56,491 bases of DNA, from assembly GCA_038062615.1 (NCBI GenBank), contig JBBTWV010000002.1:1-56491 (forward strand), in the 5' to 3' direction. This document shows positions 1-56,491 of the stretch, in pieces. Within the stretch, counting starts at the first letter, position 1. Each line of letters opens with the position of its first letter. A program made the position numbers and the translations under genes. The DNA comes from Patescibacteria group bacterium. GTDB lineage: Bacteria > Patescibacteriota > Gracilibacteria > UBA1369 > UM-FILTER-53-11. A model generated the notes under the pieces. The model was given only the letters and a program-made list of their open reading frames with translations, did not search any database and had not been told where the DNA came from.

Positions 1-63
1 CCTAACACCCATCAAAGGTGTTAGGACTGTTCCATCTGCTTTACATTACCCAGAGAATAGTAC

Positions 64-99
64 TTGACAGATATGCTAATTTATATTAGCATATCTGTC
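64..99 (+). promoter_or_regulatory. Putative promoter (TTGACA 64-69, 17-nt spacer, TAGCAT 87-92) overlapped by a perfect 15-bp inverted repeat (candidate operator)
   Basis: GACAGATATGCTAAT (66-80) and ATTAGCATATCTGTC (85-99) are exact reverse complements separated by 4 nt. The ATG of the 311-aa ORF lies 9 nt after the -10. Confidence 0.5.
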
Positions 100-101
100 T
101 T

Positions 102-1037
102 ATGCAAAATCTAGCATTACAACCAGGAGCAACAGTGGTTGAGCTCGATCCAGCTCTCTTTGCCGGAGTGGATGGCGATCGAGATAATTTTGATCTTGGT
201 GATTTTGGAGGGCAAGGAGATGATACCGGCGTGGTATTCGACTTACATTCTCCTGGAGAACACGAAGGAACGCCTCTGGTGGCCCATGATCTTGAAACAA
301 TTTTATCGGTATCTCAAATTTTGGATGGAATTAACGCAAGTCTTAATGAGCACCAAGAAGCCCTTCAGGGTGCTTATGCTCAAATGGGTGATGAACTTGG
401 AGTAAAAAGAGCTGAAGTTTTTGCAACTCAGCAATTGTCCGCGCTTCATACTGCCCTTTTGGACTTAAGAAGTTTTGTGCATAAGCTTATACAGGCGGCT
501 CAAGGAAGTCCGCAAGACTTAAGGCCTGGTTCGGCCATGGAATCTCTGGCGCATTTTCAATGTGAGGCCATGAAAATGTCTATTTTCTTAGGTAATAATG
601 GTGCCTCCATTCATCAAGAAGTTTTTAATCTTCCGGAACGTCTACTAAGGGCCGCGCATGAAACGGCTCAGTTACTGAGTGCAGAAAGGGATAATAATAT
701 AGTCATTAATGCGCGACAAGAATTTATTTTCTTTTTGCGGAATACATTCCAGCAATTGAGCAAAGTGGCACTTGCTATAGCGGAAGAACCCCGTATGACG
801 GGAGAAAAAGCCATAAGCATCAACCGCCAATGCGGTATTTTTGCTATGGCGATTATTGATATTTTGGGTGCCTCTCAACTCAGAGGACACGTAAACTTCA
901 TCCCCGAAGCTCATGTAGTCAATCTTAGAGTTGCCGCGGAAAATTTGTTACCGGAAACAAGGCCATGCCTTGAAATGGCAACCATCCTTGGAAAGATAGA
1001 AGCGGTTCAGCGTGCCATCCAAGTTGCCGTTTTCTAA
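102..1037 (+). CDS. Hypothetical protein, acidic N-terminus then helical; no recognisable domain
   Basis: 311-aa ORF with an ATG start and its own promoter-like sequence. It converges on and overlaps the dinG-like gene by 4 nt. Confidence 0.6.
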   Translation: MQNLALQPGATVVELDPALFAGVDGDRDNFDLGDFGGQGDDTGVVFDLHSPGEHEGTPLVAHDLETILSVSQILDGINASLNEHQEALQGAYAQMGDELGVKRAEVFATQQLSALHTALLDLRSFVHKLIQAAQGSPQDLRPGSAMESLAHFQCEAMKMSIFLGNNGASIHQEVFNLPERLLRAAHETAQLLSAERDNNIVINARQEFIFFLRNTFQQLSKVALAIAEEPRMTGEKAISINRQCGIFAMAIIDILGASQLRGHVNFIPEAHVVNLRVAAENLLPETRPCLEMATILGKIEAVQRAIQVAVF

Positions 1038-3349
1038 ATAAAGAATCTACCATACGTCCTGTTTTTCAGCCGGCTGTCTAAAAGGTAGCAGGTTTTTGGT
1101 GTGGAGCTACTGCCCAGTTCTGCTAGGATTTCACGGAACTTGGTGACGGCGCGGGGGAGCGTGTACTGCTCAAAGCCGTTATCAAAAAACTTACTGCGAG
1201 CGCTTAAAATGGGATCATCAGGCGGATCAAAGGGGATTTTTTGAAACACGATCACCTCGAGTTGGTCTTCCACCTCAGGCAGGTGCGGCAGAATTTGGTT
1301 GGTGCTGAGGAGGATGGAGTTTGCCGGATCTTCACAAAAGAGTGCCAAAGATTTTCCCATACCGCCGGATGGACCAATTCCGAGGAGTCGCACATCCAGT
1401 TTTTTCATTTTTGGCGAGAGTGCTTGATACACGGCCTCTACGGCTTTTTTGGAGCTCATAAGGAACAAACTTTTGCCGCGTTTCTGTTCGATAATTTCTA
1501 GAAAAAGTTTAATACAGCGCTTAAAATAGCCCTCGCTGTAGGGGTCCGGAAAATCCTTGGGGATGTGGGTTTGAAGGTTAGACGAGTCCGGCGCTGGCGT
1601 TTCTTTGATTTCTTTCCACGATGAATCAAGCTCTAGAATTTCGCGTATGAGGGCAAAACTTCCGTCGCCGCTTAAGGCAGGACTTTGCAGGACGATATTT
1701 TTAAAGGGCGCTGCGCACTGGTTCCATAATTTTCCAAGAGAAATGGGCGCCGCAGAAAGAGATACTTCATTGGCCCAAGAACTTACCCACTGCACGATAT
1801 TTTCTTGTGGAACGATGGCCGCCAGCAGTTCGTCTTTTTTAGGATGATTGGGGAAATTGGCGAGCGCATCTTGCACGCGTTGCCACGGCACTTCTCGGCG
1901 TGCGGCTTCCGTCAAAAGGGCGTTACCACGGAACCCGCCGCTGTCCACGGAAGAAAAATGCTCGTGAAAAATTCCTAAGAGTCCAAAAAAGAGGGAAGCG
2001 CGATCTCCAAAAATTGGCCGCAAGTCGCTTTCGGTAAAGCGTTTTTTGAGAGCGAAGGTGAGATTGTCTTCAAGCCGGCCGGCGTCTAAAACAATGAGCG
2101 AACGTGGTGTTGGCTCTGTCAGTTTCTCTGCTATTAGGCGTGCCAATCCAAAATGGTGGATGAGAATAATATCTTTGGAGCTGGAATCTTGCAGGGATTT
2201 TTTTACAAAATCGCCCGTGCCTTCGTGGTCCGCAAGCGCATCAAATTTCCCGTATTCCTCGCGCTCTAATGTCAGTTCACTGCGGTCACCCGTAGCGGTT
2301 TCGTCTTTCCAAAGCAGCAGTTTGAGGAGGAATGGAACATCTTCAGCTGGGATTTTCTTGGCGGCCAGCGCTTGTTCTAATTTTTCTGATGAAAGGTAGA
2401 ATTGAGATTCTTTGATCTCACCGATAGAAAGTCCTGCCGCCTGCCTGCCGGTAGGCATGGCCTTTGCCTGCTCCATAATTTGGGTACGCGTGCGCGGCGA
2501 ACTATAAGCAATAATAAGCGGATGATTTTTGAGTTCAGAAAAGGGGATTTGAGACGAGGATTCGAGGAGGATTTTTTCATTATTGAGGAAATTTTTTGTA
2601 ACTTCCTGCGGCCAATAAGGTTTCGCGCAGGCAAGTCCGGTGTGCCCACTCGGGGGCACGGCGTCCTTTGTCCCAGCGGCCAAAGGCGCCTGTGCCTCGG
2701 CTTTGCCAGTCCGCTTCGGCGGACACCATGCTGTCAAAGCCTGCGGCGCTCCCCCTCGGAGCACACACGGACTTGCCTGCGCTTCAAATACCTGTTTCCC
2801 AGCCCAATCACTTTTCGCCAAAATTACTTCCACTTCTTTCCACATTTTTTCCGGAATCTCGCCAATTTTCCCCAGCAAAAATTCAAAAAATTCTACGGTG
2901 GTTTCTGTATCTGCCATGGCACGATGCGAAGGCCTTACTTCCAGCCCGTGCTTTTTCATTAAAACTTCCAGTGCGTACGAGGCTTCTTTCCGCAGCAAAA
3001 TCCGCGCTAAAGAAACGGTGTCAATTTGCGCATTGGGTAAATCAAAATGGCCTCCTCTCAAAAATCCGATATCAAAGGCAATGTTGTGCCCAATAATCGG
3101 CAAATCGCCCATAAATGTCGCAAATTTTTCTTTCACCTCGCTCACCTTTGGCGCGTCCTTCACCATCTCATCGTCAATTCCTGTTAAAAGCTCAACCTCC
3201 TGCGGAATAAGCACCGGTGGCCTTACCAAGCTCTCCAGCCGATCAAGAATTTTCCCGTCCTTCCAAATAAGACAGGCGATTTCCAGGAGGTGATCACGAC
3301 TGGCGTCCAAGCCCGTAGTTTCTGTATCGAGAAATATAAATGGCCCCAT
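1034..3349 (-). CDS. dinG: DnaQ-type 3'-5' exonuclease fused to a DinG/Rad3-like helicase scaffold with degenerate ATPase motifs
   Basis: Exo motifs FLDTETTG, HNIAFDIGFL and HRAMADTETT are in the first ~170 aa. The C-terminus is helicase_C_2-like (VIVFQKIPFDPPDDP). Walker A is replaced by LLESSSQ and DEAH by LDAGR. Confidence 0.8.
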   Translation of the reverse strand: MGPFIFLDTETTGLDASRDHLLEIACLIWKDGKILDRLESLVRPPVLIPQEVELLTGIDDEMVKDAPKVSEVKEKFATFMGDLPIIGHNIAFDIGFLRGGHFDLPNAQIDTVSLARILLRKEASYALEVLMKKHGLEVRPSHRAMADTETTVEFFEFLLGKIGEIPEKMWKEVEVILAKSDWAGKQVFEAQASPCVLRGGAPQALTAWCPPKRTGKAEAQAPLAAGTKDAVPPSGHTGLACAKPYWPQEVTKNFLNNEKILLESSSQIPFSELKNHPLIIAYSSPRTRTQIMEQAKAMPTGRQAAGLSIGEIKESQFYLSSEKLEQALAAKKIPAEDVPFLLKLLLWKDETATGDRSELTLEREEYGKFDALADHEGTGDFVKKSLQDSSSKDIILIHHFGLARLIAEKLTEPTPRSLIVLDAGRLEDNLTFALKKRFTESDLRPIFGDRASLFFGLLGIFHEHFSSVDSGGFRGNALLTEAARREVPWQRVQDALANFPNHPKKDELLAAIVPQENIVQWVSSWANEVSLSAAPISLGKLWNQCAAPFKNIVLQSPALSGDGSFALIREILELDSSWKEIKETPAPDSSNLQTHIPKDFPDPYSEGYFKRCIKLFLEIIEQKRGKSLFLMSSKKAVEAVYQALSPKMKKLDVRLLGIGPSGGMGKSLALFCEDPANSILLSTNQILPHLPEVEDQLEVIVFQKIPFDPPDDPILSARSKFFDNGFEQYTLPRAVTKFREILAELGSSSTPKTCYLLDSRLKNRTYGRFFI
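2625..2782. repeat. 158-bp GC-rich palindromic element with perfect 15-bp terminal inverted repeats, embedded in the dinG-like ORF
   Basis: GCGCAGGCAAGTCCG (2625-2639) is the exact reverse complement of CGGACTTGCCTGCGC (2768-2782). The interior is an imperfect long hairpin that looks much more GC-rich than its flanks. The reading frame stays open. Confidence 0.7.
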
Positions 3350-3355
3350 AGACGA

Positions 3356-3382
3356 GAATCAAGAAGCAGGAATCAAGAAGCA
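3356..3382 (+). repeat. Purine-rich tandem direct repeat GAATCAAGAAGCA x2 (family E copy 1)
   Basis: GAATCAAGAAGCAG GAATCAAGAAGCA. It shares the exact 13-mer CAGGAATCAAGAA (3367-3379) with 41507-41519 on the opposite strand. Confidence 0.55.
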
Positions 3383-3432
3383 AAAATGCTTTCCCCCTCA
3401 GCATTATTCATGTAGAGTGAGGATACCTTTTT

Positions 3433-4959
3433 ATGCAAAAAATACCTAAACGACTTGTTTTACCACTCGTAGTACTTTTCATTTTGGCTTTTGGGTCACT
3501 GCCAATTTTGGCCCAGCTGACGGGCTTTATTGATGTTACGGCGGATCATCCCGATTATTCCGCCATCAGCTATTTGCGTGCACGAGGCATTATTAGCGGC
3601 TACGGCGATGGATCATTTAGACCTTCCGGCCAAATTAATCGTGCTGAATTTATAGCCATTGTGGTAAAAGCAAAAAGCGTAAACACAAATACAGGAACCT
3701 ATAAAAATTGTTTTCAAGATGTGAAACAGGAATGGTTTGCCGATGAAGTTTGCTATGCCAAAGCAAAAGGATGGGTCGTCGGCTATGGAAAAGTATTTTA
3801 TCCAGCACTGCCCGTATCGTATGCACAGGCAGCTGCCATCGCGGCCAAAGCTTTTGGTGGCAACGCTCTCAATATTAATAGAGGACAAGCCGCCCAACTG
3901 ATTTACGAAAACATGCCGAAGACAAATCTTCCTGTGCCACCTGCTGCCTATGTTCCTCCGCCCACACCGCCGGCTCCGGCACCAGTTCCGCCAGTTGTGG
4001 TTGTTCCTCCGCCACCACCTCCGGCTCCACCACCACCAGCTCCTGTCACTACATCGGGAGGTTTTCCTGCTCACGTTTTTGCACCGTACGTAGATGTTTT
4101 GCTTGGCGATTTTGATCAATTTAAATTAGCTCAAAATTCAGACAATATCGGTAAATATATGACATTGGCCTTCATTGTGAGCCGAGGTTGTGAAGCGCAC
4201 TGGGGTGGCATTCTCCCATTGAGCGCGGATACTCCACTTTATAATGATATTGCCGCCTTGCGTGCCAAAGGTGGAGACGTGATTATTTCTTTTGGTGGAG
4301 CCAATGGTATTGAACTCGCCCAAGCCTGCAGCACCGATGATGCACTGCTTGCTCAGTATCAAGCCGTGGTCACAAGGTACGCTCTCAAACGAATTGATTT
4401 TGATATTGAAGGTGCCGCCGTGGCAGATCCCACTTCTCGCGAACGCCGAAATCGCGTTTTAGTGAGACTTAAAGCCGCTAATCCGGGTCTCCAAATTCAA
4501 TACACCTTACCGGTTTTGCCAACGGGTCTTACTAACGGCGTAGCGCTTTTACAAGATGCCGCGGCCAAAGGTTTCGTTCCAGATATCGTGAATATTATGG
4601 CGATGGATTACGGAACCTACTTCTCTAACGACATGGGCAAAAACGCCACGGATGCTATTACCGCCACAGTGGCTCAGCTCAAAACTATTTTTACCGGCAA
4701 GACGGATGCTCAACTCAAAGCCATGGTTGGCGTGACACCGATGATCGGCGCCAATGATGTGGCTCCGGAAGTCTTTACTCTAGCGGATGCCACCACGCTC
4801 CTCAACTTTGCCAATCAAAATGGAACGGCCTTTATTGCTATGTGGTCCGCCAATCGCGATAAACAGTGTACGCAGTCTTGGGATGCGCTCTACTTGTGCA
4901 CCAAGATAACTCAGCAGCCATTTGATTTCGCCAAGGTCTTTAAGGCCTTTACGCAGTAG
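3433..4959 (+). CDS. Secreted SLH-domain protein with proline-rich linker and C-terminal GH18 (chitinase/endo-beta-N-acetylglucosaminidase-like) domain
   Basis: N-terminal signal/TM segment. SLH-like motif GIISGYGDGSFRPSGQINRAEF. A PPPPPAPPPP linker. GH18 catalytic DxDxE in RIDFDIEG, plus MAMDYG. Confidence 0.8.
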   Translation: MQKIPKRLVLPLVVLFILAFGSLPILAQLTGFIDVTADHPDYSAISYLRARGIISGYGDGSFRPSGQINRAEFIAIVVKAKSVNTNTGTYKNCFQDVKQEWFADEVCYAKAKGWVVGYGKVFYPALPVSYAQAAAIAAKAFGGNALNINRGQAAQLIYENMPKTNLPVPPAAYVPPPTPPAPAPVPPVVVVPPPPPPAPPPPAPVTTSGGFPAHVFAPYVDVLLGDFDQFKLAQNSDNIGKYMTLAFIVSRGCEAHWGGILPLSADTPLYNDIAALRAKGGDVIISFGGANGIELAQACSTDDALLAQYQAVVTRYALKRIDFDIEGAAVADPTSRERRNRVLVRLKAANPGLQIQYTLPVLPTGLTNGVALLQDAAAKGFVPDIVNIMAMDYGTYFSNDMGKNATDAITATVAQLKTIFTGKTDAQLKAMVGVTPMIGANDVAPEVFTLADATTLLNFANQNGTAFIAMWSANRDKQCTQSWDALYLCTKITQQPFDFAKVFKAFTQ

Positions 4960-4967
4960 GACGTATA

Positions 4968-4976
4968 TGGTATAAT
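4968..4976 (+). promoter_or_regulatory. Extended -10 promoter TGgTATAAT, 7 nt upstream of the ATG at 4984 (leaderless-type)
   Basis: TG at 4968-4969 and TATAAT at 4971-4976, then ATATAAA, then ATG. Confidence 0.45.
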
Positions 4977-4983
4977 ATATAAA

Positions 4984-5772
4984 ATGAAAATAAACAAAAA
5001 AATACTCATTCCGTTTTTTGCCGCCATACTTTTGGTCGCCTTTCTTGGCCGTTCCACGCTGTATAAAGGTTTTTTAAAAATCAATAATTTTGTAGAAATT
5101 CCAAAACTCCAGTACGGAACTCCTACTGTTCCTGAGAAAATCCCAGATCAGAATAAGAAACAACTGCTTCTCAGGCTTTTACCTCCGGATGGAAATCAGC
5201 CTTGCCAACTACAGCAGTGGTTCGATGCCCTGCCGCTTGCCATCACGGCCGTCGGTTCTGATATCAGGATTGAATCCATTGGATATAAACCTCGGTCGCT
5301 TTTTGACCGAGATGCATCCATCCCGATTACCATATCGTTAACTTGGCTCGTTGATAAAGTGAGCCTCTTTGCCAATGGCCAAGAAATTAAACCGCCTCAA
5401 CCGCTTGGAACTCCATTCGCCCAGACCACCGATGTTTATTTTGGTTCCATTCATCGAACTATTCCTTCTGGAAAAACAGAAATATGGCGCATGAAAGCCT
5501 ATTTGAATCCAAGGTTACCATGGTATATGCCACACGATATTTACTTTAACATCACCCAGGATATGCCATTGGTACATCCTGAGTATTTCGTCGCTTTTGA
5601 TGATGAGGGAAATAAAATTCTCCCCACGAGCGCTGATTATGGCGAGTATCCCGGCGATGAAGCCATGAATGACGGCCTCTTGAATCTTTATGAGAACGGA
5701 TTACGATCCACGCCTCCGGAAAATAGGCGCGATATGGAAGTTCAGTGCCATATTCCCTTTGCGAATAATTAA
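4984..5772 (+). CDS. Hypothetical membrane-anchored protein
   Basis: 262-aa ORF with an N-terminal hydrophobic helix (ILIPFFAAILLVAFL). No recognisable domain. Confidence 0.6.
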   Translation: MKINKKILIPFFAAILLVAFLGRSTLYKGFLKINNFVEIPKLQYGTPTVPEKIPDQNKKQLLLRLLPPDGNQPCQLQQWFDALPLAITAVGSDIRIESIGYKPRSLFDRDASIPITISLTWLVDKVSLFANGQEIKPPQPLGTPFAQTTDVYFGSIHRTIPSGKTEIWRMKAYLNPRLPWYMPHDIYFNITQDMPLVHPEYFVAFDDEGNKILPTSADYGEYPGDEAMNDGLLNLYENGLRSTPPENRRDMEVQCHIPFANN

Positions 5773-5782
5773 GCTCCCGCTC

Positions 5783-6730
5783 CTAGAACTTTACCTCTAA
5801 AAGCGCCACTTCTGGTGGCACCAAGAGCCTGGCTCGCGGCCCCATCTCTCCAGCGCCGCTGGTAATAAAGAGCTGCGTTTTTCCAAATGCAAAAAGTCCG
5901 CGGTCGTATTTTCTACCTAACTCATCGGGAATTGGTGGCACTGATCCAAGAAATGGCAGACGAATCTGCCCGCCATGCGTGTGTCCCGCTAGCACCAAAT
6001 CAATCTCTTCGCTTTGCGCCTGGATGACAAGATCCGGATTGTGAGTTACCAAGATGCTGGGGTGTGGAATTTTATTTAAATGAAAAGACTCCAATGCTTG
6101 TTCAATGTTGGCTCGTTTTGTCCAAAGTTCATCCGTTCCAAGCAAGAAAATATCCTTACTGCCTTTGTGAATTTTTACGCCTTCATTGATGAGGATTTTA
6201 ATTCCCATGGAAGTGAGCGTACTTCTCACGGTGCTGGCTCGTACATCTGCCGGTGCGCCAGTTACAACCTCGTGATCCCCATAATCATGATTTCCCATGA
6301 TCGCAAAAACTCCATACGGCGCCTGGAGTTTTTTGAGTGGCGCTAAATATTCCGTTTGATTCTGATTATCATAAACAAAATCACCGGCCAGTAAAATAAT
6401 ATCCGGCTTCAGCGAAAGCGTTTTGGCCACGACCTTCTCAATGTAGTCCGCTTTTTTATAAGGGCCAACGTGCAAATCGGAGATCAATGCCACGCTTAAT
6501 GTCTCCGTCGGAGCTGAGCCCAGTTTAATTTCTTCTCTGGCAACCAAAAGCAGACGCGGTTCAATAAAACTTCCATAAAAAATCACGAGCCACGCCAAGA
6601 GAGCAAGCACCAGCCAGCCTTTATAAAACCACAACCTTTGCCAGCCATCCCAGAACTGCAGGGCCACCAACATGCCAACCCCATCGGCTGTTAAAAACGC
6701 GATGATGAGGGCGTCAAATAAATAATTCAT
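5783..6730 (-). CDS. Membrane-anchored calcineurin-like metallophosphoesterase
   Basis: Two N-terminal TM helices followed by the motifs DLHVGP, GDFV, GNHD and GHTHGG. Confidence 0.8.
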   Translation of the reverse strand: MNYLFDALIIAFLTADGVGMLVALQFWDGWQRLWFYKGWLVLALLAWLVIFYGSFIEPRLLLVAREEIKLGSAPTETLSVALISDLHVGPYKKADYIEKVVAKTLSLKPDIILLAGDFVYDNQNQTEYLAPLKKLQAPYGVFAIMGNHDYGDHEVVTGAPADVRASTVRSTLTSMGIKILINEGVKIHKGSKDIFLLGTDELWTKRANIEQALESFHLNKIPHPSILVTHNPDLVIQAQSEEIDLVLAGHTHGGQIRLPFLGSVPPIPDELGRKYDRGLFAFGKTQLFITSGAGEMGPRARLLVPPEVALLEVKF

Positions 6731-9153
6731 GGAAGACGCAGAAGGTCACTGCCGCCGGGAAGCAATTTTTCAGAAAAATCGCCAAGCGATGTTGTCCCCT
6801 CAGCCTCTAAATCAACATCTTTTTCTATGGATCTTAGAATCATCACCGCTGCTTCACCGCGTGTCAGTTTATCGTTAGGATTAAAGGTGTTGGAGGTTTT
6901 TCCCTTCGTGATGCCATTATTGTAGCCATTGGCAACCGCGGCGCAGAACCAATCTTTTTCTGAAACATCATCAAATGGAACGTCGGCGCAGGAGGCTTCT
7001 TTGCGAGTTTGAGAAAGCGCTTTGGAGGCTTTATTTAAAATGGTTAAGGCTTCTGCGCGGGTAATTTGATCACCCGGACGGAAGATAACTTCACCGGTGT
7101 TTTTATCCACGCTTCCGGAGACAAACCCTGCGGCGTAGGCTTTGGCAACCGGTGAGTAGTACCATGCACCCTCTTGTACATCCACAAAAGGTACAGTTTT
7201 TGCCCCAAATTCAATGTCTACACCCAAATAACTGGAAGTATTTTTTTCAAAAGCCTTCACTACCATAGTGGTAAACTCCGCACGATTCACCAAGTTGCCC
7301 GGACGGAAGGTTCCATCGTCATAACCCTTAATGGCACCGCGCTGGTAGAGGAGAGAAGCTTCATCCGTATAGTAAGACCCTTCATCAACATCTTTAAAGA
7401 GTTGGCCTTTGCCCTTAGGGTTAGAGCCTTTTTGCAATTCCACTAAATCCGAAACGCCGTCTTTATCGCTATCGCCAACATTCACCGGCGTATGATAGAG
7501 GTATTCTTCATCGTAATCACTCACGTTATCATCATCGGTATCCTGTGATTTAAGGTTTTCAAGCAGGTCATCGTAACTTACATGTTTGGCATCATCTATT
7601 TTTACCGTTCCTTCCAGCATGGCTTCGGCTTGGCCGGCGCGTGCAACCAATAAAATGTCCTTCACGCCGTATATTTTTTCCAAAACGGAATAATAACCCT
7701 GATAAAAAGAAAGATCAGGGGCGTGCTGCGGGTCTTTTTGCTTTATCCAGTCGGTAAAATCGTCTACCAGCTTCCAGACGTTGCGCACATTCAAATAGAA
7801 AATCCCCGCGCTCTCTTTGGCTTCAACCGTAAAAGGCATACCCGTTCGCGCAGAAGCATTTTCGATATTTGGGTAGTTGGAGACAATCAGCATGCCGTCG
7901 GAAGTCACACCAAAGGCGAGGGTGATTTTGGCAAACGGCGGACCATCATAATTTTCCGTAACGGTTGGGTCAATTTTAATTTTGGTGATATCGCCTTCGG
8001 AGGTAATAGTAACCCACTCGCCGGAAATATTCTCTTTGGCCAGTTCGGCAAATTTGGCAACCTGTTTTTTGGCGGCCTCCCGGTTATTGTTCACGTTCGC
8101 CATGAAAGTGAAGTAGGGGAGAGGTGATTTTGAATCCGACTGCAGAGCAAAAGCCGATTCTTCATCCAGTAAGTCAAAAATTTCATCCAGATTTATTCCC
8201 GTTTCTTTTTTAAGCTCTGCAAAAATATCTAAATCACTCATGCCGGGAAAGCTTTCTTGTAACTGTTGACTCAACTGCTTGGATTGCGCGCGGTTGGCCT
8301 TGTAATTAAACGACTCGGCATAAGCGATAGGACTGGCATTCGGGAATTTTTTGTAAAGATTGGGCGTGAAACCTCCGCCAGGGTTAAACGAAAATCCTTT
8401 CGTCTGCATTTTGGCCAGATTGCCCGTCAGCTTAAAATTAAACTTATAGCCATCCGCTACTTCGGCCACGCTTCCACCTTCAAACTGGAACATCTCTAAA
8501 ATATCAAAGAGAACGGCTGCGCCTGGTTCGTTGAGGGTTTCATTTTGCATAAAAGGCCGAGCGAGCTTGATGAGTGCTTCAATGTCCGCTGTAAAGCTAA
8601 AAAGCCGCGGGGAGAGGTAGGATTTTACCATATTTTGATACCCCGAATTATTGCTCAGCGATGGTGACGCCTCCGCTTTGCCGTCCACAATATCGCCTAT
8701 TTTTTGAAGTTGCTGTTCCGTCTCTGAAAAAACAAGAAAATTACCGATTTTGGTAAAAACACCCGTGGAATCCTTGTAGATGTCCAGGGAGCCATATGTA
8801 CTTTTTTCTGAACCCTGTATAAATGTATTCCACTCCTCATCGCTTAATGCAAAAGCGGCAGAGGATCCGCTATCGGATATACCCACAAAAAAGCGCTCAC
8901 CACTCAAGATTTTATCGAGTACGATTTTGTTCTGCTCAACTTCATCTTCGGTCAGCCGAGCAGAAGGATTCTCCATCTTCTCTCTCAAAAAAGGCTCAAT
9001 CGCATTCTTAAGTTTTCCCGTGAGATTAAAATCAAGCGTAAGGAACTGATCGCCTGGAATAAAATCTTCCGGCGCCGTTATGGTAAAAGATTGAAGGGTC
9101 GCGGGAAAAAGAAGAACGGCGATGGTAACAAGCGCCAAAATTTTGCGTTTCAT
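6727..9153 (-). CDS. Large secreted protein with three C-terminal SLH-like repeats and an acidic calcium-binding-like repeat
   Basis: Signal peptide MKRKILALVTIAVLLFPATLQS. Three repeats with ...G(Y/F)..G.F(R/N)P...(L/I)(N/T)R(A/G)E(A/F). A DSDKDGVSD thrombospondin-type-3-like stretch. Confidence 0.75.
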   Translation of the reverse strand: MKRKILALVTIAVLLFPATLQSFTITAPEDFIPGDQFLTLDFNLTGKLKNAIEPFLREKMENPSARLTEDEVEQNKIVLDKILSGERFFVGISDSGSSAAFALSDEEWNTFIQGSEKSTYGSLDIYKDSTGVFTKIGNFLVFSETEQQLQKIGDIVDGKAEASPSLSNNSGYQNMVKSYLSPRLFSFTADIEALIKLARPFMQNETLNEPGAAVLFDILEMFQFEGGSVAEVADGYKFNFKLTGNLAKMQTKGFSFNPGGGFTPNLYKKFPNASPIAYAESFNYKANRAQSKQLSQQLQESFPGMSDLDIFAELKKETGINLDEIFDLLDEESAFALQSDSKSPLPYFTFMANVNNNREAAKKQVAKFAELAKENISGEWVTITSEGDITKIKIDPTVTENYDGPPFAKITLAFGVTSDGMLIVSNYPNIENASARTGMPFTVEAKESAGIFYLNVRNVWKLVDDFTDWIKQKDPQHAPDLSFYQGYYSVLEKIYGVKDILLVARAGQAEAMLEGTVKIDDAKHVSYDDLLENLKSQDTDDDNVSDYDEEYLYHTPVNVGDSDKDGVSDLVELQKGSNPKGKGQLFKDVDEGSYYTDEASLLYQRGAIKGYDDGTFRPGNLVNRAEFTTMVVKAFEKNTSSYLGVDIEFGAKTVPFVDVQEGAWYYSPVAKAYAAGFVSGSVDKNTGEVIFRPGDQITRAEALTILNKASKALSQTRKEASCADVPFDDVSEKDWFCAAVANGYNNGITKGKTSNTFNPNDKLTRGEAAVMILRSIEKDVDLEAEGTTSLGDFSEKLLPGGSDLLRLP

Positions 9154-9203
9154 AAAAGGGGAGCTTAAAGGCTAAACAGGGCCAAGTATACCACGAACAG
9201 GCC

Positions 9204-9851
9204 CTATTGTTTGAAAGCCCCCAGGCCTTTAAGGCTGGCAATCGGAGCACCTTCGCAATAAGCGCTGTAGCCCTTGAGCGTCACCGCAACCGGATTTTTT
9301 TCAGAAGCCTTCTTGAGCTTTGCTTCCAAATCCGCCGGGACATCTACCACTCGCAGAGTTTTATTAAACTCAGGGTAGGTGGAGACAAGATTTTGCAAAG
9401 GAAGCTCTTTTACATCTTCGGCAATAACCTTCAACATCCATGTTTCTGTTCCTTCTACATAAGCTGCTTCCCAGACATACCATCCGCGAACCGTTGCCTC
9501 TCCTGCAAATGTGGGTTTTGAACAGGTGTCTTCCACGTCACCACTCACCAGCTTCCATTTTTGGTTTATCGTAGGCTTTGAAGTTTCGCTGGTATCAGTA
9601 TTACCGGCTTCGGGCTCGTCTTTCTCCTCTTGCTTGGCAGTGGCATTTTGTTGAAGAGTGAGGACTTGCTGCTTGAGTGATGCAACTTGAGACTGAAGCG
9701 TCGTACTCATTTTTTCCTGTTCACTCTGTTGCCAGAGGTAGACGGCACCTGCTGCAAAACTTCCACCAAGAAGAACGGCCAGTATTACGAAAATGCCAAA
9801 TTTTAGAGATTTTGATTCGGACGGAGCGGGGCTAAGCGGAGCTGGATCCAT
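9204..9851 (-). CDS. Hypothetical membrane-anchored protein with coiled-coil segment
   Basis: 215-aa ORF with a TM helix (FGIFVILAVLLGGSFAAGAVYLW) followed by a Q/L-rich heptad region. Confidence 0.6.
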   Translation of the reverse strand: MDPAPLSPAPSESKSLKFGIFVILAVLLGGSFAAGAVYLWQQSEQEKMSTTLQSQVASLKQQVLTLQQNATAKQEEKDEPEAGNTDTSETSKPTINQKWKLVSGDVEDTCSKPTFAGEATVRGWYVWEAAYVEGTETWMLKVIAEDVKELPLQNLVSTYPEFNKTLRVVDVPADLEAKLKKASEKNPVAVTLKGYSAYCEGAPIASLKGLGAFKQ

Positions 9852-9879
9852 AAATTTGGATTATGAATAAAAGGTTATT

Positions 9880-10953
9880 TTAAAGCATTTTAATGAATTC
9901 ATCAAACAAGAAGCCAGTATCGGCAGGGCCGGGAGTGGCTTCTGGATGAAACTGCACGGCCATGAAAGGAAGTTTTTTATGACGAATGCCTTCCACGGTT
10001 CCGTCATTGAGATTTTCCATCCAAACTACCCAGCCTTTTGGCAGCGTATTGGCCTTCACCGCAAAACCGTGATTTTGAGAGGTCAAGTAACAGCGTTTTG
10101 TTTGGACGTCTATCACGGGTTGATTCTGAGCGCGATGTCCATATTTAAGTTTGAAGGTTTTGGCGCCTGCGGCAATCGCCATAATTTGGATGCCGAGGCA
10201 GATGCCAAACGTGGGGATTTTTTTGGCGAGGGATTGTCTTACAATTTCATGAGTGGCGTGGAGCATAGCGGGATTTCCTGGTCCGTTAGCAATGAAAACG
10301 CCATCAAATTTAAATTTGGACTTCCAAATATCATAATTCCACGGCACGCGAATAAAGGTTACGTCGCGTTCCAAAAAACTTCGCACGATGTTATTTTTCA
10401 TGCCGGTATCAATGGCGATAATGCGTTTTTTCCCTCTGCCCTCGTTGTAGACAATAGGTTTTTTAATAGAGACCTGCTCCACCAAATTTTCTTCATTGGG
10501 ATCTTGAATTTCTTTTGCCGGCGTCTTGCCGTTTTGTACAATCTGGCCCAGCATGACGCCGTGCTCCCGGAGTTTTTGCGTTAACGCACGCGTATCTACG
10601 CCCGTTAGCCCGGGAATATTGTACTGCTCCATCCATTTACTCAGGCTGCGTTTGGCGTTCCAGTGGTGATACTCATCGCAATATTCCGAGACAATGAGCC
10701 CGCGAACTTGAATCTCATTACTCTCAAAATGTTTTTTGATCTTCCACTGGTCGCGAGAATCATCCGGCACGCCGTAATTGCCCACCAGCGGATAGGTGAA
10801 TACCAAGATTTGTCCTTTATAAGAAGGATCGGTAAGGCTCTCCGGGTAGCCCACCATGCCGGTATTAAAAACAACTTCTCCCTCGGCACCCGTGAGTGCG
10901 CCGAATGATTTTCCTTCAAATGTTGTGCCGTCCTTAAGAATCAAACGAGCCAT
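9880..10953 (-). CDS. carA: Carbamoyl-phosphate synthase small (glutaminase) subunit
   Basis: GEVVFNTGMVGYPESLTDPSYKGQILVFTYPLVGNYGVP, with the GATase triad context GICLG ... HGF ... FHPE. Confidence 0.9.
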   Translation of the reverse strand: MARLILKDGTTFEGKSFGALTGAEGEVVFNTGMVGYPESLTDPSYKGQILVFTYPLVGNYGVPDDSRDQWKIKKHFESNEIQVRGLIVSEYCDEYHHWNAKRSLSKWMEQYNIPGLTGVDTRALTQKLREHGVMLGQIVQNGKTPAKEIQDPNEENLVEQVSIKKPIVYNEGRGKKRIIAIDTGMKNNIVRSFLERDVTFIRVPWNYDIWKSKFKFDGVFIANGPGNPAMLHATHEIVRQSLAKKIPTFGICLGIQIMAIAAGAKTFKLKYGHRAQNQPVIDVQTKRCYLTSQNHGFAVKANTLPKGWVVWMENLNDGTVEGIRHKKLPFMAVQFHPEATPGPADTGFLFDEFIKML

Positions 10954-11006
10954 TGGAAGCAGCCTACTATGGATTTCATGAAAAGTTTAGTGATACTATT
11001 CAGGCA

Positions 11007-11936
11007 ATGGATTTTAAAGGCGCTGACATCTTAAGTGCCAAACAGTTTAATCGGGGTGATATTGAAGCGGTGCTGAAAATGGCTAAAAAGATGGAGCCGT
11101 TTGCCACCAAGCAAAAGTGGGGCGATTTGCTGAAGGGAAAGCTGTTGGCGTCGCTTTTTTATGAACCTTCTACGCGCACGCGCATGTCTTTTGAGACGGC
11201 CATGCAGCGGCTGGGCGGAAGGGTGGTTTCTGCCGTGGGGATGCAGTTTTCTTCTCTTACCAAGGGCGAAACTTTATATGACACGGGCAAAATTGTGGAA
11301 AATTATGCGGACGTCATTGTTATGCGGCACCCAGATGATTTTGCCGCGGAAAAATTGGCGGTTGGTGCCAACGTGCCGGTAATGAACGCGGGTGATGGCA
11401 GCAATGAGCATCCAACACAGTCGCTTTTGGATCTTTATACCATCGAAAAGGAGATAGGGAAGATTGATGGCCTCACCATTTCCATGGTGGGGGATTTAAA
11501 GTTTGGCCGCACGGTGCATTCGCTTTCTACCATGCTTTCTCATTTTGATACGCAGCTGATTTTTGTCTCTCCTCCGGAACTTAAAATGCCGGAGTCAGTG
11601 TGCCGCCTTTTAAAGGAGAAAAATATTAAGTACCGCGAAACAGAAGACATGAGCGAGGCTATGAAGAGCTCGCAAGTCCTTTATATGACGCGCATTCAGC
11701 AAGAGCGGTTTACGGATATGAAGGAGTACGAAAAACACCGGAATCGTTATGTGCTCACGCGCGATTTGATTGAAGAAAAAAATCCCAAGCTCGTGGTGAT
11801 GCATCCGCTGCCGCGCATTTGGGAAATTCAGCAGGATGTGGATCAGGTAGCTGGCGCCGCTTATTTTAGGCAGATTCCCAATGGCGTTGCGGTGAGGATG
11901 GCGCTATTGGCGTTGGTTTTGGGAAAAAATCCTTAA
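11007..11936 (+). CDS. pyrB: Aspartate carbamoyltransferase catalytic subunit
   Basis: STRTR, HPTQ and HPLPR motifs. The tracked ORF begins at a TTG (10953) that overlaps the carA start. The first ATG at 11007 (MDFKGADIL) is the more likely start. Confidence 0.9.
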   Translation: MDFKGADILSAKQFNRGDIEAVLKMAKKMEPFATKQKWGDLLKGKLLASLFYEPSTRTRMSFETAMQRLGGRVVSAVGMQFSSLTKGETLYDTGKIVENYADVIVMRHPDDFAAEKLAVGANVPVMNAGDGSNEHPTQSLLDLYTIEKEIGKIDGLTISMVGDLKFGRTVHSLSTMLSHFDTQLIFVSPPELKMPESVCRLLKEKNIKYRETEDMSEAMKSSQVLYMTRIQQERFTDMKEYEKHRNRYVLTRDLIEEKNPKLVVMHPLPRIWEIQQDVDQVAGAAYFRQIPNGVAVRMALLALVLGKNP

Positions 11937-11963
11937 GGAGCCTTAGAACGTAGCCGATTTTTC

Positions 11964-13271
11964 ATGATTTTTGATCTTATTATAAGGAAGGCCAAAATTG
12001 TGACGCCAACAGGTGTTATTGAGGGTGATATTGGCGTACATAAGGGCATTATAAGCAAAATTGGCGGGACGATTCCGCAAAAGGCACCGGTAGAAAAAGA
12101 TGGCACGGGACTTTTTGCGTTGCCAGGCACCATTGATATGCATGTGCATTTTCGGGATCCGGGGAATCCGGAGAAGGAAGATTTTGGAACGGGATCGGCG
12201 GCGGCCGCGGCGGGCGGGGTTACCACTATTATTGATATGCCGAACACGACTCCGTCTACCACTACCTGCCAAGCCTTAGAAGAAAAGCGCGCCGCGGCCG
12301 CCTTAAAATCCCACGTAAACTACGGATTTTTCTTTGGCCTCACGCATGACAATCTCCACGAAATCAAAAATGCTAAAAACATTGCCGGCGTAAAAGTTTT
12401 CTTAGCGCAATCAACCGGCGGGCTTATGGTTCATGATTCTGCCACTATTGAAAAACTTTTTGAACTGGGCAAATTCACCATTTTTCACGCCGAAGATGAG
12501 CGGATTATCAGTGAGCATCAAAAAAAATATAAAGGTTCCGTTGACCCAAGCATTCATTCCCTCATCCGTTCTTCGGGCGCCGCTTTTGAAGCCGTAAAGT
12601 TGGTTCTTCACTTAGCCAAAAAACATAACGCACGCGTCCACATTACGCACGTCTCTTCTCAGGAAGAAGTTAAGGAACTTCGCAAATTCCACGGTCCACT
12701 CGTGAGTGCCGACTGCACGCCGCATCATCTTTTTCTCACGCAGTCCGCCTACCACGACCGTGGAAACTACGTAAAAATGAATCCGCCACTGCGCACAAAT
12801 GAAGATCGTCAAGCGCTTTGGAAAGGCCTTAAGGACGGCATTATTCAGGCTGTGGCCAGTGACCACGCACCTCACACAAAAACTGAAAAAGAAAAATCTT
12901 ATGAGCTGGCACCGGCTGGTGTTCCTGGCGTGGAAACTCTGCTGCCGCTTCTCTTAGACTCCGTAAACCACGGCGAGATTTCTTTGCGAGAAGTAGCTCG
13001 TTTTACATCCCAAAATCCTGCCGCACTCCTTGGCATTCAAAAAAAAGGAAAAATAGAAGCTGGTTTTGACGCCGACTTAGTGCTTGTAGACATGGAAAAA
13101 GAAATGGAGGTCGGCAAGCATGGGTTTTTCACAAAGTGCGGCTGGTCGCCATTTAGCGGCTGGAAGCTTAAAGGCTGGCCCATAATGACCTTCGTTGGCG
13201 GGCAAATCGTTTACGAAAACAACGCGGTGCACAAAAATATCCGAGGCAAGGAAGTTTACTTTAGCTCCTAA
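11964..13271 (+). CDS. pyrC: Dihydroorotase
   Basis: DMHVHFRDPG metal-binding motif, ASDHAPH, and a ~430-aa amidohydrolase length. Confidence 0.9.
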   Translation: MIFDLIIRKAKIVTPTGVIEGDIGVHKGIISKIGGTIPQKAPVEKDGTGLFALPGTIDMHVHFRDPGNPEKEDFGTGSAAAAAGGVTTIIDMPNTTPSTTTCQALEEKRAAAALKSHVNYGFFFGLTHDNLHEIKNAKNIAGVKVFLAQSTGGLMVHDSATIEKLFELGKFTIFHAEDERIISEHQKKYKGSVDPSIHSLIRSSGAAFEAVKLVLHLAKKHNARVHITHVSSQEEVKELRKFHGPLVSADCTPHHLFLTQSAYHDRGNYVKMNPPLRTNEDRQALWKGLKDGIIQAVASDHAPHTKTEKEKSYELAPAGVPGVETLLPLLLDSVNHGEISLREVARFTSQNPAALLGIQKKGKIEAGFDADLVLVDMEKEMEVGKHGFFTKCGWSPFSGWKLKGWPIMTFVGGQIVYENNAVHKNIRGKEVYFSS

Positions 13272-14023
13272 CTCGCCACACCAATTATCCCGCTCCCAAT
13301 TGTGGTTCCGGCGTTTGTAACAAATTCATAGGTATACATACCCGGTGAAACCGGCGTACTACTCGCATTTCGCCCATTCCAAGTGGCATAAATACTCTCG
13401 TTTGCGGGTAGAGATGTGGTCGCCGAATTGAGATTCTTCACAATGCGGCCTTGGCGATCAACTATCCTGAGTATATATCCGCCGGAAAAATCGGTATTAA
13501 ACCAATACCTGATGGTTGCCACGCTATTGGGCGATGAAAGGGAAATAGCATTGGTATCAACACTATGAGTGAGCAAGGAGGCGATGGCGATTTTCCCCGT
13601 GAGAAAAGAATTTGTTTGAGAACCGACAAAAAAACTATAGGTATATTGTCCGGCTCCATATGTTCTTCCTGCGGCGTTTTTGCCATTCCATTGAACGGTG
13701 TAATTCCCCGGCTCTACAGGAAGGTTCTTGCTCTCCACCAGAGATGCCGCTACTACTGCACCATACCTATCCATTACATCCAACCTTAAAGATGAAACGC
13801 GGCTAAGCACTTCATATTTGATTGTCACCGATTCGCCGGCCTGCGGGTAAAAAGTCGCCGGGTTGGCGCTGTGGCTTATGGAAGAAACTCTTGGCAGTAT
13901 CGGAATAGGCCGCAGTGCGCCTTTTTGTGATTTTGAACTTCCCAAATAAACGGCGGCGCCAATAACGGCGACAACAAGAATCCCCACAACTATTTGAATC
14001 ACATTTTTTGTATTTTGAGGCAT
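13268..14023 (-). CDS. Membrane-anchored protein with two beta-sandwich (FlgD-Ig-like) repeats
   Basis: N-terminal TM helix and two repeats (YTVQWNGKNAAGRTYGAGQYTYSF; ATWNGRNASSTPVSPGMYTYEF). It lies on the opposite strand between pyrC and pyrD. Confidence 0.6.
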   Translation of the reverse strand: MPQNTKNVIQIVVGILVVAVIGAAVYLGSSKSQKGALRPIPILPRVSSISHSANPATFYPQAGESVTIKYEVLSRVSSLRLDVMDRYGAVVAASLVESKNLPVEPGNYTVQWNGKNAAGRTYGAGQYTYSFFVGSQTNSFLTGKIAIASLLTHSVDTNAISLSSPNSVATIRYWFNTDFSGGYILRIVDRQGRIVKNLNSATTSLPANESIYATWNGRNASSTPVSPGMYTYEFVTNAGTTIGSGIIGVAS

Positions 14024-14122
14024 GCTCTTTTTATTAAGACAGTTTTACTATTTATATTCTACGCCATAATATGCAAATAGTCAAATTTGATCATTCCCAT
14101 GAATCACCCTACTCTGTAACAG

Positions 14123-15091
14123 ATGGTAAATCTTTCGGTAGAATTTTGCGGAGTGAAATTCAAAAATCCGCTTGTGCTGGCCTCGGGCATTTTGGGAATC
14201 ACCGCTTCTTCTTGGCGCAATGCCGTAAAACATGGCGCCGGCGGCGTAACCACCAAGTCGCTCTGGCTGCATGAGCACAAAGGGCATCGCAATCCGGTGA
14301 TTATTGCCAACGAACATTACATGCTCAATGCGGTGGGTGTTCCTGATGCCGGTACGCAAAAAGCGCAGGAAGAAATCGGGAAATTTTTGAAGTGGGGCGA
14401 GGCACCCATCATCGCCAATATTATTGCCGGGAGTGTTCATGATTTTGGTGAAACCGCAGAAGAAATTGCCCAAATTAAGCCAGATATTTTGGAGGTCAAT
14501 ATTTCTTGCCCCAATGTGGAAGATGAGTTTGGCAAGCCGTTTGCCTGTGTTGCGGGGGATGCGGCGCGTGTAACAAAAGAAGTCAAAAATCGCTTAGCCA
14601 AAATGAAGCTGAAAATTCCGGTGAGCGTAAAATTGTCACCAAATGTGGAAGACATTACCGAGATTGCCAAAGCGGTTGCGGATGCTGGTGCTGATGCACT
14701 TACGGTGATGAATTCTGCTGGGCCGGGCATGGCCATCAATATTGAAACCCGCATGCCGATTTTAGCCAATAAAGTTGGCGGCCTAACAGGGCCGGCCTTA
14801 AAACCGCTTGCGGTAAAGCTTATTTACGATATTCGCCGCGCCGGAATTAAAATTCCTATTATTGGAACCGGCGGCATACTTACCGGCCGTGATGCCATTG
14901 AGATGATGATGGTTGGAGCCACGCTTATTGGTATCGGCACCGGAGTTCATTATCGCGGCGTCGAAATCTTCAAAAAAATAACCGACGAGATGGAGGAGTG
15001 GTGCCAAGAAAATAAAGTTAAAAAAATTACCGATATTATCGGTTCGGTTCATGTCATTGCGAGCGCCGCAAAGCGGAGCGAAGCAATCTAG
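14123..15091 (+). CDS. pyrD: Dihydroorotate dehydrogenase, class 1B catalytic subunit
   Basis: NISCPN, GGLTGPALKP and IIGTGGI motifs. The last ~12 codons (VIASAAKRSEAI) and the stop codon lie inside repeat A1. Confidence 0.9.
   Translation: MVNLSVEFCGVKFKNPLVLASGILGITASSWRNAVKHGAGGVTTKSLWLHEHKGHRNPVIIANEHYMLNAVGVPDAGTQKAQEEIGKFLKWGEAPIIANIIAGSVHDFGETAEEIAQIKPDILEVNISCPNVEDEFGKPFACVAGDAARVTKEVKNRLAKMKLKIPVSVKLSPNVEDITEIAKAVADAGADALTVMNSAGPGMAINIETRMPILANKVGGLTGPALKPLAVKLIYDIRRAGIKIPIIGTGGILTGRDAIEMMMVGATLIGIGTGVHYRGVEIFKKITDEMEEWCQENKVKKITDIIGSVHVIASAAKRSEAI
15053..15091 (+). repeat. Family A repeat, left-half copy (A1)
   Basis: GTCATTGCGAGCG..AGCGAAGCAATCTAG matches the left arms of A2 and A3, with an extra CCGC-AAA-GCGG hairpin. 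Confidence 0.65.
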
Positions 15092-15112
15092 CTCGTCTCT
15101 AACACTTTTAGC

Positions 15113-15913
15113 TTGGATAACTTTCCTCACGCCGTTCGGATCAAAAAAATCATTAAAGAAACGCCGTTGGTGCGTTCCTACATTTTTGACTACCCGGTGC
15201 GCGCTCTGCCCGGCCAGTTTATTAATATTTGGATTCCGGGAGTTGATGAAAAACCGATGAGCGTAGCTTTTGATGATGGGAAAAGTTATACCCTGGCAAT
15301 TGCCGGAATTGGACATGGAACCCAGGAATTAGAAAAAAAGAAGGTGGGGGACTACATCGGCATTCGCGGTCCGTATGGAACGCACTTCACATGGAAGAAA
15401 AAAGAGCGCATCGCCATGCTAGCAGGAGGATACGGTGCTGGACCTCTCTATTTTGCCGCGGAGTTAGCGGTGGAAGAGGGGTGCCATGTGGATTTTTTCT
15501 TAGGAGCCCGCAGTAAAACGCATCTGCTTTTTGCCGACCGAATTCGCAAACTTAAAAACACGCGTTTTTTGCCATCTACTGATGATGGCTCCGCCGGTTT
15601 TAAAGGCTTCAACGTCGCCTGTTGGACGGAAAAAATGGAGGAAGGCGCCAAGTATGATCGCATTCTTACCTGCGGCCCGGAGCTTATGATGAAGAGCGTT
15701 TCGGATATCTCCTGGGGGAAAAAAATCCCCGCGCAAGTTTCTATTGAGCGCTATATGAAGTGCGGGTTTGGCATTTGCGGTAACTGCTGCGTGGATGATT
15801 TAGGTATTACCACCTGCCAAAACGGCACGGTGATGGATAATGCCGTGGCGCGTAAAATTAAGGAGTTTGGAGTTTATCATCGAGATTCCCTAGGCCGCAA
15901 ACATCAATTTTAG
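15113..15913 (+). CDS. pyrK: Dihydroorotate dehydrogenase electron-transfer subunit
   Basis: Ferredoxin-reductase-like fold and a C-terminal 2Fe-2S cysteine cluster, CGFGICGNCC. Apparent TTG start. Immediately follows pyrD. Confidence 0.85.
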   Translation: MDNFPHAVRIKKIIKETPLVRSYIFDYPVRALPGQFINIWIPGVDEKPMSVAFDDGKSYTLAIAGIGHGTQELEKKKVGDYIGIRGPYGTHFTWKKKERIAMLAGGYGAGPLYFAAELAVEEGCHVDFFLGARSKTHLLFADRIRKLKNTRFLPSTDDGSAGFKGFNVACWTEKMEEGAKYDRILTCGPELMMKSVSDISWGKKIPAQVSIERYMKCGFGICGNCCVDDLGITTCQNGTVMDNAVARKIKEFGVYHRDSLGRKHQF

Positions 15914-15921
15914 CAGGTACT

Positions 15922-15947
15922 TAGAGGGCTTAACGCATGCCCTTTAG
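15922..15947 (+). terminator. Possible intrinsic terminator after pyrK
   Basis: TAGAGGGC-9 nt-GCCCTTTA stem (one G-U pair) followed by a T-rich stretch. It sits between convergent genes. Confidence 0.35.
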
Positions 15948-15955
15948 AGAATTTT

Positions 15956-17773
15956 CTATTTTCTCTTTCTACGCTTTTTTTCCAAAGCAAGCTGGTCTTC
16001 TTGTTCTCTTCTGCGAATTTCTGCCCACGCTTCACTCGCTATTCCCTCTATTGGGAGCCTATCACCACGATTAATATGGGAATTACTAGAAAATCGGTAA
16101 CTCACCCTATTAAGTTCTTCCATAGTGAGATGGGTTTCAATAATATGGGTTTCCCAAAGATGATAGGCAACCGGAAAACTTCGCGTCCTCAAGAGTACAC
16201 CTAAAAGTGTCTTGTCAGCCTCCTCATCTGAATTTGCACAAGCTCTGATTCTGGCAACCGTGTTATCTATAAAAACGTTGTCGTGGTAACCGTCTGCCAA
16301 TTCTGCGGCAAGGTCGCGAGTTTTTTGCCATCCTCGTTCTTGGGCTTCTCGTCTCTGCACATCTTTGTGAGCTTCAAGAGATTTTGCGCGTCTTTGCAAA
16401 ATACTCGTAACATCTAATCCTCTTGCTCCACATGCTGTAACTGCTTCTTGCACAACACGTTCACTCGCCGCATACCGAGCGATTTCCGGCAACAATTCAT
16501 TCGTCAAAACGGCAGGGTAAATATTTTGAAGCACCATCCAAACCACTTCGCATGTTTCATCATCATCGCAATCTGCAAAAAAACTTTTCAGCATATGCAA
16601 ATTATCGGCACCTTGGCCAGTACACTCTATAATGGTGCCTAAAAGGTCGCACGCGGTAGCAGGGTGAGTAGCACGGATGAATTGTTTTACCAAGAAAGCA
16701 AGATGTATACCGGCATGTTCTGCGGTAGCATTTGCATACAATCTTCTGTTGATTGCCATATCATAATCAAAGGTCGGTTCGGTTCTTATTCTTTCGGCAC
16801 GGGCAAGGATAAAACTTCGGTAAACTGGAGATGCATCTCTCAAAACTCTTGTAACTTCCCTTTTACCGGTTCTCACTAATGCAGCACTTTTACTCACTGC
16901 CGCAACAGCTCTGTCGCCGGTATCATCCGCAACTGTCATAATATGAGGCGTTTCATCTGGAGCATCTCCCGGAGGATCCAGTCCCTGTTCGTAAAAACTT
17001 TCTTGGTAAGCAACCTCATCTTGCAAAGCTAAAAGATCTTTAAGCCGTGGAAAGTCCTGCATGTCACTGCCAACTTTTCTCAAAATTTGTTCGCCAACCT
17101 CTCTTTGTTCCTCATCAGGAAGTTGGAATTTATATTGTACTTTAATGGTGCCAAGTCTAGGACTCTCACCCAAATTGAGCGTTTCTTCAATCTCTTTCAA
17201 TAAATCAACAAATGCTTGAATCAGACGCTCTTCAAAATCTCTTCCTGGGGCTTTAGATTCCATGAGCATTCCCATGCTTATAACTGCCTGCGGAGGAACA
17301 GAAGTGTCACGTTTTACTGTTACCAGTTCTACAAATTTTGCTGGTATGGCGGTGGCTAAATCGCCTGCTTGGCGCTCACCGATGATATTGATAAGTTTTT
17401 CCAGAGTTATAATATCGTGTGTGGACAATACTTTCCCCCCTCTTTTGTCCCATTCAACCGTTTCGGTTTTTTCCATGGGTAAATGGAGTATCTCGCTTAT
17501 AGCGTAGTGTCCAGCAAGTTCACTGAACACAACACCATAATCAATTATGAGTAAGTCTATTTTTCGCATGGTTTCTCTATATGCCTCTAAAGAAGTCGGA
17601 TGTTTTTTTTGCTGTGCAACGAGTACTTGTATCTTGGTGGTAATTTCAACAATATTGCGGAGTGCCAGCATTAAGTACTCCAGCAGCAGTTGGAGCCGGT
17701 CGGGTATCTGATTTTCAAAAATGACTAAACGAGTCGCTCCAGATGGCGGGCTTTTATCGAGGCTTTTTCCCAT
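15956..17773 (-). CDS. Orphan 605-aa protein, cassette copy 1 (paralog of 21073-22731); function unknown
   Basis: Long ORF with a leaderless-type promoter. It shares conserved blocks with its paralog (TVEWDK, QAFVDLLK, YQESF, LHMLK.FF, ETCE.VW, FIDNTVARIRAC). I recognise no known catalytic motif. Confidence 0.75.
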   Translation of the reverse strand: MGKSLDKSPPSGATRLVIFENQIPDRLQLLLEYLMLALRNIVEITTKIQVLVAQQKKHPTSLEAYRETMRKIDLLIIDYGVVFSELAGHYAISEILHLPMEKTETVEWDKRGGKVLSTHDIITLEKLINIIGERQAGDLATAIPAKFVELVTVKRDTSVPPQAVISMGMLMESKAPGRDFEERLIQAFVDLLKEIEETLNLGESPRLGTIKVQYKFQLPDEEQREVGEQILRKVGSDMQDFPRLKDLLALQDEVAYQESFYEQGLDPPGDAPDETPHIMTVADDTGDRAVAAVSKSAALVRTGKREVTRVLRDASPVYRSFILARAERIRTEPTFDYDMAINRRLYANATAEHAGIHLAFLVKQFIRATHPATACDLLGTIIECTGQGADNLHMLKSFFADCDDDETCEVVWMVLQNIYPAVLTNELLPEIARYAASERVVQEAVTACGARGLDVTSILQRRAKSLEAHKDVQRREAQERGWQKTRDLAAELADGYHDNVFIDNTVARIRACANSDEEADKTLLGVLLRTRSFPVAYHLWETHIIETHLTMEELNRVSYRFSSNSHINRGDRLPIEGIASEAWAEIRRREQEDQLALEKKRRKRK

Positions 17774-17917
17774 AGGGTGTATTAAACACTAAATTGGCTA
17801 ATTAGTCAACTGGTCGTTTAACCTGTTAAATCTCGTCAAAATAGATCACCTGTGCAGAATTTATTGACGCTCAAACGCATAAGGGAGTAACATAAGGGTG
17901 TAATATTATTACACCCT
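17774..17917. promoter_or_regulatory. Divergent promoter/operator region of cassette copy 1
   Basis: Minus strand: TTGACT (17809-17804), 17 nt, TTTAAT (17786-17781), 7 nt, ATG. AGGG(T/A)GTAA-like motif at 17774-17783, 17882-17891 and 17895-17904, and inverted at 17908-17917. The last two form a 10-bp perfect palindrome that abuts the RHH ATG. Confidence 0.55.
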
Positions 17918-18253
17918 ATGAAGACCCCTTACCGTAAAAAAGTAAAATCAAAATACGCTATTAAGCTGAAGCATATTCCCGTTCTGCCTCCGCTTGGGTC
18001 GGGGTTGTTGTTAGGTAAGAAAGGGCCGCGCAAAAAAGTAAATTTCATGGTGGATCTCAATATTTTAGAAGGCATGAAAATTTTTGTGCCTTTTGGAGAT
18101 AGAAGCGACTTTGTGAATGATGCGGTGGCTTATGCGCTCAAAAAGGCTGCTCAGCGAGAAGCCATGGAATTTATGGATAAAGTTCGGAAAGAAGGGAAGT
18201 TACAGATGACCGACAAGGAGATTAAAGAAGCGATTAATTATGGCCGAAAATAA
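17918..18253 (+). CDS. Ribbon-helix-helix (CopG/VapB-like) antitoxin, copy 1
   Basis: RHH signature KKVNFMVDLNILEGM...GDRSDFVNDAVAYAL. Overlaps the downstream PIN gene by 14 nt. Confidence 0.8.
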   Translation: MKTPYRKKVKSKYAIKLKHIPVLPPLGSGLLLGKKGPRKKVNFMVDLNILEGMKIFVPFGDRSDFVNDAVAYALKKAAQREAMEFMDKVRKEGKLQMTDKEIKEAINYGRK

Positions 18254-18680
18254 ATCTCTCTTCGTCGTAGATGCCTCGGTTCTTTTGAAGTGGTATCTCA
18301 AAGAAGAAAATGATCAAGAACCCGCTTTGCAGCTGCAAACAGACTACCACTACGATAAGATTTCTCTCGCGATTCCGCACTATGCTTGGTCGGAGGTATT
18401 GAATACATTGGGAAGAAAAAAATCCTTTGATGAAGTACTTGCCTATTTTTCGCGTTATTTAGCCTTTGAAATACAGGAATATTCCATCACGCTTGAAATT
18501 GCAGCCGTGGCCATTGAACTTATGGAAAAGTTCCCTAATATAACCTTTTACGATGCCGGTTATCATGCTTTGGCGCTCCAAGAAGGAGGTACTTTTGTAA
18601 CCGCTGATGAAAAATATTTCCAAAAAACAAAAAAGCATGGCGGCATCATGCTCTTGAAAGACTACGGCAAGAAACGCTAG
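18240..18680 (+). CDS. vapC: PIN-domain (VapC-like) toxin, copy 1
   Basis: LFVVDASVLLKW, FYDAGYHALA and TADEKY supply the acidic PIN residues. 146 aa, translationally coupled to the RHH gene. Confidence 0.85.
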   Translation: MAENKSLFVVDASVLLKWYLKEENDQEPALQLQTDYHYDKISLAIPHYAWSEVLNTLGRKKSFDEVLAYFSRYLAFEIQEYSITLEIAAVAIELMEKFPNITFYDAGYHALALQEGGTFVTADEKYFQKTKKHGGIMLLKDYGKKR

Positions 18681-18700
18681 ACTGCCGCAGATGGGTAAGG

Positions 18701-18841
18701 AGTTCTCTAACAGGCCAAGCCGCAGCTCGAGCCAAGGCGAAGATGCCGAATCAAGAAGATTCGGCTTGGCTAAGCAATTAACTCGCCCAAATGATGCTAA
18801 GGCATCAAGCAGAGCAAGCGGCGATGAGGGCGAAACTTCGG
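18701..18841 (+). repeat. Family B nested-hairpin repeat (B1), inserted into a duplicated pyrE 5' fragment
   Basis: TAACAGGCCAAGCCG...CGGCTTGGCTAAGCAATTAACTCGCCC...GAGGGCGAAAC matches the reverse complement of B2-B4. It is absent from the otherwise identical site at 24035/24036. Confidence 0.7.
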
Positions 18842-18874
18842 CTCAAGAAATCGCCGTGTCTCCTTTGGAAAATT

Positions 18875-20317
18875 ATGAATCCTATTTCTCTCGCCGATTT
18901 TAAAACGGCCCATGAGCCAAGAGCTTACGTTAATTCGAGCATTCGCTTTCATCATGAATTCTCGCAGCGCGAACGTCTTAAAGCCGCGCAAAAAGCCGGC
19001 TGGAATGTTTTTCAATTTCCTTCAGAAATGCTGAAAGGAGGTGATCTGCTCTCCGATTCGGGAACAACGACCATGACGGTGGAACAAGTTGCCGCGATGT
19101 TTCTTGGCGATGAAGCTTACGGAAGCAATTACGGCTATTTCCAGCTTCTTGAAACTTTTGAAGAAGTATTCGGAATTCCTTCCCAACAAACTGAAGTTTT
19201 TTTCTTCCATCAAGGCCGGGCGGCCGAACATGCTCTCTTTTCACAAATTGGAAAATTTGGCGAGCACCTCATTATTCCCAGCAACGGTCATTTTGATACC
19301 ACCCGTGCCAACATAGAAAATAATCGCATTGCGGCAAAAGATTGTTTTTCGCCACAACTTCATTCAAAGCAAACGGCACCTTTTAAAGGAAATATGGATT
19401 TGGCGGTTTTAGAGCGGATTCTGCAGGAAAATTCCCAAAATATTCCTCTTGTTTATGTCACTATCACCAACAACAGCGGCGGCGGGCAGCCGGTTTCGCT
19501 GGCCAATATAAAGGCTGTAAGAAAACTTTGCGACCACTATGCTAAGCCGTTATTTTTGGATGCCTGCCGTTTTGCCGAAAACTCTTGGTTTATTAAAGCT
19601 CGCGAAAAAGAATACGCCGGCAGAACCGTCCGAAATATTGTAAAAGAAATTTTCGCCCTCTGCGACGGATTTACCATCTCTCTCAAAAAGGACGGCTTGG
19701 CCAACATGGGAGGTGCGCTTGTCATCAAAAAAAAGAGTCCGCTTGTAGGTGAGCATCCGCGCCTTTTAAATGATATTCGGGATCATCAAATTCTCACCGA
19801 AGGTCATCCCACCTACGGCGGCCTTTCCGGCCGTGACATTATGACGCTTTGTGTGGGGCTTAAAACGGCCGTTACCGAGCAGTATCTCAAAAGCCGCATC
19901 GGTTTGGTGCATGAATTCGGACGCATGCTTAAAAAGGCAAAAGTTCCCGTACTGGAACCTTTTGGCGGACATGCCATATATTTAGATATGGACAAATTTT
20001 TTGTTAAAACCAAGCATCAGCGTGCGGATTTTGGCGGTATTGCTTTCACCGGTTTGTTGCTCCTCAAGGGCGTTCGTCTTTGCGAACTCGGCGCTTTTGC
20101 TTTTGGGGAAAATCATCCTCATAATTTTGTCCGCGCGGCGGTTCCCCGCAATAAATACGAACTGGAAGATCTTGCCTATGTTGCCGATTGCATCCAGGGG
20201 CTTTATGAAAAACGCCGCGAAATTCCGCGGGCCGTTCCGGTATATGGCCGCGACTTAACACTTCGCCATTTTAAGGCGAGGTTTAAGCTGGAGGCTTTTT
20301 CCTCATTAGTTAGCTGA
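18875..20317 (+). CDS. Beta-eliminating lyase (tryptophanase / tyrosine phenol-lyase family), PLP-dependent
   Basis: DLLSDSGTTTM, GDEAYGS, HQGRAAEH, and a PLP-lysine context SLKKDGLANMGGAL resembling TnaA. The tracked ORF start (18791) runs through repeat B1, so the ATG at 18875 (MNPISLADF) is preferred. Confidence 0.85.
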   Translation: MNPISLADFKTAHEPRAYVNSSIRFHHEFSQRERLKAAQKAGWNVFQFPSEMLKGGDLLSDSGTTTMTVEQVAAMFLGDEAYGSNYGYFQLLETFEEVFGIPSQQTEVFFFHQGRAAEHALFSQIGKFGEHLIIPSNGHFDTTRANIENNRIAAKDCFSPQLHSKQTAPFKGNMDLAVLERILQENSQNIPLVYVTITNNSGGGQPVSLANIKAVRKLCDHYAKPLFLDACRFAENSWFIKAREKEYAGRTVRNIVKEIFALCDGFTISLKKDGLANMGGALVIKKKSPLVGEHPRLLNDIRDHQILTEGHPTYGGLSGRDIMTLCVGLKTAVTEQYLKSRIGLVHEFGRMLKKAKVPVLEPFGGHAIYLDMDKFFVKTKHQRADFGGIAFTGLLLLKGVRLCELGAFAFGENHPHNFVRAAVPRNKYELEDLAYVADCIQGLYEKRREIPRAVPVYGRDLTLRHFKARFKLEAFSSLVS

Positions 20318-20414
20318 TTTCTCCCTGTTAGGCTCTTAGGGAATCTCTGAAAAACATCTTGCAAGCTGCGATTATTGTATTTTGGCCGCAAACACCTATT
20401 CGCAAAATAAAAGT

Positions 20415-20443
20415 TTGCACTAACGCTGCTAGTGCGCTATAAT
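20415..20443 (+). promoter_or_regulatory. Promoter TTGCAC-17 nt-TATAAT with inverted repeat GCACTA/TAGTGC in the spacer; ATG 6 nt after the -10
   Basis: TTGCAC at 20415-20420, TATAAT at 20438-20443, ATG at 20450. Confidence 0.55.
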
Positions 20444-20449
20444 ACGCCT

Positions 20450-20677
20450 ATGTCGAATCTTACCATCCGTATCAATGAAAATTTAAAGAAGAAGGCTGCA
20501 AAAGAAGCAGGCAAGCTTGGCATATCCCTTACGTTTGTGGTGATTAATGCCCTTAACCATTTTATTGAATCACCTAAAATTACCATTGGCGAACCGGAAG
20601 ATGTTATGGTGACCCCTGATCTTCAAAAGAGCATGGATACCATTGGCAGGCTGATATCCAAAAAGCAGCGTAAATGA
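20450..20677 (+). CDS. RelB/DinJ-type ribbon-helix-helix antitoxin
   Basis: MSNLTIRINENLKKKAAKEAGKLGISLTFVVINAL is typical of an RHH N-terminus. Its stop overlaps the next ATG (ATGA). The tracked GTG start at 20432 lies inside the promoter. Confidence 0.7.
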   Translation: MSNLTIRINENLKKKAAKEAGKLGISLTFVVINALNHFIESPKITIGEPEDVMVTPDLQKSMDTIGRLISKKQRK

Positions 20678-21054
20678 GACTCATCCTTACTGATTCAATC
20701 AAAAAGAGTGAGCTCTCGCCGCTGGAGAAGGTTTTTCCGTTGAAAGTCATTCAAATTGCTGCACGGAAAGCGCTTTTAGGGCTGGGGGAATCCATAAAAA
20801 ATCCCATGAAAGTTCCTTTTACTTGCCTCAAAAAACTTTATCTGACAGGAACAAGCGGCGCAGGGCGCGTCATCTTTTTACTGCTTACCAATGAACAGCA
20901 ATCTGTCTTGGTAATGCTCAGGCACAAAAATGACAAAAAAATCGGGGCAAACATGGCGATACAAAATCCGCGATTTAAGGGACTTTTGGAACGGAATTTA
21001 AACCTTATTGCCAAGGATCTTCAAAACGGTAAATTTGAAGCCAGCGAAATTTGA
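20674..21054 (+). CDS. Putative RelE/ParE-superfamily toxin
   Basis: 126 aa, coupled to the antitoxin. GAGRVIFLLLTNEQQSVLVMLRHKND resembles the RelE/ParE beta-strand plus hR(K) pattern. The assignment is tentative. Confidence 0.55.
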   Translation: MRLILTDSIKKSELSPLEKVFPLKVIQIAARKALLGLGESIKNPMKVPFTCLKKLYLTGTSGAGRVIFLLLTNEQQSVLVMLRHKNDKKIGANMAIQNPRFKGLLERNLNLIAKDLQNGKFEASEI

Positions 21055-21072
21055 TTATCTCGGCCTTCTTTT

Positions 21073-22731
21073 TCAGGAAGCTTTTGGCTTTCGCCTGTCA
21101 ATTTCCGCACTTGCTTCTTTCCATATCTCATCGCACGGATGCTTACCACCCCAAGGATTAAATCTTTCTGTGACTTTATCAAGTTCTTCATCGCTCATGT
21201 GTGATTCAATGATATGCTTTGACCACAAATACCAGGCCGTGTACAGGTTGGTATGCAGCAATACATTTACAAGAATTTTTCTGGCTTCTTCCTCGGAAGT
21301 TGTGCAAGCCCTTATTCTTGCCACCGTGTTATCAATGAATTTTCCGTCAGGTTCCTTGTCCCTCAACTCGGCGGTAAGGTCGCGAATTTTTTTATAATTT
21401 CTATCTCGAGCTTCCTGGCTCTTAACCTCACGGTGTGCCACAAGTGATCCTGCACGTTTTTCTAAAATGCTCTCGGCGTCCAGTCCTCTTGTCCGACATT
21501 CGGCGATGGCGGCCTGGGCAACGCGATCGCTCGTGGTATATAGGGCTATCTCTGCCAACAGCTCGTTCGTCAAAACAGGCTCATAATTTTGCAATTCATC
21601 CCAGACTGCCTCACACGTTTCTAGATCTTCACACCAAACAAAGAAAGTTTTTAGCATGTGCAGAAAGTCCGTGCCTTCATCAAAAGATTCCATGATCATG
21701 TGGAGGAGCGCACATGCGGAATAGGCATGGGTCGCGGCATGGAACTGGTCTACTAAGAATGTCCGATGTAAGCCTACATGCTCCTCGGTTGCTGTGGCAT
21801 GCCATTCTCTCGCTACTCCTCGATAATAATCAAAGGTGATTTCAGTTCTGATGCTTTGTGCACGGGCTAACATGAACCTTTGATATGGAGGAGATACGGC
21901 GGCGAGCACTTCAAGGACTTGTCTTCTCCCATGATTCACCAAGGCAGAGCTTTTATCCACAACCGCAAGAGCGCTCTCGCCAACTCCTTCCGTCATGGAT
22001 GCAATATCGGCGGTTTCATAAGTGGGCTCCGCAGGAGGTTCCATCCCTTGCTCCAAAAAACTTTCCTGGTAGGTAAGGCTATCTCTCAAATCCAAAAGAT
22101 CGCCTATCCTTGGAAATTCCTCAGTATTGCTACCAACTTTTTGTAAAATTCTTTCGGCAACGCGTCTTCGCTCATCATCATCCATTTTAAATTTATAGCG
22201 CGTTTCTATAATTCCTATCGCCGGTCTCCTACTATGGAGGTTGTTCTCAATCTGCTTGAGTAAATCAACAAATGCTTGAGTGAGCCGTTCCGCAAAATCT
22301 TTTTCTGGAGTGTAAGGTTTCATATCCATATCGGTGGATAGTGGTCTAAGCTTTTGGCGGTGCACAGCCAAGTCCACAAAGTCTTGCGGTGCATGGACCG
22401 TAAGGTTGGAAACCTGCTGCTCACTTATTAATTTCAAAACAGTTCCGATAGTTGAAATATCTTTTGTAGATATTACTTTTTCGCCTATTTTGTCCCATTC
22501 AACGGTTCGAATTTCTTCCATTTGCAAATTCAGTATTTCGCCAACAGCGTAATGTCCCACCAGCATGCTCATTTCGAGGCTATAATCAGCTATTAGGTTA
22601 TTAATTTCCAATATGGTTTTTTGATATGCAGTTAAGGTAGTTGGGTGTTCTCTTTGCTCTGTTACAAGTTTTTGTGCGGTCGTAGAGATTTCGATGAGTT
22701 TTCTCATCCCTCTTATTAAATAATTCAGCAA
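21073..22731 (-). CDS. Orphan protein, cassette copy 2 (paralog of 15956-17773), N-terminally disrupted by a frameshift
   Basis: 552-aa ORF from an internal TTG. The homologous ATG is at 22781 in another frame. One extra C in the C5 run (22755-22759) would restore MDKPSGETPQIPDKLEPLLNYL, which aligns with copy 1. Confidence 0.7.
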   Translation of the reverse strand: MLNYLIRGMRKLIEISTTAQKLVTEQREHPTTLTAYQKTILEINNLIADYSLEMSMLVGHYAVGEILNLQMEEIRTVEWDKIGEKVISTKDISTIGTVLKLISEQQVSNLTVHAPQDFVDLAVHRQKLRPLSTDMDMKPYTPEKDFAERLTQAFVDLLKQIENNLHSRRPAIGIIETRYKFKMDDDERRRVAERILQKVGSNTEEFPRIGDLLDLRDSLTYQESFLEQGMEPPAEPTYETADIASMTEGVGESALAVVDKSSALVNHGRRQVLEVLAAVSPPYQRFMLARAQSIRTEITFDYYRGVAREWHATATEEHVGLHRTFLVDQFHAATHAYSACALLHMIMESFDEGTDFLHMLKTFFVWCEDLETCEAVWDELQNYEPVLTNELLAEIALYTTSDRVAQAAIAECRTRGLDAESILEKRAGSLVAHREVKSQEARDRNYKKIRDLTAELRDKEPDGKFIDNTVARIRACTTSEEEARKILVNVLLHTNLYTAWYLWSKHIIESHMSDEELDKVTERFNPWGGKHPCDEIWKEASAEIDRRKPKAS

Positions 22732-22781
22732 TGGCTCAAGCTTGTCTGGGATTTGGGGGTTTCACCAGATGGCTTGTCCAT

Positions 22782-22935
22782 AAGGTGCATATTAAACACT
22801 AAATTAACAGATAAGTCAACAGGTTCGTAACCTGTTATGTCTGATGGTAGGTTTTAAAACTGGGTTGGCGACTCAGAATCAATTGATGTTCAAAATCGTA
22901 TGGAGTAACATAAGGGTGTAACAATCTTACTCCCT
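22782..22935. promoter_or_regulatory. Divergent promoter/operator region of cassette copy 2
   Basis: Conserved TTGACT (22819-22814), 17 nt, TTTAAT (22796-22791). Operator-like motifs at 22902-22909 and 22913-22922, and inverted at 22926-22935. Confidence 0.5.
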
Positions 22936-23268
22936 ATGAACACCCCCCGCAAAAAAGTAAAAGCCAAATACGCTATCAAACTCAAACATTTTCCTGTTTG
23001 TCCTCAATTTGGATCTGCGTTTTTTGGCTCAGGGAAAAGACCTCGGAAGAAAGTAAATTTTATGGTGAATATGGATCTTTTGGAAGCCATAACATTTTTG
23101 GTCCCTTCGGGTAGCAGGAGCGAATTTGTAAATGAAGCCGTGGAAGAAGCTCTCAGGGATTTTGCCCGAAGAAAAGCAATAGAGGCGATGGATGAATTTC
23201 GTAGGAAAAATAAATGGAAAATGACGGACGAAGAAATTCGTAAAGCTATCAATTATGGTCGCAAATAG
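22936..23268 (+). CDS. Ribbon-helix-helix (CopG/VapB-like) antitoxin, copy 2
   Basis: Paralog of 17918-18253 (KKVNFMVNMDLLEAI...GSRSEFVNEAVEEAL). Intact. Confidence 0.8.
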   Translation: MNTPRKKVKAKYAIKLKHFPVCPQFGSAFFGSGKRPRKKVNFMVNMDLLEAITFLVPSGSRSEFVNEAVEEALRDFARRKAIEAMDEFRRKNKWKMTDEEIRKAINYGRK

Positions 23269-23695
23269 GCCGCTCTTCATTGTTGATGCCTCTGTGATTT
23301 TAAAGTGGTTCCTCTTTGAGCCGGATTCCCAGGAACAGTCACTCCATCTCCGGCGAGATTATTTTGAGAGGAAGGTGGAGCTAGCTGTTCTTAACTATAC
23401 TTATGCTGAAATTTTGAATACTTTAGGGCGAATTCTCCCCCAAGAGAAAGCGCTTTCGGCCTTTTCTCAGCTGTTGATGTATCAATTGCAGTAATACCAT
23501 ACCACTATGGAATTAGCTTCGATGGGTTGCGAACTCATGAAGAATTTTTCTGGTGTCACCTTTTATGATTCTGGTTATCATGCCTTGGCTCTACAGGAAG
23601 GTGGCACATTTATAACCGCCGATGAAAAATATTTCCAAAAAACAAAGAAACAAGGCGGGGTAATGCTCTTGAAAGACTACGGCAAGAAACGCTAG
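23255..23695 (+). pseudogene. vapC: PIN-domain toxin, copy 2, interrupted by an in-frame TAA at 23492-23494
   Basis: The two ORFs 23255-23494 and 23507-23695 are in the same frame and align collinearly with copy 1. The TAA aligns with GAA (Glu) of copy 1. Confidence 0.75.
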
Positions 23696-24011
23696 GAGCT
23701 GTACGCCTTTTGCAATAATTATTTTTTATTTAATAATCCACAGGCGATAGCAAAACCTGCGCTTATTATGGCTATTCCTATGCTTGCACTTGCTGGTGCA
23801 TTTTCCCAAAGCCAAAGCGGAGCCGTTACTATATTTGCTGCAAAAAATATTGAAAGGAAAAAATAAATTTTGTGCATAAATTTAATGAAATAAAATACAA
23901 CAGTTGGTATTTTATCCTTTTTTACTATGGCGTACAACATCCGCGCCACTCGTGCCTAGAATCCAGATCTGCTAGAATACAACCATCCCAAGCTCGTTAT
24001 GCTAACAGCTC
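23696..24011. mobile_element. 316-bp insertion with 7-bp terminal inverted repeats (GAGCTGT/ACAGCTC) flanked by duplicated CTAG
   Basis: Copy 1 reads ...GAAACGCTAG|ACTGCCGCAGATG. Copy 2 reads ...GAAACGCTAG|GAGCTGT...ACAGCTC|CTAG|ACTGCCGCAGATG. Confidence 0.55.
23719..23949 (-). CDS. Small two-TM hydrophobic protein carried on the 316-bp insertion
   Basis: 76-aa ORF with two hydrophobic helices (IYFFLSIFFAANIVTAPLWLW; IGIAIISAGFAIACGLL) in a region that looks AT-rich by eye. Confidence 0.45.
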   Translation of the reverse strand: MARMLYAIVKKDKIPTVVFYFIKFMHKIYFFLSIFFAANIVTAPLWLWENAPASASIGIAIISAGFAIACGLLNKK

Positions 24012-24025
24012 CTAGACTGCCGCAG

Positions 24026-24676
24026 ATGAACAAGGCTCAAGAAATCGCCAAAATCCTACTCGACATCGGGGCTGTGAAGGTGAGCATGGATCCGCCGTTT
24101 ACGTGGACCTCTGGCATAAAATCTCCGGTATATTGTGATAACCGCAAACTTATTTCGCATCCCAAAGAGCGGCAGGCGGTGGTAAAAGCATTCGCTGATT
24201 TGGTGCGCGAAAAAAAACTGGATCCGGAATATATTGGCGGAACCGCCACGGCGGCCATTCCTTGGGCGGCATTTTTGGCTTATGAGCTCAACTTACCCAT
24301 GGTGTATATTCGTCCGGAAAAAAAGGAACACGGTGCGGGCCGGCAAGTGGAAGGGGATCTGCCGCCTGGCAAACGCGTCCTCATTGTGGAGGATCTTATT
24401 TCTACCGGTGGATCTTCGGTAAATGCGGCTAAAGCCGTACAGCAAGAATGCCAAGGCGTGGTTACGGATGTGCTTGCGATTGTTACTTACGAATTAGATG
24501 AAGCTCAGCAAAAATTCCAGGAATCCGGTTTGCATATTTCTACGCTTACGAATTTTTCAAATATTATCGGTTTGGCGCTTGAGCGCGGGAATATTACACA
24601 AGAACAATGGGGAAAAATTTTGGAATTTAGAAAAAATCCAAGAAGTTGGTTTTCAGTTTTTGGGCTGGAATCATAG
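24026..24676 (+). CDS. pyrE: Orotate phosphoribosyltransferase
   Basis: PRPP-binding motif VLIVEDLISTGGS and TSGIKSPVYCDNR. The ATG at 24026 (MNKAQEIA) is preferred over the tracked start at 23999, which lies inside the insertion. Confidence 0.9.
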   Translation: MNKAQEIAKILLDIGAVKVSMDPPFTWTSGIKSPVYCDNRKLISHPKERQAVVKAFADLVREKKLDPEYIGGTATAAIPWAAFLAYELNLPMVYIRPEKKEHGAGRQVEGDLPPGKRVLIVEDLISTGGSSVNAAKAVQQECQGVVTDVLAIVTYELDEAQQKFQESGLHISTLTNFSNIIGLALERGNITQEQWGKILEFRKNPRSWFSVFGLES

Positions 24677-24690
24677 GGACCTCTCGTATT

Positions 24691-25065
24691 TTACCCTGGA
24701 ACATTTTCACTATCAGAAAATGCTGGTGTGCCAGGCAGATCTTCTGTGTCTATATTTTGTTCTCGCCGGAGATGGGGAACTGTTGTAGGCAGGTTTGGAG
24801 GCAGCGTTGGTGATGGCGATGGTTGCGGTCCAAAACCGGATGATGGTGTCTGCGGCGGCTTAAAATGGTCCCATGCGTGTGCGGCACCCAGTGCGGTTCC
24901 AGCACTAAATAATATAAGAGCCAGGGTATTTCTTCGGACCCAATTCCCAATATCACGAAGAGGTGTTGCACGCTTAACACGCTGCAATATGGGTGATTTT
25001 CGGTGTAACACGCCGTATGGTAACGCGTGGCGCTCCACCTCAAGGGCTGAGTTCCTTCCCTCCAT
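24691..25065 (-). CDS. Hypothetical single-TM, proline-rich protein
   Basis: 124-aa ORF with the TM helix LALILFSAGTALGAAHAW and a P/S/T-rich tail. Competing ORFs overlap it on both strands, so this is uncertain. Confidence 0.4.
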   Translation of the reverse strand: MEGRNSALEVERHALPYGVLHRKSPILQRVKRATPLRDIGNWVRRNTLALILFSAGTALGAAHAWDHFKPPQTPSSGFGPQPSPSPTLPPNLPTTVPHLRREQNIDTEDLPGTPAFSDSENVPG

Positions 25066-25188
25066 AAATAGATAGGATATAAGTCTTCATCATCCGTGAT
25101 TTTTCCGGTTTCTGTCAAGAAAATGAACAAATTATGGCATTCTCTCGGTTCGGATTATTTGACGTGATAAATAATATATTGTAGATAT

Positions 25189-26154
25189 ATGCATGGGGAA
25201 ATGAGTATAATGCAACCAATGCCAAAACAATCACTCAATTTTGCAGACCGGCTGGTAGCCGCAATCAAACAAAAAGGTACGCCTGTTTGCGTGGGTTTGG
25301 ATCCACGGCTGGAAAATATTCCATCTTTTTTGAAGACGAAACATATTCATGAAAAAGGCAGAAGTTTTGTGGCGGCGGCGGATACATTTTTAGAATTTAA
25401 TAAAGGTATCATTGATGCGATTCATGACTTGGTCCCAGCGGTAAAGCCGCAGTTTGCTTTTTATGAGCAGTATGGATTTTCGGGCGTTTGGGCTTTTGAA
25501 GAGACGTGTAAGTATGCGCAAGAAAAAGGACTCATGGTTATTGCGGACGCAAAGTGCAATGATATTGGGACGACCGCCGAGGCTTATGCCAATACTTTTT
25601 TGGGTGAGACGGATGTGTTTGGTGAAAAAGTTTCCGTGATGGACTGTGACGCCGTTACGGTGAATCCTTATTTGGGATACGATGGCGTGAAGCCGTTTAT
25701 GGAGGTTTGTAAAAAACGTGGGAAAGGAATTTTTGTGCTCGTGAAAACTTCCAACCCGTCATCCGGAGATTTGCAAGATCGCATGACGGAGGACAAGTTG
25801 CGCAACTATGAAGTGACGGCACACTTGCTGGAAGCTTGGGGGGCTGATGAAATTGGGAAGTGCGGGTATAGCTCTATTGGCGCGGTGGTTGGAGCCACGT
25901 ATCCAGATGAAGCGGCGCGACTGCGAAAAGTAATGCCGCATGTTTATTTTTTAGTCCCGGGTTATGGGGCACAAGGTGCCAAGGCTAAAGATGTAAAAGC
26001 CTGCTTTAATGAAGATGGACTTGGAGCGCTTATTAACAACGGTCGCGATATTATTTTTGCTTGGGAAAAATCAGAGACTTCCGAGAAGGATTATGCGGCG
26101 GCAGCGCGTGTGGCGGTTCTAGAAATGAAAAAGAAGTTGGCGGAATTGTTTTAA
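25189..26154 (+). CDS. pyrF: Orotidine-5'-phosphate decarboxylase, type 2
   Basis: VCVGLDP and VIADAKCNDIG (the DxKxxD motif), with a ~320-aa long-form length. The exact start among several early Met codons is uncertain. Confidence 0.85.
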   Translation: MHGEMSIMQPMPKQSLNFADRLVAAIKQKGTPVCVGLDPRLENIPSFLKTKHIHEKGRSFVAAADTFLEFNKGIIDAIHDLVPAVKPQFAFYEQYGFSGVWAFEETCKYAQEKGLMVIADAKCNDIGTTAEAYANTFLGETDVFGEKVSVMDCDAVTVNPYLGYDGVKPFMEVCKKRGKGIFVLVKTSNPSSGDLQDRMTEDKLRNYEVTAHLLEAWGADEIGKCGYSSIGAVVGATYPDEAARLRKVMPHVYFLVPGYGAQGAKAKDVKACFNEDGLGALINNGRDIIFAWEKSETSEKDYAAAARVAVLEMKKKLAELF

Positions 26155-26954
26155 AGGGAAGAGAAATGCGCGAGCTTTTCCCACTCTTCAATACTCAGTG
26201 TTTCCGCGCGGCGTGTTAGTTCAATTCCGGCTTTTTTTAAAAGTTCTACGTCAAAAACGCCGCGAAGCATTTTTCGTTTGTGTGAGAATCCGCGGTGTAT
26301 ATTTTCGAAATAAGTTTTTTGCGCGACACTCGTCGTAGCTTGGTCGTGCGTCGCCGCCGGAAATTCAATTTTCAAAATAGCGGAATCCACTTTAGGCACC
26401 GGTTTAAAATTCCTGCGGGAAACAATCTTCATAATTTTAGGCACGCCAAATGTCTGTACATGAAGGGCTAAGACGTTCATGTGCGGCGGCGACGCGCATA
26501 TTTTTTCGGCAACTTCCTTTTGCACCAAAAGAACGGCACGCTGCGGAAGATTATTACTTTTACGAATAAAATGATCCAGTAGCGGAGAAGTAATGGAATA
26601 GGGAATATTGGCCACCCAGTAATAGGGGACTTGCGGTGGAGGCACATCCAGCGCATCGGCATGAATCAATTCCAAATTCCGATGCGTGTCGCGGCAAGCG
26701 GCCGCGGCTAAATTCTTCTGCATGCCAAATTCGGCTTGGAGGTGCGCAAAAAGATGGTTATCCTTTTCAATCGCTTTCACTTTCACGTTGCGCGCAAGAA
26801 GAGCCGAGGTAAGAATCCCAAATCCTGGCCCCACCTCCACCACCAATGCTCCCGCAGGAAGATCGGCGTACTGCAAAATTTTCTCCACGATCATGGGTTG
26901 GATAAGAAAATTTTGACCGAAAGATTTTTTAGGATGAAATTCGCGCAGTTGCAT
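26151..26954 (-). CDS. rsmA: 16S rRNA (adenine1518/1519-N6)-dimethyltransferase
   Basis: KKSFGQNFL, VEVGPGFG (SAM site) and NIPYSITSP. Confidence 0.9.
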   Translation of the reverse strand: MQLREFHPKKSFGQNFLIQPMIVEKILQYADLPAGALVVEVGPGFGILTSALLARNVKVKAIEKDNHLFAHLQAEFGMQKNLAAAACRDTHRNLELIHADALDVPPPQVPYYWVANIPYSITSPLLDHFIRKSNNLPQRAVLLVQKEVAEKICASPPHMNVLALHVQTFGVPKIMKIVSRRNFKPVPKVDSAILKIEFPAATHDQATTSVAQKTYFENIHRGFSHKRKMLRGVFDVELLKKAGIELTRRAETLSIEEWEKLAHFSSL

Positions 26955-29727
26955 AATTCCTTTGAAAAAACTTGCGAACTTCTTCTACAAAAAGCATAGA
27001 AAAAGAAATAATCGCCAGTACTCCCCACTGGCTCCACGTCAGTGCCATCGTCTTAAAATACGTGTGAAAGAATGGGATCTGCACGATAGCTACCGTGGCC
27101 CCAATAGAAAACGAAATTGCCGCTAGGAGACTTGGGTTTTCAAAGAACTTCATTTTAAAGACGGATATGGTTTCGCTGCGGCTGTTGAAAACATGAACCA
27201 TTTGTAGCAAGGTAAGGACCACAAAGGCCATCGTTGCTGACTCAAAATAAAGCGTGCTTTCAATATCCACATTCCCACCAAAACTCCAGCCGTTTGCGAT
27301 GAGATTTCCTACGAACACCGCTGCCGTGGTAAGCCCAATCCAAAGCCCGCTTAACATGAATCGGCGGACAAAAGCCCCTTCCATAATTCTAACGTTTGTT
27401 TTGCGCGGAGGGCGTTCAAGAATATCTTTGTGTACGGGTTCCACGCTCAAGGCAAGAGAAGGGAAGACGTCGGTAAGCGTGTTAATCATGAGGATGAGGA
27501 CGGCCGTGAGAGGTGCCGGTAGTGCCAGCAGAATGGTAGAAAAAATAGCGATGAGCTCGCCGATGTTGGAAGAAAAAATAAAGAAAATAAATTTTCGCAT
27601 ATTTTCGTAAATGGTTCGTCCTTCAATGATCGCCGTTACGATAGTTTTAAAACTGTCATCCGCTAAAACCATATTGGCAGCTTCTTTGCTCACATCGGTG
27701 CCGGTAATACCCATGGCGATGCCAATGTCTGCTCGCGCGAGCGACGGCGCGTCATTTACGCCGTCGCCGGTTACCGCCACCACTTCGCCGGCACGCTTGA
27801 GGGTGTCCACAATACGGAGTTTATGTTCCGGGCTCACGCGTGCAAAAATAGTTTCTTGCCCTTTTGCCACAAAGTCCAAAAGTTTCTCATCAGAAATTTT
27901 ATCCAGCATTTCTCCGGTAAGAATGTGCACTCCAAACGATTTCACGAGCCCCAGTTCTTTAGCAATGGCATGAGCAGTGAGTCCGTGATCACCGGTAATA
28001 ATAAATACGCGAATGCCGGCTTTGTGGGTCAATTTAATGGCTTCTTTAACCTCTTCTCGGGGAGGGTCAATCATAGCCATAACTCCCAAAAAAATGAGGT
28101 TCGACTCAATTTCTTTCTCCTCATAATGTTTTTTATTCGGCACGGAAATTTTCTTATAAGCCACGGCAATAGTTCTCAGGGCACGATTGGCCATGAGATC
28201 CGTTCGCTTGAGGAGCTCCTCCCGAAGAGTGGCATCGAGCGGAACCATTTTATCGCCCTTCATCATATGGCTGCAGAGGGGTAAAAGCCCATCCGGAGCA
28301 CCTTTGGTAAAAGCCAAAACTTCTCCCGTTGCCCGTTCTTTTACGACAAGAGACATGCGTTTGCGCCCGGCATCAAACGGAATCTCTTGAATCCGCTCAT
28401 ATTTTTTATGTATTTCTTCAGTCACAAAACCGGCTTTCTCAGCCGCTGTAAGTAGTGCCCCTTCGGTAGGATCTCCCAAAATGGACCAGGTATCATCCTT
28501 ATTCACCAGCTTGGCATTATTGTTAAGGATGTTTGTGGTCATGGCCAGTTCCAGATGTTGGTAAAATGCGGGCTGTTCCTTTGTAAGTTTTTTTTGATTT
28601 TCATGATCGAATTCAAAATATTCCAATAGGCCGAGCCGTGGCGAGGCTAAGCCAATACTGCCCCGACCTGATGTCGGGGAAACCTTCTCTTTGGCTCCTG
28701 AATGATGAACAGAAAAGCCTCCCTTGGGTTCATAGCCGATTCCGCGGACCGTAACATCATAATCTCCCAAAAAGATCTCCTGGACCGTCATCTCATTTTT
28801 GGTGAGAGTGCCTGTTTTATCGCTGCAAATAACCGTTGTGGAGCCAAGCGTTTCTACGGAAGAAAGCTGTTTAACAATGGCATTTTCTTTAGCCAGCCGC
28901 TGTACTCCGAGCGCTAGCGCCACCGTAATGGTTGCCGGAAGGCCTTCTGGTACCGCCGCCACAGCGACGGCAACCGCAAAGAGAATGGTATCAATCAGTT
29001 CTCGACCTTGTATAAAAAACCCAATGAGAAAAAGAACGAGCGAAAGTACAAGCGTAATTTTCCCTACAAAAACTCCAAGATGGATTAGTTCTTTTTGCAA
29101 AGGACTCTTATCCTTTTCTGTTTCACTCGTGAGGCGGGCAATCTTTCCAAATTCAGTATGCATGCCAGTTTGCATCACCACCGCCTGGCCGTTGCCATGC
29201 GTCACCTGCGTTCCCATAAATATTTTTTTATTTTTCTGAGAATCTTTCCTTACCGGCACCGACTCACCCGTTAAAATGGCTTCATCAACGCGAATATCGT
29301 GATCCTCAAGAATATGCCCATCCGCCGGTATTTTATCGCCTTCATTTAAAATAATGATATCGCCGGGTACAAGTTGAGTGGCATCAATGAGGATCTCGGT
29401 GCCGTCGCGCTTCACTCGCGCTTTGGGTGAGAGCAATTTTTTAAGAGCGCTAATGGCTTTCTCTGCTTTATATCCCTGAATAAACCCAATACTGGCATTC
29501 AAAATAACGATGCCGATGATAATGGAACCATCAATTTTTTCTCCGGCGATGTAAGCAAAAGCGGCCGCCACGATCAAAATAATTACGAGCAGATCTTTAA
29601 ATTGCGCAAAAAATTGCAGAATGAGCGGAGTCCTCCGCTTTTCTTGTATAAGATTGAGACCGAATTTCTTAAGAAGCGAGGCGGCTTCAACCGAGGTAAG
29701 TCCGGTCGTCAGATTTTTTTCTTTCAT
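26929..29727 (-). CDS. P-type (P2, Ca2+/cation-transporting) ATPase
   Basis: TGES, the DKTGTLT phosphorylation site and the TGDGVNDAP hinge. 932 aa with about 10 TM segments. Confidence 0.9.
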   Translation of the reverse strand: MKEKNLTTGLTSVEAASLLKKFGLNLIQEKRRTPLILQFFAQFKDLLVIILIVAAAFAYIAGEKIDGSIIIGIVILNASIGFIQGYKAEKAISALKKLLSPKARVKRDGTEILIDATQLVPGDIIILNEGDKIPADGHILEDHDIRVDEAILTGESVPVRKDSQKNKKIFMGTQVTHGNGQAVVMQTGMHTEFGKIARLTSETEKDKSPLQKELIHLGVFVGKITLVLSLVLFLIGFFIQGRELIDTILFAVAVAVAAVPEGLPATITVALALGVQRLAKENAIVKQLSSVETLGSTTVICSDKTGTLTKNEMTVQEIFLGDYDVTVRGIGYEPKGGFSVHHSGAKEKVSPTSGRGSIGLASPRLGLLEYFEFDHENQKKLTKEQPAFYQHLELAMTTNILNNNAKLVNKDDTWSILGDPTEGALLTAAEKAGFVTEEIHKKYERIQEIPFDAGRKRMSLVVKERATGEVLAFTKGAPDGLLPLCSHMMKGDKMVPLDATLREELLKRTDLMANRALRTIAVAYKKISVPNKKHYEEKEIESNLIFLGVMAMIDPPREEVKEAIKLTHKAGIRVFIITGDHGLTAHAIAKELGLVKSFGVHILTGEMLDKISDEKLLDFVAKGQETIFARVSPEHKLRIVDTLKRAGEVVAVTGDGVNDAPSLARADIGIAMGITGTDVSKEAANMVLADDSFKTIVTAIIEGRTIYENMRKFIFFIFSSNIGELIAIFSTILLALPAPLTAVLILMINTLTDVFPSLALSVEPVHKDILERPPRKTNVRIMEGAFVRRFMLSGLWIGLTTAAVFVGNLIANGWSFGGNVDIESTLYFESATMAFVVLTLLQMVHVFNSRSETISVFKMKFFENPSLLAAISFSIGATVAIVQIPFFHTYFKTMALTWSQWGVLAIISFSMLFVEEVRKFFQRNYATARISS

Positions 29728-29758
29728 GTATCAATTTTACCATGTACAAAGGCATTTT

Positions 29759-31864
29759 TTATACAAAGCAATTTCGTTCGCTTTCGGTTGAATTATTTGA
29801 TTCGTCGGTTTCGATAATTCGATTTTCCGGATCTACAATGGCGCGGAAGGATGCATACGAAGAGAGATCAAGCTGCTCATATCGCGTCCAAGGAGTTCCG
29901 GGTAGAAGCTCGGTGATTTGTTCTTCAAAAATGACGGTTGCACTTCCGTCTTCACGAATGCCGATAATGCGCACCGTGAACGGCGACGTCACCCCCATCT
30001 CGGAATTGTTCATAACCATCAGCTCGGATGATCTTGTGAAGTGGCAAAGGTCTATCATGCTGAATTGTATGGTGAGATCCGGTGCTTGAGAAACTCTCTG
30101 CTCATCAAGGTTGATGTTGACGTCGGCTCCGCCGCGAGTATTAGGGGAAAAAGAGAAGGAAGTATTCAGAGCTGAAAGTTGGAAAGACGTATTTTTGTTT
30201 ATGCACGAAACCGTAAAATCAGAGATAGCAGAATCGAAGGTATATTCCACGTGAGGAGAGGCATCGAGAAGGAGAGATTGCCCGCTTATTTGTGGCGCCA
30301 TCGGACAAATGGTTGCAAAAAGACACCCTTCAGCAGGCAACGTCATGCGGTTCAAAATATCCTGTGAGTGGCTGGCGTCAGGAAAAGACTTATTGGCAAA
30401 ATCATCGAGCCCGATTGGTTTTCGGTACTCTATACAAAGAGGATTTTCGCGATAAGGAATGCGCAGTACCTGTGAGCCAGAAGATTTTGTCTCAAGAACA
30501 TCGAGAGGATACGTTCCGTCTTGAGTGATAGTCGTAGAAGTAACCCAGTTCAACATCTTTTTTCTCCATCCGTTGATGTGACCTTCAAAATATGCACCTC
30601 CCATGACATCAAAAGGATTCAAATATTCTATTGGGTAACAACCTTCATCGCTGAATGATGCATCACCACACTCCAATCCATTGGCATGCCCAAGGAAGCT
30701 GTCGAATGCCCCATGTCCAAGTTCATGTTCAATGATCGCACTCGTGAAGGTAGCGATAGAGGCAATGCTCGTGGTAGCTTCGCCGTCTTGACTGATAAAT
30801 TGCCATTTACCAAAGCTTAAACCGCCACCTGTTGTTTGTGTCGAGGGATAGATGACCAATGCATCCACATCTTGAAAATTTACCGAAGGATCACAGGTTT
30901 CAATTGCTGCTGCTGTTTCGCTGCCGCCGTCAGTTGGATACGGACCAGTCCAAACGGTATTTCCTGCATATTGCGTTTGGATACTTACTTTATTATAAGA
31001 AACTTCACGGTAATAATCATTGACTCTCTGCATGACAGGCCGAAGCGTATTAATGGAAATTTCTGGATCATTCGAGTTCCATCGCATGATGCAAACAAGC
31101 ACCTTTAAAGGTGTTCCGCTTTGAGCTCTCGGTGGCGCAGGCACTCTATTGCGATCTTCAGCGAGTGGGTATGGGAGTTCAAACAATAAAAACCATTTGA
31201 GTTTCATTACGACATTGAGCAGTTCCTGTTGAACAGCTCCGCTTTGCGGGCTTGTTTGTGACCGGATGACGTTTTGCAAGACCGGGAGTGCAGTAGTGCG
31301 AATTTCACTAATGCGTTTGGCTACTTCCTGATACTGTTCTTTATCATACAAAGCTTGAATTTTAGGTATTGATGACTTCATATTATTGAGCGTTTCTCGA
31401 AGTGGGTCACTTAAAGAAAACAATTCAATCTGACTTATTTGCTTAGACCAGGATATTAATAAGCTGGGAAGAAGAGCCATTTTTTTCGTGTACGCAAGTT
31501 TGTCATTTAATTGTTCATGATTAAAAAGATGCAGGAGGTTATCTTTGTTCACCATGGAAGCTCCGGAAAATTTTTGCTCAAATTCTTGAAGTTTTTTCTC
31601 CACTTCTTTATCGAAAAAAGAATGTAGCAACTTTTTGTTAGAAGGTATCATTTTTTTAGACTCATCTTTTTTCTTAAGAAGGTCTTTGAAGTTCGGTAAC
31701 TGCGCGGCTTCTTGTCTTGGAGGAGATGGTAAACGAGGGGAAGGGATTTTTTTCTTGCCAAAAGGATCAAATGCCCCTTTAAAAAGTTCCGTATTCGGAA
31801 TAACCATGACAAGGAACAAGGTTAAACCCAACACAACCAGAATAATTTTAATTTTTTTGAGCAT
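29759..31864 (-). CDS. Secreted putative zinc metalloprotease (HEXXH) with C-terminal CARDB-like domain
   Basis: N-terminal signal/TM segment, the IIEHELGHGAFD motif, and a C-terminal PDL...VDPENRIIETDESNN signature typical of CARDB. Confidence 0.65.
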   Translation of the reverse strand: MLKKIKIILVVLGLTLFLVMVIPNTELFKGAFDPFGKKKIPSPRLPSPPRQEAAQLPNFKDLLKKKDESKKMIPSNKKLLHSFFDKEVEKKLQEFEQKFSGASMVNKDNLLHLFNHEQLNDKLAYTKKMALLPSLLISWSKQISQIELFSLSDPLRETLNNMKSSIPKIQALYDKEQYQEVAKRISEIRTTALPVLQNVIRSQTSPQSGAVQQELLNVVMKLKWFLLFELPYPLAEDRNRVPAPPRAQSGTPLKVLVCIMRWNSNDPEISINTLRPVMQRVNDYYREVSYNKVSIQTQYAGNTVWTGPYPTDGGSETAAAIETCDPSVNFQDVDALVIYPSTQTTGGGLSFGKWQFISQDGEATTSIASIATFTSAIIEHELGHGAFDSFLGHANGLECGDASFSDEGCYPIEYLNPFDVMGGAYFEGHINGWRKKMLNWVTSTTITQDGTYPLDVLETKSSGSQVLRIPYRENPLCIEYRKPIGLDDFANKSFPDASHSQDILNRMTLPAEGCLFATICPMAPQISGQSLLLDASPHVEYTFDSAISDFTVSCINKNTSFQLSALNTSFSFSPNTRGGADVNINLDEQRVSQAPDLTIQFSMIDLCHFTRSSELMVMNNSEMGVTSPFTVRIIGIREDGSATVIFEEQITELLPGTPWTRYEQLDLSSYASFRAIVDPENRIIETDESNNSTESERNCFV

Positions 31865-31873
31865 GGGAGTACG

Positions 31874-32230
31874 TTATTTCTTCATGTATACCGTAGCGGT
31901 ACCTGTGCCTTCTGAAATGCCGCGGAAACTTCTTGGAAGGAAATGAGTACCCTCGCCTTGAGGAGTGCTTACATCAGTGGTCACATATACCCCATCAACA
32001 TCTTGCGAGAAAACAATCTCTGGAGCAAAAACATAATCGGCATCTGATCCTGAGATTCCGCGCTCACCGCCTCCATATCGGCAAGAAAATAAATTCTTCA
32101 TGACGCTCATGGAAGTACAGTTAAAGACTTCGGTGATGAATGCTTTTTGAAAACGATGCATGACAAAAATATCTCGCTCAGTATAACATATTTCACTCAA
32201 CGAACTCACCGTACCTGCCCTTTTCTCCAC
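31874..32230 (-). CDS. Hypothetical protein (start uncertain; alternative ATG at 32161)
   Basis: 118-aa ORF between trmD and the protease gene. It overlaps the trmD 3' end if the long form is used. No domain recognised. Confidence 0.35.
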   Translation of the reverse strand: MEKRAGTVSSLSEICYTERDIFVMHRFQKAFITEVFNCTSMSVMKNLFSCRYGGGERGISGSDADYVFAPEIVFSQDVDGVYVTTDVSTPQGEGTHFLPRSFRGISEGTGTATVYMKK

Positions 32231-32853
32231 TCGGCTATTTTTTTGTGATCACCATTCAGCAGTACATCGGGAACCTTGAGTCCTTTAAATTCGCGCGGTT
32301 TGGTGTAATGCGGATATTCTTTTTTGCCTCCCAAGGCCTCGGTAAAGGAATCTTCACGCGCAGATTCTTTGTTCCCCAGAGCCTTGGGCAACAGCCTTGT
32401 AACCGCATCAATAAGCACCATGGCGGGTAACTCGCCGCCGGTGAGTACATAATTGCCAATGGAGATTTCCTCGTCAACACACAGTTCTTTGATCCTTTCA
32501 TCAATGCCTTCATATCGGCCGCAAAGCAAAATGAGGCCGCGTTTTTTAGAAAGCTTTTTTGCCAATTTGTAATCCAACATTTTCCCTTGAGGAGAAAGAT
32601 AGATCACCGGCGCTCCTTTATTTTTTTTCTTCACCGCTTTTACACAGTCATAAATGGGCTGAGGCGTCATCACCATGCCGGCTCCTCCGCCGTAAGGAGT
32701 TCCGTCCACTTTTTGATGCCGATCTTTGCTGTACCGGCGTATATCATGAAAACGAATTTTGATAGTCTTTTTTTTGATTTCACGGCCAAGAATACTACCT
32801 GCGAGATAGGAATCAAGGAGATGAGGAAAGATAGTGAGAACGTCAAACACCAT
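32206..32853 (-). CDS. trmD: tRNA (guanine37-N1)-methyltransferase
   Basis: FDVLTIFP, DGTPYGGGAGMVM and CGRYEGIDER. Confidence 0.9.
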   Translation of the reverse strand: MVFDVLTIFPHLLDSYLAGSILGREIKKKTIKIRFHDIRRYSKDRHQKVDGTPYGGGAGMVMTPQPIYDCVKAVKKKNKGAPVIYLSPQGKMLDYKLAKKLSKKRGLILLCGRYEGIDERIKELCVDEEISIGNYVLTGGELPAMVLIDAVTRLLPKALGNKESAREDSFTEALGGKKEYPHYTKPREFKGLKVPDVLLNGDHKKIAEWRKGQVR

Positions 32854-32865
32854 GGAGCGGCGTTT

Positions 32866-33480
32866 TTAACGTTTACTGAATTGAGGTGCGCGGCGTGCTC
32901 GTTTAAGACCGTACTTCTTGCGTTCTTTAATGCGGGAATCTCGAGTCAAAAAGCCCATTGGCTTAAGCGTGGTTCTTAAATTACTGTCATGTTCCAAAAG
33001 AGCTTTGGAGACGCCATGACGAACCGCTTCGGCTTGGGAGTGAATGCCTCCACCATGGACTTGGACCACAATGTCAAAAGTTTTGAGAGTGTTGGCCATG
33101 CGCAGCGGCGCCATAATCTTGTCTTGATCCGTAAAAACCGGGAAGTAGTTTTCAAATGTACGTCCATTAATGGTAATGACACCCTTTCCATTCTGGTAAA
33201 GTCTCACACCGGCAACGGATGTTTTTCGTTTACCGTTAGCGTAAAAATACGTTCCGCTCCGTTTTGGAATAATGCCTTGGTGAACCTCTTCTTTTTTGGG
33301 CGAAGCGGATGGCACATTAGAAGCATCTTCAAACGAAGCAACGGTTTTAATAATTTGTGGGGTTTTTTTAGTCGCAACTGCTTTAGCCGGCGCCTTTGGA
33401 GCTGCCTTTTTTACCGGTGGTTTTTTTGTGACTTCCTTTGCCACTGCCGGTTTTGCTTTCTTTGCTGGGGTTTTAGCCAT
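32866..33480 (-). CDS. rpsI: 30S ribosomal protein S9 with ~70-aa Lys/Ala/Pro-rich N-terminal extension
   Basis: C-terminal GGGIHSQAEAVRHGVSKAL...RDSRIKERKKYGLKRARRAPQFSKR. Confidence 0.9.
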   Translation of the reverse strand: MAKTPAKKAKPAVAKEVTKKPPVKKAAPKAPAKAVATKKTPQIIKTVASFEDASNVPSASPKKEEVHQGIIPKRSGTYFYANGKRKTSVAGVRLYQNGKGVITINGRTFENYFPVFTDQDKIMAPLRMANTLKTFDIVVQVHGGGIHSQAEAVRHGVSKALLEHDSNLRTTLKPMGFLTRDSRIKERKKYGLKRARRAPQFSKR

Positions 33481-33485
33481 AGATC

Positions 33486-33932
33486 TTAGAGTTTAAGAGG
33501 CTCCGGAGATTGAGCTTTCACATTGTGAGTGTCTTCCGGGAAGATGTGGAGCTTACGCATAAGATGTTTGCGAGTTTTGTTGCGCGGGAGCATTCCCCAA
33601 ACCGCGTCATAAATAATTTTTTCCGGTTTGGTCTCAGATATTTCTCTGGCGGTGCGCGTTCTAAAACCACCTGGATACCGAGTATGCCAGTGGTACATCT
33701 TCGTGTCCATTTTATTTCCGGCTAGGCGAACGGACTTGGCGTTGATGACGACCACATAATCCCCGCAATCTGTCTGAGGTGTAAAGAAAACCTTGTTTTT
33801 ACCGCGCAGAATATTGGCAATTTTCGTAGCAATCGGTCCAAGCGTTTTGCCTTTTACATCAACCAGGAACCACTTTTGCTTAAGTTCTTGCTCGGTGGGT
33901 ACGTGCGTTTGCTGTGATGGTTTGAGTTTCAT
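33486..33932 (-). CDS. rplM: 50S ribosomal protein L13
   Basis: KQKWFLVDVKGKTLGPIATKIANILRGK...GDYVVVINA. Confidence 0.9.
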   Translation of the reverse strand: MKLKPSQQTHVPTEQELKQKWFLVDVKGKTLGPIATKIANILRGKNKVFFTPQTDCGDYVVVINAKSVRLAGNKMDTKMYHWHTRYPGGFRTRTAREISETKPEKIIYDAVWGMLPRNKTRKHLMRKLHIFPEDTHNVKAQSPEPLKL

Positions 33933-33938
33933 AAAATA

Positions 33939-34292
33939 TTAAAGAAGTTCAATTTGAACGAGACAGGCACTATCACCTTTGCGCAGTCCAATGCGTGTAA
34001 TGCGGGTGAATCCGGAAGTTCGTTTTTCGTACTTGGGCTTGAGTTCGTCCATCAATTTGCGCTGAGCAGCTGGAACCGAACAGAAACGAGGCAAAATGCG
34101 AATGGCCTCGCGTTTTTCTTTCCTCTGAGCAAAGTTCATGAGTCTGCCGAATCTTGCAGCAACTGCCTTAGCTCGGGTTTCCGTAGTGCGAATGCGGCCA
34201 TGGAGAATCAAAGACGATACGAGATTCTTGAGGAGTGAGTCGCGGTGAGGCTTCGCAAGTCCAAGTTTTTTAAGTTTTTTCTGGTGGCGCAT
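33939..34292 (-). CDS. rplQ: 50S ribosomal protein L17
   Basis: MRHQKKLKKLGLAKPHRDSLLKNLVSSLILHGRIRTTETRAK. Confidence 0.9.
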   Translation of the reverse strand: MRHQKKLKKLGLAKPHRDSLLKNLVSSLILHGRIRTTETRAKAVAARFGRLMNFAQRKEKREAIRILPRFCSVPAAQRKLMDELKPKYEKRTSGFTRITRIGLRKGDSACLVQIELL

Positions 34293-34313
34293 AAAAATAA
34301 GGGTAAAACCCTA

Positions 34314-35288
34314 TCACACATCGGAAAGTTTCAAACTACGAGCCTCAAGAGCGGCGGCGACTTCGTTAAGCGCTTTTCTTCCAAATCCGCGAAGGTTAGT
34401 AAGTTTGCTCTCTGTGCATTTTGTAAGCATCTCAATAGAACCAATTTCGCCATTAATGAGAGCATTAAGGGTTCTTGGGGAAAGTCCCAGAATTTCAATA
34501 GGCGTATAAGATTCTTGCGTTGGCTTTTTGGATTCCTCTTGCTCCGCCTTTGCCGTGATCTTGTTCACATCCGTCATGAAGTCAGGCTCCACAGAGACAT
34601 CTGCCACATTGAAGAGTCCAAAGTAGGATTTGAGAACATTGGAAGCAAATTTAAGGGCATCTTCCGGGCTAAGAGCACCGTTTGTCTCAATTTCCATGGT
34701 GAGTTTATCTAAATTCGTGAGGGAACCCACACGAGTGGACTCCACATCGTACTTAACTTTTTTGACAGGGGAGAAGAAGGCATCAATCCAAATAATGTTT
34801 ACAGTGTCATCTGTTTTTTGAGCCTGAGCAACTGGACGGTAACCAACGCCTTTTTCAATTCGCAGTTCCATATTGAGTTTGCCGCCTTTATCTAAAGTCG
34901 TAATGTAAAGTTCTGGATTGAGAATTTCCACGTCGCTTGGAACCTCAATATGTTTGGCCAGGATAACGCCTTCTTTGTTTACTTTCAAAGTTCCGACGGC
35001 TGGTTCTTTGGAACCTTTCTTAAGCTGAAGGAGTTTCAAATTCAACATAATATCGAGTGCGCTCTCTTTCACACCTTTCACCGTAGCGTATTCATACGTC
35101 ACACCCTCAATGCGAACGCCCGTAACGGCTGCGCCAGGAAGGGATGAAAGCAAGACTCGGCGAAACGCATTACCCACCGTCATGCCGTAGCCCGTAGGAA
35201 GAGGACTCACCGTGAAGATGGCGTGTGTGGCAGAAATGCGTTGAATGCGAATCTTTGGAATCCCAATTTCTTCTTGAATCTGATGCAT
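34314..35288 (-). CDS. rpoA: DNA-directed RNA polymerase alpha subunit
   Basis: GYGMTVGNAFRRVLLSSLPGAAV in the N-terminal domain and a C-terminal HhH domain (LGLSPRTLNALINGEI). Sits in the alpha-operon position. Confidence 0.9.
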   Translation of the reverse strand: MHQIQEEIGIPKIRIQRISATHAIFTVSPLPTGYGMTVGNAFRRVLLSSLPGAAVTGVRIEGVTYEYATVKGVKESALDIMLNLKLLQLKKGSKEPAVGTLKVNKEGVILAKHIEVPSDVEILNPELYITTLDKGGKLNMELRIEKGVGYRPVAQAQKTDDTVNIIWIDAFFSPVKKVKYDVESTRVGSLTNLDKLTMEIETNGALSPEDALKFASNVLKSYFGLFNVADVSVEPDFMTDVNKITAKAEQEESKKPTQESYTPIEILGLSPRTLNALINGEIGSIEMLTKCTESKLTNLRGFGRKALNEVAAALEARSLKLSDV

Positions 35289-35335
35289 AAGAGTGGTGGA
35301 AAGGAATAAAAGTGTAGGAATTCTAGGCGAGCGGT

Positions 35336-35941
35336 TTACCTCGAGTAGAATTCAATAATCATTTGAGGTTCAACGGATGCCTCCAAATCTTGCTTTGCGG
35401 CTTTTCCGATGACTTGTCCCGTAAAATTCTCAGCATCTACTTTGAGCCAAGCCGGTGGGGTAGTAGCCCGCTTTGAGAGATTTTCAAAAGCTGGCATCGT
35501 CTTATTTTTTGGACGCACAGTGAAACTATCGCCTTCTTTAAGTTGAATGGACGGCACATTGGCACGCTTGCCGTTGAGGGTAAAGATACCGTGAGCCACA
35601 AACTGACGAGCCTGACGTCGCGTGGTGGCAAAACCAGAACGGAACACGATATTATCAAAGCGATTTTCTAACTGGCGAATAAGCTCTTCACCAGAAACTT
35701 CTGGACTGGAAATCGCATTTTTGTAATATTTTTGAATCTGTTTTTCTGAAACTCCAAAAATACGCCTCGTCTTTTGCTTCTCGCGAAGCTGTTTGGCGTA
35801 GTCGGATTTTTTGCCATGCGTATCTTTTCCGTGCATGCCCGGCGGATAATTTCGGCGCACCGTAGCACACTCGTGTTTATCGCACAGTTTCATGCCTTCG
35901 CGGCGGCAGAGACGACAGATTGGTCCTAGATAACGACCCAT
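35336..35941 (-). CDS. rpsD: 30S ribosomal protein S4
   Basis: MGRYLGPICRLCRREGMKL...YAKQLREKQK, plus an S4 RNA-binding domain. Confidence 0.9.
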   Translation of the reverse strand: MGRYLGPICRLCRREGMKLCDKHECATVRRNYPPGMHGKDTHGKKSDYAKQLREKQKTRRIFGVSEKQIQKYYKNAISSPEVSGEELIRQLENRFDNIVFRSGFATTRRQARQFVAHGIFTLNGKRANVPSIQLKEGDSFTVRPKNKTMPAFENLSKRATTPPAWLKVDAENFTGQVIGKAAKQDLEASVEPQMIIEFYSR

Positions 35942-35963
35942 AAAAAAATAAAAATTAGATGTT

Positions 35964-35983
35964 TGTCGCCCATGCAGGCGACA
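35964..35983 (-). other. Intercistronic hairpin (TGTCGCC-6 nt-GGCGACA) between rpsK and rpsD, followed on the mRNA strand by a U-rich run
   Basis: Perfect 7-bp stem. On the minus strand the downstream sequence is AACATCTAATTTTTATTTTTTT, then the ATG of rpsD. Confidence 0.4.
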
Positions 35984-35994
35984 TGATGCGAAGG

Positions 35995-36522
35995 CTAGAC
36001 GCGGCGTGCCTTACGAGGACGGCAGCCATTGTGAGCAATAGCTGTTTTATCACTAATAGTTTCAATAGAAACTCCAGAAGCACTTACGGCTCTTACCGCT
36101 TGGTCGCGTCCGGATCCCGTGCCTTTTACAGAAACATGAACTCGTTCCACGCCTAATGCCTTGGCTTTTGTAAGCGCTGTTTCAGCTGCCACCGAAGCAG
36201 CATAAGGCGTCGCTTTTCTCGTGCCTTTAAATCCGCATGAACCCGAAGATGCCCAGCAGACCACATTCCCATTCATCTCAGTCACCGTTACAATCGTATT
36301 GTTGTAACTGGCCTGAACCGTAACCATAGCCTCGGTAAGGCTATGCTTTTTGGACTTCTTCTTGCGCTTCTTGGCACCAGCTTCATCCTCGCCGCTTGCT
36401 CGGTTTGATGCCTGAGCATCATCGCCTCCTTCGGCTGCAGCACCTTCCGTGGTTGCGGATGGCGCATCTTTTGCAGGGGCATCAGCTGGAGCAACACTTG
36501 GTTTTTTGGGTTCTTCTGCCAT
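35995..36522 (-). CDS. rpsK: 30S ribosomal protein S11 with ~50-aa Ala/Glu/Lys-rich N-terminal extension
   Basis: Core VQASYNNTIVTVTEMNGNVVCWASSGSCGFKGTRKATPYAA... Confidence 0.9.
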   Translation of the reverse strand: MAEEPKKPSVAPADAPAKDAPSATTEGAAAEGGDDAQASNRASGEDEAGAKKRKKKSKKHSLTEAMVTVQASYNNTIVTVTEMNGNVVCWASSGSCGFKGTRKATPYAASVAAETALTKAKALGVERVHVSVKGTGSGRDQAVRAVSASGVSIETISDKTAIAHNGCRPRKARRV

Positions 36523-36535
36523 AAAAAATTTGAGT

Positions 36536-36627
36536 GGTTGCGCCCTTCAGGCGCAGTTATTGGTTTAGCCTCGCTAGAGTCATCTATGCAGATGACATGA
36601 TGCTGAGGCATCAGGCTCGGCCTGTTA
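36536..36627 (-). repeat. Family B nested-hairpin repeat (B2) filling the rpsM-rpsK spacer
   Basis: GGTTGCGCCCTTCAGGCGCAGTTATTGGTTTAGCCTCGC...GGCTCGGCCTGTTA. The TTA at 36625-36627 is the complement of the rpsM stop codon. Confidence 0.7.
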
Positions 36628-36999
36628 CTTCGTTACCTTTTTCTTGTTGGCTACCGTTACGCGTTTGCCTTTTCTTGTGCGGGCATTCGTTTTTGTTCGC
36701 TGGCCGCGCACCGGCAGACGTCTTCGATGGCGAAGTCCGCGGTAGCATCCAATCTCCTGGAGTCGTTTGATATCCAGTTGAACTTTGCGGCGAAGATCTC
36801 CCTCAACCGGCATTTTGGCAATATATTCACGCACCTTATTAAGATCTACTTCATTGAGATCCTTCATCTTCACATCCTTATTGATGTTTAAATCCGTAAG
36901 AATGCGCTTAGAGACGGACCTCCCAATGCCATAGACGAGCGTCAGTCCTGCTTCAATGCGTTTGTTGTCTGGAATATTTACACCTGCGATTCGAGCCAT
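36625..36999 (-). CDS. rpsM: 30S ribosomal protein S13
   Basis: [28 protein letters not shown]... Confidence 0.9.
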
Positions 37000-37014
37000 A
37001 AGGAGAGAGATAGA

Positions 37015-37128
37015 TTAACCTTGTCGTTGCTTATGTTTAGGAGTTTTGCAGATAACGCGGACGACTCTTCGTCGTCGAATAATCTTGCATTTAGGACATA
37101 TGGGTTTTACGGAAGCTCGGACTTTCAT
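37015..37128 (-). CDS. rpmJ: 50S ribosomal protein L36 (not in the supplied ORF track)
   Basis: The reverse complement translates to [37 protein letters not shown] plus a stop. Its ATG overlaps the infA TGA (ATGA). Confidence 0.85.
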
Positions 37129-37406
37129 ACCGGATTAGATGGCGGACTTGGCCGCGACGAATCAAAATTATCTTTATAACGGAAGGTAATACGACCGACT
37201 CCTTGCAAATCACTTGAATCAAGTTCAATCCGGACACGATCGCCCGGAATGATTCTTATATAGTGGAGGCGCATTTTACCTGAGATTTTTCCCCGAACGA
37301 CCATGTTCTCAGGGAAGCTAGGGTCAGTGATCTTAATGTTAAAGAATGCACTCGGAAGATTTTGGAGGACCACACCGTCAACCTCCCATTTGTTGCCTTT
37401 TGGCAT
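37125..37406 (-). CDS. infA: Translation initiation factor IF-1 with short Ser/Pro-rich C-terminal tail
   Basis: S1-like fold sequence [36 protein letters not shown]. Confidence 0.85.
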
Positions 37407-37490
37407 AATTTATCGTGAAACAGTCTTTTTTAAGAAAGCAGAGGGATATTAACCAAAATCATGCTTCTCCTGCAAGGAAATTAAAAAAAT

Positions 37491-38267
37491 CTATTGCGGA
37501 TAAACGGCGTTTATTGTGTCGTTATATTTTGTCAAAACTTCGCAACCTGATGGCGTTATGGCAATAGTATGCTCCACTTGGCACGCCATGGAATGATCGC
37601 GGGTAACCACCGTCCAATCATCGCTTAGAGTGTCCACAAAACGTGCACCCATGTTAATGATGGGTTCCACTGCAATAACCATGCCTGGGACGAGCAGAGG
37701 GCCTTTGCCTTTTTTGCCCATATTGGGAACCTCCGGCTCTTCGTGCAGCTGGCGGCCAACCCCGTGCCCAATGTAATCGCGCACCACAGAATATCCGTGT
37801 GATTCAATCCATTGCTGGACGGCAAATCCAATGTCTCCCGTATGGGCTCCAGGCTTTATAGCAGCCAAACCTTTTTCAAAGGACTGCTGAACCGTTTTTA
37901 CAAATGTCACTATTTCGGGCTTCACATTTCCAATGAGCACCGTTACAGCCGCATCGGTATGAAATCCTTTGTGAATAACACCGCCGTCAATGCTTATGAT
38001 GTCACCGTCTTGCAGCACTCGCGGACCAGGAATGGTGTGTACCACTTCATCGTTTATCGAGGTGCAAATAACCGCAGGGAAGCCGCGATAGCCTTTAAAG
38101 GAAGGTGCCACATCGTATTTTGCCATCATTGCCTCTGCCTTGAGGTTGAGGTCGCCCGTCGTCATGCCAGCTTTTGTCTGAATGGCTAACTCATGCAAAA
38201 TTTCTGCGAGGATTTTGCCGCCCTCGCGCATGGCTTGGATTTCTTCGTTGGTTTTAATGTGAATCAT
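37491..38267 (-). CDS. map: Methionine aminopeptidase type I
   Basis: FKGYRGFPAVICTSINDEVVHTIP, DIISIDGG, HGVGRQLHEEP and AVEP. The ATG at 38267 is preferred over the tracked GTG at 38282. Confidence 0.9.
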   Translation of the reverse strand: MIHIKTNEEIQAMREGGKILAEILHELAIQTKAGMTTGDLNLKAEAMMAKYDVAPSFKGYRGFPAVICTSINDEVVHTIPGPRVLQDGDIISIDGGVIHKGFHTDAAVTVLIGNVKPEIVTFVKTVQQSFEKGLAAIKPGAHTGDIGFAVQQWIESHGYSVVRDYIGHGVGRQLHEEPEVPNMGKKGKGPLLVPGMVIAVEPIINMGARFVDTLSDDWTVVTRDHSMACQVEHTIAITPSGCEVLTKYNDTINAVYPQ

Positions 38268-38287
38268 AGAATTTGTGTGCACAGGCC

Positions 38288-38944
38288 CTAACCAAGTTTT
38301 TCAAAAAGATTTTTACTGACTTCTTCAATGGTGCCTGTGCCGTTTACCGTGATCATTTTTTCACGCGTTTTCCATTCTTCAATCACCGGCAGCGTTTCTT
38401 TATAAAAAATATCAATACGCGTGCGGATACTCTCCGGGTTATCATCGGTCCGTCTGAATAACGTCCCACTACATTTTTCACAAACCGGGTGGGAATAAGC
38501 AAACGGATAGGTTGCCTTGCAATCCATACATATGCGTCGCCAAATCAATCTTTTTTCAGCTTCATGTCGTGAAATATCAAAATAAATACCAATATATTCT
38601 CGGTTCATTTTCTGTAGTAATGCTTCAAAAGTTCCGCTTTGTTCTTGATTCCGGGGAATACCATCAAAGATAATTGGCATTTCTGGATGATTTTTTGGCA
38701 CGAGAGTAGTGATGCAATTTTCAACGATCCTCATTACAACTTCATTGGACACTAAGTGTCCCGCATCAATTATGGATTTAATTTCTTTTCCTAGTGGTGA
38801 ATCTTCTTTCGAGAGTATTCTAAGCTGTTCTCCGGTTTCGAAATAAATTGGAAAGGAATTATTTTTATCAACTAATTTCTTAATTAATATTTTCCCTTGG
38901 GTTCCTTTTCCCGCACCTTGTATTCCAAAAAGCACATAATCCAT
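38288..38944 (-). CDS. adk: Adenylate kinase (zinc-lid type)
   Basis: P-loop GIQGAGKGTQ and lid cysteines CMDC...CEKC. Confidence 0.85.
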   Translation of the reverse strand: MDYVLFGIQGAGKGTQGKILIKKLVDKNNSFPIYFETGEQLRILSKEDSPLGKEIKSIIDAGHLVSNEVVMRIVENCITTLVPKNHPEMPIIFDGIPRNQEQSGTFEALLQKMNREYIGIYFDISRHEAEKRLIWRRICMDCKATYPFAYSHPVCEKCSGTLFRRTDDNPESIRTRIDIFYKETLPVIEEWKTREKMITVNGTGTIEEVSKNLFEKLG

Positions 38945-38946
38945 AG

Positions 38947-38983
38947 CAGGGTACAGGGTACAGGGCCCAGGGTATGAGGGTCA
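38947..38983 (+). repeat. Tandem heptad CAGGGTA x ~4.5 giving five GGG tracts (G-quadruplex-type motif on the plus strand)
   Basis: GGG at 38949-51, 38956-58, 38963-65, 38970-72 and 38978-80, with 4-5 nt loops. It starts 2 nt from the adk start codon. Confidence 0.6.
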
Positions 38984-39056
38984 ATCCCGGAAAATATTTT
39001 CTTCTTATAGGTAGCACGGCCTGGCGGCCCTGTCCGAAAAAAATACGCAATCGCCA

Positions 39057-40352
39057 CTACACTAACTTCTCGTAATCATGCATGATGAGCTGCGCGTTGA
39101 TTTGTCGCACCAGCTCCAGCACCACGCCTACGATAATAATTAACCCGGCGCCGGAAATGAGGCTTGGTACCGAACCCAATTGTGATCCGGAAAATGCAAT
39201 TTGAAGAAGAATGGGCGCCACGGCAATGAGTGCTAAGAAAACACCGCCAAAGAGATTTAAGCGATTAGAGATTTTTCCAAGATATTCCACGGTTTGGCTT
39301 CCTGGTCGAATACCGGGAATATAACCACCTCGTTTTTGAATGTTCTCCGCCACCTGCTTGGCATTGAAGGTGATGCTCACGTAGAAGTACGTGAAGAGAA
39401 TAATCAATAAGAAGTAGAGGATGAGGTAGAGAGTACTATTTGGAGCAAAATAAACCGAGAGAAATTCGCCGGTGCTCTTGAGCCACTCGGTGCCTGAGCG
39501 TTGGAAGAATTGAGCCAATAAACTTGGGAAGCTTACGAGTGAAACGGCAAAAATGATCGGAATCATGCCTGCCTGATTAATACGAATCGGTAAAGCGGAT
39601 TGCTCGCCGCGGCCTTGGAACTTGTGGCCCGCGTAGGTAATGGGAATTTTTCGCTCGCCTTCGGCAACCAACACAATGACTACCAATAAAATAATCGTGA
39701 AAAGAATGGTGCCAACAAATGGAATGAGGGCCTGCGTATCGGTTTGGCCAAGATACAGGGTTTGAGCCACAATTGCCGGCATGCCGGCAATAATATTCGT
39801 GAAGATGATGAGCGAGATGCCGTTGCCAATGCCTTTTTCGGTTATGATTTCACCTAACCACATGAGCCACAGAGTTCCCGTGGTGATGGTCAGCATAATT
39901 GGCAGAATGACTTTTGGATCCTGGATGCTTTCAATAATAGGAATTTGTGACTGAGAATTGAGGAGCAAAATGGTTCCGTAGGATTGGAGCAGGGCGAGCG
40001 GGATGGTGAGCCAACGGGTATATTTGTTGAGGGTTTTTTGACCTTGTTCTCCTTCCTTAGAAAGATTCTCCCATTTTGGAATAATAACGGTGAGTAGCTG
40101 AATAATAATGGATGCATTAATGTAAGGGGACACTCCCATCAGCACGATAGAAAAATTTTCTGCGCTGCCACCCGTAAGCGCCGAGAAAATTCCAAAGAAA
40201 GAATTTTGCTGGAAAATAGCCTGGATTGCCTGGAGATTGGCACCAGAAATAGAAATTTGCGTAGTAAGGCGATAAACCAAAAGTGCGCCTATTGTGAAGA
40301 GGATTTTCTTTCGCAGATCCTTAGAGTGCCAGATTTGCGCAAAGTATTTCAT
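39057..40352 (-). CDS. secY: Preprotein translocase subunit SecY
   Basis: Ten-TM SecY sequence in the spc-operon position. The ATG at 40352 (MKYFAQIWHSKDLRKKILFT) is preferred, because the tracked start at 40472 overlaps rplO. Confidence 0.9.
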   Translation of the reverse strand: MKYFAQIWHSKDLRKKILFTIGALLVYRLTTQISISGANLQAIQAIFQQNSFFGIFSALTGGSAENFSIVLMGVSPYINASIIIQLLTVIIPKWENLSKEGEQGQKTLNKYTRWLTIPLALLQSYGTILLLNSQSQIPIIESIQDPKVILPIMLTITTGTLWLMWLGEIITEKGIGNGISLIIFTNIIAGMPAIVAQTLYLGQTDTQALIPFVGTILFTIILLVVIVLVAEGERKIPITYAGHKFQGRGEQSALPIRINQAGMIPIIFAVSLVSFPSLLAQFFQRSGTEWLKSTGEFLSVYFAPNSTLYLILYFLLIILFTYFYVSITFNAKQVAENIQKRGGYIPGIRPGSQTVEYLGKISNRLNLFGGVFLALIAVAPILLQIAFSGSQLGSVPSLISGAGLIIIVGVVLELVRQINAQLIMHDYEKLV

Positions 40353-40356
40353 GGGT

Positions 40357-40851
40357 TTATTTTGCCTCAGATGGGGCCTTGGAAGCAACAGTCTTTTGAG
40401 ATGCTCCAGAAAGCACGATGGTTCCGTTTTTCGCTTCAATTTTTTGCTTGGCGGATGCGGAACAGGCATCAACTTTTACCGTAAGCTTCTTTTGGACTTC
40501 TCCGTCACCCAAAATTTTAACCGGCAAGTTTTTGCGTGAAACCAGCTTCTGCTCATAAAGAGCGATGAGATCAACCGTCATACCTTCGTCAAACACATTC
40601 AAGTCGGCAACATTCACTACTTGGAAAGGCACGCGGTTAGGATTGTTGAACCCTTTGAGCTTTGGAAGGCGTCGGAGGAGAGGAGTCTGTCCTCCTTCAA
40701 AACCCTGCTTAACACGTCCACCAGAACGAGATTTTTGGCCTTTAACGCCTCGTCCGGAATACGAACCTCTACCAGAACCGTCTCCGCGTCCTGCTGCGCG
40801 GGCGAATCTGTGAGCACCTGCCTGTGGTTTAAGGGTGTGATGTCCAATCAT
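40357..40851 (-). CDS. rplO: 50S ribosomal protein L15
   Basis: GRGDGSGRGSYSGRGVKGQKSRSGG...FEGGQTPLLRRLPK. Overlaps the rpsE stop by 4 nt. Confidence 0.9.
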   Translation of the reverse strand: MIGHHTLKPQAGAHRFARAAGRGDGSGRGSYSGRGVKGQKSRSGGRVKQGFEGGQTPLLRRLPKLKGFNNPNRVPFQVVNVADLNVFDEGMTVDLIALYEQKLVSRKNLPVKILGDGEVQKKLTVKVDACSASAKQKIEAKNGTIVLSGASQKTVASKAPSEAK

Positions 40852-41489
40852 ACAGTGGGTTTTTTCATGGGTTTAAGTTGCCCAAGCGCAATCATCATAG
40901 CTTGTGCATTGGTAATTCGATTTCTGGCGCCGAACATTTTGCTGAGCATATTTTTAATTCCGGCTAGTTCTGCAATTTTACGAACGGCACCGCCGGCAAT
41001 AATTCCTGTACCAGGGCTGGCTGGCATCATAAAAATTTTAGCGCTCTTAAACTTTACCGTGACGTCATGCGGTATAGTGCCGTTTTTGAGCGGAACCACC
41101 ACCATGTCTTTTTTGGCCTGAGTGATAGCTTTTTGGATGGCACCGACGACTTCGTGGGATTTTCCAATACCAATGCCCACTTTACCCTTTCTGTTGCCAA
41201 CAACCACGGTGGCGCGGAAACGCAAACGGCGTCCTCCTTTTACTACGCGCGTTACACGATCAATTTGCAAAACTTCTTCTTCATATTCGGAAGGTTCTCT
41301 TCTGCCTCCACGTCCACCGTGGCCCCCGCCTGGACCTCCGCGTCCTCCTCCGGGTCCTCCGCGTCCATGCCCACCACCCGGACCACCACGCCCGCCGCCA
41401 CCTGGTCCTCCGCGCTTGCCTGCCGGTAGGCTAGTTCCGCGTTGGGGTGCTGCTCCTGCTGCCGGTACATTACTTTTCTGTTGTTCCAT
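40848..41489 (-). CDS. rpsE: 30S ribosomal protein S5 with Gly/Arg/Pro-repeat N-terminal extension
   Basis: Core IDRVTRVVKGGRRLRFRATVVVGNRKGKVGIGIGKSHEV. The N-terminus has GGPGGG(H/R)G repeats. Confidence 0.9.
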   Translation of the reverse strand: MEQQKSNVPAAGAAPQRGTSLPAGKRGGPGGGGRGGPGGGHGRGGPGGGRGGPGGGHGGRGGRREPSEYEEEVLQIDRVTRVVKGGRRLRFRATVVVGNRKGKVGIGIGKSHEVVGAIQKAITQAKKDMVVVPLKNGTIPHDVTVKFKSAKIFMMPASPGTGIIAGGAVRKIAELAGIKNMLSKMFGARNRITNAQAMMIALGQLKPMKKPTV

Positions 41490-41505
41490 AAGATTTTAGA
41501 ATTAC

Positions 41506-41535
41506 ATTCTTGATTCCTGACTCCTGATTCTTGAC
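41506..41535 (-). repeat. Family E purine-rich repeat copy 2, in the rplR-rpsE spacer
   Basis: The minus strand reads GTCAAGAATCAGGAGTCAGGAATCAAGAAT. It shares the exact 13-mer CAGGAATCAAGAA with 3367-3379. Confidence 0.5.
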
Positions 41536-41883
41536 TCAGAACACAAGGCCGCCTTCACGTGCGCCATCGGCGAGTGCTTTTACGCGACCATGATATTTAT
41601 AGCCGTTTCGATCAAATACACAAGTTTTTACGCCTTTTTCGAGAGCCTTTTTAGCCAGTTCCATACCGACTTTTTTAGCACGCTCGGTCTTGGTGCCTTG
41701 CTTAATGAAAGCACTATCGCTCGCAGCAGCAACCACAAGCCCTTTGGCATCGTTCACTAATTGAGCGTAATTTTTCTTAAGACTTCGGAAAACCACGAGC
41801 CGCGGACGAGTTTCTGAGCCTTCTATGCGGGCACGGATTCGGATGTGTCTTCTTTCGCGTTTGAGGAACTTCTTATTGTTCAT
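41536..41883 (-). CDS. rplR: 50S ribosomal protein L18
   Basis: MNNKKFLKRERRHIRIRARIEGSETRPRLVVFRS... The tracked start at 41961 reads through repeat C1. Confidence 0.9.
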   Translation of the reverse strand: MNNKKFLKRERRHIRIRARIEGSETRPRLVVFRSLKKNYAQLVNDAKGLVVAAASDSAFIKQGTKTERAKKVGMELAKKALEKGVKTCVFDRNGYKYHGRVKALADGAREGGLVF

Positions 41884-41961
41884 AATGTTTACGCTCGTCT
41901 GCGCTCGAACCGGCAAAGCCGGATTCTCGCTTGCCTCGCGGCGCCGCTGTGCGGCGCTCAT
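41884..41961 (-). repeat. Family C structured repeat (C1), abutting the rplR start codon
   Basis: AATGTTTACGCTCG...CCGGCAAAGCCGG...GCGCCGCTGTGCGGCGCTCAT aligns with 55789-55868. Confidence 0.7.
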
Positions 41962-41996
41962 AAGGCGCTAGACTGTTAATAAATAGTTAACTTCTT

Positions 41997-42563
41997 CTAC
42001 GCACCGCCTTTAGCGGCGGCTGTAGCGGCTTTTCCGGCCTTGCGGCGGATTTGCTCGCCAAGATAACGAATACCTTTTCCTTTATAAGGTTCTGGTGGAC
42101 GGAGTCCTCGAAGCTCGGAAGCCACTTGGCCCACCAAACTTTTATCAATGCCGGAAACCGTGATGATGTTCTTCTTTTCTTTATCAATTTCAAACAGAAT
42201 GCCTTCCTTAGCGGTGTATTCAATAGGATGAGAGAATCCAAGCGCCAGTTTGAGCTTTTTGCCTGCAATTACTTCAGCGCGGTAACCTACACCTTGAATC
42301 TCAAGTTTTTTGAAGAATCCCTTTGTGACGCCCTCAACCATGTTTGCCACCAGCGTTCGAGTAAGACCGTGGAGGCTTCGATCAAGAATTTCTTCGCTCT
42401 TGCGCTCTACGATGATTTTTCCGTCCTCAATTTTAATAACGACGCGAGCGTGAGGAGCAAAAACAAGCGTGCCCTTTGTCCCTTTTACGTTGAGCTTGCC
42501 CTCTTTAAAGGTAACTTCAACGCCGGAGGGAATGGTAACTGGTTGTTTGCCGATTCGAGACAT
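41997..42563 (-). CDS. rplF: 50S ribosomal protein L6
   Basis: MSRIGKQPVTIPSGVEVTFKEGKLNVKGTKG. The ATG at 42563 avoids overlap with rpsH. Confidence 0.9.
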   Translation of the reverse strand: MSRIGKQPVTIPSGVEVTFKEGKLNVKGTKGTLVFAPHARVVIKIEDGKIIVERKSEEILDRSLHGLTRTLVANMVEGVTKGFFKKLEIQGVGYRAEVIAGKKLKLALGFSHPIEYTAKEGILFEIDKEKKNIITVSGIDKSLVGQVASELRGLRPPEPYKGKGIRYLGEQIRRKAGKAATAAAKGGA

Positions 42564-42574
42564 AAAAAATTTTC

Positions 42575-42958
42575 TTAATATACTTCGCAAAGGAATTCAC
42601 CGCCAACTTTTTGCTTACGGGCTTCTTCGCCAGGCAAGATACCGCGGGAAGTAGAAATAATAGCAATGCCTTGGCCGTTTTTAACGCGCTTGATTTTATC
42701 CCAACCCACATAAATGCGTTGGCCAGGTTTGCTGACGCGCTTGAGCTGAAGAGGTTCACCCTCCGCACGAAGCACAATGTGCAGCTCCTTGGTTTTTTCT
42801 ATGGCGACTTCCTCAACTTTTTCTAAGAAATGCTTATCCATAAGCACCTGTGCAATCGCCTTGATCATGCGAGATGATCGCACCGTAAGCTCGTGCCGTC
42901 TGGCAGAGCTGGCATTACGAATGCGTGTGAGAAAGTCTGAAATAGGATCGGTAAGCAT
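42575..42958 (-). CDS. rpsH: 30S ribosomal protein S8
   Basis: MLTDPISDFLTRIRNASSARRHELTV... Confidence 0.9.
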   Translation of the reverse strand: MLTDPISDFLTRIRNASSARRHELTVRSSRMIKAIAQVLMDKHFLEKVEEVAIEKTKELHIVLRAEGEPLQLKRVSKPGQRIYVGWDKIKRVKNGQGIAIISTSRGILPGEEARKQKVGGEFLCEVY

Positions 42959-42972
42959 ATGGTGAAATAAAA

Positions 42973-43197
42973 TTACCAGGAAGATTTTTTAACGCCTGCA
43001 ATGAGTCCGCGCAGCGCCAGTTCGCGGAAGCAAATTCTGCAGAGATCAAAGTAGCGCATGTAACCACCGATACGTCCGCAAAGCCGGCAGCGATTATATA
43101 CCTTTGTTGGATGATGAGGCTTTTTACCGGCTGCAAGGGAACGGAGGAATTCATCCTTGAGTCGGCGGTGTTTCACTTTTAAGGCTTTTCGAGCCAT
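42973..43197 (-). CDS. rpsN: 30S ribosomal protein S14, zinc-binding (type Z-like)
   Basis: CRLCGRIGGYMRYFDLCRICFRELALRGLIAGVKKSSW, with a CxxC...CxxC pattern. Confidence 0.9.
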   Translation of the reverse strand: MARKALKVKHRRLKDEFLRSLAAGKKPHHPTKVYNRCRLCGRIGGYMRYFDLCRICFRELALRGLIAGVKKSSW

Positions 43198-43211
43198 AAA
43201 TTAAGGAGAGA

Positions 43212-43754
43212 TTAATGTTTAAAGGGGAATCCAAATGCTTTTAAAAGTTCGAGTCCTTGTTTGTCATTTTCTGCCGTGGTCTGAATGGTTATCTGAACGC
43301 CGTGAGTCTTATTAACATCATCGGCCTGAATTTCTGGGAAGACGATGTGCTCAGTAATTCCCACGGAATAATTTCCTTTTCCATCGAATGACTTTTTAGA
43401 GATGCCGCGGAAGTCACGAATACGGGGGAAAACTACATGAACCAGTTTTGTAAGAAAATCATACATGCGTTTTCCGCGGAGCGTAACAATAACGCCTGAG
43501 ACCATATTGATTTTGAGCTTAAAGTTAGAAATGGCCTTTTTGGATTTCACTATCATAGGTTTTTGGCCAGCAATCATCGTAATATTTTTGACGATTTCTT
43601 CGGGATCCTTCCCCTGTGCCACGTGACTTCCAACGCCGACGTTAATTTTGATAGCCTTAATTTTTGGCACAGCATTCCGGTTTTTGAGTCCGAGTACTTT
43701 ACTGAGCTCGGGAACCATTTCGTCGCGATAGAGTTGTTGGAGAGTTTTCTTCAT
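43212..43754 (-). CDS. rplE: 50S ribosomal protein L5
   Basis: NRNAVPKIKAIKINVGVG...RGKRMYDFLTKLV...FDGKGNYSVGI. Confidence 0.9.
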   Translation of the reverse strand: MKKTLQQLYRDEMVPELSKVLGLKNRNAVPKIKAIKINVGVGSHVAQGKDPEEIVKNITMIAGQKPMIVKSKKAISNFKLKINMVSGVIVTLRGKRMYDFLTKLVHVVFPRIRDFRGISKKSFDGKGNYSVGITEHIVFPEIQADDVNKTHGVQITIQTTAENDKQGLELLKAFGFPFKH

Positions 43755-43767
43755 AAGGGATTTAAAT

Positions 43768-43825
43768 GGTCGCGCCCTTCGGGCGCATTACTTGCTTAGC
43801 CTCGCCTCGACGGCTCGGCCTGTTA
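43768..43825 (-). repeat. Family B repeat (B3) filling the rplX-rplE spacer
   Basis: TGGTCGCGCCCTTCGGGCGCATTACTTGCTTAGCCTCGCCTCGACGGCTCGGCCTGTTA. The terminal TTA is the complement of the rplX stop codon. Confidence 0.7.
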
Positions 43826-44164
43826 AACTTTCTTCGTGTGTTTTTTCTCAACGGCTTTATCGAGGCTTTGAGAACATTTTTTGCAGACGCGCTGCTTCTT
43901 TCCTGTCTTAAGAACAATGTGGCCCACGCGCGTTGCTTTAGAACAGTGTGGACAAATCACCATGACGTTAGAGATATCAAACGGAGCTTCAAAAGTGATT
44001 TTCTGGCCAGCTTGATCGGCTTTACGCTTAATATGTTTGACGCGCATGTTGATCTTCTCAACGACGGCTTTACGATGTTTTTCGCTGACACGCATGACCT
44101 TTCCGGATTTTCCGCGATACTTTCCGGCAATTACCAACACATTGTCGCCCGTATGAACTTTCAT
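43823..44164 (-). CDS. rplX: 50S ribosomal protein L24 (with CxxC...CxxC pattern in the C-terminal part)
   Basis: [29 protein letters not shown] motif, and [11 protein letters not shown]...VCKKCSQ. Confidence 0.9.
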
Positions 44165-44529
44165 AAAACTTCAGGAGCTAAAGAAACAATTTTTTGAAAA
44201 CCTTTTTCACGGAGTTCGCGAGCCACTGGGCCAAAGACGCGAGTTCCTTTTGGTTCACCTTCCTTAGTGACAATCACGCAGGCATTGTCGTCAAAGCGAA
44301 TGTAAGATCCGTCCTTGCGTCGGATTTCTTTGTGCGTGCGGACAATAACGGCGCGTTCAATCGCCTTTTTCTTCACTTGGGCGTGTGGTGTAGCTACTTT
44401 TACAGAGACCACAATGGTGTCGCCTACCGAGGCATAACGGCGCTTGGAACCACCGAGCACCTTGATGCACTTCACGAGCTTAGCGCCGGAGTTATCGGCC
44501 ACAACGAGTCTGGTAACTTGCTGAATCAT
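44161..44529 (-). CDS. rplN: 50S ribosomal protein L14
   Basis: [37 protein letters not shown]. Confidence 0.9.
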
Positions 44530-44537
44530 GAGTAAAG

Positions 44538-44774
44538 TTAGGCTTTAGGAAGGGGAGGAACCACCGTCCAACGCTTGAGTTTGGAGAGTGGGCGCGTCTC
44601 ATAAATGGTTACTTTATCGCCGACTTGATACTTGTTCTCTGGATCGTGCGCATAGAACTTTTTAGATGAACTTACGAGTTTTTTATACTTTGGATGAGCT
44701 CTTTTGGAAGTAACTTTAACCACAAGGGTCTTTTCCATTTTGTTGCTCATGACAGTTCCAACTTTAGTTCTCAT
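44538..44774 (-). CDS. rpsQ: 30S ribosomal protein S17
   Basis: [16 protein letters not shown]...HPKYKKLV...[26 protein letters not shown]. Confidence 0.9.
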
Positions 44775-44792
44775 AAGAATTGAGGATAATTA

Positions 44793-45023
44793 CTATTTCG
44801 TTACGGCACTTTTAGCATTCTCTTTGACTTGTTCCATAGAGAGCCAGCGCTTCATGGTTTTAATACGAGCAATGTATTTGCGCAAGCTTTTTAACTTCGA
44901 CGTCTCTTTGCTCTGGCGTCCTGCAACCGAGAGTCGCAGCTTGAGCAAGTTGATCCGGCCTTTGCGGATTTCTTCAACCAGTTCTTTCTCTGTCATCTTT
45001 TTGAGTTCGTCGGGGGTAAGCAT
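44793..45023 (-). CDS. rpmC: 50S ribosomal protein L29
   Basis: LKKMTEKELVEEIRKGRINLLKLRL, in the position between rplP and rpsQ. Confidence 0.85.
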   Translation of the reverse strand: MLTPDELKKMTEKELVEEIRKGRINLLKLRLSVAGRQSKETSKLKSLRKYIARIKTMKRWLSMEQVKENAKSAVTK

Positions 45024-45027
45024 GGGG

Positions 45028-45088
45028 ATTGTTGCGCCCTGCGGGCGCGTTATTGGCTTAGCCGTCGCCTCGACGGCTAAGCCTGTTA
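45028..45088 (-). repeat. Family B repeat (B4) filling the rplP-rpmC spacer
   Basis: ATTGTTGCGCCCTGCGGGCGCGTTATTGGCTTAGCCGTCGCCTCGACGGCTAAGCCTGTTA, with a perfect 10-bp stem TTAGCCGTCG/CGACGGCTAA. The terminal TTA is the complement of the rplP stop. Confidence 0.7.
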
Positions 45089-45499
45089 GTGTGAGATAAC
45101 GAAGCGAGTTCTTACGGGGAGTTTGCTTGCAGCCAGGTACATGGCTCTCTTGGCGAGATCTTGGGTTACGCCATCCATTTCCATAATAATGTGGCCTTTT
45201 CGTACCTGTGAGACATAGAATTCGACGGTTCCCTTACCGGCACCCATGGGTACTTCAGCCGCTTTGCGAGTGATGGGCTGGTGAGGAAAAATTCGAATCC
45301 AGATTTTTCCTCCGCGTTTGAGGCAGTGCGCAACAGCTTTACGTGCGGCTTCCAGCTGACGAGAATTGATCTCGCCGCCACTTTGAGCTTTGAGTCCAAA
45401 AGATCCAAAGCTGAGTTGATGGCCGGAAGTTGCGACACCATACTGGCTGTTTCGCATCCGATGCCACTTCCTATATTTCGTTCGAGCAGGCTGTAACAT
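45086..45499 (-). CDS. rplP: 50S ribosomal protein L16
   Basis: MLQPARTKYRKWHRMR...GGKIWIRIFPHQPITRKAAEVPMGAGKG. Confidence 0.9.
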   Translation of the reverse strand: MLQPARTKYRKWHRMRNSQYGVATSGHQLSFGSFGLKAQSGGEINSRQLEAARKAVAHCLKRGGKIWIRIFPHQPITRKAAEVPMGAGKGTVEFYVSQVRKGHIIMEMDGVTQDLAKRAMYLAASKLPVRTRFVISH

Positions 45500-45507
45500 A
45501 GAAAATC

Positions 45508-46137
45508 TTAATGAAACACTTCACCGCGATAAACCCACACCTTTACTCCGATGGTTCCATAGGTGGTTATGGCCCGGTAGTAACCGTAATCAATATCAGC
45601 ACGGAAAGTTTGAAGTGGAATTTTTCCGGCAGCAAAGAACTCACTGCGAGCAATTTCAACACCATTGAGACGCCCAGCGCAGTTGATCTTTACGCCTTTG
45701 GCGCCCGATTCCATAGAACGTTCAATAGAAATCTTGCAGGCGCGTCGGTAAGGGATGCGCTTTTCGATCTGCTTGCCCACCAGCTCTGCCAAAATGTAGG
45801 CATCTTGGTACGGCTTCTTAATCTCTTTAATGTTGATGATGAATTTGTCATGGAACTTGGCTTCAAGATCCTTGCGAAGATTATCAATGGCGGCTCCTTG
45901 GCTGCCAATGGCAAGACCTGGCCTTGAACTCATAATATTCACCGTAACTTGATTGGCATTGCGGAGAATCTCAATATGAGAGACGCCAGCTTCGGAAAGT
46001 TTTTTCTCAACGAACTTTCGAAGTTGAATATCCTGATGCAGCGTCTTTGCAAAGTTATGCTTGTTGGCATACCACTTTGAGTCCCAGGTGCGGTTGATAC
46101 CGAGACGGAGTCCAATTGGATGTACTTTTTGACCCAT
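45508..46137 (-). CDS. rpsC: 30S ribosomal protein S3
   Basis: MGQKVHPIGLRLGINRTWDSKWYA, plus a KH domain. Confidence 0.9.
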   Translation of the reverse strand: MGQKVHPIGLRLGINRTWDSKWYANKHNFAKTLHQDIQLRKFVEKKLSEAGVSHIEILRNANQVTVNIMSSRPGLAIGSQGAAIDNLRKDLEAKFHDKFIINIKEIKKPYQDAYILAELVGKQIEKRIPYRRACKISIERSMESGAKGVKINCAGRLNGVEIARSEFFAAGKIPLQTFRADIDYGYYRAITTYGTIGVKVWVYRGEVFH

Positions 46138-46151
46138 GGGGAGAGAAATAA

Positions 46152-46553
46152 TTAAGCTTGAATTTTCTGAGTAACTTTTACAGGCTTTTCTTTAATAACT
46201 TTTTTCACTTTTGCATCAGGAGCGGCTGTACGCACGGCCACTTCTACCGTAATGTGGCTTGTTCTTTTGAGGATAGGATGAGCACGTCCTTTTGATACGG
46301 GACGATGCCGTTTAAGAGTGGATCCTTCATTCACAATGATCTTGCTGATGTAGAGATCTTTGCGCTGCTGTTTGAAGTTTTGCTCGGCGTTGGCAACGGC
46401 AGAGCGAATCGTCTCCATAAGAGGCTTGGCACTTTTCTTGGGAGTAAAGCGCAGAAAGTTAATGGCTGTTTCTGCGGATTTGCCGCGAACAAGATCAGCG
46501 ACGAGGTTCACTTTTTTTGGAGAGATGCGGAGATATCTTCGGATAGCTTTCAT
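46152..46553 (-). CDS. rplV: 50S ribosomal protein L22
   Basis: MKAIRRYLRISPKKVNLVADLVRGKSAETAINFLRFTPKK. The tracked TTG start at 46589 reads through a repeat-like GC-rich stretch. Confidence 0.85.
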   Translation of the reverse strand: MKAIRRYLRISPKKVNLVADLVRGKSAETAINFLRFTPKKSAKPLMETIRSAVANAEQNFKQQRKDLYISKIIVNEGSTLKRHRPVSKGRAHPILKRTSHITVEVAVRTAAPDAKVKKVIKEKPVKVTQKIQA

Positions 46554-46652
46554 GAGGCGAGGGAGCGAAGCGACCGAGCCTTTTACCAATTGAGGGTTGT
46601 CGCCGTTAGCTTAGTGAGTGATATAAACTTAGGAGCACAGATTAAAGATTTT

Positions 46653-47030
46653 CTATTTCGCTGGTGCTTTAGTAGGGGCAGCGGCACCGGCAGCAGGTGC
46701 ACCGGTTGCTCCAGGAGCAGGAGCGGCGCCGCCTTCAGCGGCAGAACCAGTACCAACTTCGCGAGCCAAACGGCCACCGTGAGCTCTAAATTTACGAGTA
46801 GGGGAGAATTCACCAAGACGATGTCCCACCATGTTTTCACTTACGAACACCGGGATGTGCTGCTTGCCATTGTGGACTCCAAAGGTGTGGCCCACAAATT
46901 CTGGAGGAATCTGGCAAGAACGTGCCCAAGTCTTGATAATCTTTTTTTGTCCGATGGCATTGAGTGCCGCAACTTTCTTCACAAGTTTGGCATCTACGTA
47001 AGGACCTTTTTTTGAACTGCGATGTGACAT
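46653..47030 (-). CDS. rpsS: 30S ribosomal protein S19 with ~35-aa Gly/Ala/Pro-rich C-terminal extension
   Basis: [14 protein letters not shown]...[34 protein letters not shown], then [33 protein letters not shown]. Confidence 0.9.
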
Positions 47031-47031
47031 A

Positions 47032-47886
47032 TCACTCAGTTTTAATTAATTGCTTGCCCTTGCGGGTGCGGATGATAAAGCGGTTTGTCCATTTTTTGCG
47101 CGTGCGAGTTTTGTGACCCAACGCCGGGGCACCCCATGGAGTTTTAGGATGAATGAGACCGATCGTAGTACTTCCTTCACCACCACCGTGTGGATGATCA
47201 ATCGGGTTCATGGCTTTACCTTGTACTTCCGGACGCAGACCTTTCCAGCGTGCTCGGCCGGCTTTTCCAAGCGAGACCAAGTTGTGGTCAGGATTACTGA
47301 CGCGACCAATGGAAGCGTAGCAGGTTTTATGCACAAATCGAAGTTCCTTAGAAGGCATTTCGACCTGGGCATAACGACCTTCGAGCGAGATAAGCCGTGC
47401 TGCTGAACCAGCAGATCGGATAACTTGCCCGCCCTTACCGGAGGTCATTTCCAGATTATGAATCTCAAAACCAACAGGAATATTTTTAAGTTGAATGCGA
47501 TTGCCAACCTTTATTTTGGCCTTCGCCTTGGTCATAATGGTACCGCCGACCGTAATGCCGTGTGGCGCTAAGTGATAACGTTTTTCACCATCGGCGTAGT
47601 GCACCAACATAATGAAGCAAGTGCGGAAAGGATCATATTCAATGGCGGCAACTTTGCCTGGCACATCCAATTTTTCCGTCTGTTTAAAATCAATCAAGCG
47701 ATACAAAACCTTGTTTCCTCCGCCGCGATGGCGCACCGTGAGGCGACCCTGATTATTACGACCAGCGTGTTTTTGAATGCGTACGCGCAGACGTTTCTCA
47801 GGACGATGTTTCGTGAGTTCTTCGTACGTAAGGCTAACGCGGAAGCGTTGGCCGGGAGTCGTTGGTTTAAATGATTTGACTGGCAT
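47032..47886 (-). CDS. rplB: 50S ribosomal protein L2
   Basis: [17 protein letters not shown]...[16 protein letters not shown]. Confidence 0.9.
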
Positions 47887-47894
47887 AGAGATGG

Positions 47895-47967
47895 GTGTCC
47901 TTGCGAGCGTTAGCGAAGCAATCTAGTGTAGGTTGCTTCGTCCCATGGATGGGACTCGCAATGACAG
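47895..47967 (-). repeat. Family A nested-hairpin repeat (A2) filling the rplW-rplB spacer
   Basis: GTGTCCTTGCGAGCGTTAGCGAAGCAATCTAG...TTGCTTCGTC...CTCGCAATGACAG. The outer arms GTCCTTGCGAG/CTCGCAATGAC and inner arms GCGAAGCAA/TTGCTTCG are complementary. Confidence 0.7.
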
Positions 47968-48267
47968 TTATGACTTAACTTTAGGCTTCATGGCATCAAT
48001 TACCTTGAGACCTTTGGTGGTAATAATAACTTTTTTTAAAGCTGGTCTCTTTGTTACTGGCGTCCGAGCCTTTCCAATCTTAGTCTTTTTAGGCGTTTTG
48101 ATGACGTTCACTTTTGCCGCATCAACTCCGTAAATTTCTTTGAAAGCGGCGCGAATATCAACTTTGGTGGCATAAGGCCGAACAAAGAACTGAAACTTTC
48201 CCTTCTTCTCTGCGGAAGTTGCTTTTTCGGTAATGACTGGACGTAAAAAGAAATCGAAGGTTTTCAT
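47968..48267 (-). CDS. rplW: 50S ribosomal protein L23
   Basis: LRPVITEKATSAEKKGKFQFFVRPYATKVDIRAAFKEIYGV. Confidence 0.9.
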   Translation of the reverse strand: MKTFDFFLRPVITEKATSAEKKGKFQFFVRPYATKVDIRAAFKEIYGVDAAKVNVIKTPKKTKIGKARTPVTKRPALKKVIITTKGLKVIDAMKPKVKS

Positions 48268-48275
48268 GTGAGAAA

Positions 48276-48905
48276 TTATGAGCTAAGGAAGACTTCTTCT
48301 AATTTAGCGATTGAGGCTTTTAAAAAGACAATATCTCTATACTTCAGCAGGTCCACAACATTGAGGTAATTTACCAGGATAGATTTAACTGAAGGAATGT
48401 TGCGGCTGGAACGGTAGAGAGTTTCATCTTTACCTGGGAGTACAAAGAGAACCGTCTTTTTAAATGGAAGTTTTTTGAGCATCTCATTGAACTTCTTGGT
48501 CTTGGGAGTTTCTGAATCGAATGCTTCTAATGCGGAAACGTTGCCGTCTTTGAGCTTTGAAGCGAGGGCAGAGAACAAAGCACCACGGCGTTCTTTTTTA
48601 GAAGCGAAGAGCTCAAAATTTCTGGCGTTACGAGGACCAAAAGCCACACCACCTCCACGGAAGTGCGGGTTGGTAATGGAACCCTGGCGGGCATTACCAG
48701 TGTGCTTTTGTTTGTAAGGTTTTTTACCACCACCACGCACCTCACCTTTGGTCATGGTGTGAGCAATAGGGTGGCGCTTGTTGGATTGCTGCAACACGAG
48801 CATGCGATGCATGAGAGGCTTATTGATAGCGTGCCCAAAAATTTTTTCTGGAACCATTACTTCGCCTTTAGGGCTGCCGTCTTGTGAGTACAGGGGGATT
48901 TTCAT
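48276..48905 (-). CDS. rplD: 50S ribosomal protein L4
   Basis: TKGEVRGGGKKPYKQKHTGNARQGSITNPHFRGGGVAFGP. Confidence 0.9.
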   Translation of the reverse strand: MKIPLYSQDGSPKGEVMVPEKIFGHAINKPLMHRMLVLQQSNKRHPIAHTMTKGEVRGGGKKPYKQKHTGNARQGSITNPHFRGGGVAFGPRNARNFELFASKKERRGALFSALASKLKDGNVSALEAFDSETPKTKKFNEMLKKLPFKKTVLFVLPGKDETLYRSSRNIPSVKSILVNYLNVVDLLKYRDIVFLKASIAKLEEVFLSS

Positions 48906-48907
48906 AA

Positions 48908-49486
48908 TTAACTGTTAACCATTACGAGTCCTCCGCGCGGCCCGGGAACCGGACCCTTGATGAGGAGAATATTTCTTTCAGGGAGAACTTGGATGAGTGG
49001 AATATTTCGAGTGGTGAGACTCTCAAAGCCCATATGGCCGGCCATCTTTTTACCTTTGTGGATGCGGCCTGGGTTTGAACGGGCACCGATGGAGCCTGGT
49101 TCGCGGTTGAAGTGGCTTCCGTGGCTGCCTGGCCCAGAATGGAAGTGGTGGCGCTTCATGAAGCCAGCAAATCCTTTTCCTTTGGAAACGGCTTTTACCG
49201 TTACCAACTTAATTTCTTTGAAGGCCTCCACCGTAACTTGGTCACCGACTTTGTAATCCTCCGGCTTTTCAACATGGAACTCGCGCAGGAACCGGTATTT
49301 TCTGGTTTTGCGCGGTTTTTTCAATGCGTTAAACCCGAGGACTATCGCCGGATATCCATCTTTGTCTACCGTTTTGATCTGAGTAATGACCGAAGGAGAA
49401 CAACTCAGAACGGTGACAGGGATCACACGACCATCGTCTTGGAATATGCGAGTCATGCCCATTTTTGTGCCCAGAATACCTGGCAT
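48908..49486 (-). CDS. rplC: 50S ribosomal protein L3
   Basis: MPGILGTKMGMTRIFQDDGRVIPVTV matches the canonical L3 N-terminus. The tracked ORF extends to 49552 with 22 non-conserved residues. Confidence 0.85.
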   Translation of the reverse strand: MPGILGTKMGMTRIFQDDGRVIPVTVLSCSPSVITQIKTVDKDGYPAIVLGFNALKKPRKTRKYRFLREFHVEKPEDYKVGDQVTVEAFKEIKLVTVKAVSKGKGFAGFMKRHHFHSGPGSHGSHFNREPGSIGARSNPGRIHKGKKMAGHMGFESLTTRNIPLIQVLPERNILLIKGPVPGPRGGLVMVNS

Positions 49487-49610
49487 ACAGGAGAGGTTAG
49501 GAACTACTTTGCGAAACTTTTGGACTTGCTGGGAGTTATCCCGTCTCGACATACGTCGGGACGCCTAGGTTTCAAGCTAACGTGCTGATTTTCTTATTAG
49601 GTGCTTGTAC

Positions 49611-49639
49611 AAGTTACAGATAACCAATTTCGATGTCAA
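49611..49639 (-). promoter_or_regulatory. Putative promoter for rplC and downstream genes: TTGACA (49639-49634), 17 nt, TAACTT (49616-49611)
   Basis: Read on the minus strand within the 49487-49697 spacer created by the opposite-strand gene. Confidence 0.4.
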
Positions 49640-49658
49640 TTTCAGGTTACAGAAGCAC

Positions 49659-49687
49659 TTGACATTATTACTTTAATATAATACAAT
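49659..49687 (+). promoter_or_regulatory. Promoter TTGACA (49659-49664), 17 nt, TACAAT (49682-49687), 10 nt before the ATG at 49698
   Basis: Near-consensus hexamers at ideal spacing directly upstream of the orphan ORF. Confidence 0.5.
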
Positions 49688-49697
49688 CTTCATCCTT

Positions 49698-50687
49698 ATG
49701 AATACTACACCCTCATCGGATAGAAGAAACATAGATCAACTTGTGACGGATTTAAGGAGAGAACCCCTTCAGCTTCCTCCTGCCAATGCCACAGATGTGC
49801 AAGAGCGCCGTTTGGCCATTCGTAACCTTATTTTGGAGGCAACTCGCAATACCCTTTTTCAATTGTGTGATAACCAAGGCAACGGGCTTGTATACGATAA
49901 CGCTTGGCCACCACTTGATGGTGTTTCAACGATAGTTGATGGCCATGACGTACACGATTTTATGGAAGCCTTTCGTCATCATCTTGACCCGCAAAGTCCG
50001 CATTTTGATAATCTTCTTGCCGACCCTGACGTTGGAATTACTCGCCTTATTTCAATTTTTACCAAAATGGCCGTGGAGGTGGCCAGCCGAGGAGGAAGTC
50101 CATCCGCAATCTTTAAATATTTTAGAAGATTAACTGAAGAAGATTTACCAGTTGATGTACTAAGTGTGGGAAGAGTTCCGGAAACAAAATATTATGGTCT
50201 CGAAGAATTGCCCTGGGATAAACCAGAAAGCAGATCTAAGCCATTTACTGCCAAAGGATTATTGCAAGAGAAGCTCGGTGGAGCTTTGGTGCGTTATTGG
50301 TCATTTATGAATGACTATTTCTTAGCGCAAACATTACAAGAACCGAGATTTGCAGAACAAGCTGAATATATAAATACATTTAAAAAAGCTTTTGGAGATT
50401 TGCTCAGTAAAGCTGGTATTACGTCTGACTGGATTATGTGTTGGTTCTTTACTATATCTCATGCACTGGAAACCCAGGTGACTTCTGCAATGACCACGGA
50501 GATGAGCTTGGCCCTTATGCAACTCGGACAGGAAACAGTGGCCATTCTGGGGGGAGGTGACCAAAATAAGCATGCACTCATTGGACAGGCAGTTCAAAAA
50601 TTTGCACAACAAACATTGCCGGCTTTAGTAAACCAAGCGCCGCAAGCAGGACCAGCTTTGCTTCCCATTCGACAAGCTGAGGAGTGA
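49698..50687 (+). CDS. Orphan 329-aa helical protein inserted on the opposite strand between rpsJ and rplC
   Basis: Long ORF with its own promoter. No recognisable domain, signal peptide or TM segment. Confidence 0.65.
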   Translation: MNTTPSSDRRNIDQLVTDLRREPLQLPPANATDVQERRLAIRNLILEATRNTLFQLCDNQGNGLVYDNAWPPLDGVSTIVDGHDVHDFMEAFRHHLDPQSPHFDNLLADPDVGITRLISIFTKMAVEVASRGGSPSAIFKYFRRLTEEDLPVDVLSVGRVPETKYYGLEELPWDKPESRSKPFTAKGLLQEKLGGALVRYWSFMNDYFLAQTLQEPRFAEQAEYINTFKKAFGDLLSKAGITSDWIMCWFFTISHALETQVTSAMTTEMSLALMQLGQETVAILGGGDQNKHALIGQAVQKFAQQTLPALVNQAPQAGPALLPIRQAEE

Positions 50688-50694
50688 CATTCCG

Positions 50695-50706
50695 CTCGCA
50701 ATGACA
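50695..50706 (-). repeat. Family A right-arm fragment (A4)
   Basis: CTCGCAATGACA is identical to the right arm of A2 and A3. It lies in the 22-nt gap between the orphan ORF stop and the rpsJ stop. Confidence 0.45.
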
Positions 50707-50709
50707 TCG

Positions 50710-51051
50710 CTATTTCTTCGTGGGTAACTCGCTGGAGATCATCTTAATTTCGACATCCACACCGGCTGGTAAACTCAGGTTGCTCAGAGATTCAATGGTC
50801 TTTGGCGTTGATTCCGTAATATCAATAAGGCGCTTGTGCTCACGCATCTCAAACTGCTCGCGGCTGTTTTTGTGAACAAACGTAGAGCGGTTTACCGTGA
50901 ATTTTTTGATGCGTGTTGGCAGGGGAATAGGACCGGCAATAATGGCTCCGCTTTTTTCTGCCGTATCAATGATGAGTTTTGTGGACTCATCAGCAACCTT
51001 ATGATCAAAAGCCTTGATCTTAATTCTGATTTTCTGTTGAGCTGTGGCCAT
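50710..51051 (-). CDS. rpsJ: 30S ribosomal protein S10
   Basis: [50 protein letters not shown]. Confidence 0.9.
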
Positions 51052-51060
51052 AGAAAGGAT

Positions 51061-51132
51061 TGTCCTTGCGAGCGTAGCGAAGCAATCTAGACTAGTTTGC
51101 TTCGTCGGCCTTTGGGCCTTCTCGCAATGACA
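51061..51132 (-). repeat. Family A nested-hairpin repeat (A3) filling the tuf-rpsJ spacer
   Basis: TGTCCTTGCGAGCGTAGCGAAGCAATCTAGACTAGTTTGCTTCGTCGGCCTTTGGGCCTTCTCGCAATGACA. It directly abuts the tuf stop codon (51133-51135). Confidence 0.7.
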
Positions 51133-52332
51133 TTACTCGATGATCTTTGTTACAACTCCGGCACCAACCGTCTTACCACCTTCACGAATAGCAAAGCGAA
51201 GACCGGCGTCCATAGCAATAGGTACTCCAAGAACTACCACGAGTTTGACGTTATCACCTGGCATAACCATTTCTGCGCCGGCTGGAAGTTCAATATTTCC
51301 CGTCACATCCGTGGTGCGCATATAGAACTGAGGCTTGTATCCTTTGAAGAATGGAGTATGACGACCACCTTCTTCTTTGGTGAGTACATAAATTTCGCAC
51401 TCAAACTTGGTGTGAGGCTTGATAGTTCCTGGTTTAGCAAGAACCTGTCCGCGTTGGATTTCTTCTTTTTCAATACCGCGGAGGAGGAGACCTACGTTGT
51501 CTCCAGCCTGACCTTGGTCCAAAAGTTTCTTGAACATTTCAACACCAGTAACTACCGTCTTGCGAACGGGAGTAATACCAATGAGCTCAACTTCTTCGTT
51601 AATCTTCACAACGCCTTGTTCGATTCTTCCTGTAGCCACCGTACCGCGTCCTTTAATAGAGAAGACATCTTCTACAGGCATGATGAATGGCTTATCCAAA
51701 GGACGATCAGGCATTGGGATGTAGGTATCGAGCTGTTCGAGGAGGTCAAGAATTGGTTTTGCAGCGGCCTCGTCATTTGGATTTTCCATAGCCTTGAGAG
51801 CGGAGCCTTTAATAATTGGAGTTTTATCGCCTGGGAAGCCGTACTTGGTAAGAAGTTCGCGGATTTCCATTTCCGTAAGCTGGGCAATTTCCGGGTCAGC
51901 CATATCCATCTTGTTCATGAAAACGACGATGTATGGAACGTTTACCTGCTTGGCAAGAAGAATGTGTTCACGAGTTTGCGGCATGGGTCCATCGGCGGCA
52001 GATACCACAAGAATAGCGCCATCCATTTGGGCAGCACCGGTAATCATATTCTTAATATAGTCAGCATGACCAGGACAGTCCACGTGAGCATAGTGGCGGT
52101 TTGGAGTCTCATACTCCTGATGGGAAGTGGCAATGGTAATACCACGAGCCTTTTCTTCTGGAGCGTTATCAATCTGGTCATAGCGCACCGCCTTGTTGGA
52201 AGCGCTTGGCCACCTAGCGGAACACACCATGGTTATGGCGGCCGTTAAAGTTGTCTTTCCATGGTCAACGTGACCGATGGTACCGACGTTGAGATGAGGT
52301 TTCTTACGATCGAACTTAACTTGATCCGCCAT
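51133..52332 (-). CDS. tuf: Elongation factor Tu
   Basis: [26 protein letters not shown] and NKMD motifs. Confidence 0.95.
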
Positions 52333-52376
52333 AGTATTAAAAGTTAGAAGTTAATAAAGCTTAAATAGCGAAGATG

Positions 52377-52405
52377 ATTCTAGAGGAAGAAAAAGGGCTT
52401 TGCAA
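52377..52405 (-). promoter_or_regulatory. Putative tuf promoter: TTGCAA (52405-52400), 17 nt, TAGAAT (52382-52377)
   Basis: Read on the minus strand. The -10 ends 44 nt upstream of the tuf ATG. Confidence 0.45.
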
Positions 52406-52463
52406 GAGAAAAAATGAGGAAATATGGCATTAATATATGGAATGTTCTTGGGCTCCGCCTCTG

Positions 52464-53183
52464 CTATTCCTGTCCCATTTGAGCTAGATCGCCAAAATAT
52501 ATGGAATATTCTTTGGCTCCACGGCTACTCGTTTCGTTATTCCCATCTTTGTTTATGATCTCAAAATGTTCTGCTCCAACAATATTGGAACCTCTCCAGT
52601 GAAGGGTGAACTCGCTCCCTAATCCGCCACCAGATCCTCCATTAAATGATTCATTCTCTGGAAGGGTGACGAGCAATTTACAGGAATCCTTAAGGAGATC
52701 GCAGATATAAAGTGTTCTTTGATCCATTAAGTCGGGAACATAGGCCAATCTTGTGCTATCGGGCGAAGCAGTGAAGTTCATCCATCCGCCAGCCCATATA
52801 GAATTTATTGCCATTTTTTTAAATTTTTTCGTCTGGGTGTTGAATTTATAAAGAGGACCATATCCGGCATCAGTTTCGGGCATCGTAACTGAGAAAAAAA
52901 CTGCGTTGGAGTTATAAGGTTGAGCGATGAGAGTCAAAGATTCAGTCACTTTTAAATCAGGAAGCTGGTCGCGCACATTTTGTAGCACGATGCTTTTCTT
53001 TCCTGTTTTGCGACTGATTTTATAGAGCTTTGAGGTAAATCCATATTCCTCTCGTTCAGACCATTTTATCTCAATACCATAATCAAATAGCTTGGTACTT
53101 TGGGCACTTGCTGGAACAGCAAAAAGTAAAAAAGCCGCGCTGCAAATGGAGACAGAAAAAATGATTTTAATAAATTTTTGCAT
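52464..53183 (-). CDS. Hypothetical secreted protein inserted between fusA and tuf
   Basis: Signal peptide MQKFIKIIFSVSICSAAFLLFAVPASA|QS. Beta-rich sequence with no recognisable domain. Confidence 0.65.
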   Translation of the reverse strand: MQKFIKIIFSVSICSAAFLLFAVPASAQSTKLFDYGIEIKWSEREEYGFTSKLYKISRKTGKKSIVLQNVRDQLPDLKVTESLTLIAQPYNSNAVFFSVTMPETDAGYGPLYKFNTQTKKFKKMAINSIWAGGWMNFTASPDSTRLAYVPDLMDQRTLYICDLLKDSCKLLVTLPENESFNGGSGGGLGSEFTLHWRGSNIVGAEHFEIINKDGNNETSSRGAKEYSIYFGDLAQMGQE

Positions 53184-53223
53184 AGCAAAAAATAAAGCTT
53201 ATATTAAGCCGAGTATATCACAT

Positions 53224-55329
53224 TTATCTGGCTCTCGCCGTACCCGTTCCGCGGGATTCTTTGATCTTTTCGGAAACGTTGGCGGGAACTTTTTGGTAGT
53301 GCCCAAACTCCATGCTGTAGCTGGCTCGGCCTTGGGTCATGGAACGTAAATCGGTGGCGTAGCCAAACATTTCGGAGAGGGGAACGTGAGCCTTAATAAA
53401 CTTGGCCATGCCGCGATCTCCGGTTTCAAAAATTTGTCCGCGGCGAGAACTCAAGTTACCCATAACATCTCCAAAGAAATTTTCAGGAGAAACCACTTCC
53501 ACATTCATGATTGGTTCAAGGAGATGCGGATCGGCTTTGCGAGCCGCGCCTTGGAAGGCGAGTGAACCGGCAATTTTGAAAGCCAATTCAGAAGAGTCAA
53601 CGTCGTGGTAACTTCCATCAAAGAGTTCAACTTGAATATCCACAAGCGGATAACCGGCCACGACTCCACGAGTAAGGGCTTCTCGAATACCTTTATCAAC
53701 GGCTGGGATAAATTCACGCGGAATGCGTCCACCGACGATTTTGTCCAAAAATTCGTAACCTTTTCCTTTTTCTAAAGGACGAACGAGAAGTTTTACGTGG
53801 CCGTACTGACCGTGACCACCTGTTTGCTTCACATATTTTTCCTCACCTTCAGCCTCTTTGCTAATAGTTTCTTTGTAAGCTACTTGCGGTGTACCAACGT
53901 TGGCTTCCACTTTAAATTCGCGGCGCATACGATCCACGATGATATCCAAATGGAGTTCACCCATACCAGAAATAATCGTCTGGCCAGTTTCTTCATTCGA
54001 TTTTACTTGGAAGGTAGGATCTTCTTCAGCCAATTTTTGAAGGGCGATACCCATTTTCTCTTGATCGGCCTTGGTTTTTGGTTCAATGGCAATGGAGATA
54101 ACCGGATCAGGAAACTCAATCGCCTCCAAAATGATGGGATGATCCACGTCGCAAAGCGTATCACCCGTAAATGTCTGTTTAGGGCCAATGAGTGCGGCAA
54201 TTTCTCCGGCGTGAACTTCTTTAATCTCTTCACGCGAGTTGGCATGGAGCCGAACCATACGGCCAACGCGCTCTTTTTGTTCACTCGTGGCATTATAAAC
54301 ATACGAGCCGGTTTCTAATTTTCCGGAATAGACCCTAAAGAAAGCGAGTTTACCAACAAAAGGGTCAGTAGCAATTTTGAAAGCAAGCGCCGTGAAAGGT
54401 TCGCTTGCGTCGGGCTTACGTTCTTCTTGCAGCCCGGTGCGTGGGTTAATACCTTTAATAGGAGGAAGATCAAAAGGAGCGGGGAGGAAGAAACAGACGC
54501 CGTCGAGCACAAACTGAACACCCATGTTTTTGAGTGAGCTTCCGCAAAAAACCGGATACAACTGGCCTTTAATGACACCGCTTCGAAGTCCGCGGCGGAT
54601 TTCGTCTATCGTTAATTCTTTGCCTTCGATGTACTTGGCCATGAGGTCATCGTCAAACTCGGAAGCTTTTTCTAAAACTTTGTGGCGATATTCCGTCACT
54701 TGGTCCTTCATATCTTCTGGAATAGGAATTTCTGTAATTTTTTCGCCGTTTTCACCTTCAAATTTGTAGGCTTTTTGCGTGATCAAATCCACAATGCCGC
54801 TAAAGCTGCTTTCGTAGCCGATGGGAAGCTGCACCGCTACGCCGCTCTTGGAAAGGCGTTCGTGAATAGATGCCAGCGTCATGAAAAAATCCGCGCCGGT
54901 CTTGTCCATTTTATTTACAAAAGCGATACGAGGAACTTCATACTTATCGGCTTGGCGCCAGACGGTTTCGGATTGCGGTTCGACGCCTTGGGATCCATCA
55001 AACACGACAACGCCGCCATCCAGTACGCGCAAACTACGCTCAACTTCCACCGTAAAATCTACGTGGCCGGGAGTATCAATAATGTTGAAGCGATATTTTT
55101 CTCCGCCAATGGTGGGAGTCCAAAAACACGTGGTGGCCGCAGCGGTAATCGTAATGCCGCGTTCTTTTTCCTGTTCCATCCAGTCCATTTCGGCGGCACC
55201 TTCATGCACCTCGCCGATTTTGTGTTTCTTTCCGGTATAAAAAAGAACACGTTCAGTGGTGGTGGTTTTCCCGGCATCAATATGAGCAATAATGCCGATA
55301 TTACGCGTCAGTCGGAGATCTTCAGCCAT
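53224..55329 (-). CDS. fusA: Elongation factor G
   Basis: [28 protein letters not shown] and NKMD. 701 aa. Confidence 0.95.
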
Positions 55330-55335
55330 AAAATT

Positions 55336-55788
55336 TTAATATTTAGCAAAGTGAGCGAACGCCTTGTTGGCCTGAGCCATGCGGTGCGAATCGTCCTTCT
55401 TTTTGACAGCGGGACCTGTGCCTGCAGCGGCTTCAATAAGTACGCCGGCAAGTTTTTTACCCATAGGACGTCCTTTTATGCCACGTGCCGCGGCTATAAT
55501 CCAGCGGAATGCGAGGGAGAGTTGGCGGTTGGATTTTACCTCAACAGGAATTTGATACACCGCGCCGCCGATACGTTTGGGACGGACTTCCATGGTGGGT
55601 TTTACATTATCTACGGCTTTTTCAAACACACGTTCTGGATTTTGTCCGGCCGCCTGTTTGCTGATTTCAAGAAAACTGTCACGCAAAATTCTGCGGGAGG
55701 TAGATTTTTTGCCGCACGACATCATCGTGTTGATGAAGCGTTCTTGGAGCGGATTGGAACCTTCGGGAATGTAGATTGCTTTTTTCAT
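55336..55788 (-). CDS. rpsG: 30S ribosomal protein S7
   Basis: MSCGKKSTSRRILRDSF...MEVRPKRIGGAVYQIPVEV...HRMAQANKAFAHF. Confidence 0.9.
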   Translation of the reverse strand: MKKAIYIPEGSNPLQERFINTMMSCGKKSTSRRILRDSFLEISKQAAGQNPERVFEKAVDNVKPTMEVRPKRIGGAVYQIPVEVKSNRQLSLAFRWIIAAARGIKGRPMGKKLAGVLIEAAAGTGPAVKKKDDSHRMAQANKAFAHFAKY

Positions 55789-55868
55789 AATGTTTACGCT
55801 CGGCCTTGCTCAGACTGGCAGAGCCAGATCTTCGCTGCGGCCTCGCAGCCCCGCTGTGCGGCGCTCAT
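55789..55868 (-). repeat. Family C structured repeat (C2), abutting the rpsG start codon
   Basis: AATGTTTACGCTCGG...CTGGCAGAGCCAG...CCGCTGTGCGGCGCTCAT. It is collinear with C1 and has a compensatory change in the central hairpin. Confidence 0.7.
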
Positions 55869-55894
55869 TAATTAAATAAGATATTTGAAATTCG

Positions 55895-56305
55895 TTACTT
55901 AGGTCTCTTAGCACCATACTGACTACGTCCACGGCGACGAGCCGTAACACCTTGGGTATCAAGAAGTCCGCGGACAATGTGATAGCGCACGCCGGGAAGA
56001 TCCTTCACGCGTCCTCCGCGAATCATGACCACGGAGTGTTCTTGGAGGTTGTGGCCTTCACCCGGAATATAAGCGATAACTTCCATCCCGTTGGTAAGGC
56101 GAACCTTGGCGATTTTACGCAAAGCCGAGTTGGGCTTTTTAGGTGTCATGGTGGTTACCTTAATACAGACACCGCGTTTGAGCGGAGCAGAAAGCGGGAT
56201 CAGTTTGCTCTTGAGGGAGTTCCATCCAAATTGCAACACCGGAGATTTCGACTTCTTAGACGGGGGGTGGCGTTTGTGGCGGACGAGTTGGTTAATGGTT
56301 GGCAT
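55895..56305 (-). CDS. rpsL: 30S ribosomal protein S12
   Basis: [12 protein letters not shown]...[18 protein letters not shown]...[25 protein letters not shown]. Confidence 0.95.
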
Positions 56306-56315
56306 AGTGAGTCAC

Positions 56316-56343
56316 AGTCTAGCGGATAAAGTTATCGAGTCAA
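56316..56343 (-). promoter_or_regulatory. Putative str-operon promoter: TTGACT (56343-56338), 16 nt, TAGACT (56321-56316), 10 nt before the rpsL ATG
   Basis: Read on the minus strand. Confidence 0.45.
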
Positions 56344-56383
56344 GCTATAGGGCCTGTTCGCATATAATTCTTGCGATGGTTGG

Positions 56384-56474
56384 ACAGGAATATGGTTGGA
56401 TTTAAGGCGCGAGGAGCACAGTGTAGCATAGCTACACAAGCGACGAGCAACACGGAAGACAGCCATATTCCTGT
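56384..56474. repeat. ~90-bp imperfect palindrome upstream of the rpsL promoter
   Basis: Outer arms ACAGGAATATGG (56384-56395) and CCATATTCCTGT (56463-56474). Inner hairpin GTGTAGC-ATA-GCTACAC (56421-56437). Confidence 0.55.
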
Positions 56475-56491
56475 GCAACCCGTAGGGAAGG

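Follow-up and report, generated by a model that had tools for sequence, protein, structure and literature searches.

The window, by which we mean the whole 56,491-nt stretch of DNA that was analyzed, contains the ribosomal protein genes rpsJ and rplC on the same strand at a distance of 1,223 nt, with an opposite-strand ORF of 329 amino acids inside the gap (Table 1). The upstream unit, rpsL-rpsG-fusA-orf239-tuf-rpsJ, ends with rpsJ, and rplC opens the ribosomal-protein transcription unit that follows, rplC-rplD-rplW-rplB-...-secY. The arrangement of an E. coli-type single-unit S10 operon, in which only a short spacer parts rpsJ from a same-strand rplC directly downstream, is not found here. 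All coordinates and strands of the split by a plus-strand ORF, as described in a first-pass annotation of this DNA, were confirmed. rplC truly starts at the ATG at 49486, and all relatives share this start (MPGILG); a longer ORF, reaching 49552, is not the one in use.

Table 1. Features of the rpsJ-rplC region and its surroundings (positions in the window).
Feature	Position	Strand	Evidence or remark
Second complete palindromic repeat copy	47896-47966		
rplC (uL3)	48908..49486	-	TIGR03625 match 5.9e-69; gene calls of near-identical NCBI contig agree
rplC 5' leader, candidate new ribosomal-protein leader RNA	49487..49604	-	conserved blocks, 13 loci
Leader P0 (predicted)	5' strand GUUAG 49581-49577; 3' strand CUAAC 49500-49496	-	
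Leader P1 (predicted)	5' strand GAAAC 49573-49569; 3' strand GUUUC 49517-49513	-	
Leader interior (predicted)	inner GGC 49565-49563; P2 and second hairpin 49562-49528; AAGUCC 49527-49522	-	
Leader internal loop (predicted)			GGC/UUUAAGUCC
Putative rplC promoter	49611..49639	-	TTGACA 49639-49634, 17 nt, TAACTT 49616-49611; read from sequence
Spacer between -35 boxes	49640..49658	.	19 nt; length conserved, sequence not
Putative promoter of 329-aa gene	49659..49687	+	TTGACA 49659-49664, 17 nt, TACAAT 49682-49687; 11/12 matches
329-aa ORF, Peregrinibacteria-specific family	49698..50687	+	homologues, dN/dS, AlphaFold2 model
Solo arm CTCGCAATGACA of palindromic intergenic repeat	50695..50706	+	exact 12-mer; 22-nt spacer between convergent stops
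rpsJ (uS10)	50710..51051	-	NF001861 match 3.6e-44 and gene calls
Complete palindromic repeat	51061..51132	.	fills rpsJ-tuf spacer

A chimeric assembly at the gap had been named as a possibility. Independent Logan contigs from two runs covered rplC, the ORF, rpsJ and tuf with zero mismatches, and identical fragments were also present in other studies. Compared with the NCBI record, the window differed by 5 SNPs in 16.8 kb, none of them inside the 329-aa ORF. The join of rpsJ, ORF and rplC is no assembly artifact, and a chimera is ruled out by the independent assemblies.

The Peregrinibacteria considered here are uncultured groundwater bacteria. A scan of GTDB representative genomes with the L3 of the window reached distant phyla only (at most 48% identity), which were used as controls, and a metagenome scan added only the loci L094-L096. 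Synteny was compared in related genomes, as had been proposed earlier, and the split between rpsJ and rplC is conserved in the Peregrinibacteria relatives. The distance between S10 and L3 matches was 6-278 nt in 75 unrelated bacterial loci (one case, 699 nt), compared to 1,196-2,821 nt in the Peregrinibacteria clade. The gap holds a member of the family of the 329-aa protein, or a same-sized opposite-strand gene, in L085/L086, L087, L088/L089, L090, L092, L093, L083, and L175, and the slot is thereby shared with relatives whose L3 is 60-78% identical and whose synonymous sites are saturated. Every family member of known context lies between rpsJ and rplC; where the family gene is present, it always adjoins rplC and is always divergent from it. 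Other genes were also found in the slot: YkuD in L084 and a same-strand Fic gene in L174, both of which lack the family gene, ORF6N and a 169-aa gene in L092, an extra 144-aa gene in L093, and an SMR transporter with a lipoprotein in L096. In L176, rpsJ and rplC are just 153 nt apart without any inserted gene. The gap gene is a long-resident, clade-specific gene that was occasionally replaced or joined by others.

The first-pass annotation had labelled the ORF an orphan and had allowed that it might not be conserved; neither view held. An exhaustive phmmer search of 1.84 billion representatives gave three full-length relatives, together with one repeat protein that matched the C-terminus only. 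The family profile matched these gap ORFs between rpsJ and rplC and nothing else. A profile comparison of the family with the 303-aa protein of L175 (E 9e-4, probability 23%) and the 321-aa protein of L083 (E 0.05) gave borderline values. Conserved motifs are collinear across 10 sequences, and members of the family have diverged to below 30% identity. For the pair L085/L088, dN/dS of the gap gene was 0.113 at a dS of 0.96; the values for L3 and L4 of the same pair were 0.068 and 0.083, respectively. The 329-aa ORF is a genuine gene that evolves under purifying selection and has kept its slot over deep divergence.

The earlier remark that the protein has no recognizable domain stands, as searches of Pfam, NCBIfam, PHROGs, PADLOC, PDB, and BFVD gave no significant sequence or structure match. 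AlphaFold2 reached a pLDDT of 43 from the single sequence and of 69 (medium confidence) with an alignment. The protein is predicted to be all-helical with one small beta-hairpin; its pI is 5.2, within a family range of 5.0-5.8. Foldseek comparison of the alignment-based model with PDB and BFVD gave no match, the best E-value being 0.19 for designed helical repeat proteins. Since the family has no conserved residues of a catalytic type, its acidic and predicted all-helical character suggests a role in binding or as a scaffold rather than in catalysis.

The putative promoter that had been assigned to the ORF proved to be near-consensus and was the best-scoring site of the region; TTGACA-16/17-TAyAAT also precedes the divergent gene in L085, L088, L087, L083, L092, and L175. 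With just 10 nt between the end of the -10 box and the ATG, the mRNA of the 329-aa gene is probably leaderless or nearly so. The predicted promoter of rplC has a -10 box that is weak by E. coli rules (3/6) and was not listed by the promoter scanner, and it keeps the A at position 2 and the T at position 6. The pattern TTGAC-N17-TA(A/G)nTT was found upstream of rplC in all 13 clade loci. Both strands carry -35 and -10 hexamers of the sigma-70 type at a spacing of 16-18 nt. The two promoters share a region of about 90 bp, in which the -35 boxes are 19 nt apart in 9 of the 12 loci and 29, 30, and 40 nt apart in one each; the three exceptions are longer by about 10 or 21 nt, in steps of about one helical turn. 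The TTGTCAAG box is still present in L174, where the divergent gene is gone. Both promoters, the transcription start sites and the existence of the leader as an RNA are read from sequence. That rplC has a separate promoter, as the first-pass annotation had suggested, is supported by its conservation in the 13 loci. The idea that this promoter was acquired owing to an insertion was not upheld: because L176 keeps the same promoter and leader at its 153-nt gap, the transcriptional split of rplC appears to be independent of the inserted gene. Convergent read-through into rpsJ might, as the first-pass annotation proposed, give antisense regulation. No terminator was found in the 22-nt spacer between the ORF and rpsJ in the window, whereas three relatives have a bidirectional terminator hairpin there; a search of RNA runs found none that contained the sequence.

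The region between the putative promoter and rplC forms a candidate leader, the 5' end of which was placed at about 49604 from the position of the -10 box. Promoter and leader blocks were invariant when eight loci were aligned, even though dS among these was saturated. The length of the leader varies from about 100 to 170 nt among 13 loci. The predicted outer helix P0 has its 3' strand, CUAAC, 10-14 nt ahead of the rplC AUG. P0 is predicted to enclose a long helix with covariation, a conserved pairing of GGC with G(U)CC, a UUUAA loop that is asymmetric, and a GCC...GGC hairpin. Single-sequence MFE folds of six relatives agreed in this architecture.

In the first structural alignment, the sequences were registered manually and masked (N, gap or masked variable loop). 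Among the 13 loci, 89.6% of its cells were paired and 13 of 21 pairs had changed on both sides in a compensatory manner; none of 500 shuffles was as good, and slid controls reached 21-44%. The second, independent alignment, fitted to a model, gave 84.8% paired cells and compensatory changes in 8 of 12 pairs. A covariance model (R1), built on the six naturally alignable leaders, recovered six of the seven other leaders that had been held out. R1 matched the window at 49512-49585 on the minus strand and, leaders aside, had no match at E <= 10 in 1.0 Mb of sequence, which included an E. coli rrn operon and 80 unrelated L3 loci. When the raw leaders were aligned with MAFFT and passed to RNAalifold, no structure was predicted, since the variable hairpins do not line up properly. 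Scanning for the leader core with a loose regular expression lacked specificity, with 68 control matches, and missed the copy in the window; it was discarded. The leader did not match any family in Rfam; an Rfam scan of positions 46500-54000 at E <= 1 returned nothing, hence no known L4-responsive leader was found upstream of rpsJ.

No mimicry of E. coli rRNA by the leader was detected when R1 was compared to the E. coli rrn operon. The segment UUAAGUCC was tried as an rRNA mimic and rejected; it has an 8-nt identity to E. coli 16S rRNA near position 1090, and about one such match is expected by chance. No U-tract of the terminator type follows the leader hairpins, which makes E. coli-type attenuation unlikely. 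The organism uses no Shine-Dalgarno sequences. Ahead of rplC, a conserved sigma-70-type promoter that belongs to this gene and a conserved, structured 5' leader are predicted. As in other ribosomal-protein leaders, the element lies in the 5' UTR of a ribosomal-protein operon (13 loci), and its predicted structure is conserved with compensatory changes.

We consider it probable that a two-unit S10 cluster, a promoter and leader of rplC, and a resident divergent gene together explain this locus. The S10 cluster of this Peregrinibacteria clade would consist of two transcription units, ...fusA-tuf-rpsJ and rplC-rplD-...-secY. By analogy with other ribosomal-protein leaders, the leader would most likely bind a protein encoded in the operon, and uL4 may be regarded as the prior candidate for this ligand. 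Binding would stabilize the outer helix P0 and block translation initiation, resulting in autogenous feedback. The promoter of the divergent gene would sit back-to-back with that of rplC, at a fixed 19 nt from its -35 box (29, 30, or 40 nt in three loci), and the 329-aa gene may be co-expressed with the ribosomal-protein operon via the shared promoter region. A further proposal, that the family is a lineage-specific partner in ribosome synthesis (e.g., a dedicated chaperone or assembly factor of the neighboring, very basic uL3 and uL4, or a leader-acting factor) coupled by phase-locked promoters, seems unlikely to us. An obligatory functional tie between the family and the ribosomal operon is weakened because the content of the slot varies and L084 and L174 lack the gene. 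If the proposal were true, protein family and leader would form a CPR-specific regulatory module for ribosomal-protein synthesis.

The gap might instead be a permissive, transcriptionally neutral slot, flanked by a terminator and a promoter, and the 329-aa family would then be its commonest passenger, with no tie to the ribosome and a promoter that is kept only because the gene needs one. This is possible, if somewhat doubtful. The varied slot content described above agrees with it, and other junctions of the cluster are interrupted as well (fusA/tuf in the window and in L093, tuf/rpsJ in L176). However, a neutral slot would not readily account for a family gene that is without exception divergent and next to rplC, for a promoter spacing of 19 nt (or about 10 or 21 nt more) that is kept though the proteins are less than 30% identical, or for the persistence of the TTGTCAAG box in L174.

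A role of the family protein as a regulator of transcription, acting on the rplC operon and on its own gene, is clearly improbable. Conserved divergent gene pairs are reportedly often composed of a regulator and its target (Korbel et al., 2004), and here the bidirectional pair and its promoter region of about 90 bp are conserved across distant genomes and over deep divergence. Yet no DNA-binding domain or fold was detected in the acidic family protein, the inter-promoter spacer lacks sequence conservation and shows no visible operator, and the rplC promoter and leader are retained in L176, L084, and L174, none of which has the gene.

A recent repeat-mediated insertion of an orphan gene, which forced rplC to gain a promoter, has only a slim chance of being correct. 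The first-pass annotation had noted a repeat arm at the 3' end of the ORF beside the rpsJ stop, and this arm is present at 50695-50706, starting 8 nt after the stop codon of the ORF. The exact 12-mer occurs in 4 copies in the window, 2 of them in full palindromic elements of about 72 nt; at the element in the rpsJ-tuf spacer, the contig depth was 400-1400x in metagenome runs vs about 7x in the flanks. A k-mer based protein search with the ORF returned the ORF protein alone, a misleading result, since phmmer and profile searches gave relatives. The conclusion drawn from the arm, a repeat-associated insertion, has to be given up: at least seven other lineages carry homologues in this slot, no second arm lies at the 5' side of the ORF, and the relatives, which do carry the gene, have no arm at this place. 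A repeat- or MITE-mediated insertion would have repeat arms or target duplications on its flanks and be missing from close relatives, which does not fit a single arm at the 3' side and a gene that the relatives share. With a GC content of 0.437, the gene differs little from the window (0.46), and L176 has the promoter and leader without an insert. The repeat arm at the 3' end of the ORF would be a later, genome-specific addition. Finally, the probability that the ORF is no gene, for which the low single-sequence pLDDT might speak, or that the region is mis-assembled is close to nil in view of the dN/dS, the collinear motifs, the higher pLDDT with an alignment, and the exactly matching contigs.

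The str-S10-spc gene order is among the most conserved in bacteria and serves as an anchor in phylogeny and binning. Here, a whole CPR lineage has this region broken at a fixed point, and the break comes with a putative promoter pair that is conserved and a structured candidate leader that is new. The leader is a candidate ribosomal-protein leader in CPR with unusually clear covariation, and none is given for CPR in Rfam, PMC7247131 or PMC3616713. The protein family comes with a strong genomic-context clue, in organisms in which most genes are unannotated. When annotations or scaffolds are checked, a non-ribosomal gene on the opposite strand at this position is to be taken as normal for the clade and not as mis-assembly. 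The locus may offer a natural system for the evolution of operon splitting and of autogenous control without Shine-Dalgarno-directed initiation.

The E. coli S10 operon starts with rpsJ, which follows an L4-responsive leader (Fu et al., 2013, PMC3616713). The cluster described here resembles it in gene content and order from rplC on and in having a predicted structured leader before a multi-gene operon that encodes uL4; unlike in E. coli, rpsJ is part of the tuf unit upstream, and it is rplC that follows the predicted leader. An E. coli-type L4-responsive leader upstream of rpsJ was not found in the Rfam scan, and the tuf-rpsJ spacer is filled by the repeat element. In cyanobacteria, plastids and archaea, rpsJ is generally linked to tuf, and the L3 cluster begins on its own; in the Oscillatoria locus L009, no S10 was found within 6 kb upstream of L3. 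A boundary between transcription units at the same place, between rpsJ and rplC, is shared with these groups, whereas in the Peregrinibacteria the units are still neighbors, a conserved divergent gene lies between them and the spacing of the promoters is locked. In eukaryotes, very basic ribosomal proteins are escorted by dedicated chaperones that are acidic and all-helical (e.g., Acl4 for uL4). The 329-aa family is likewise acidic, predicted to be helical and positionally tied to rplC-rplD, but it has no sequence or fold similarity to them; the likeness may serve as a lead and not as a classification. A candidate "L4" r-leader, rated "?" by its authors, was described in Archaeoglobi upstream of rplC-rplD-rplW-rplB (Eckert and Weinberg, 2020, PMC7247131). 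Both elements would be structured and lie directly upstream of an operon-heading rplC, with L4 as the ligand presumed by precedent; the leader described here differs in that it comes from another domain of life, has no match in Rfam and shows strong covariation.

The cluster runs on the minus strand in the order rpoC, rpsL, rpsG, fusA, a 239-aa unknown gene, tuf, rpsJ, the gap, rplC, rplD, rplW, rplB ... secY, and the closest named L3 proteins come from Candidatus Peregrinibacteria. Across 75 loci of unrelated bacteria, the S10 and L3 matches lie 6-278 nt apart, with one case at 699 nt. The first-pass annotation was correct about the gap's plus-strand ORF of 329 aa, its promoter (TTGACA-17-TACAAT, 11/12 matches), a TTGACA-17-TAACTT motif on the minus strand and a repeat arm at the 3' end of the ORF. 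A chimeric assembly can be dismissed, because independent Logan contigs of two runs span rplC, the ORF, rpsJ and tuf without mismatch and identical fragments are present in runs of other studies. Contig CAYIMD010000001.1 (GCA_964364405.1) matches the window over 16.8 kb except for 5 SNPs, all outside the region of interest. A G/T polymorphism relative to the NCBI record at window position 49073, in rplC, is seen in the contigs of three runs that belong to different studies and alters one L3 residue (P0002 vs. P0003, the two L3 versions, 99% identical). The 239-aa ORF, for which no Pfam match was found, interrupts the cluster a second time; among the relatives, two genes are inserted between fusA and tuf in L093 and two between tuf and rpsJ in L176, while L090 carries no insert at these other junctions.

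Features of the window, helices of the rplC leader, and content of the rpsJ-rplC gap in related loci
Feature	Position	Strand	Details
rplC	48908-49486	-	
rpsJ-rplC gap	49487-50709		contains the 329-aa ORF
Spacer between back-to-back -35 hexamers	49640-49658		homologous spacers in L083-L175
329-aa ORF	49698-50687	+	
Solo repeat arm	50695-50706		at 3' end of the ORF
rpsJ	50710-51051	-	
tuf	51133-52332	-	
239-aa ORF	52464-53183	-	between fusA and tuf; signal-peptide-like N-terminal segment
Full palindromic element	47896-47966		~72 nt
Full palindromic element	51061-51132		~72 nt
Palindromic intergenic element	about 15052-15100		
Leader P0			outer helix, GUUAG/CUAAC
Leader P1			long helix
Leader inner pairing			GGC / G(U)CC, with a bulged base
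Leader asymmetric loop			5-nt, UUUAA
Leader P2			hairpin, GCC...GGC
Leader P3			further hairpin, usual, just before CUAAC
Gap of L085/L086		opposite	family member
Gap of L087			family member, convergent with rpsJ
Gap of L088/L089			family member
Gap of L090			family member
Gap of L092			family member adjoining rplC, ORF6N gene, 169-aa gene
Gap of L093			family member adjoining rplC, 144-aa gene; L3 only 60% identical
Gap of L083			321-aa unknown gene, weak family member
Gap of L175		opposite	303-aa protein, borderline similar to family
Gap of L084			YkuD gene in place of family member
Gap of L174		same	Fic gene
Gap of L176			no insert; rpsJ-rplC distance 153 nt; tuf/rpsJ split by two genes
Gap of L095 (more distant)			rpsJ and rplC adjacent
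Gap of L096 (more distant)			two same-strand genes between rpsJ and rplC

Gap contexts were taken for L3 proteins 59-78% identical to that of the window. Judged by these contexts, the family of the 329-aa ORF is the usual resident of the gap, always adjoining rplC and divergent from it. The gap contents indicate that the split of rpsJ and rplC is old and clade-wide, and a recent insertion is contradicted by the presence of the family gene in the same slot at L3 identities down to 60%. In the Peribacteria locus L020, rpsJ is missing from the 6 kb upstream of rplC; the gene directly before rplC (5228-5836, minus strand) looks, from its translation read by eye, like a REP-associated/IS200-type Y1 transposase and is preceded by a DsbA-like protein and then lysyl-tRNA synthetase. 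As no relative carries the repeat arm at this position, the comparison marks it as a late, local addition, and the earlier hint of a repeat-associated insertion does not hold.

The full palindromic elements have the form TGTCCTTGCGAG...GCGAAGCAATCT...GCTTC...CTCGCAATGACA and are located inside ribosomal-protein transcription units; L094 has a further copy between rplC and rplD. In metagenome assemblies the element reaches a depth of 400-1400x vs. about 7x in its flanks (50-200 times flank abundance), and is therefore common to many genomes of the community. Elsewhere in the window, the direct-repeat families D1-D4, D9 and D11 (16196-18680 and 21262-23695), 71-89% identical, recur at a common spacing of about 5,015-5,066 nt, which indicates that a multi-kb segment was duplicated in tandem and has diverged since, and short tandem proline/glycine-rich coding repeats are found at 3931-4032 (51-nt unit) and 41323-41414.

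The 329-aa protein had been called an orphan with no recognisable domain. The latter description was borne out by searches of Pfam, NCBIfam, PHROGs and PADLOC, all without a match; a profile search of PDB sequences also gave nothing, and a word-indexed search returned only the protein itself. It is not an orphan: among 1.84 billion representatives, exhaustive phmmer recovered three proteins related over their full length (P0123, P0124 and P0125, 24-29% identity), and a profile search four more (P0126-P0129). When every ORF of the related loci was searched with the family profile HMM, exactly one matched per locus, each time in the rpsJ-rplC gap. The motifs D..F..A..D..VG...LL, LPW, R..L and QW are conserved and collinear in ten family sequences. 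In the one pair close enough for a measurement on the gap gene (L085 vs. L088), dN/dS was 0.113 at a dS of 0.96, with same-pair values of 0.068 for L3, 0.083 for L4 and 0.029 for S10. By its substitution pattern the gap ORF is thus a real protein under purifying selection, with a far higher rate of change than the genes beside it (28% identity, against 78% for L3). Family members are acidic (pI 5.0-5.8), and their invariant residues (F, G, L, P, W) are hydrophobic or structural, not catalytic-looking. AlphaFold2, using an 8-sequence alignment, predicted an all-helical fold with one small beta-hairpin (pLDDT 69, pTM 0.56), for which Foldseek found no match in PDB or BFVD (best E-value 0.19, designed helical repeats). 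A further phmmer match, the 590-aa protein P0122, consists of eight tandem repeats of ~64 aa and is confined to the C-terminal 45 residues, at the C-terminal helix (residues 278-324; overall E 1.3e-9, each repeat ~30-35% identical); either a short module common to both proteins or similarity of composition could account for it. The family is undescribed to date, and in that sense new.

Between the two neighbouring units lies a conserved pair of predicted promoters. When the regions upstream of rplC were aligned for eight loci, invariant blocks stood out despite saturated synonymous sites. One, GTCAA, represents the divergent gene's -35 box in reverse reading, followed 16-17 nt further by a TAyAAT box in seven loci; another, TTGAC-N17-TA(A/G)nTT with a conserved CTG before it, is the predicted rplC promoter. 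The same promoter and leader elements occur in L087, L094, L174, L175 and L176. The separate rplC promoter proposed earlier is therefore conserved, and only its tie to the insert falls away: L176 has promoter and leader with no inserted gene, so the predicted transcriptional break is independent of the insert. A 19-nt spacer separates the two -35 boxes in 9/12 loci; it measures 29 and 30 nt in two others and 40 nt in one, in steps of about one helical turn, and its sequence is free to vary. This fixed, helically phased spacing hints at coupling of the two promoters, perhaps by local supercoiling or polymerase contacts, in which case the family gene and the ribosomal operon would be co-expressed. 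Only 8-10 nt lie between the -10 box and the ATG of the divergent gene in the window and L087, so its mRNA would be leaderless. L174, with only a same-strand Fic gene in the gap, retains the divergent -35 box TTGTCAAG and the 19-nt spacing (about 3820-3860), which may be a remnant or may drive an antisense or unannotated transcript. Upstream of the rplC promoter, the gap thus has the look of a tolerated space where the family gene has become established, with a turnover of other genes.

Antisense regulation had also been considered. The convergent stop codons of the ORF and rpsJ are only 22 nt apart in the window with no terminator between them, so read-through is possible. In L088 (5919-5966), L092 (2208-2266) and L093 (3137-3256), rpsJ and the gap gene are kept apart by a perfect bidirectional intrinsic terminator (A-tract, GC hairpin, T-tract), so antisense overlap is not conserved; L085 and L090 have no such terminator at this place.

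rplC is preceded by a conserved, covarying leader of about 100-170 nt with the blocks GCAyGUUAG, GGCGCC, UUUAAGUCC and CUAACC, its 3' end (uAUGCCAGG) being the rplC start. Unconstrained single-sequence MFE folding gave the same fold in L083, L084, L085, L088, L090 and L174. Alignment by MAFFT with RNAalifold failed because hairpin lengths vary; paired segments were therefore registered by hand, with variable loops masked as N. Over 13 loci, 89.6% of cells were paired and 13/21 pairs changed on both sides (33 cells); none of 500 shuffles reached any of five measures, and slid controls paired at 21-44%. To take the hand registration out of the test, a covariance model of P1 and the inner helix only was built from six leaders naturally aligned by MAFFT. 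In 1.0 Mb comprising the window, about 80 L3 loci of other phyla, distant relatives and an E. coli rrn operon, all 12 matches at E<=10 were leaders directly upstream of rplC, including 6/7 held-out clade leaders and that of the window (49512-49585, 25.6 bits, E 0.02). In the model-made alignment 84.8% of cells were paired, with compensatory changes in 8/12 pairs. Rfam 15 gave no match in the window or five relatives, and in the ribosomal-leader survey of Eckert and Weinberg the sole rplC-upstream leader is that of Archaeoglobi, presumed to bind L4, while CPR bacteria have no entry (PMC7247131). The leader is a candidate new example of the known class of ribosomal-protein leaders.

We infer that it acts in autogenous control, with uL4 as the prior candidate ligand, as in the analogous S10 leader of E. 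coli (PMC3616713). A Shine-Dalgarno sequence is absent upstream of all 27 genes of the cluster (39700-56491); the 20 nt before start codons are pyrimidine-rich, often with YUAAY 10-17 nt upstream (e.g., rplC, rplN, tuf), and translation in this organism probably initiates without such pairing. A protein stabilising the P1/P2 loop, and thereby P0, would occlude the initiation region, since P0 has its 3' strand 10-14 nt ahead of the rplC AUG and there is no Shine-Dalgarno sequence. Translational repression appears more likely than attenuation, as no U-tract follows the leader hairpins.

The predicted arrangement of the locus is solidly supported at the sequence level. It does not qualify as an S10 operon of the E. 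coli type, since it lacks both of the features that define one. The association of rpsJ with tuf recalls cyanobacteria and archaea, whose arrangements are not known to include a conserved divergent gene or a locked promoter pair. From rplC onward, the locus resembles a ribosomal-protein operon with a 5' leader.
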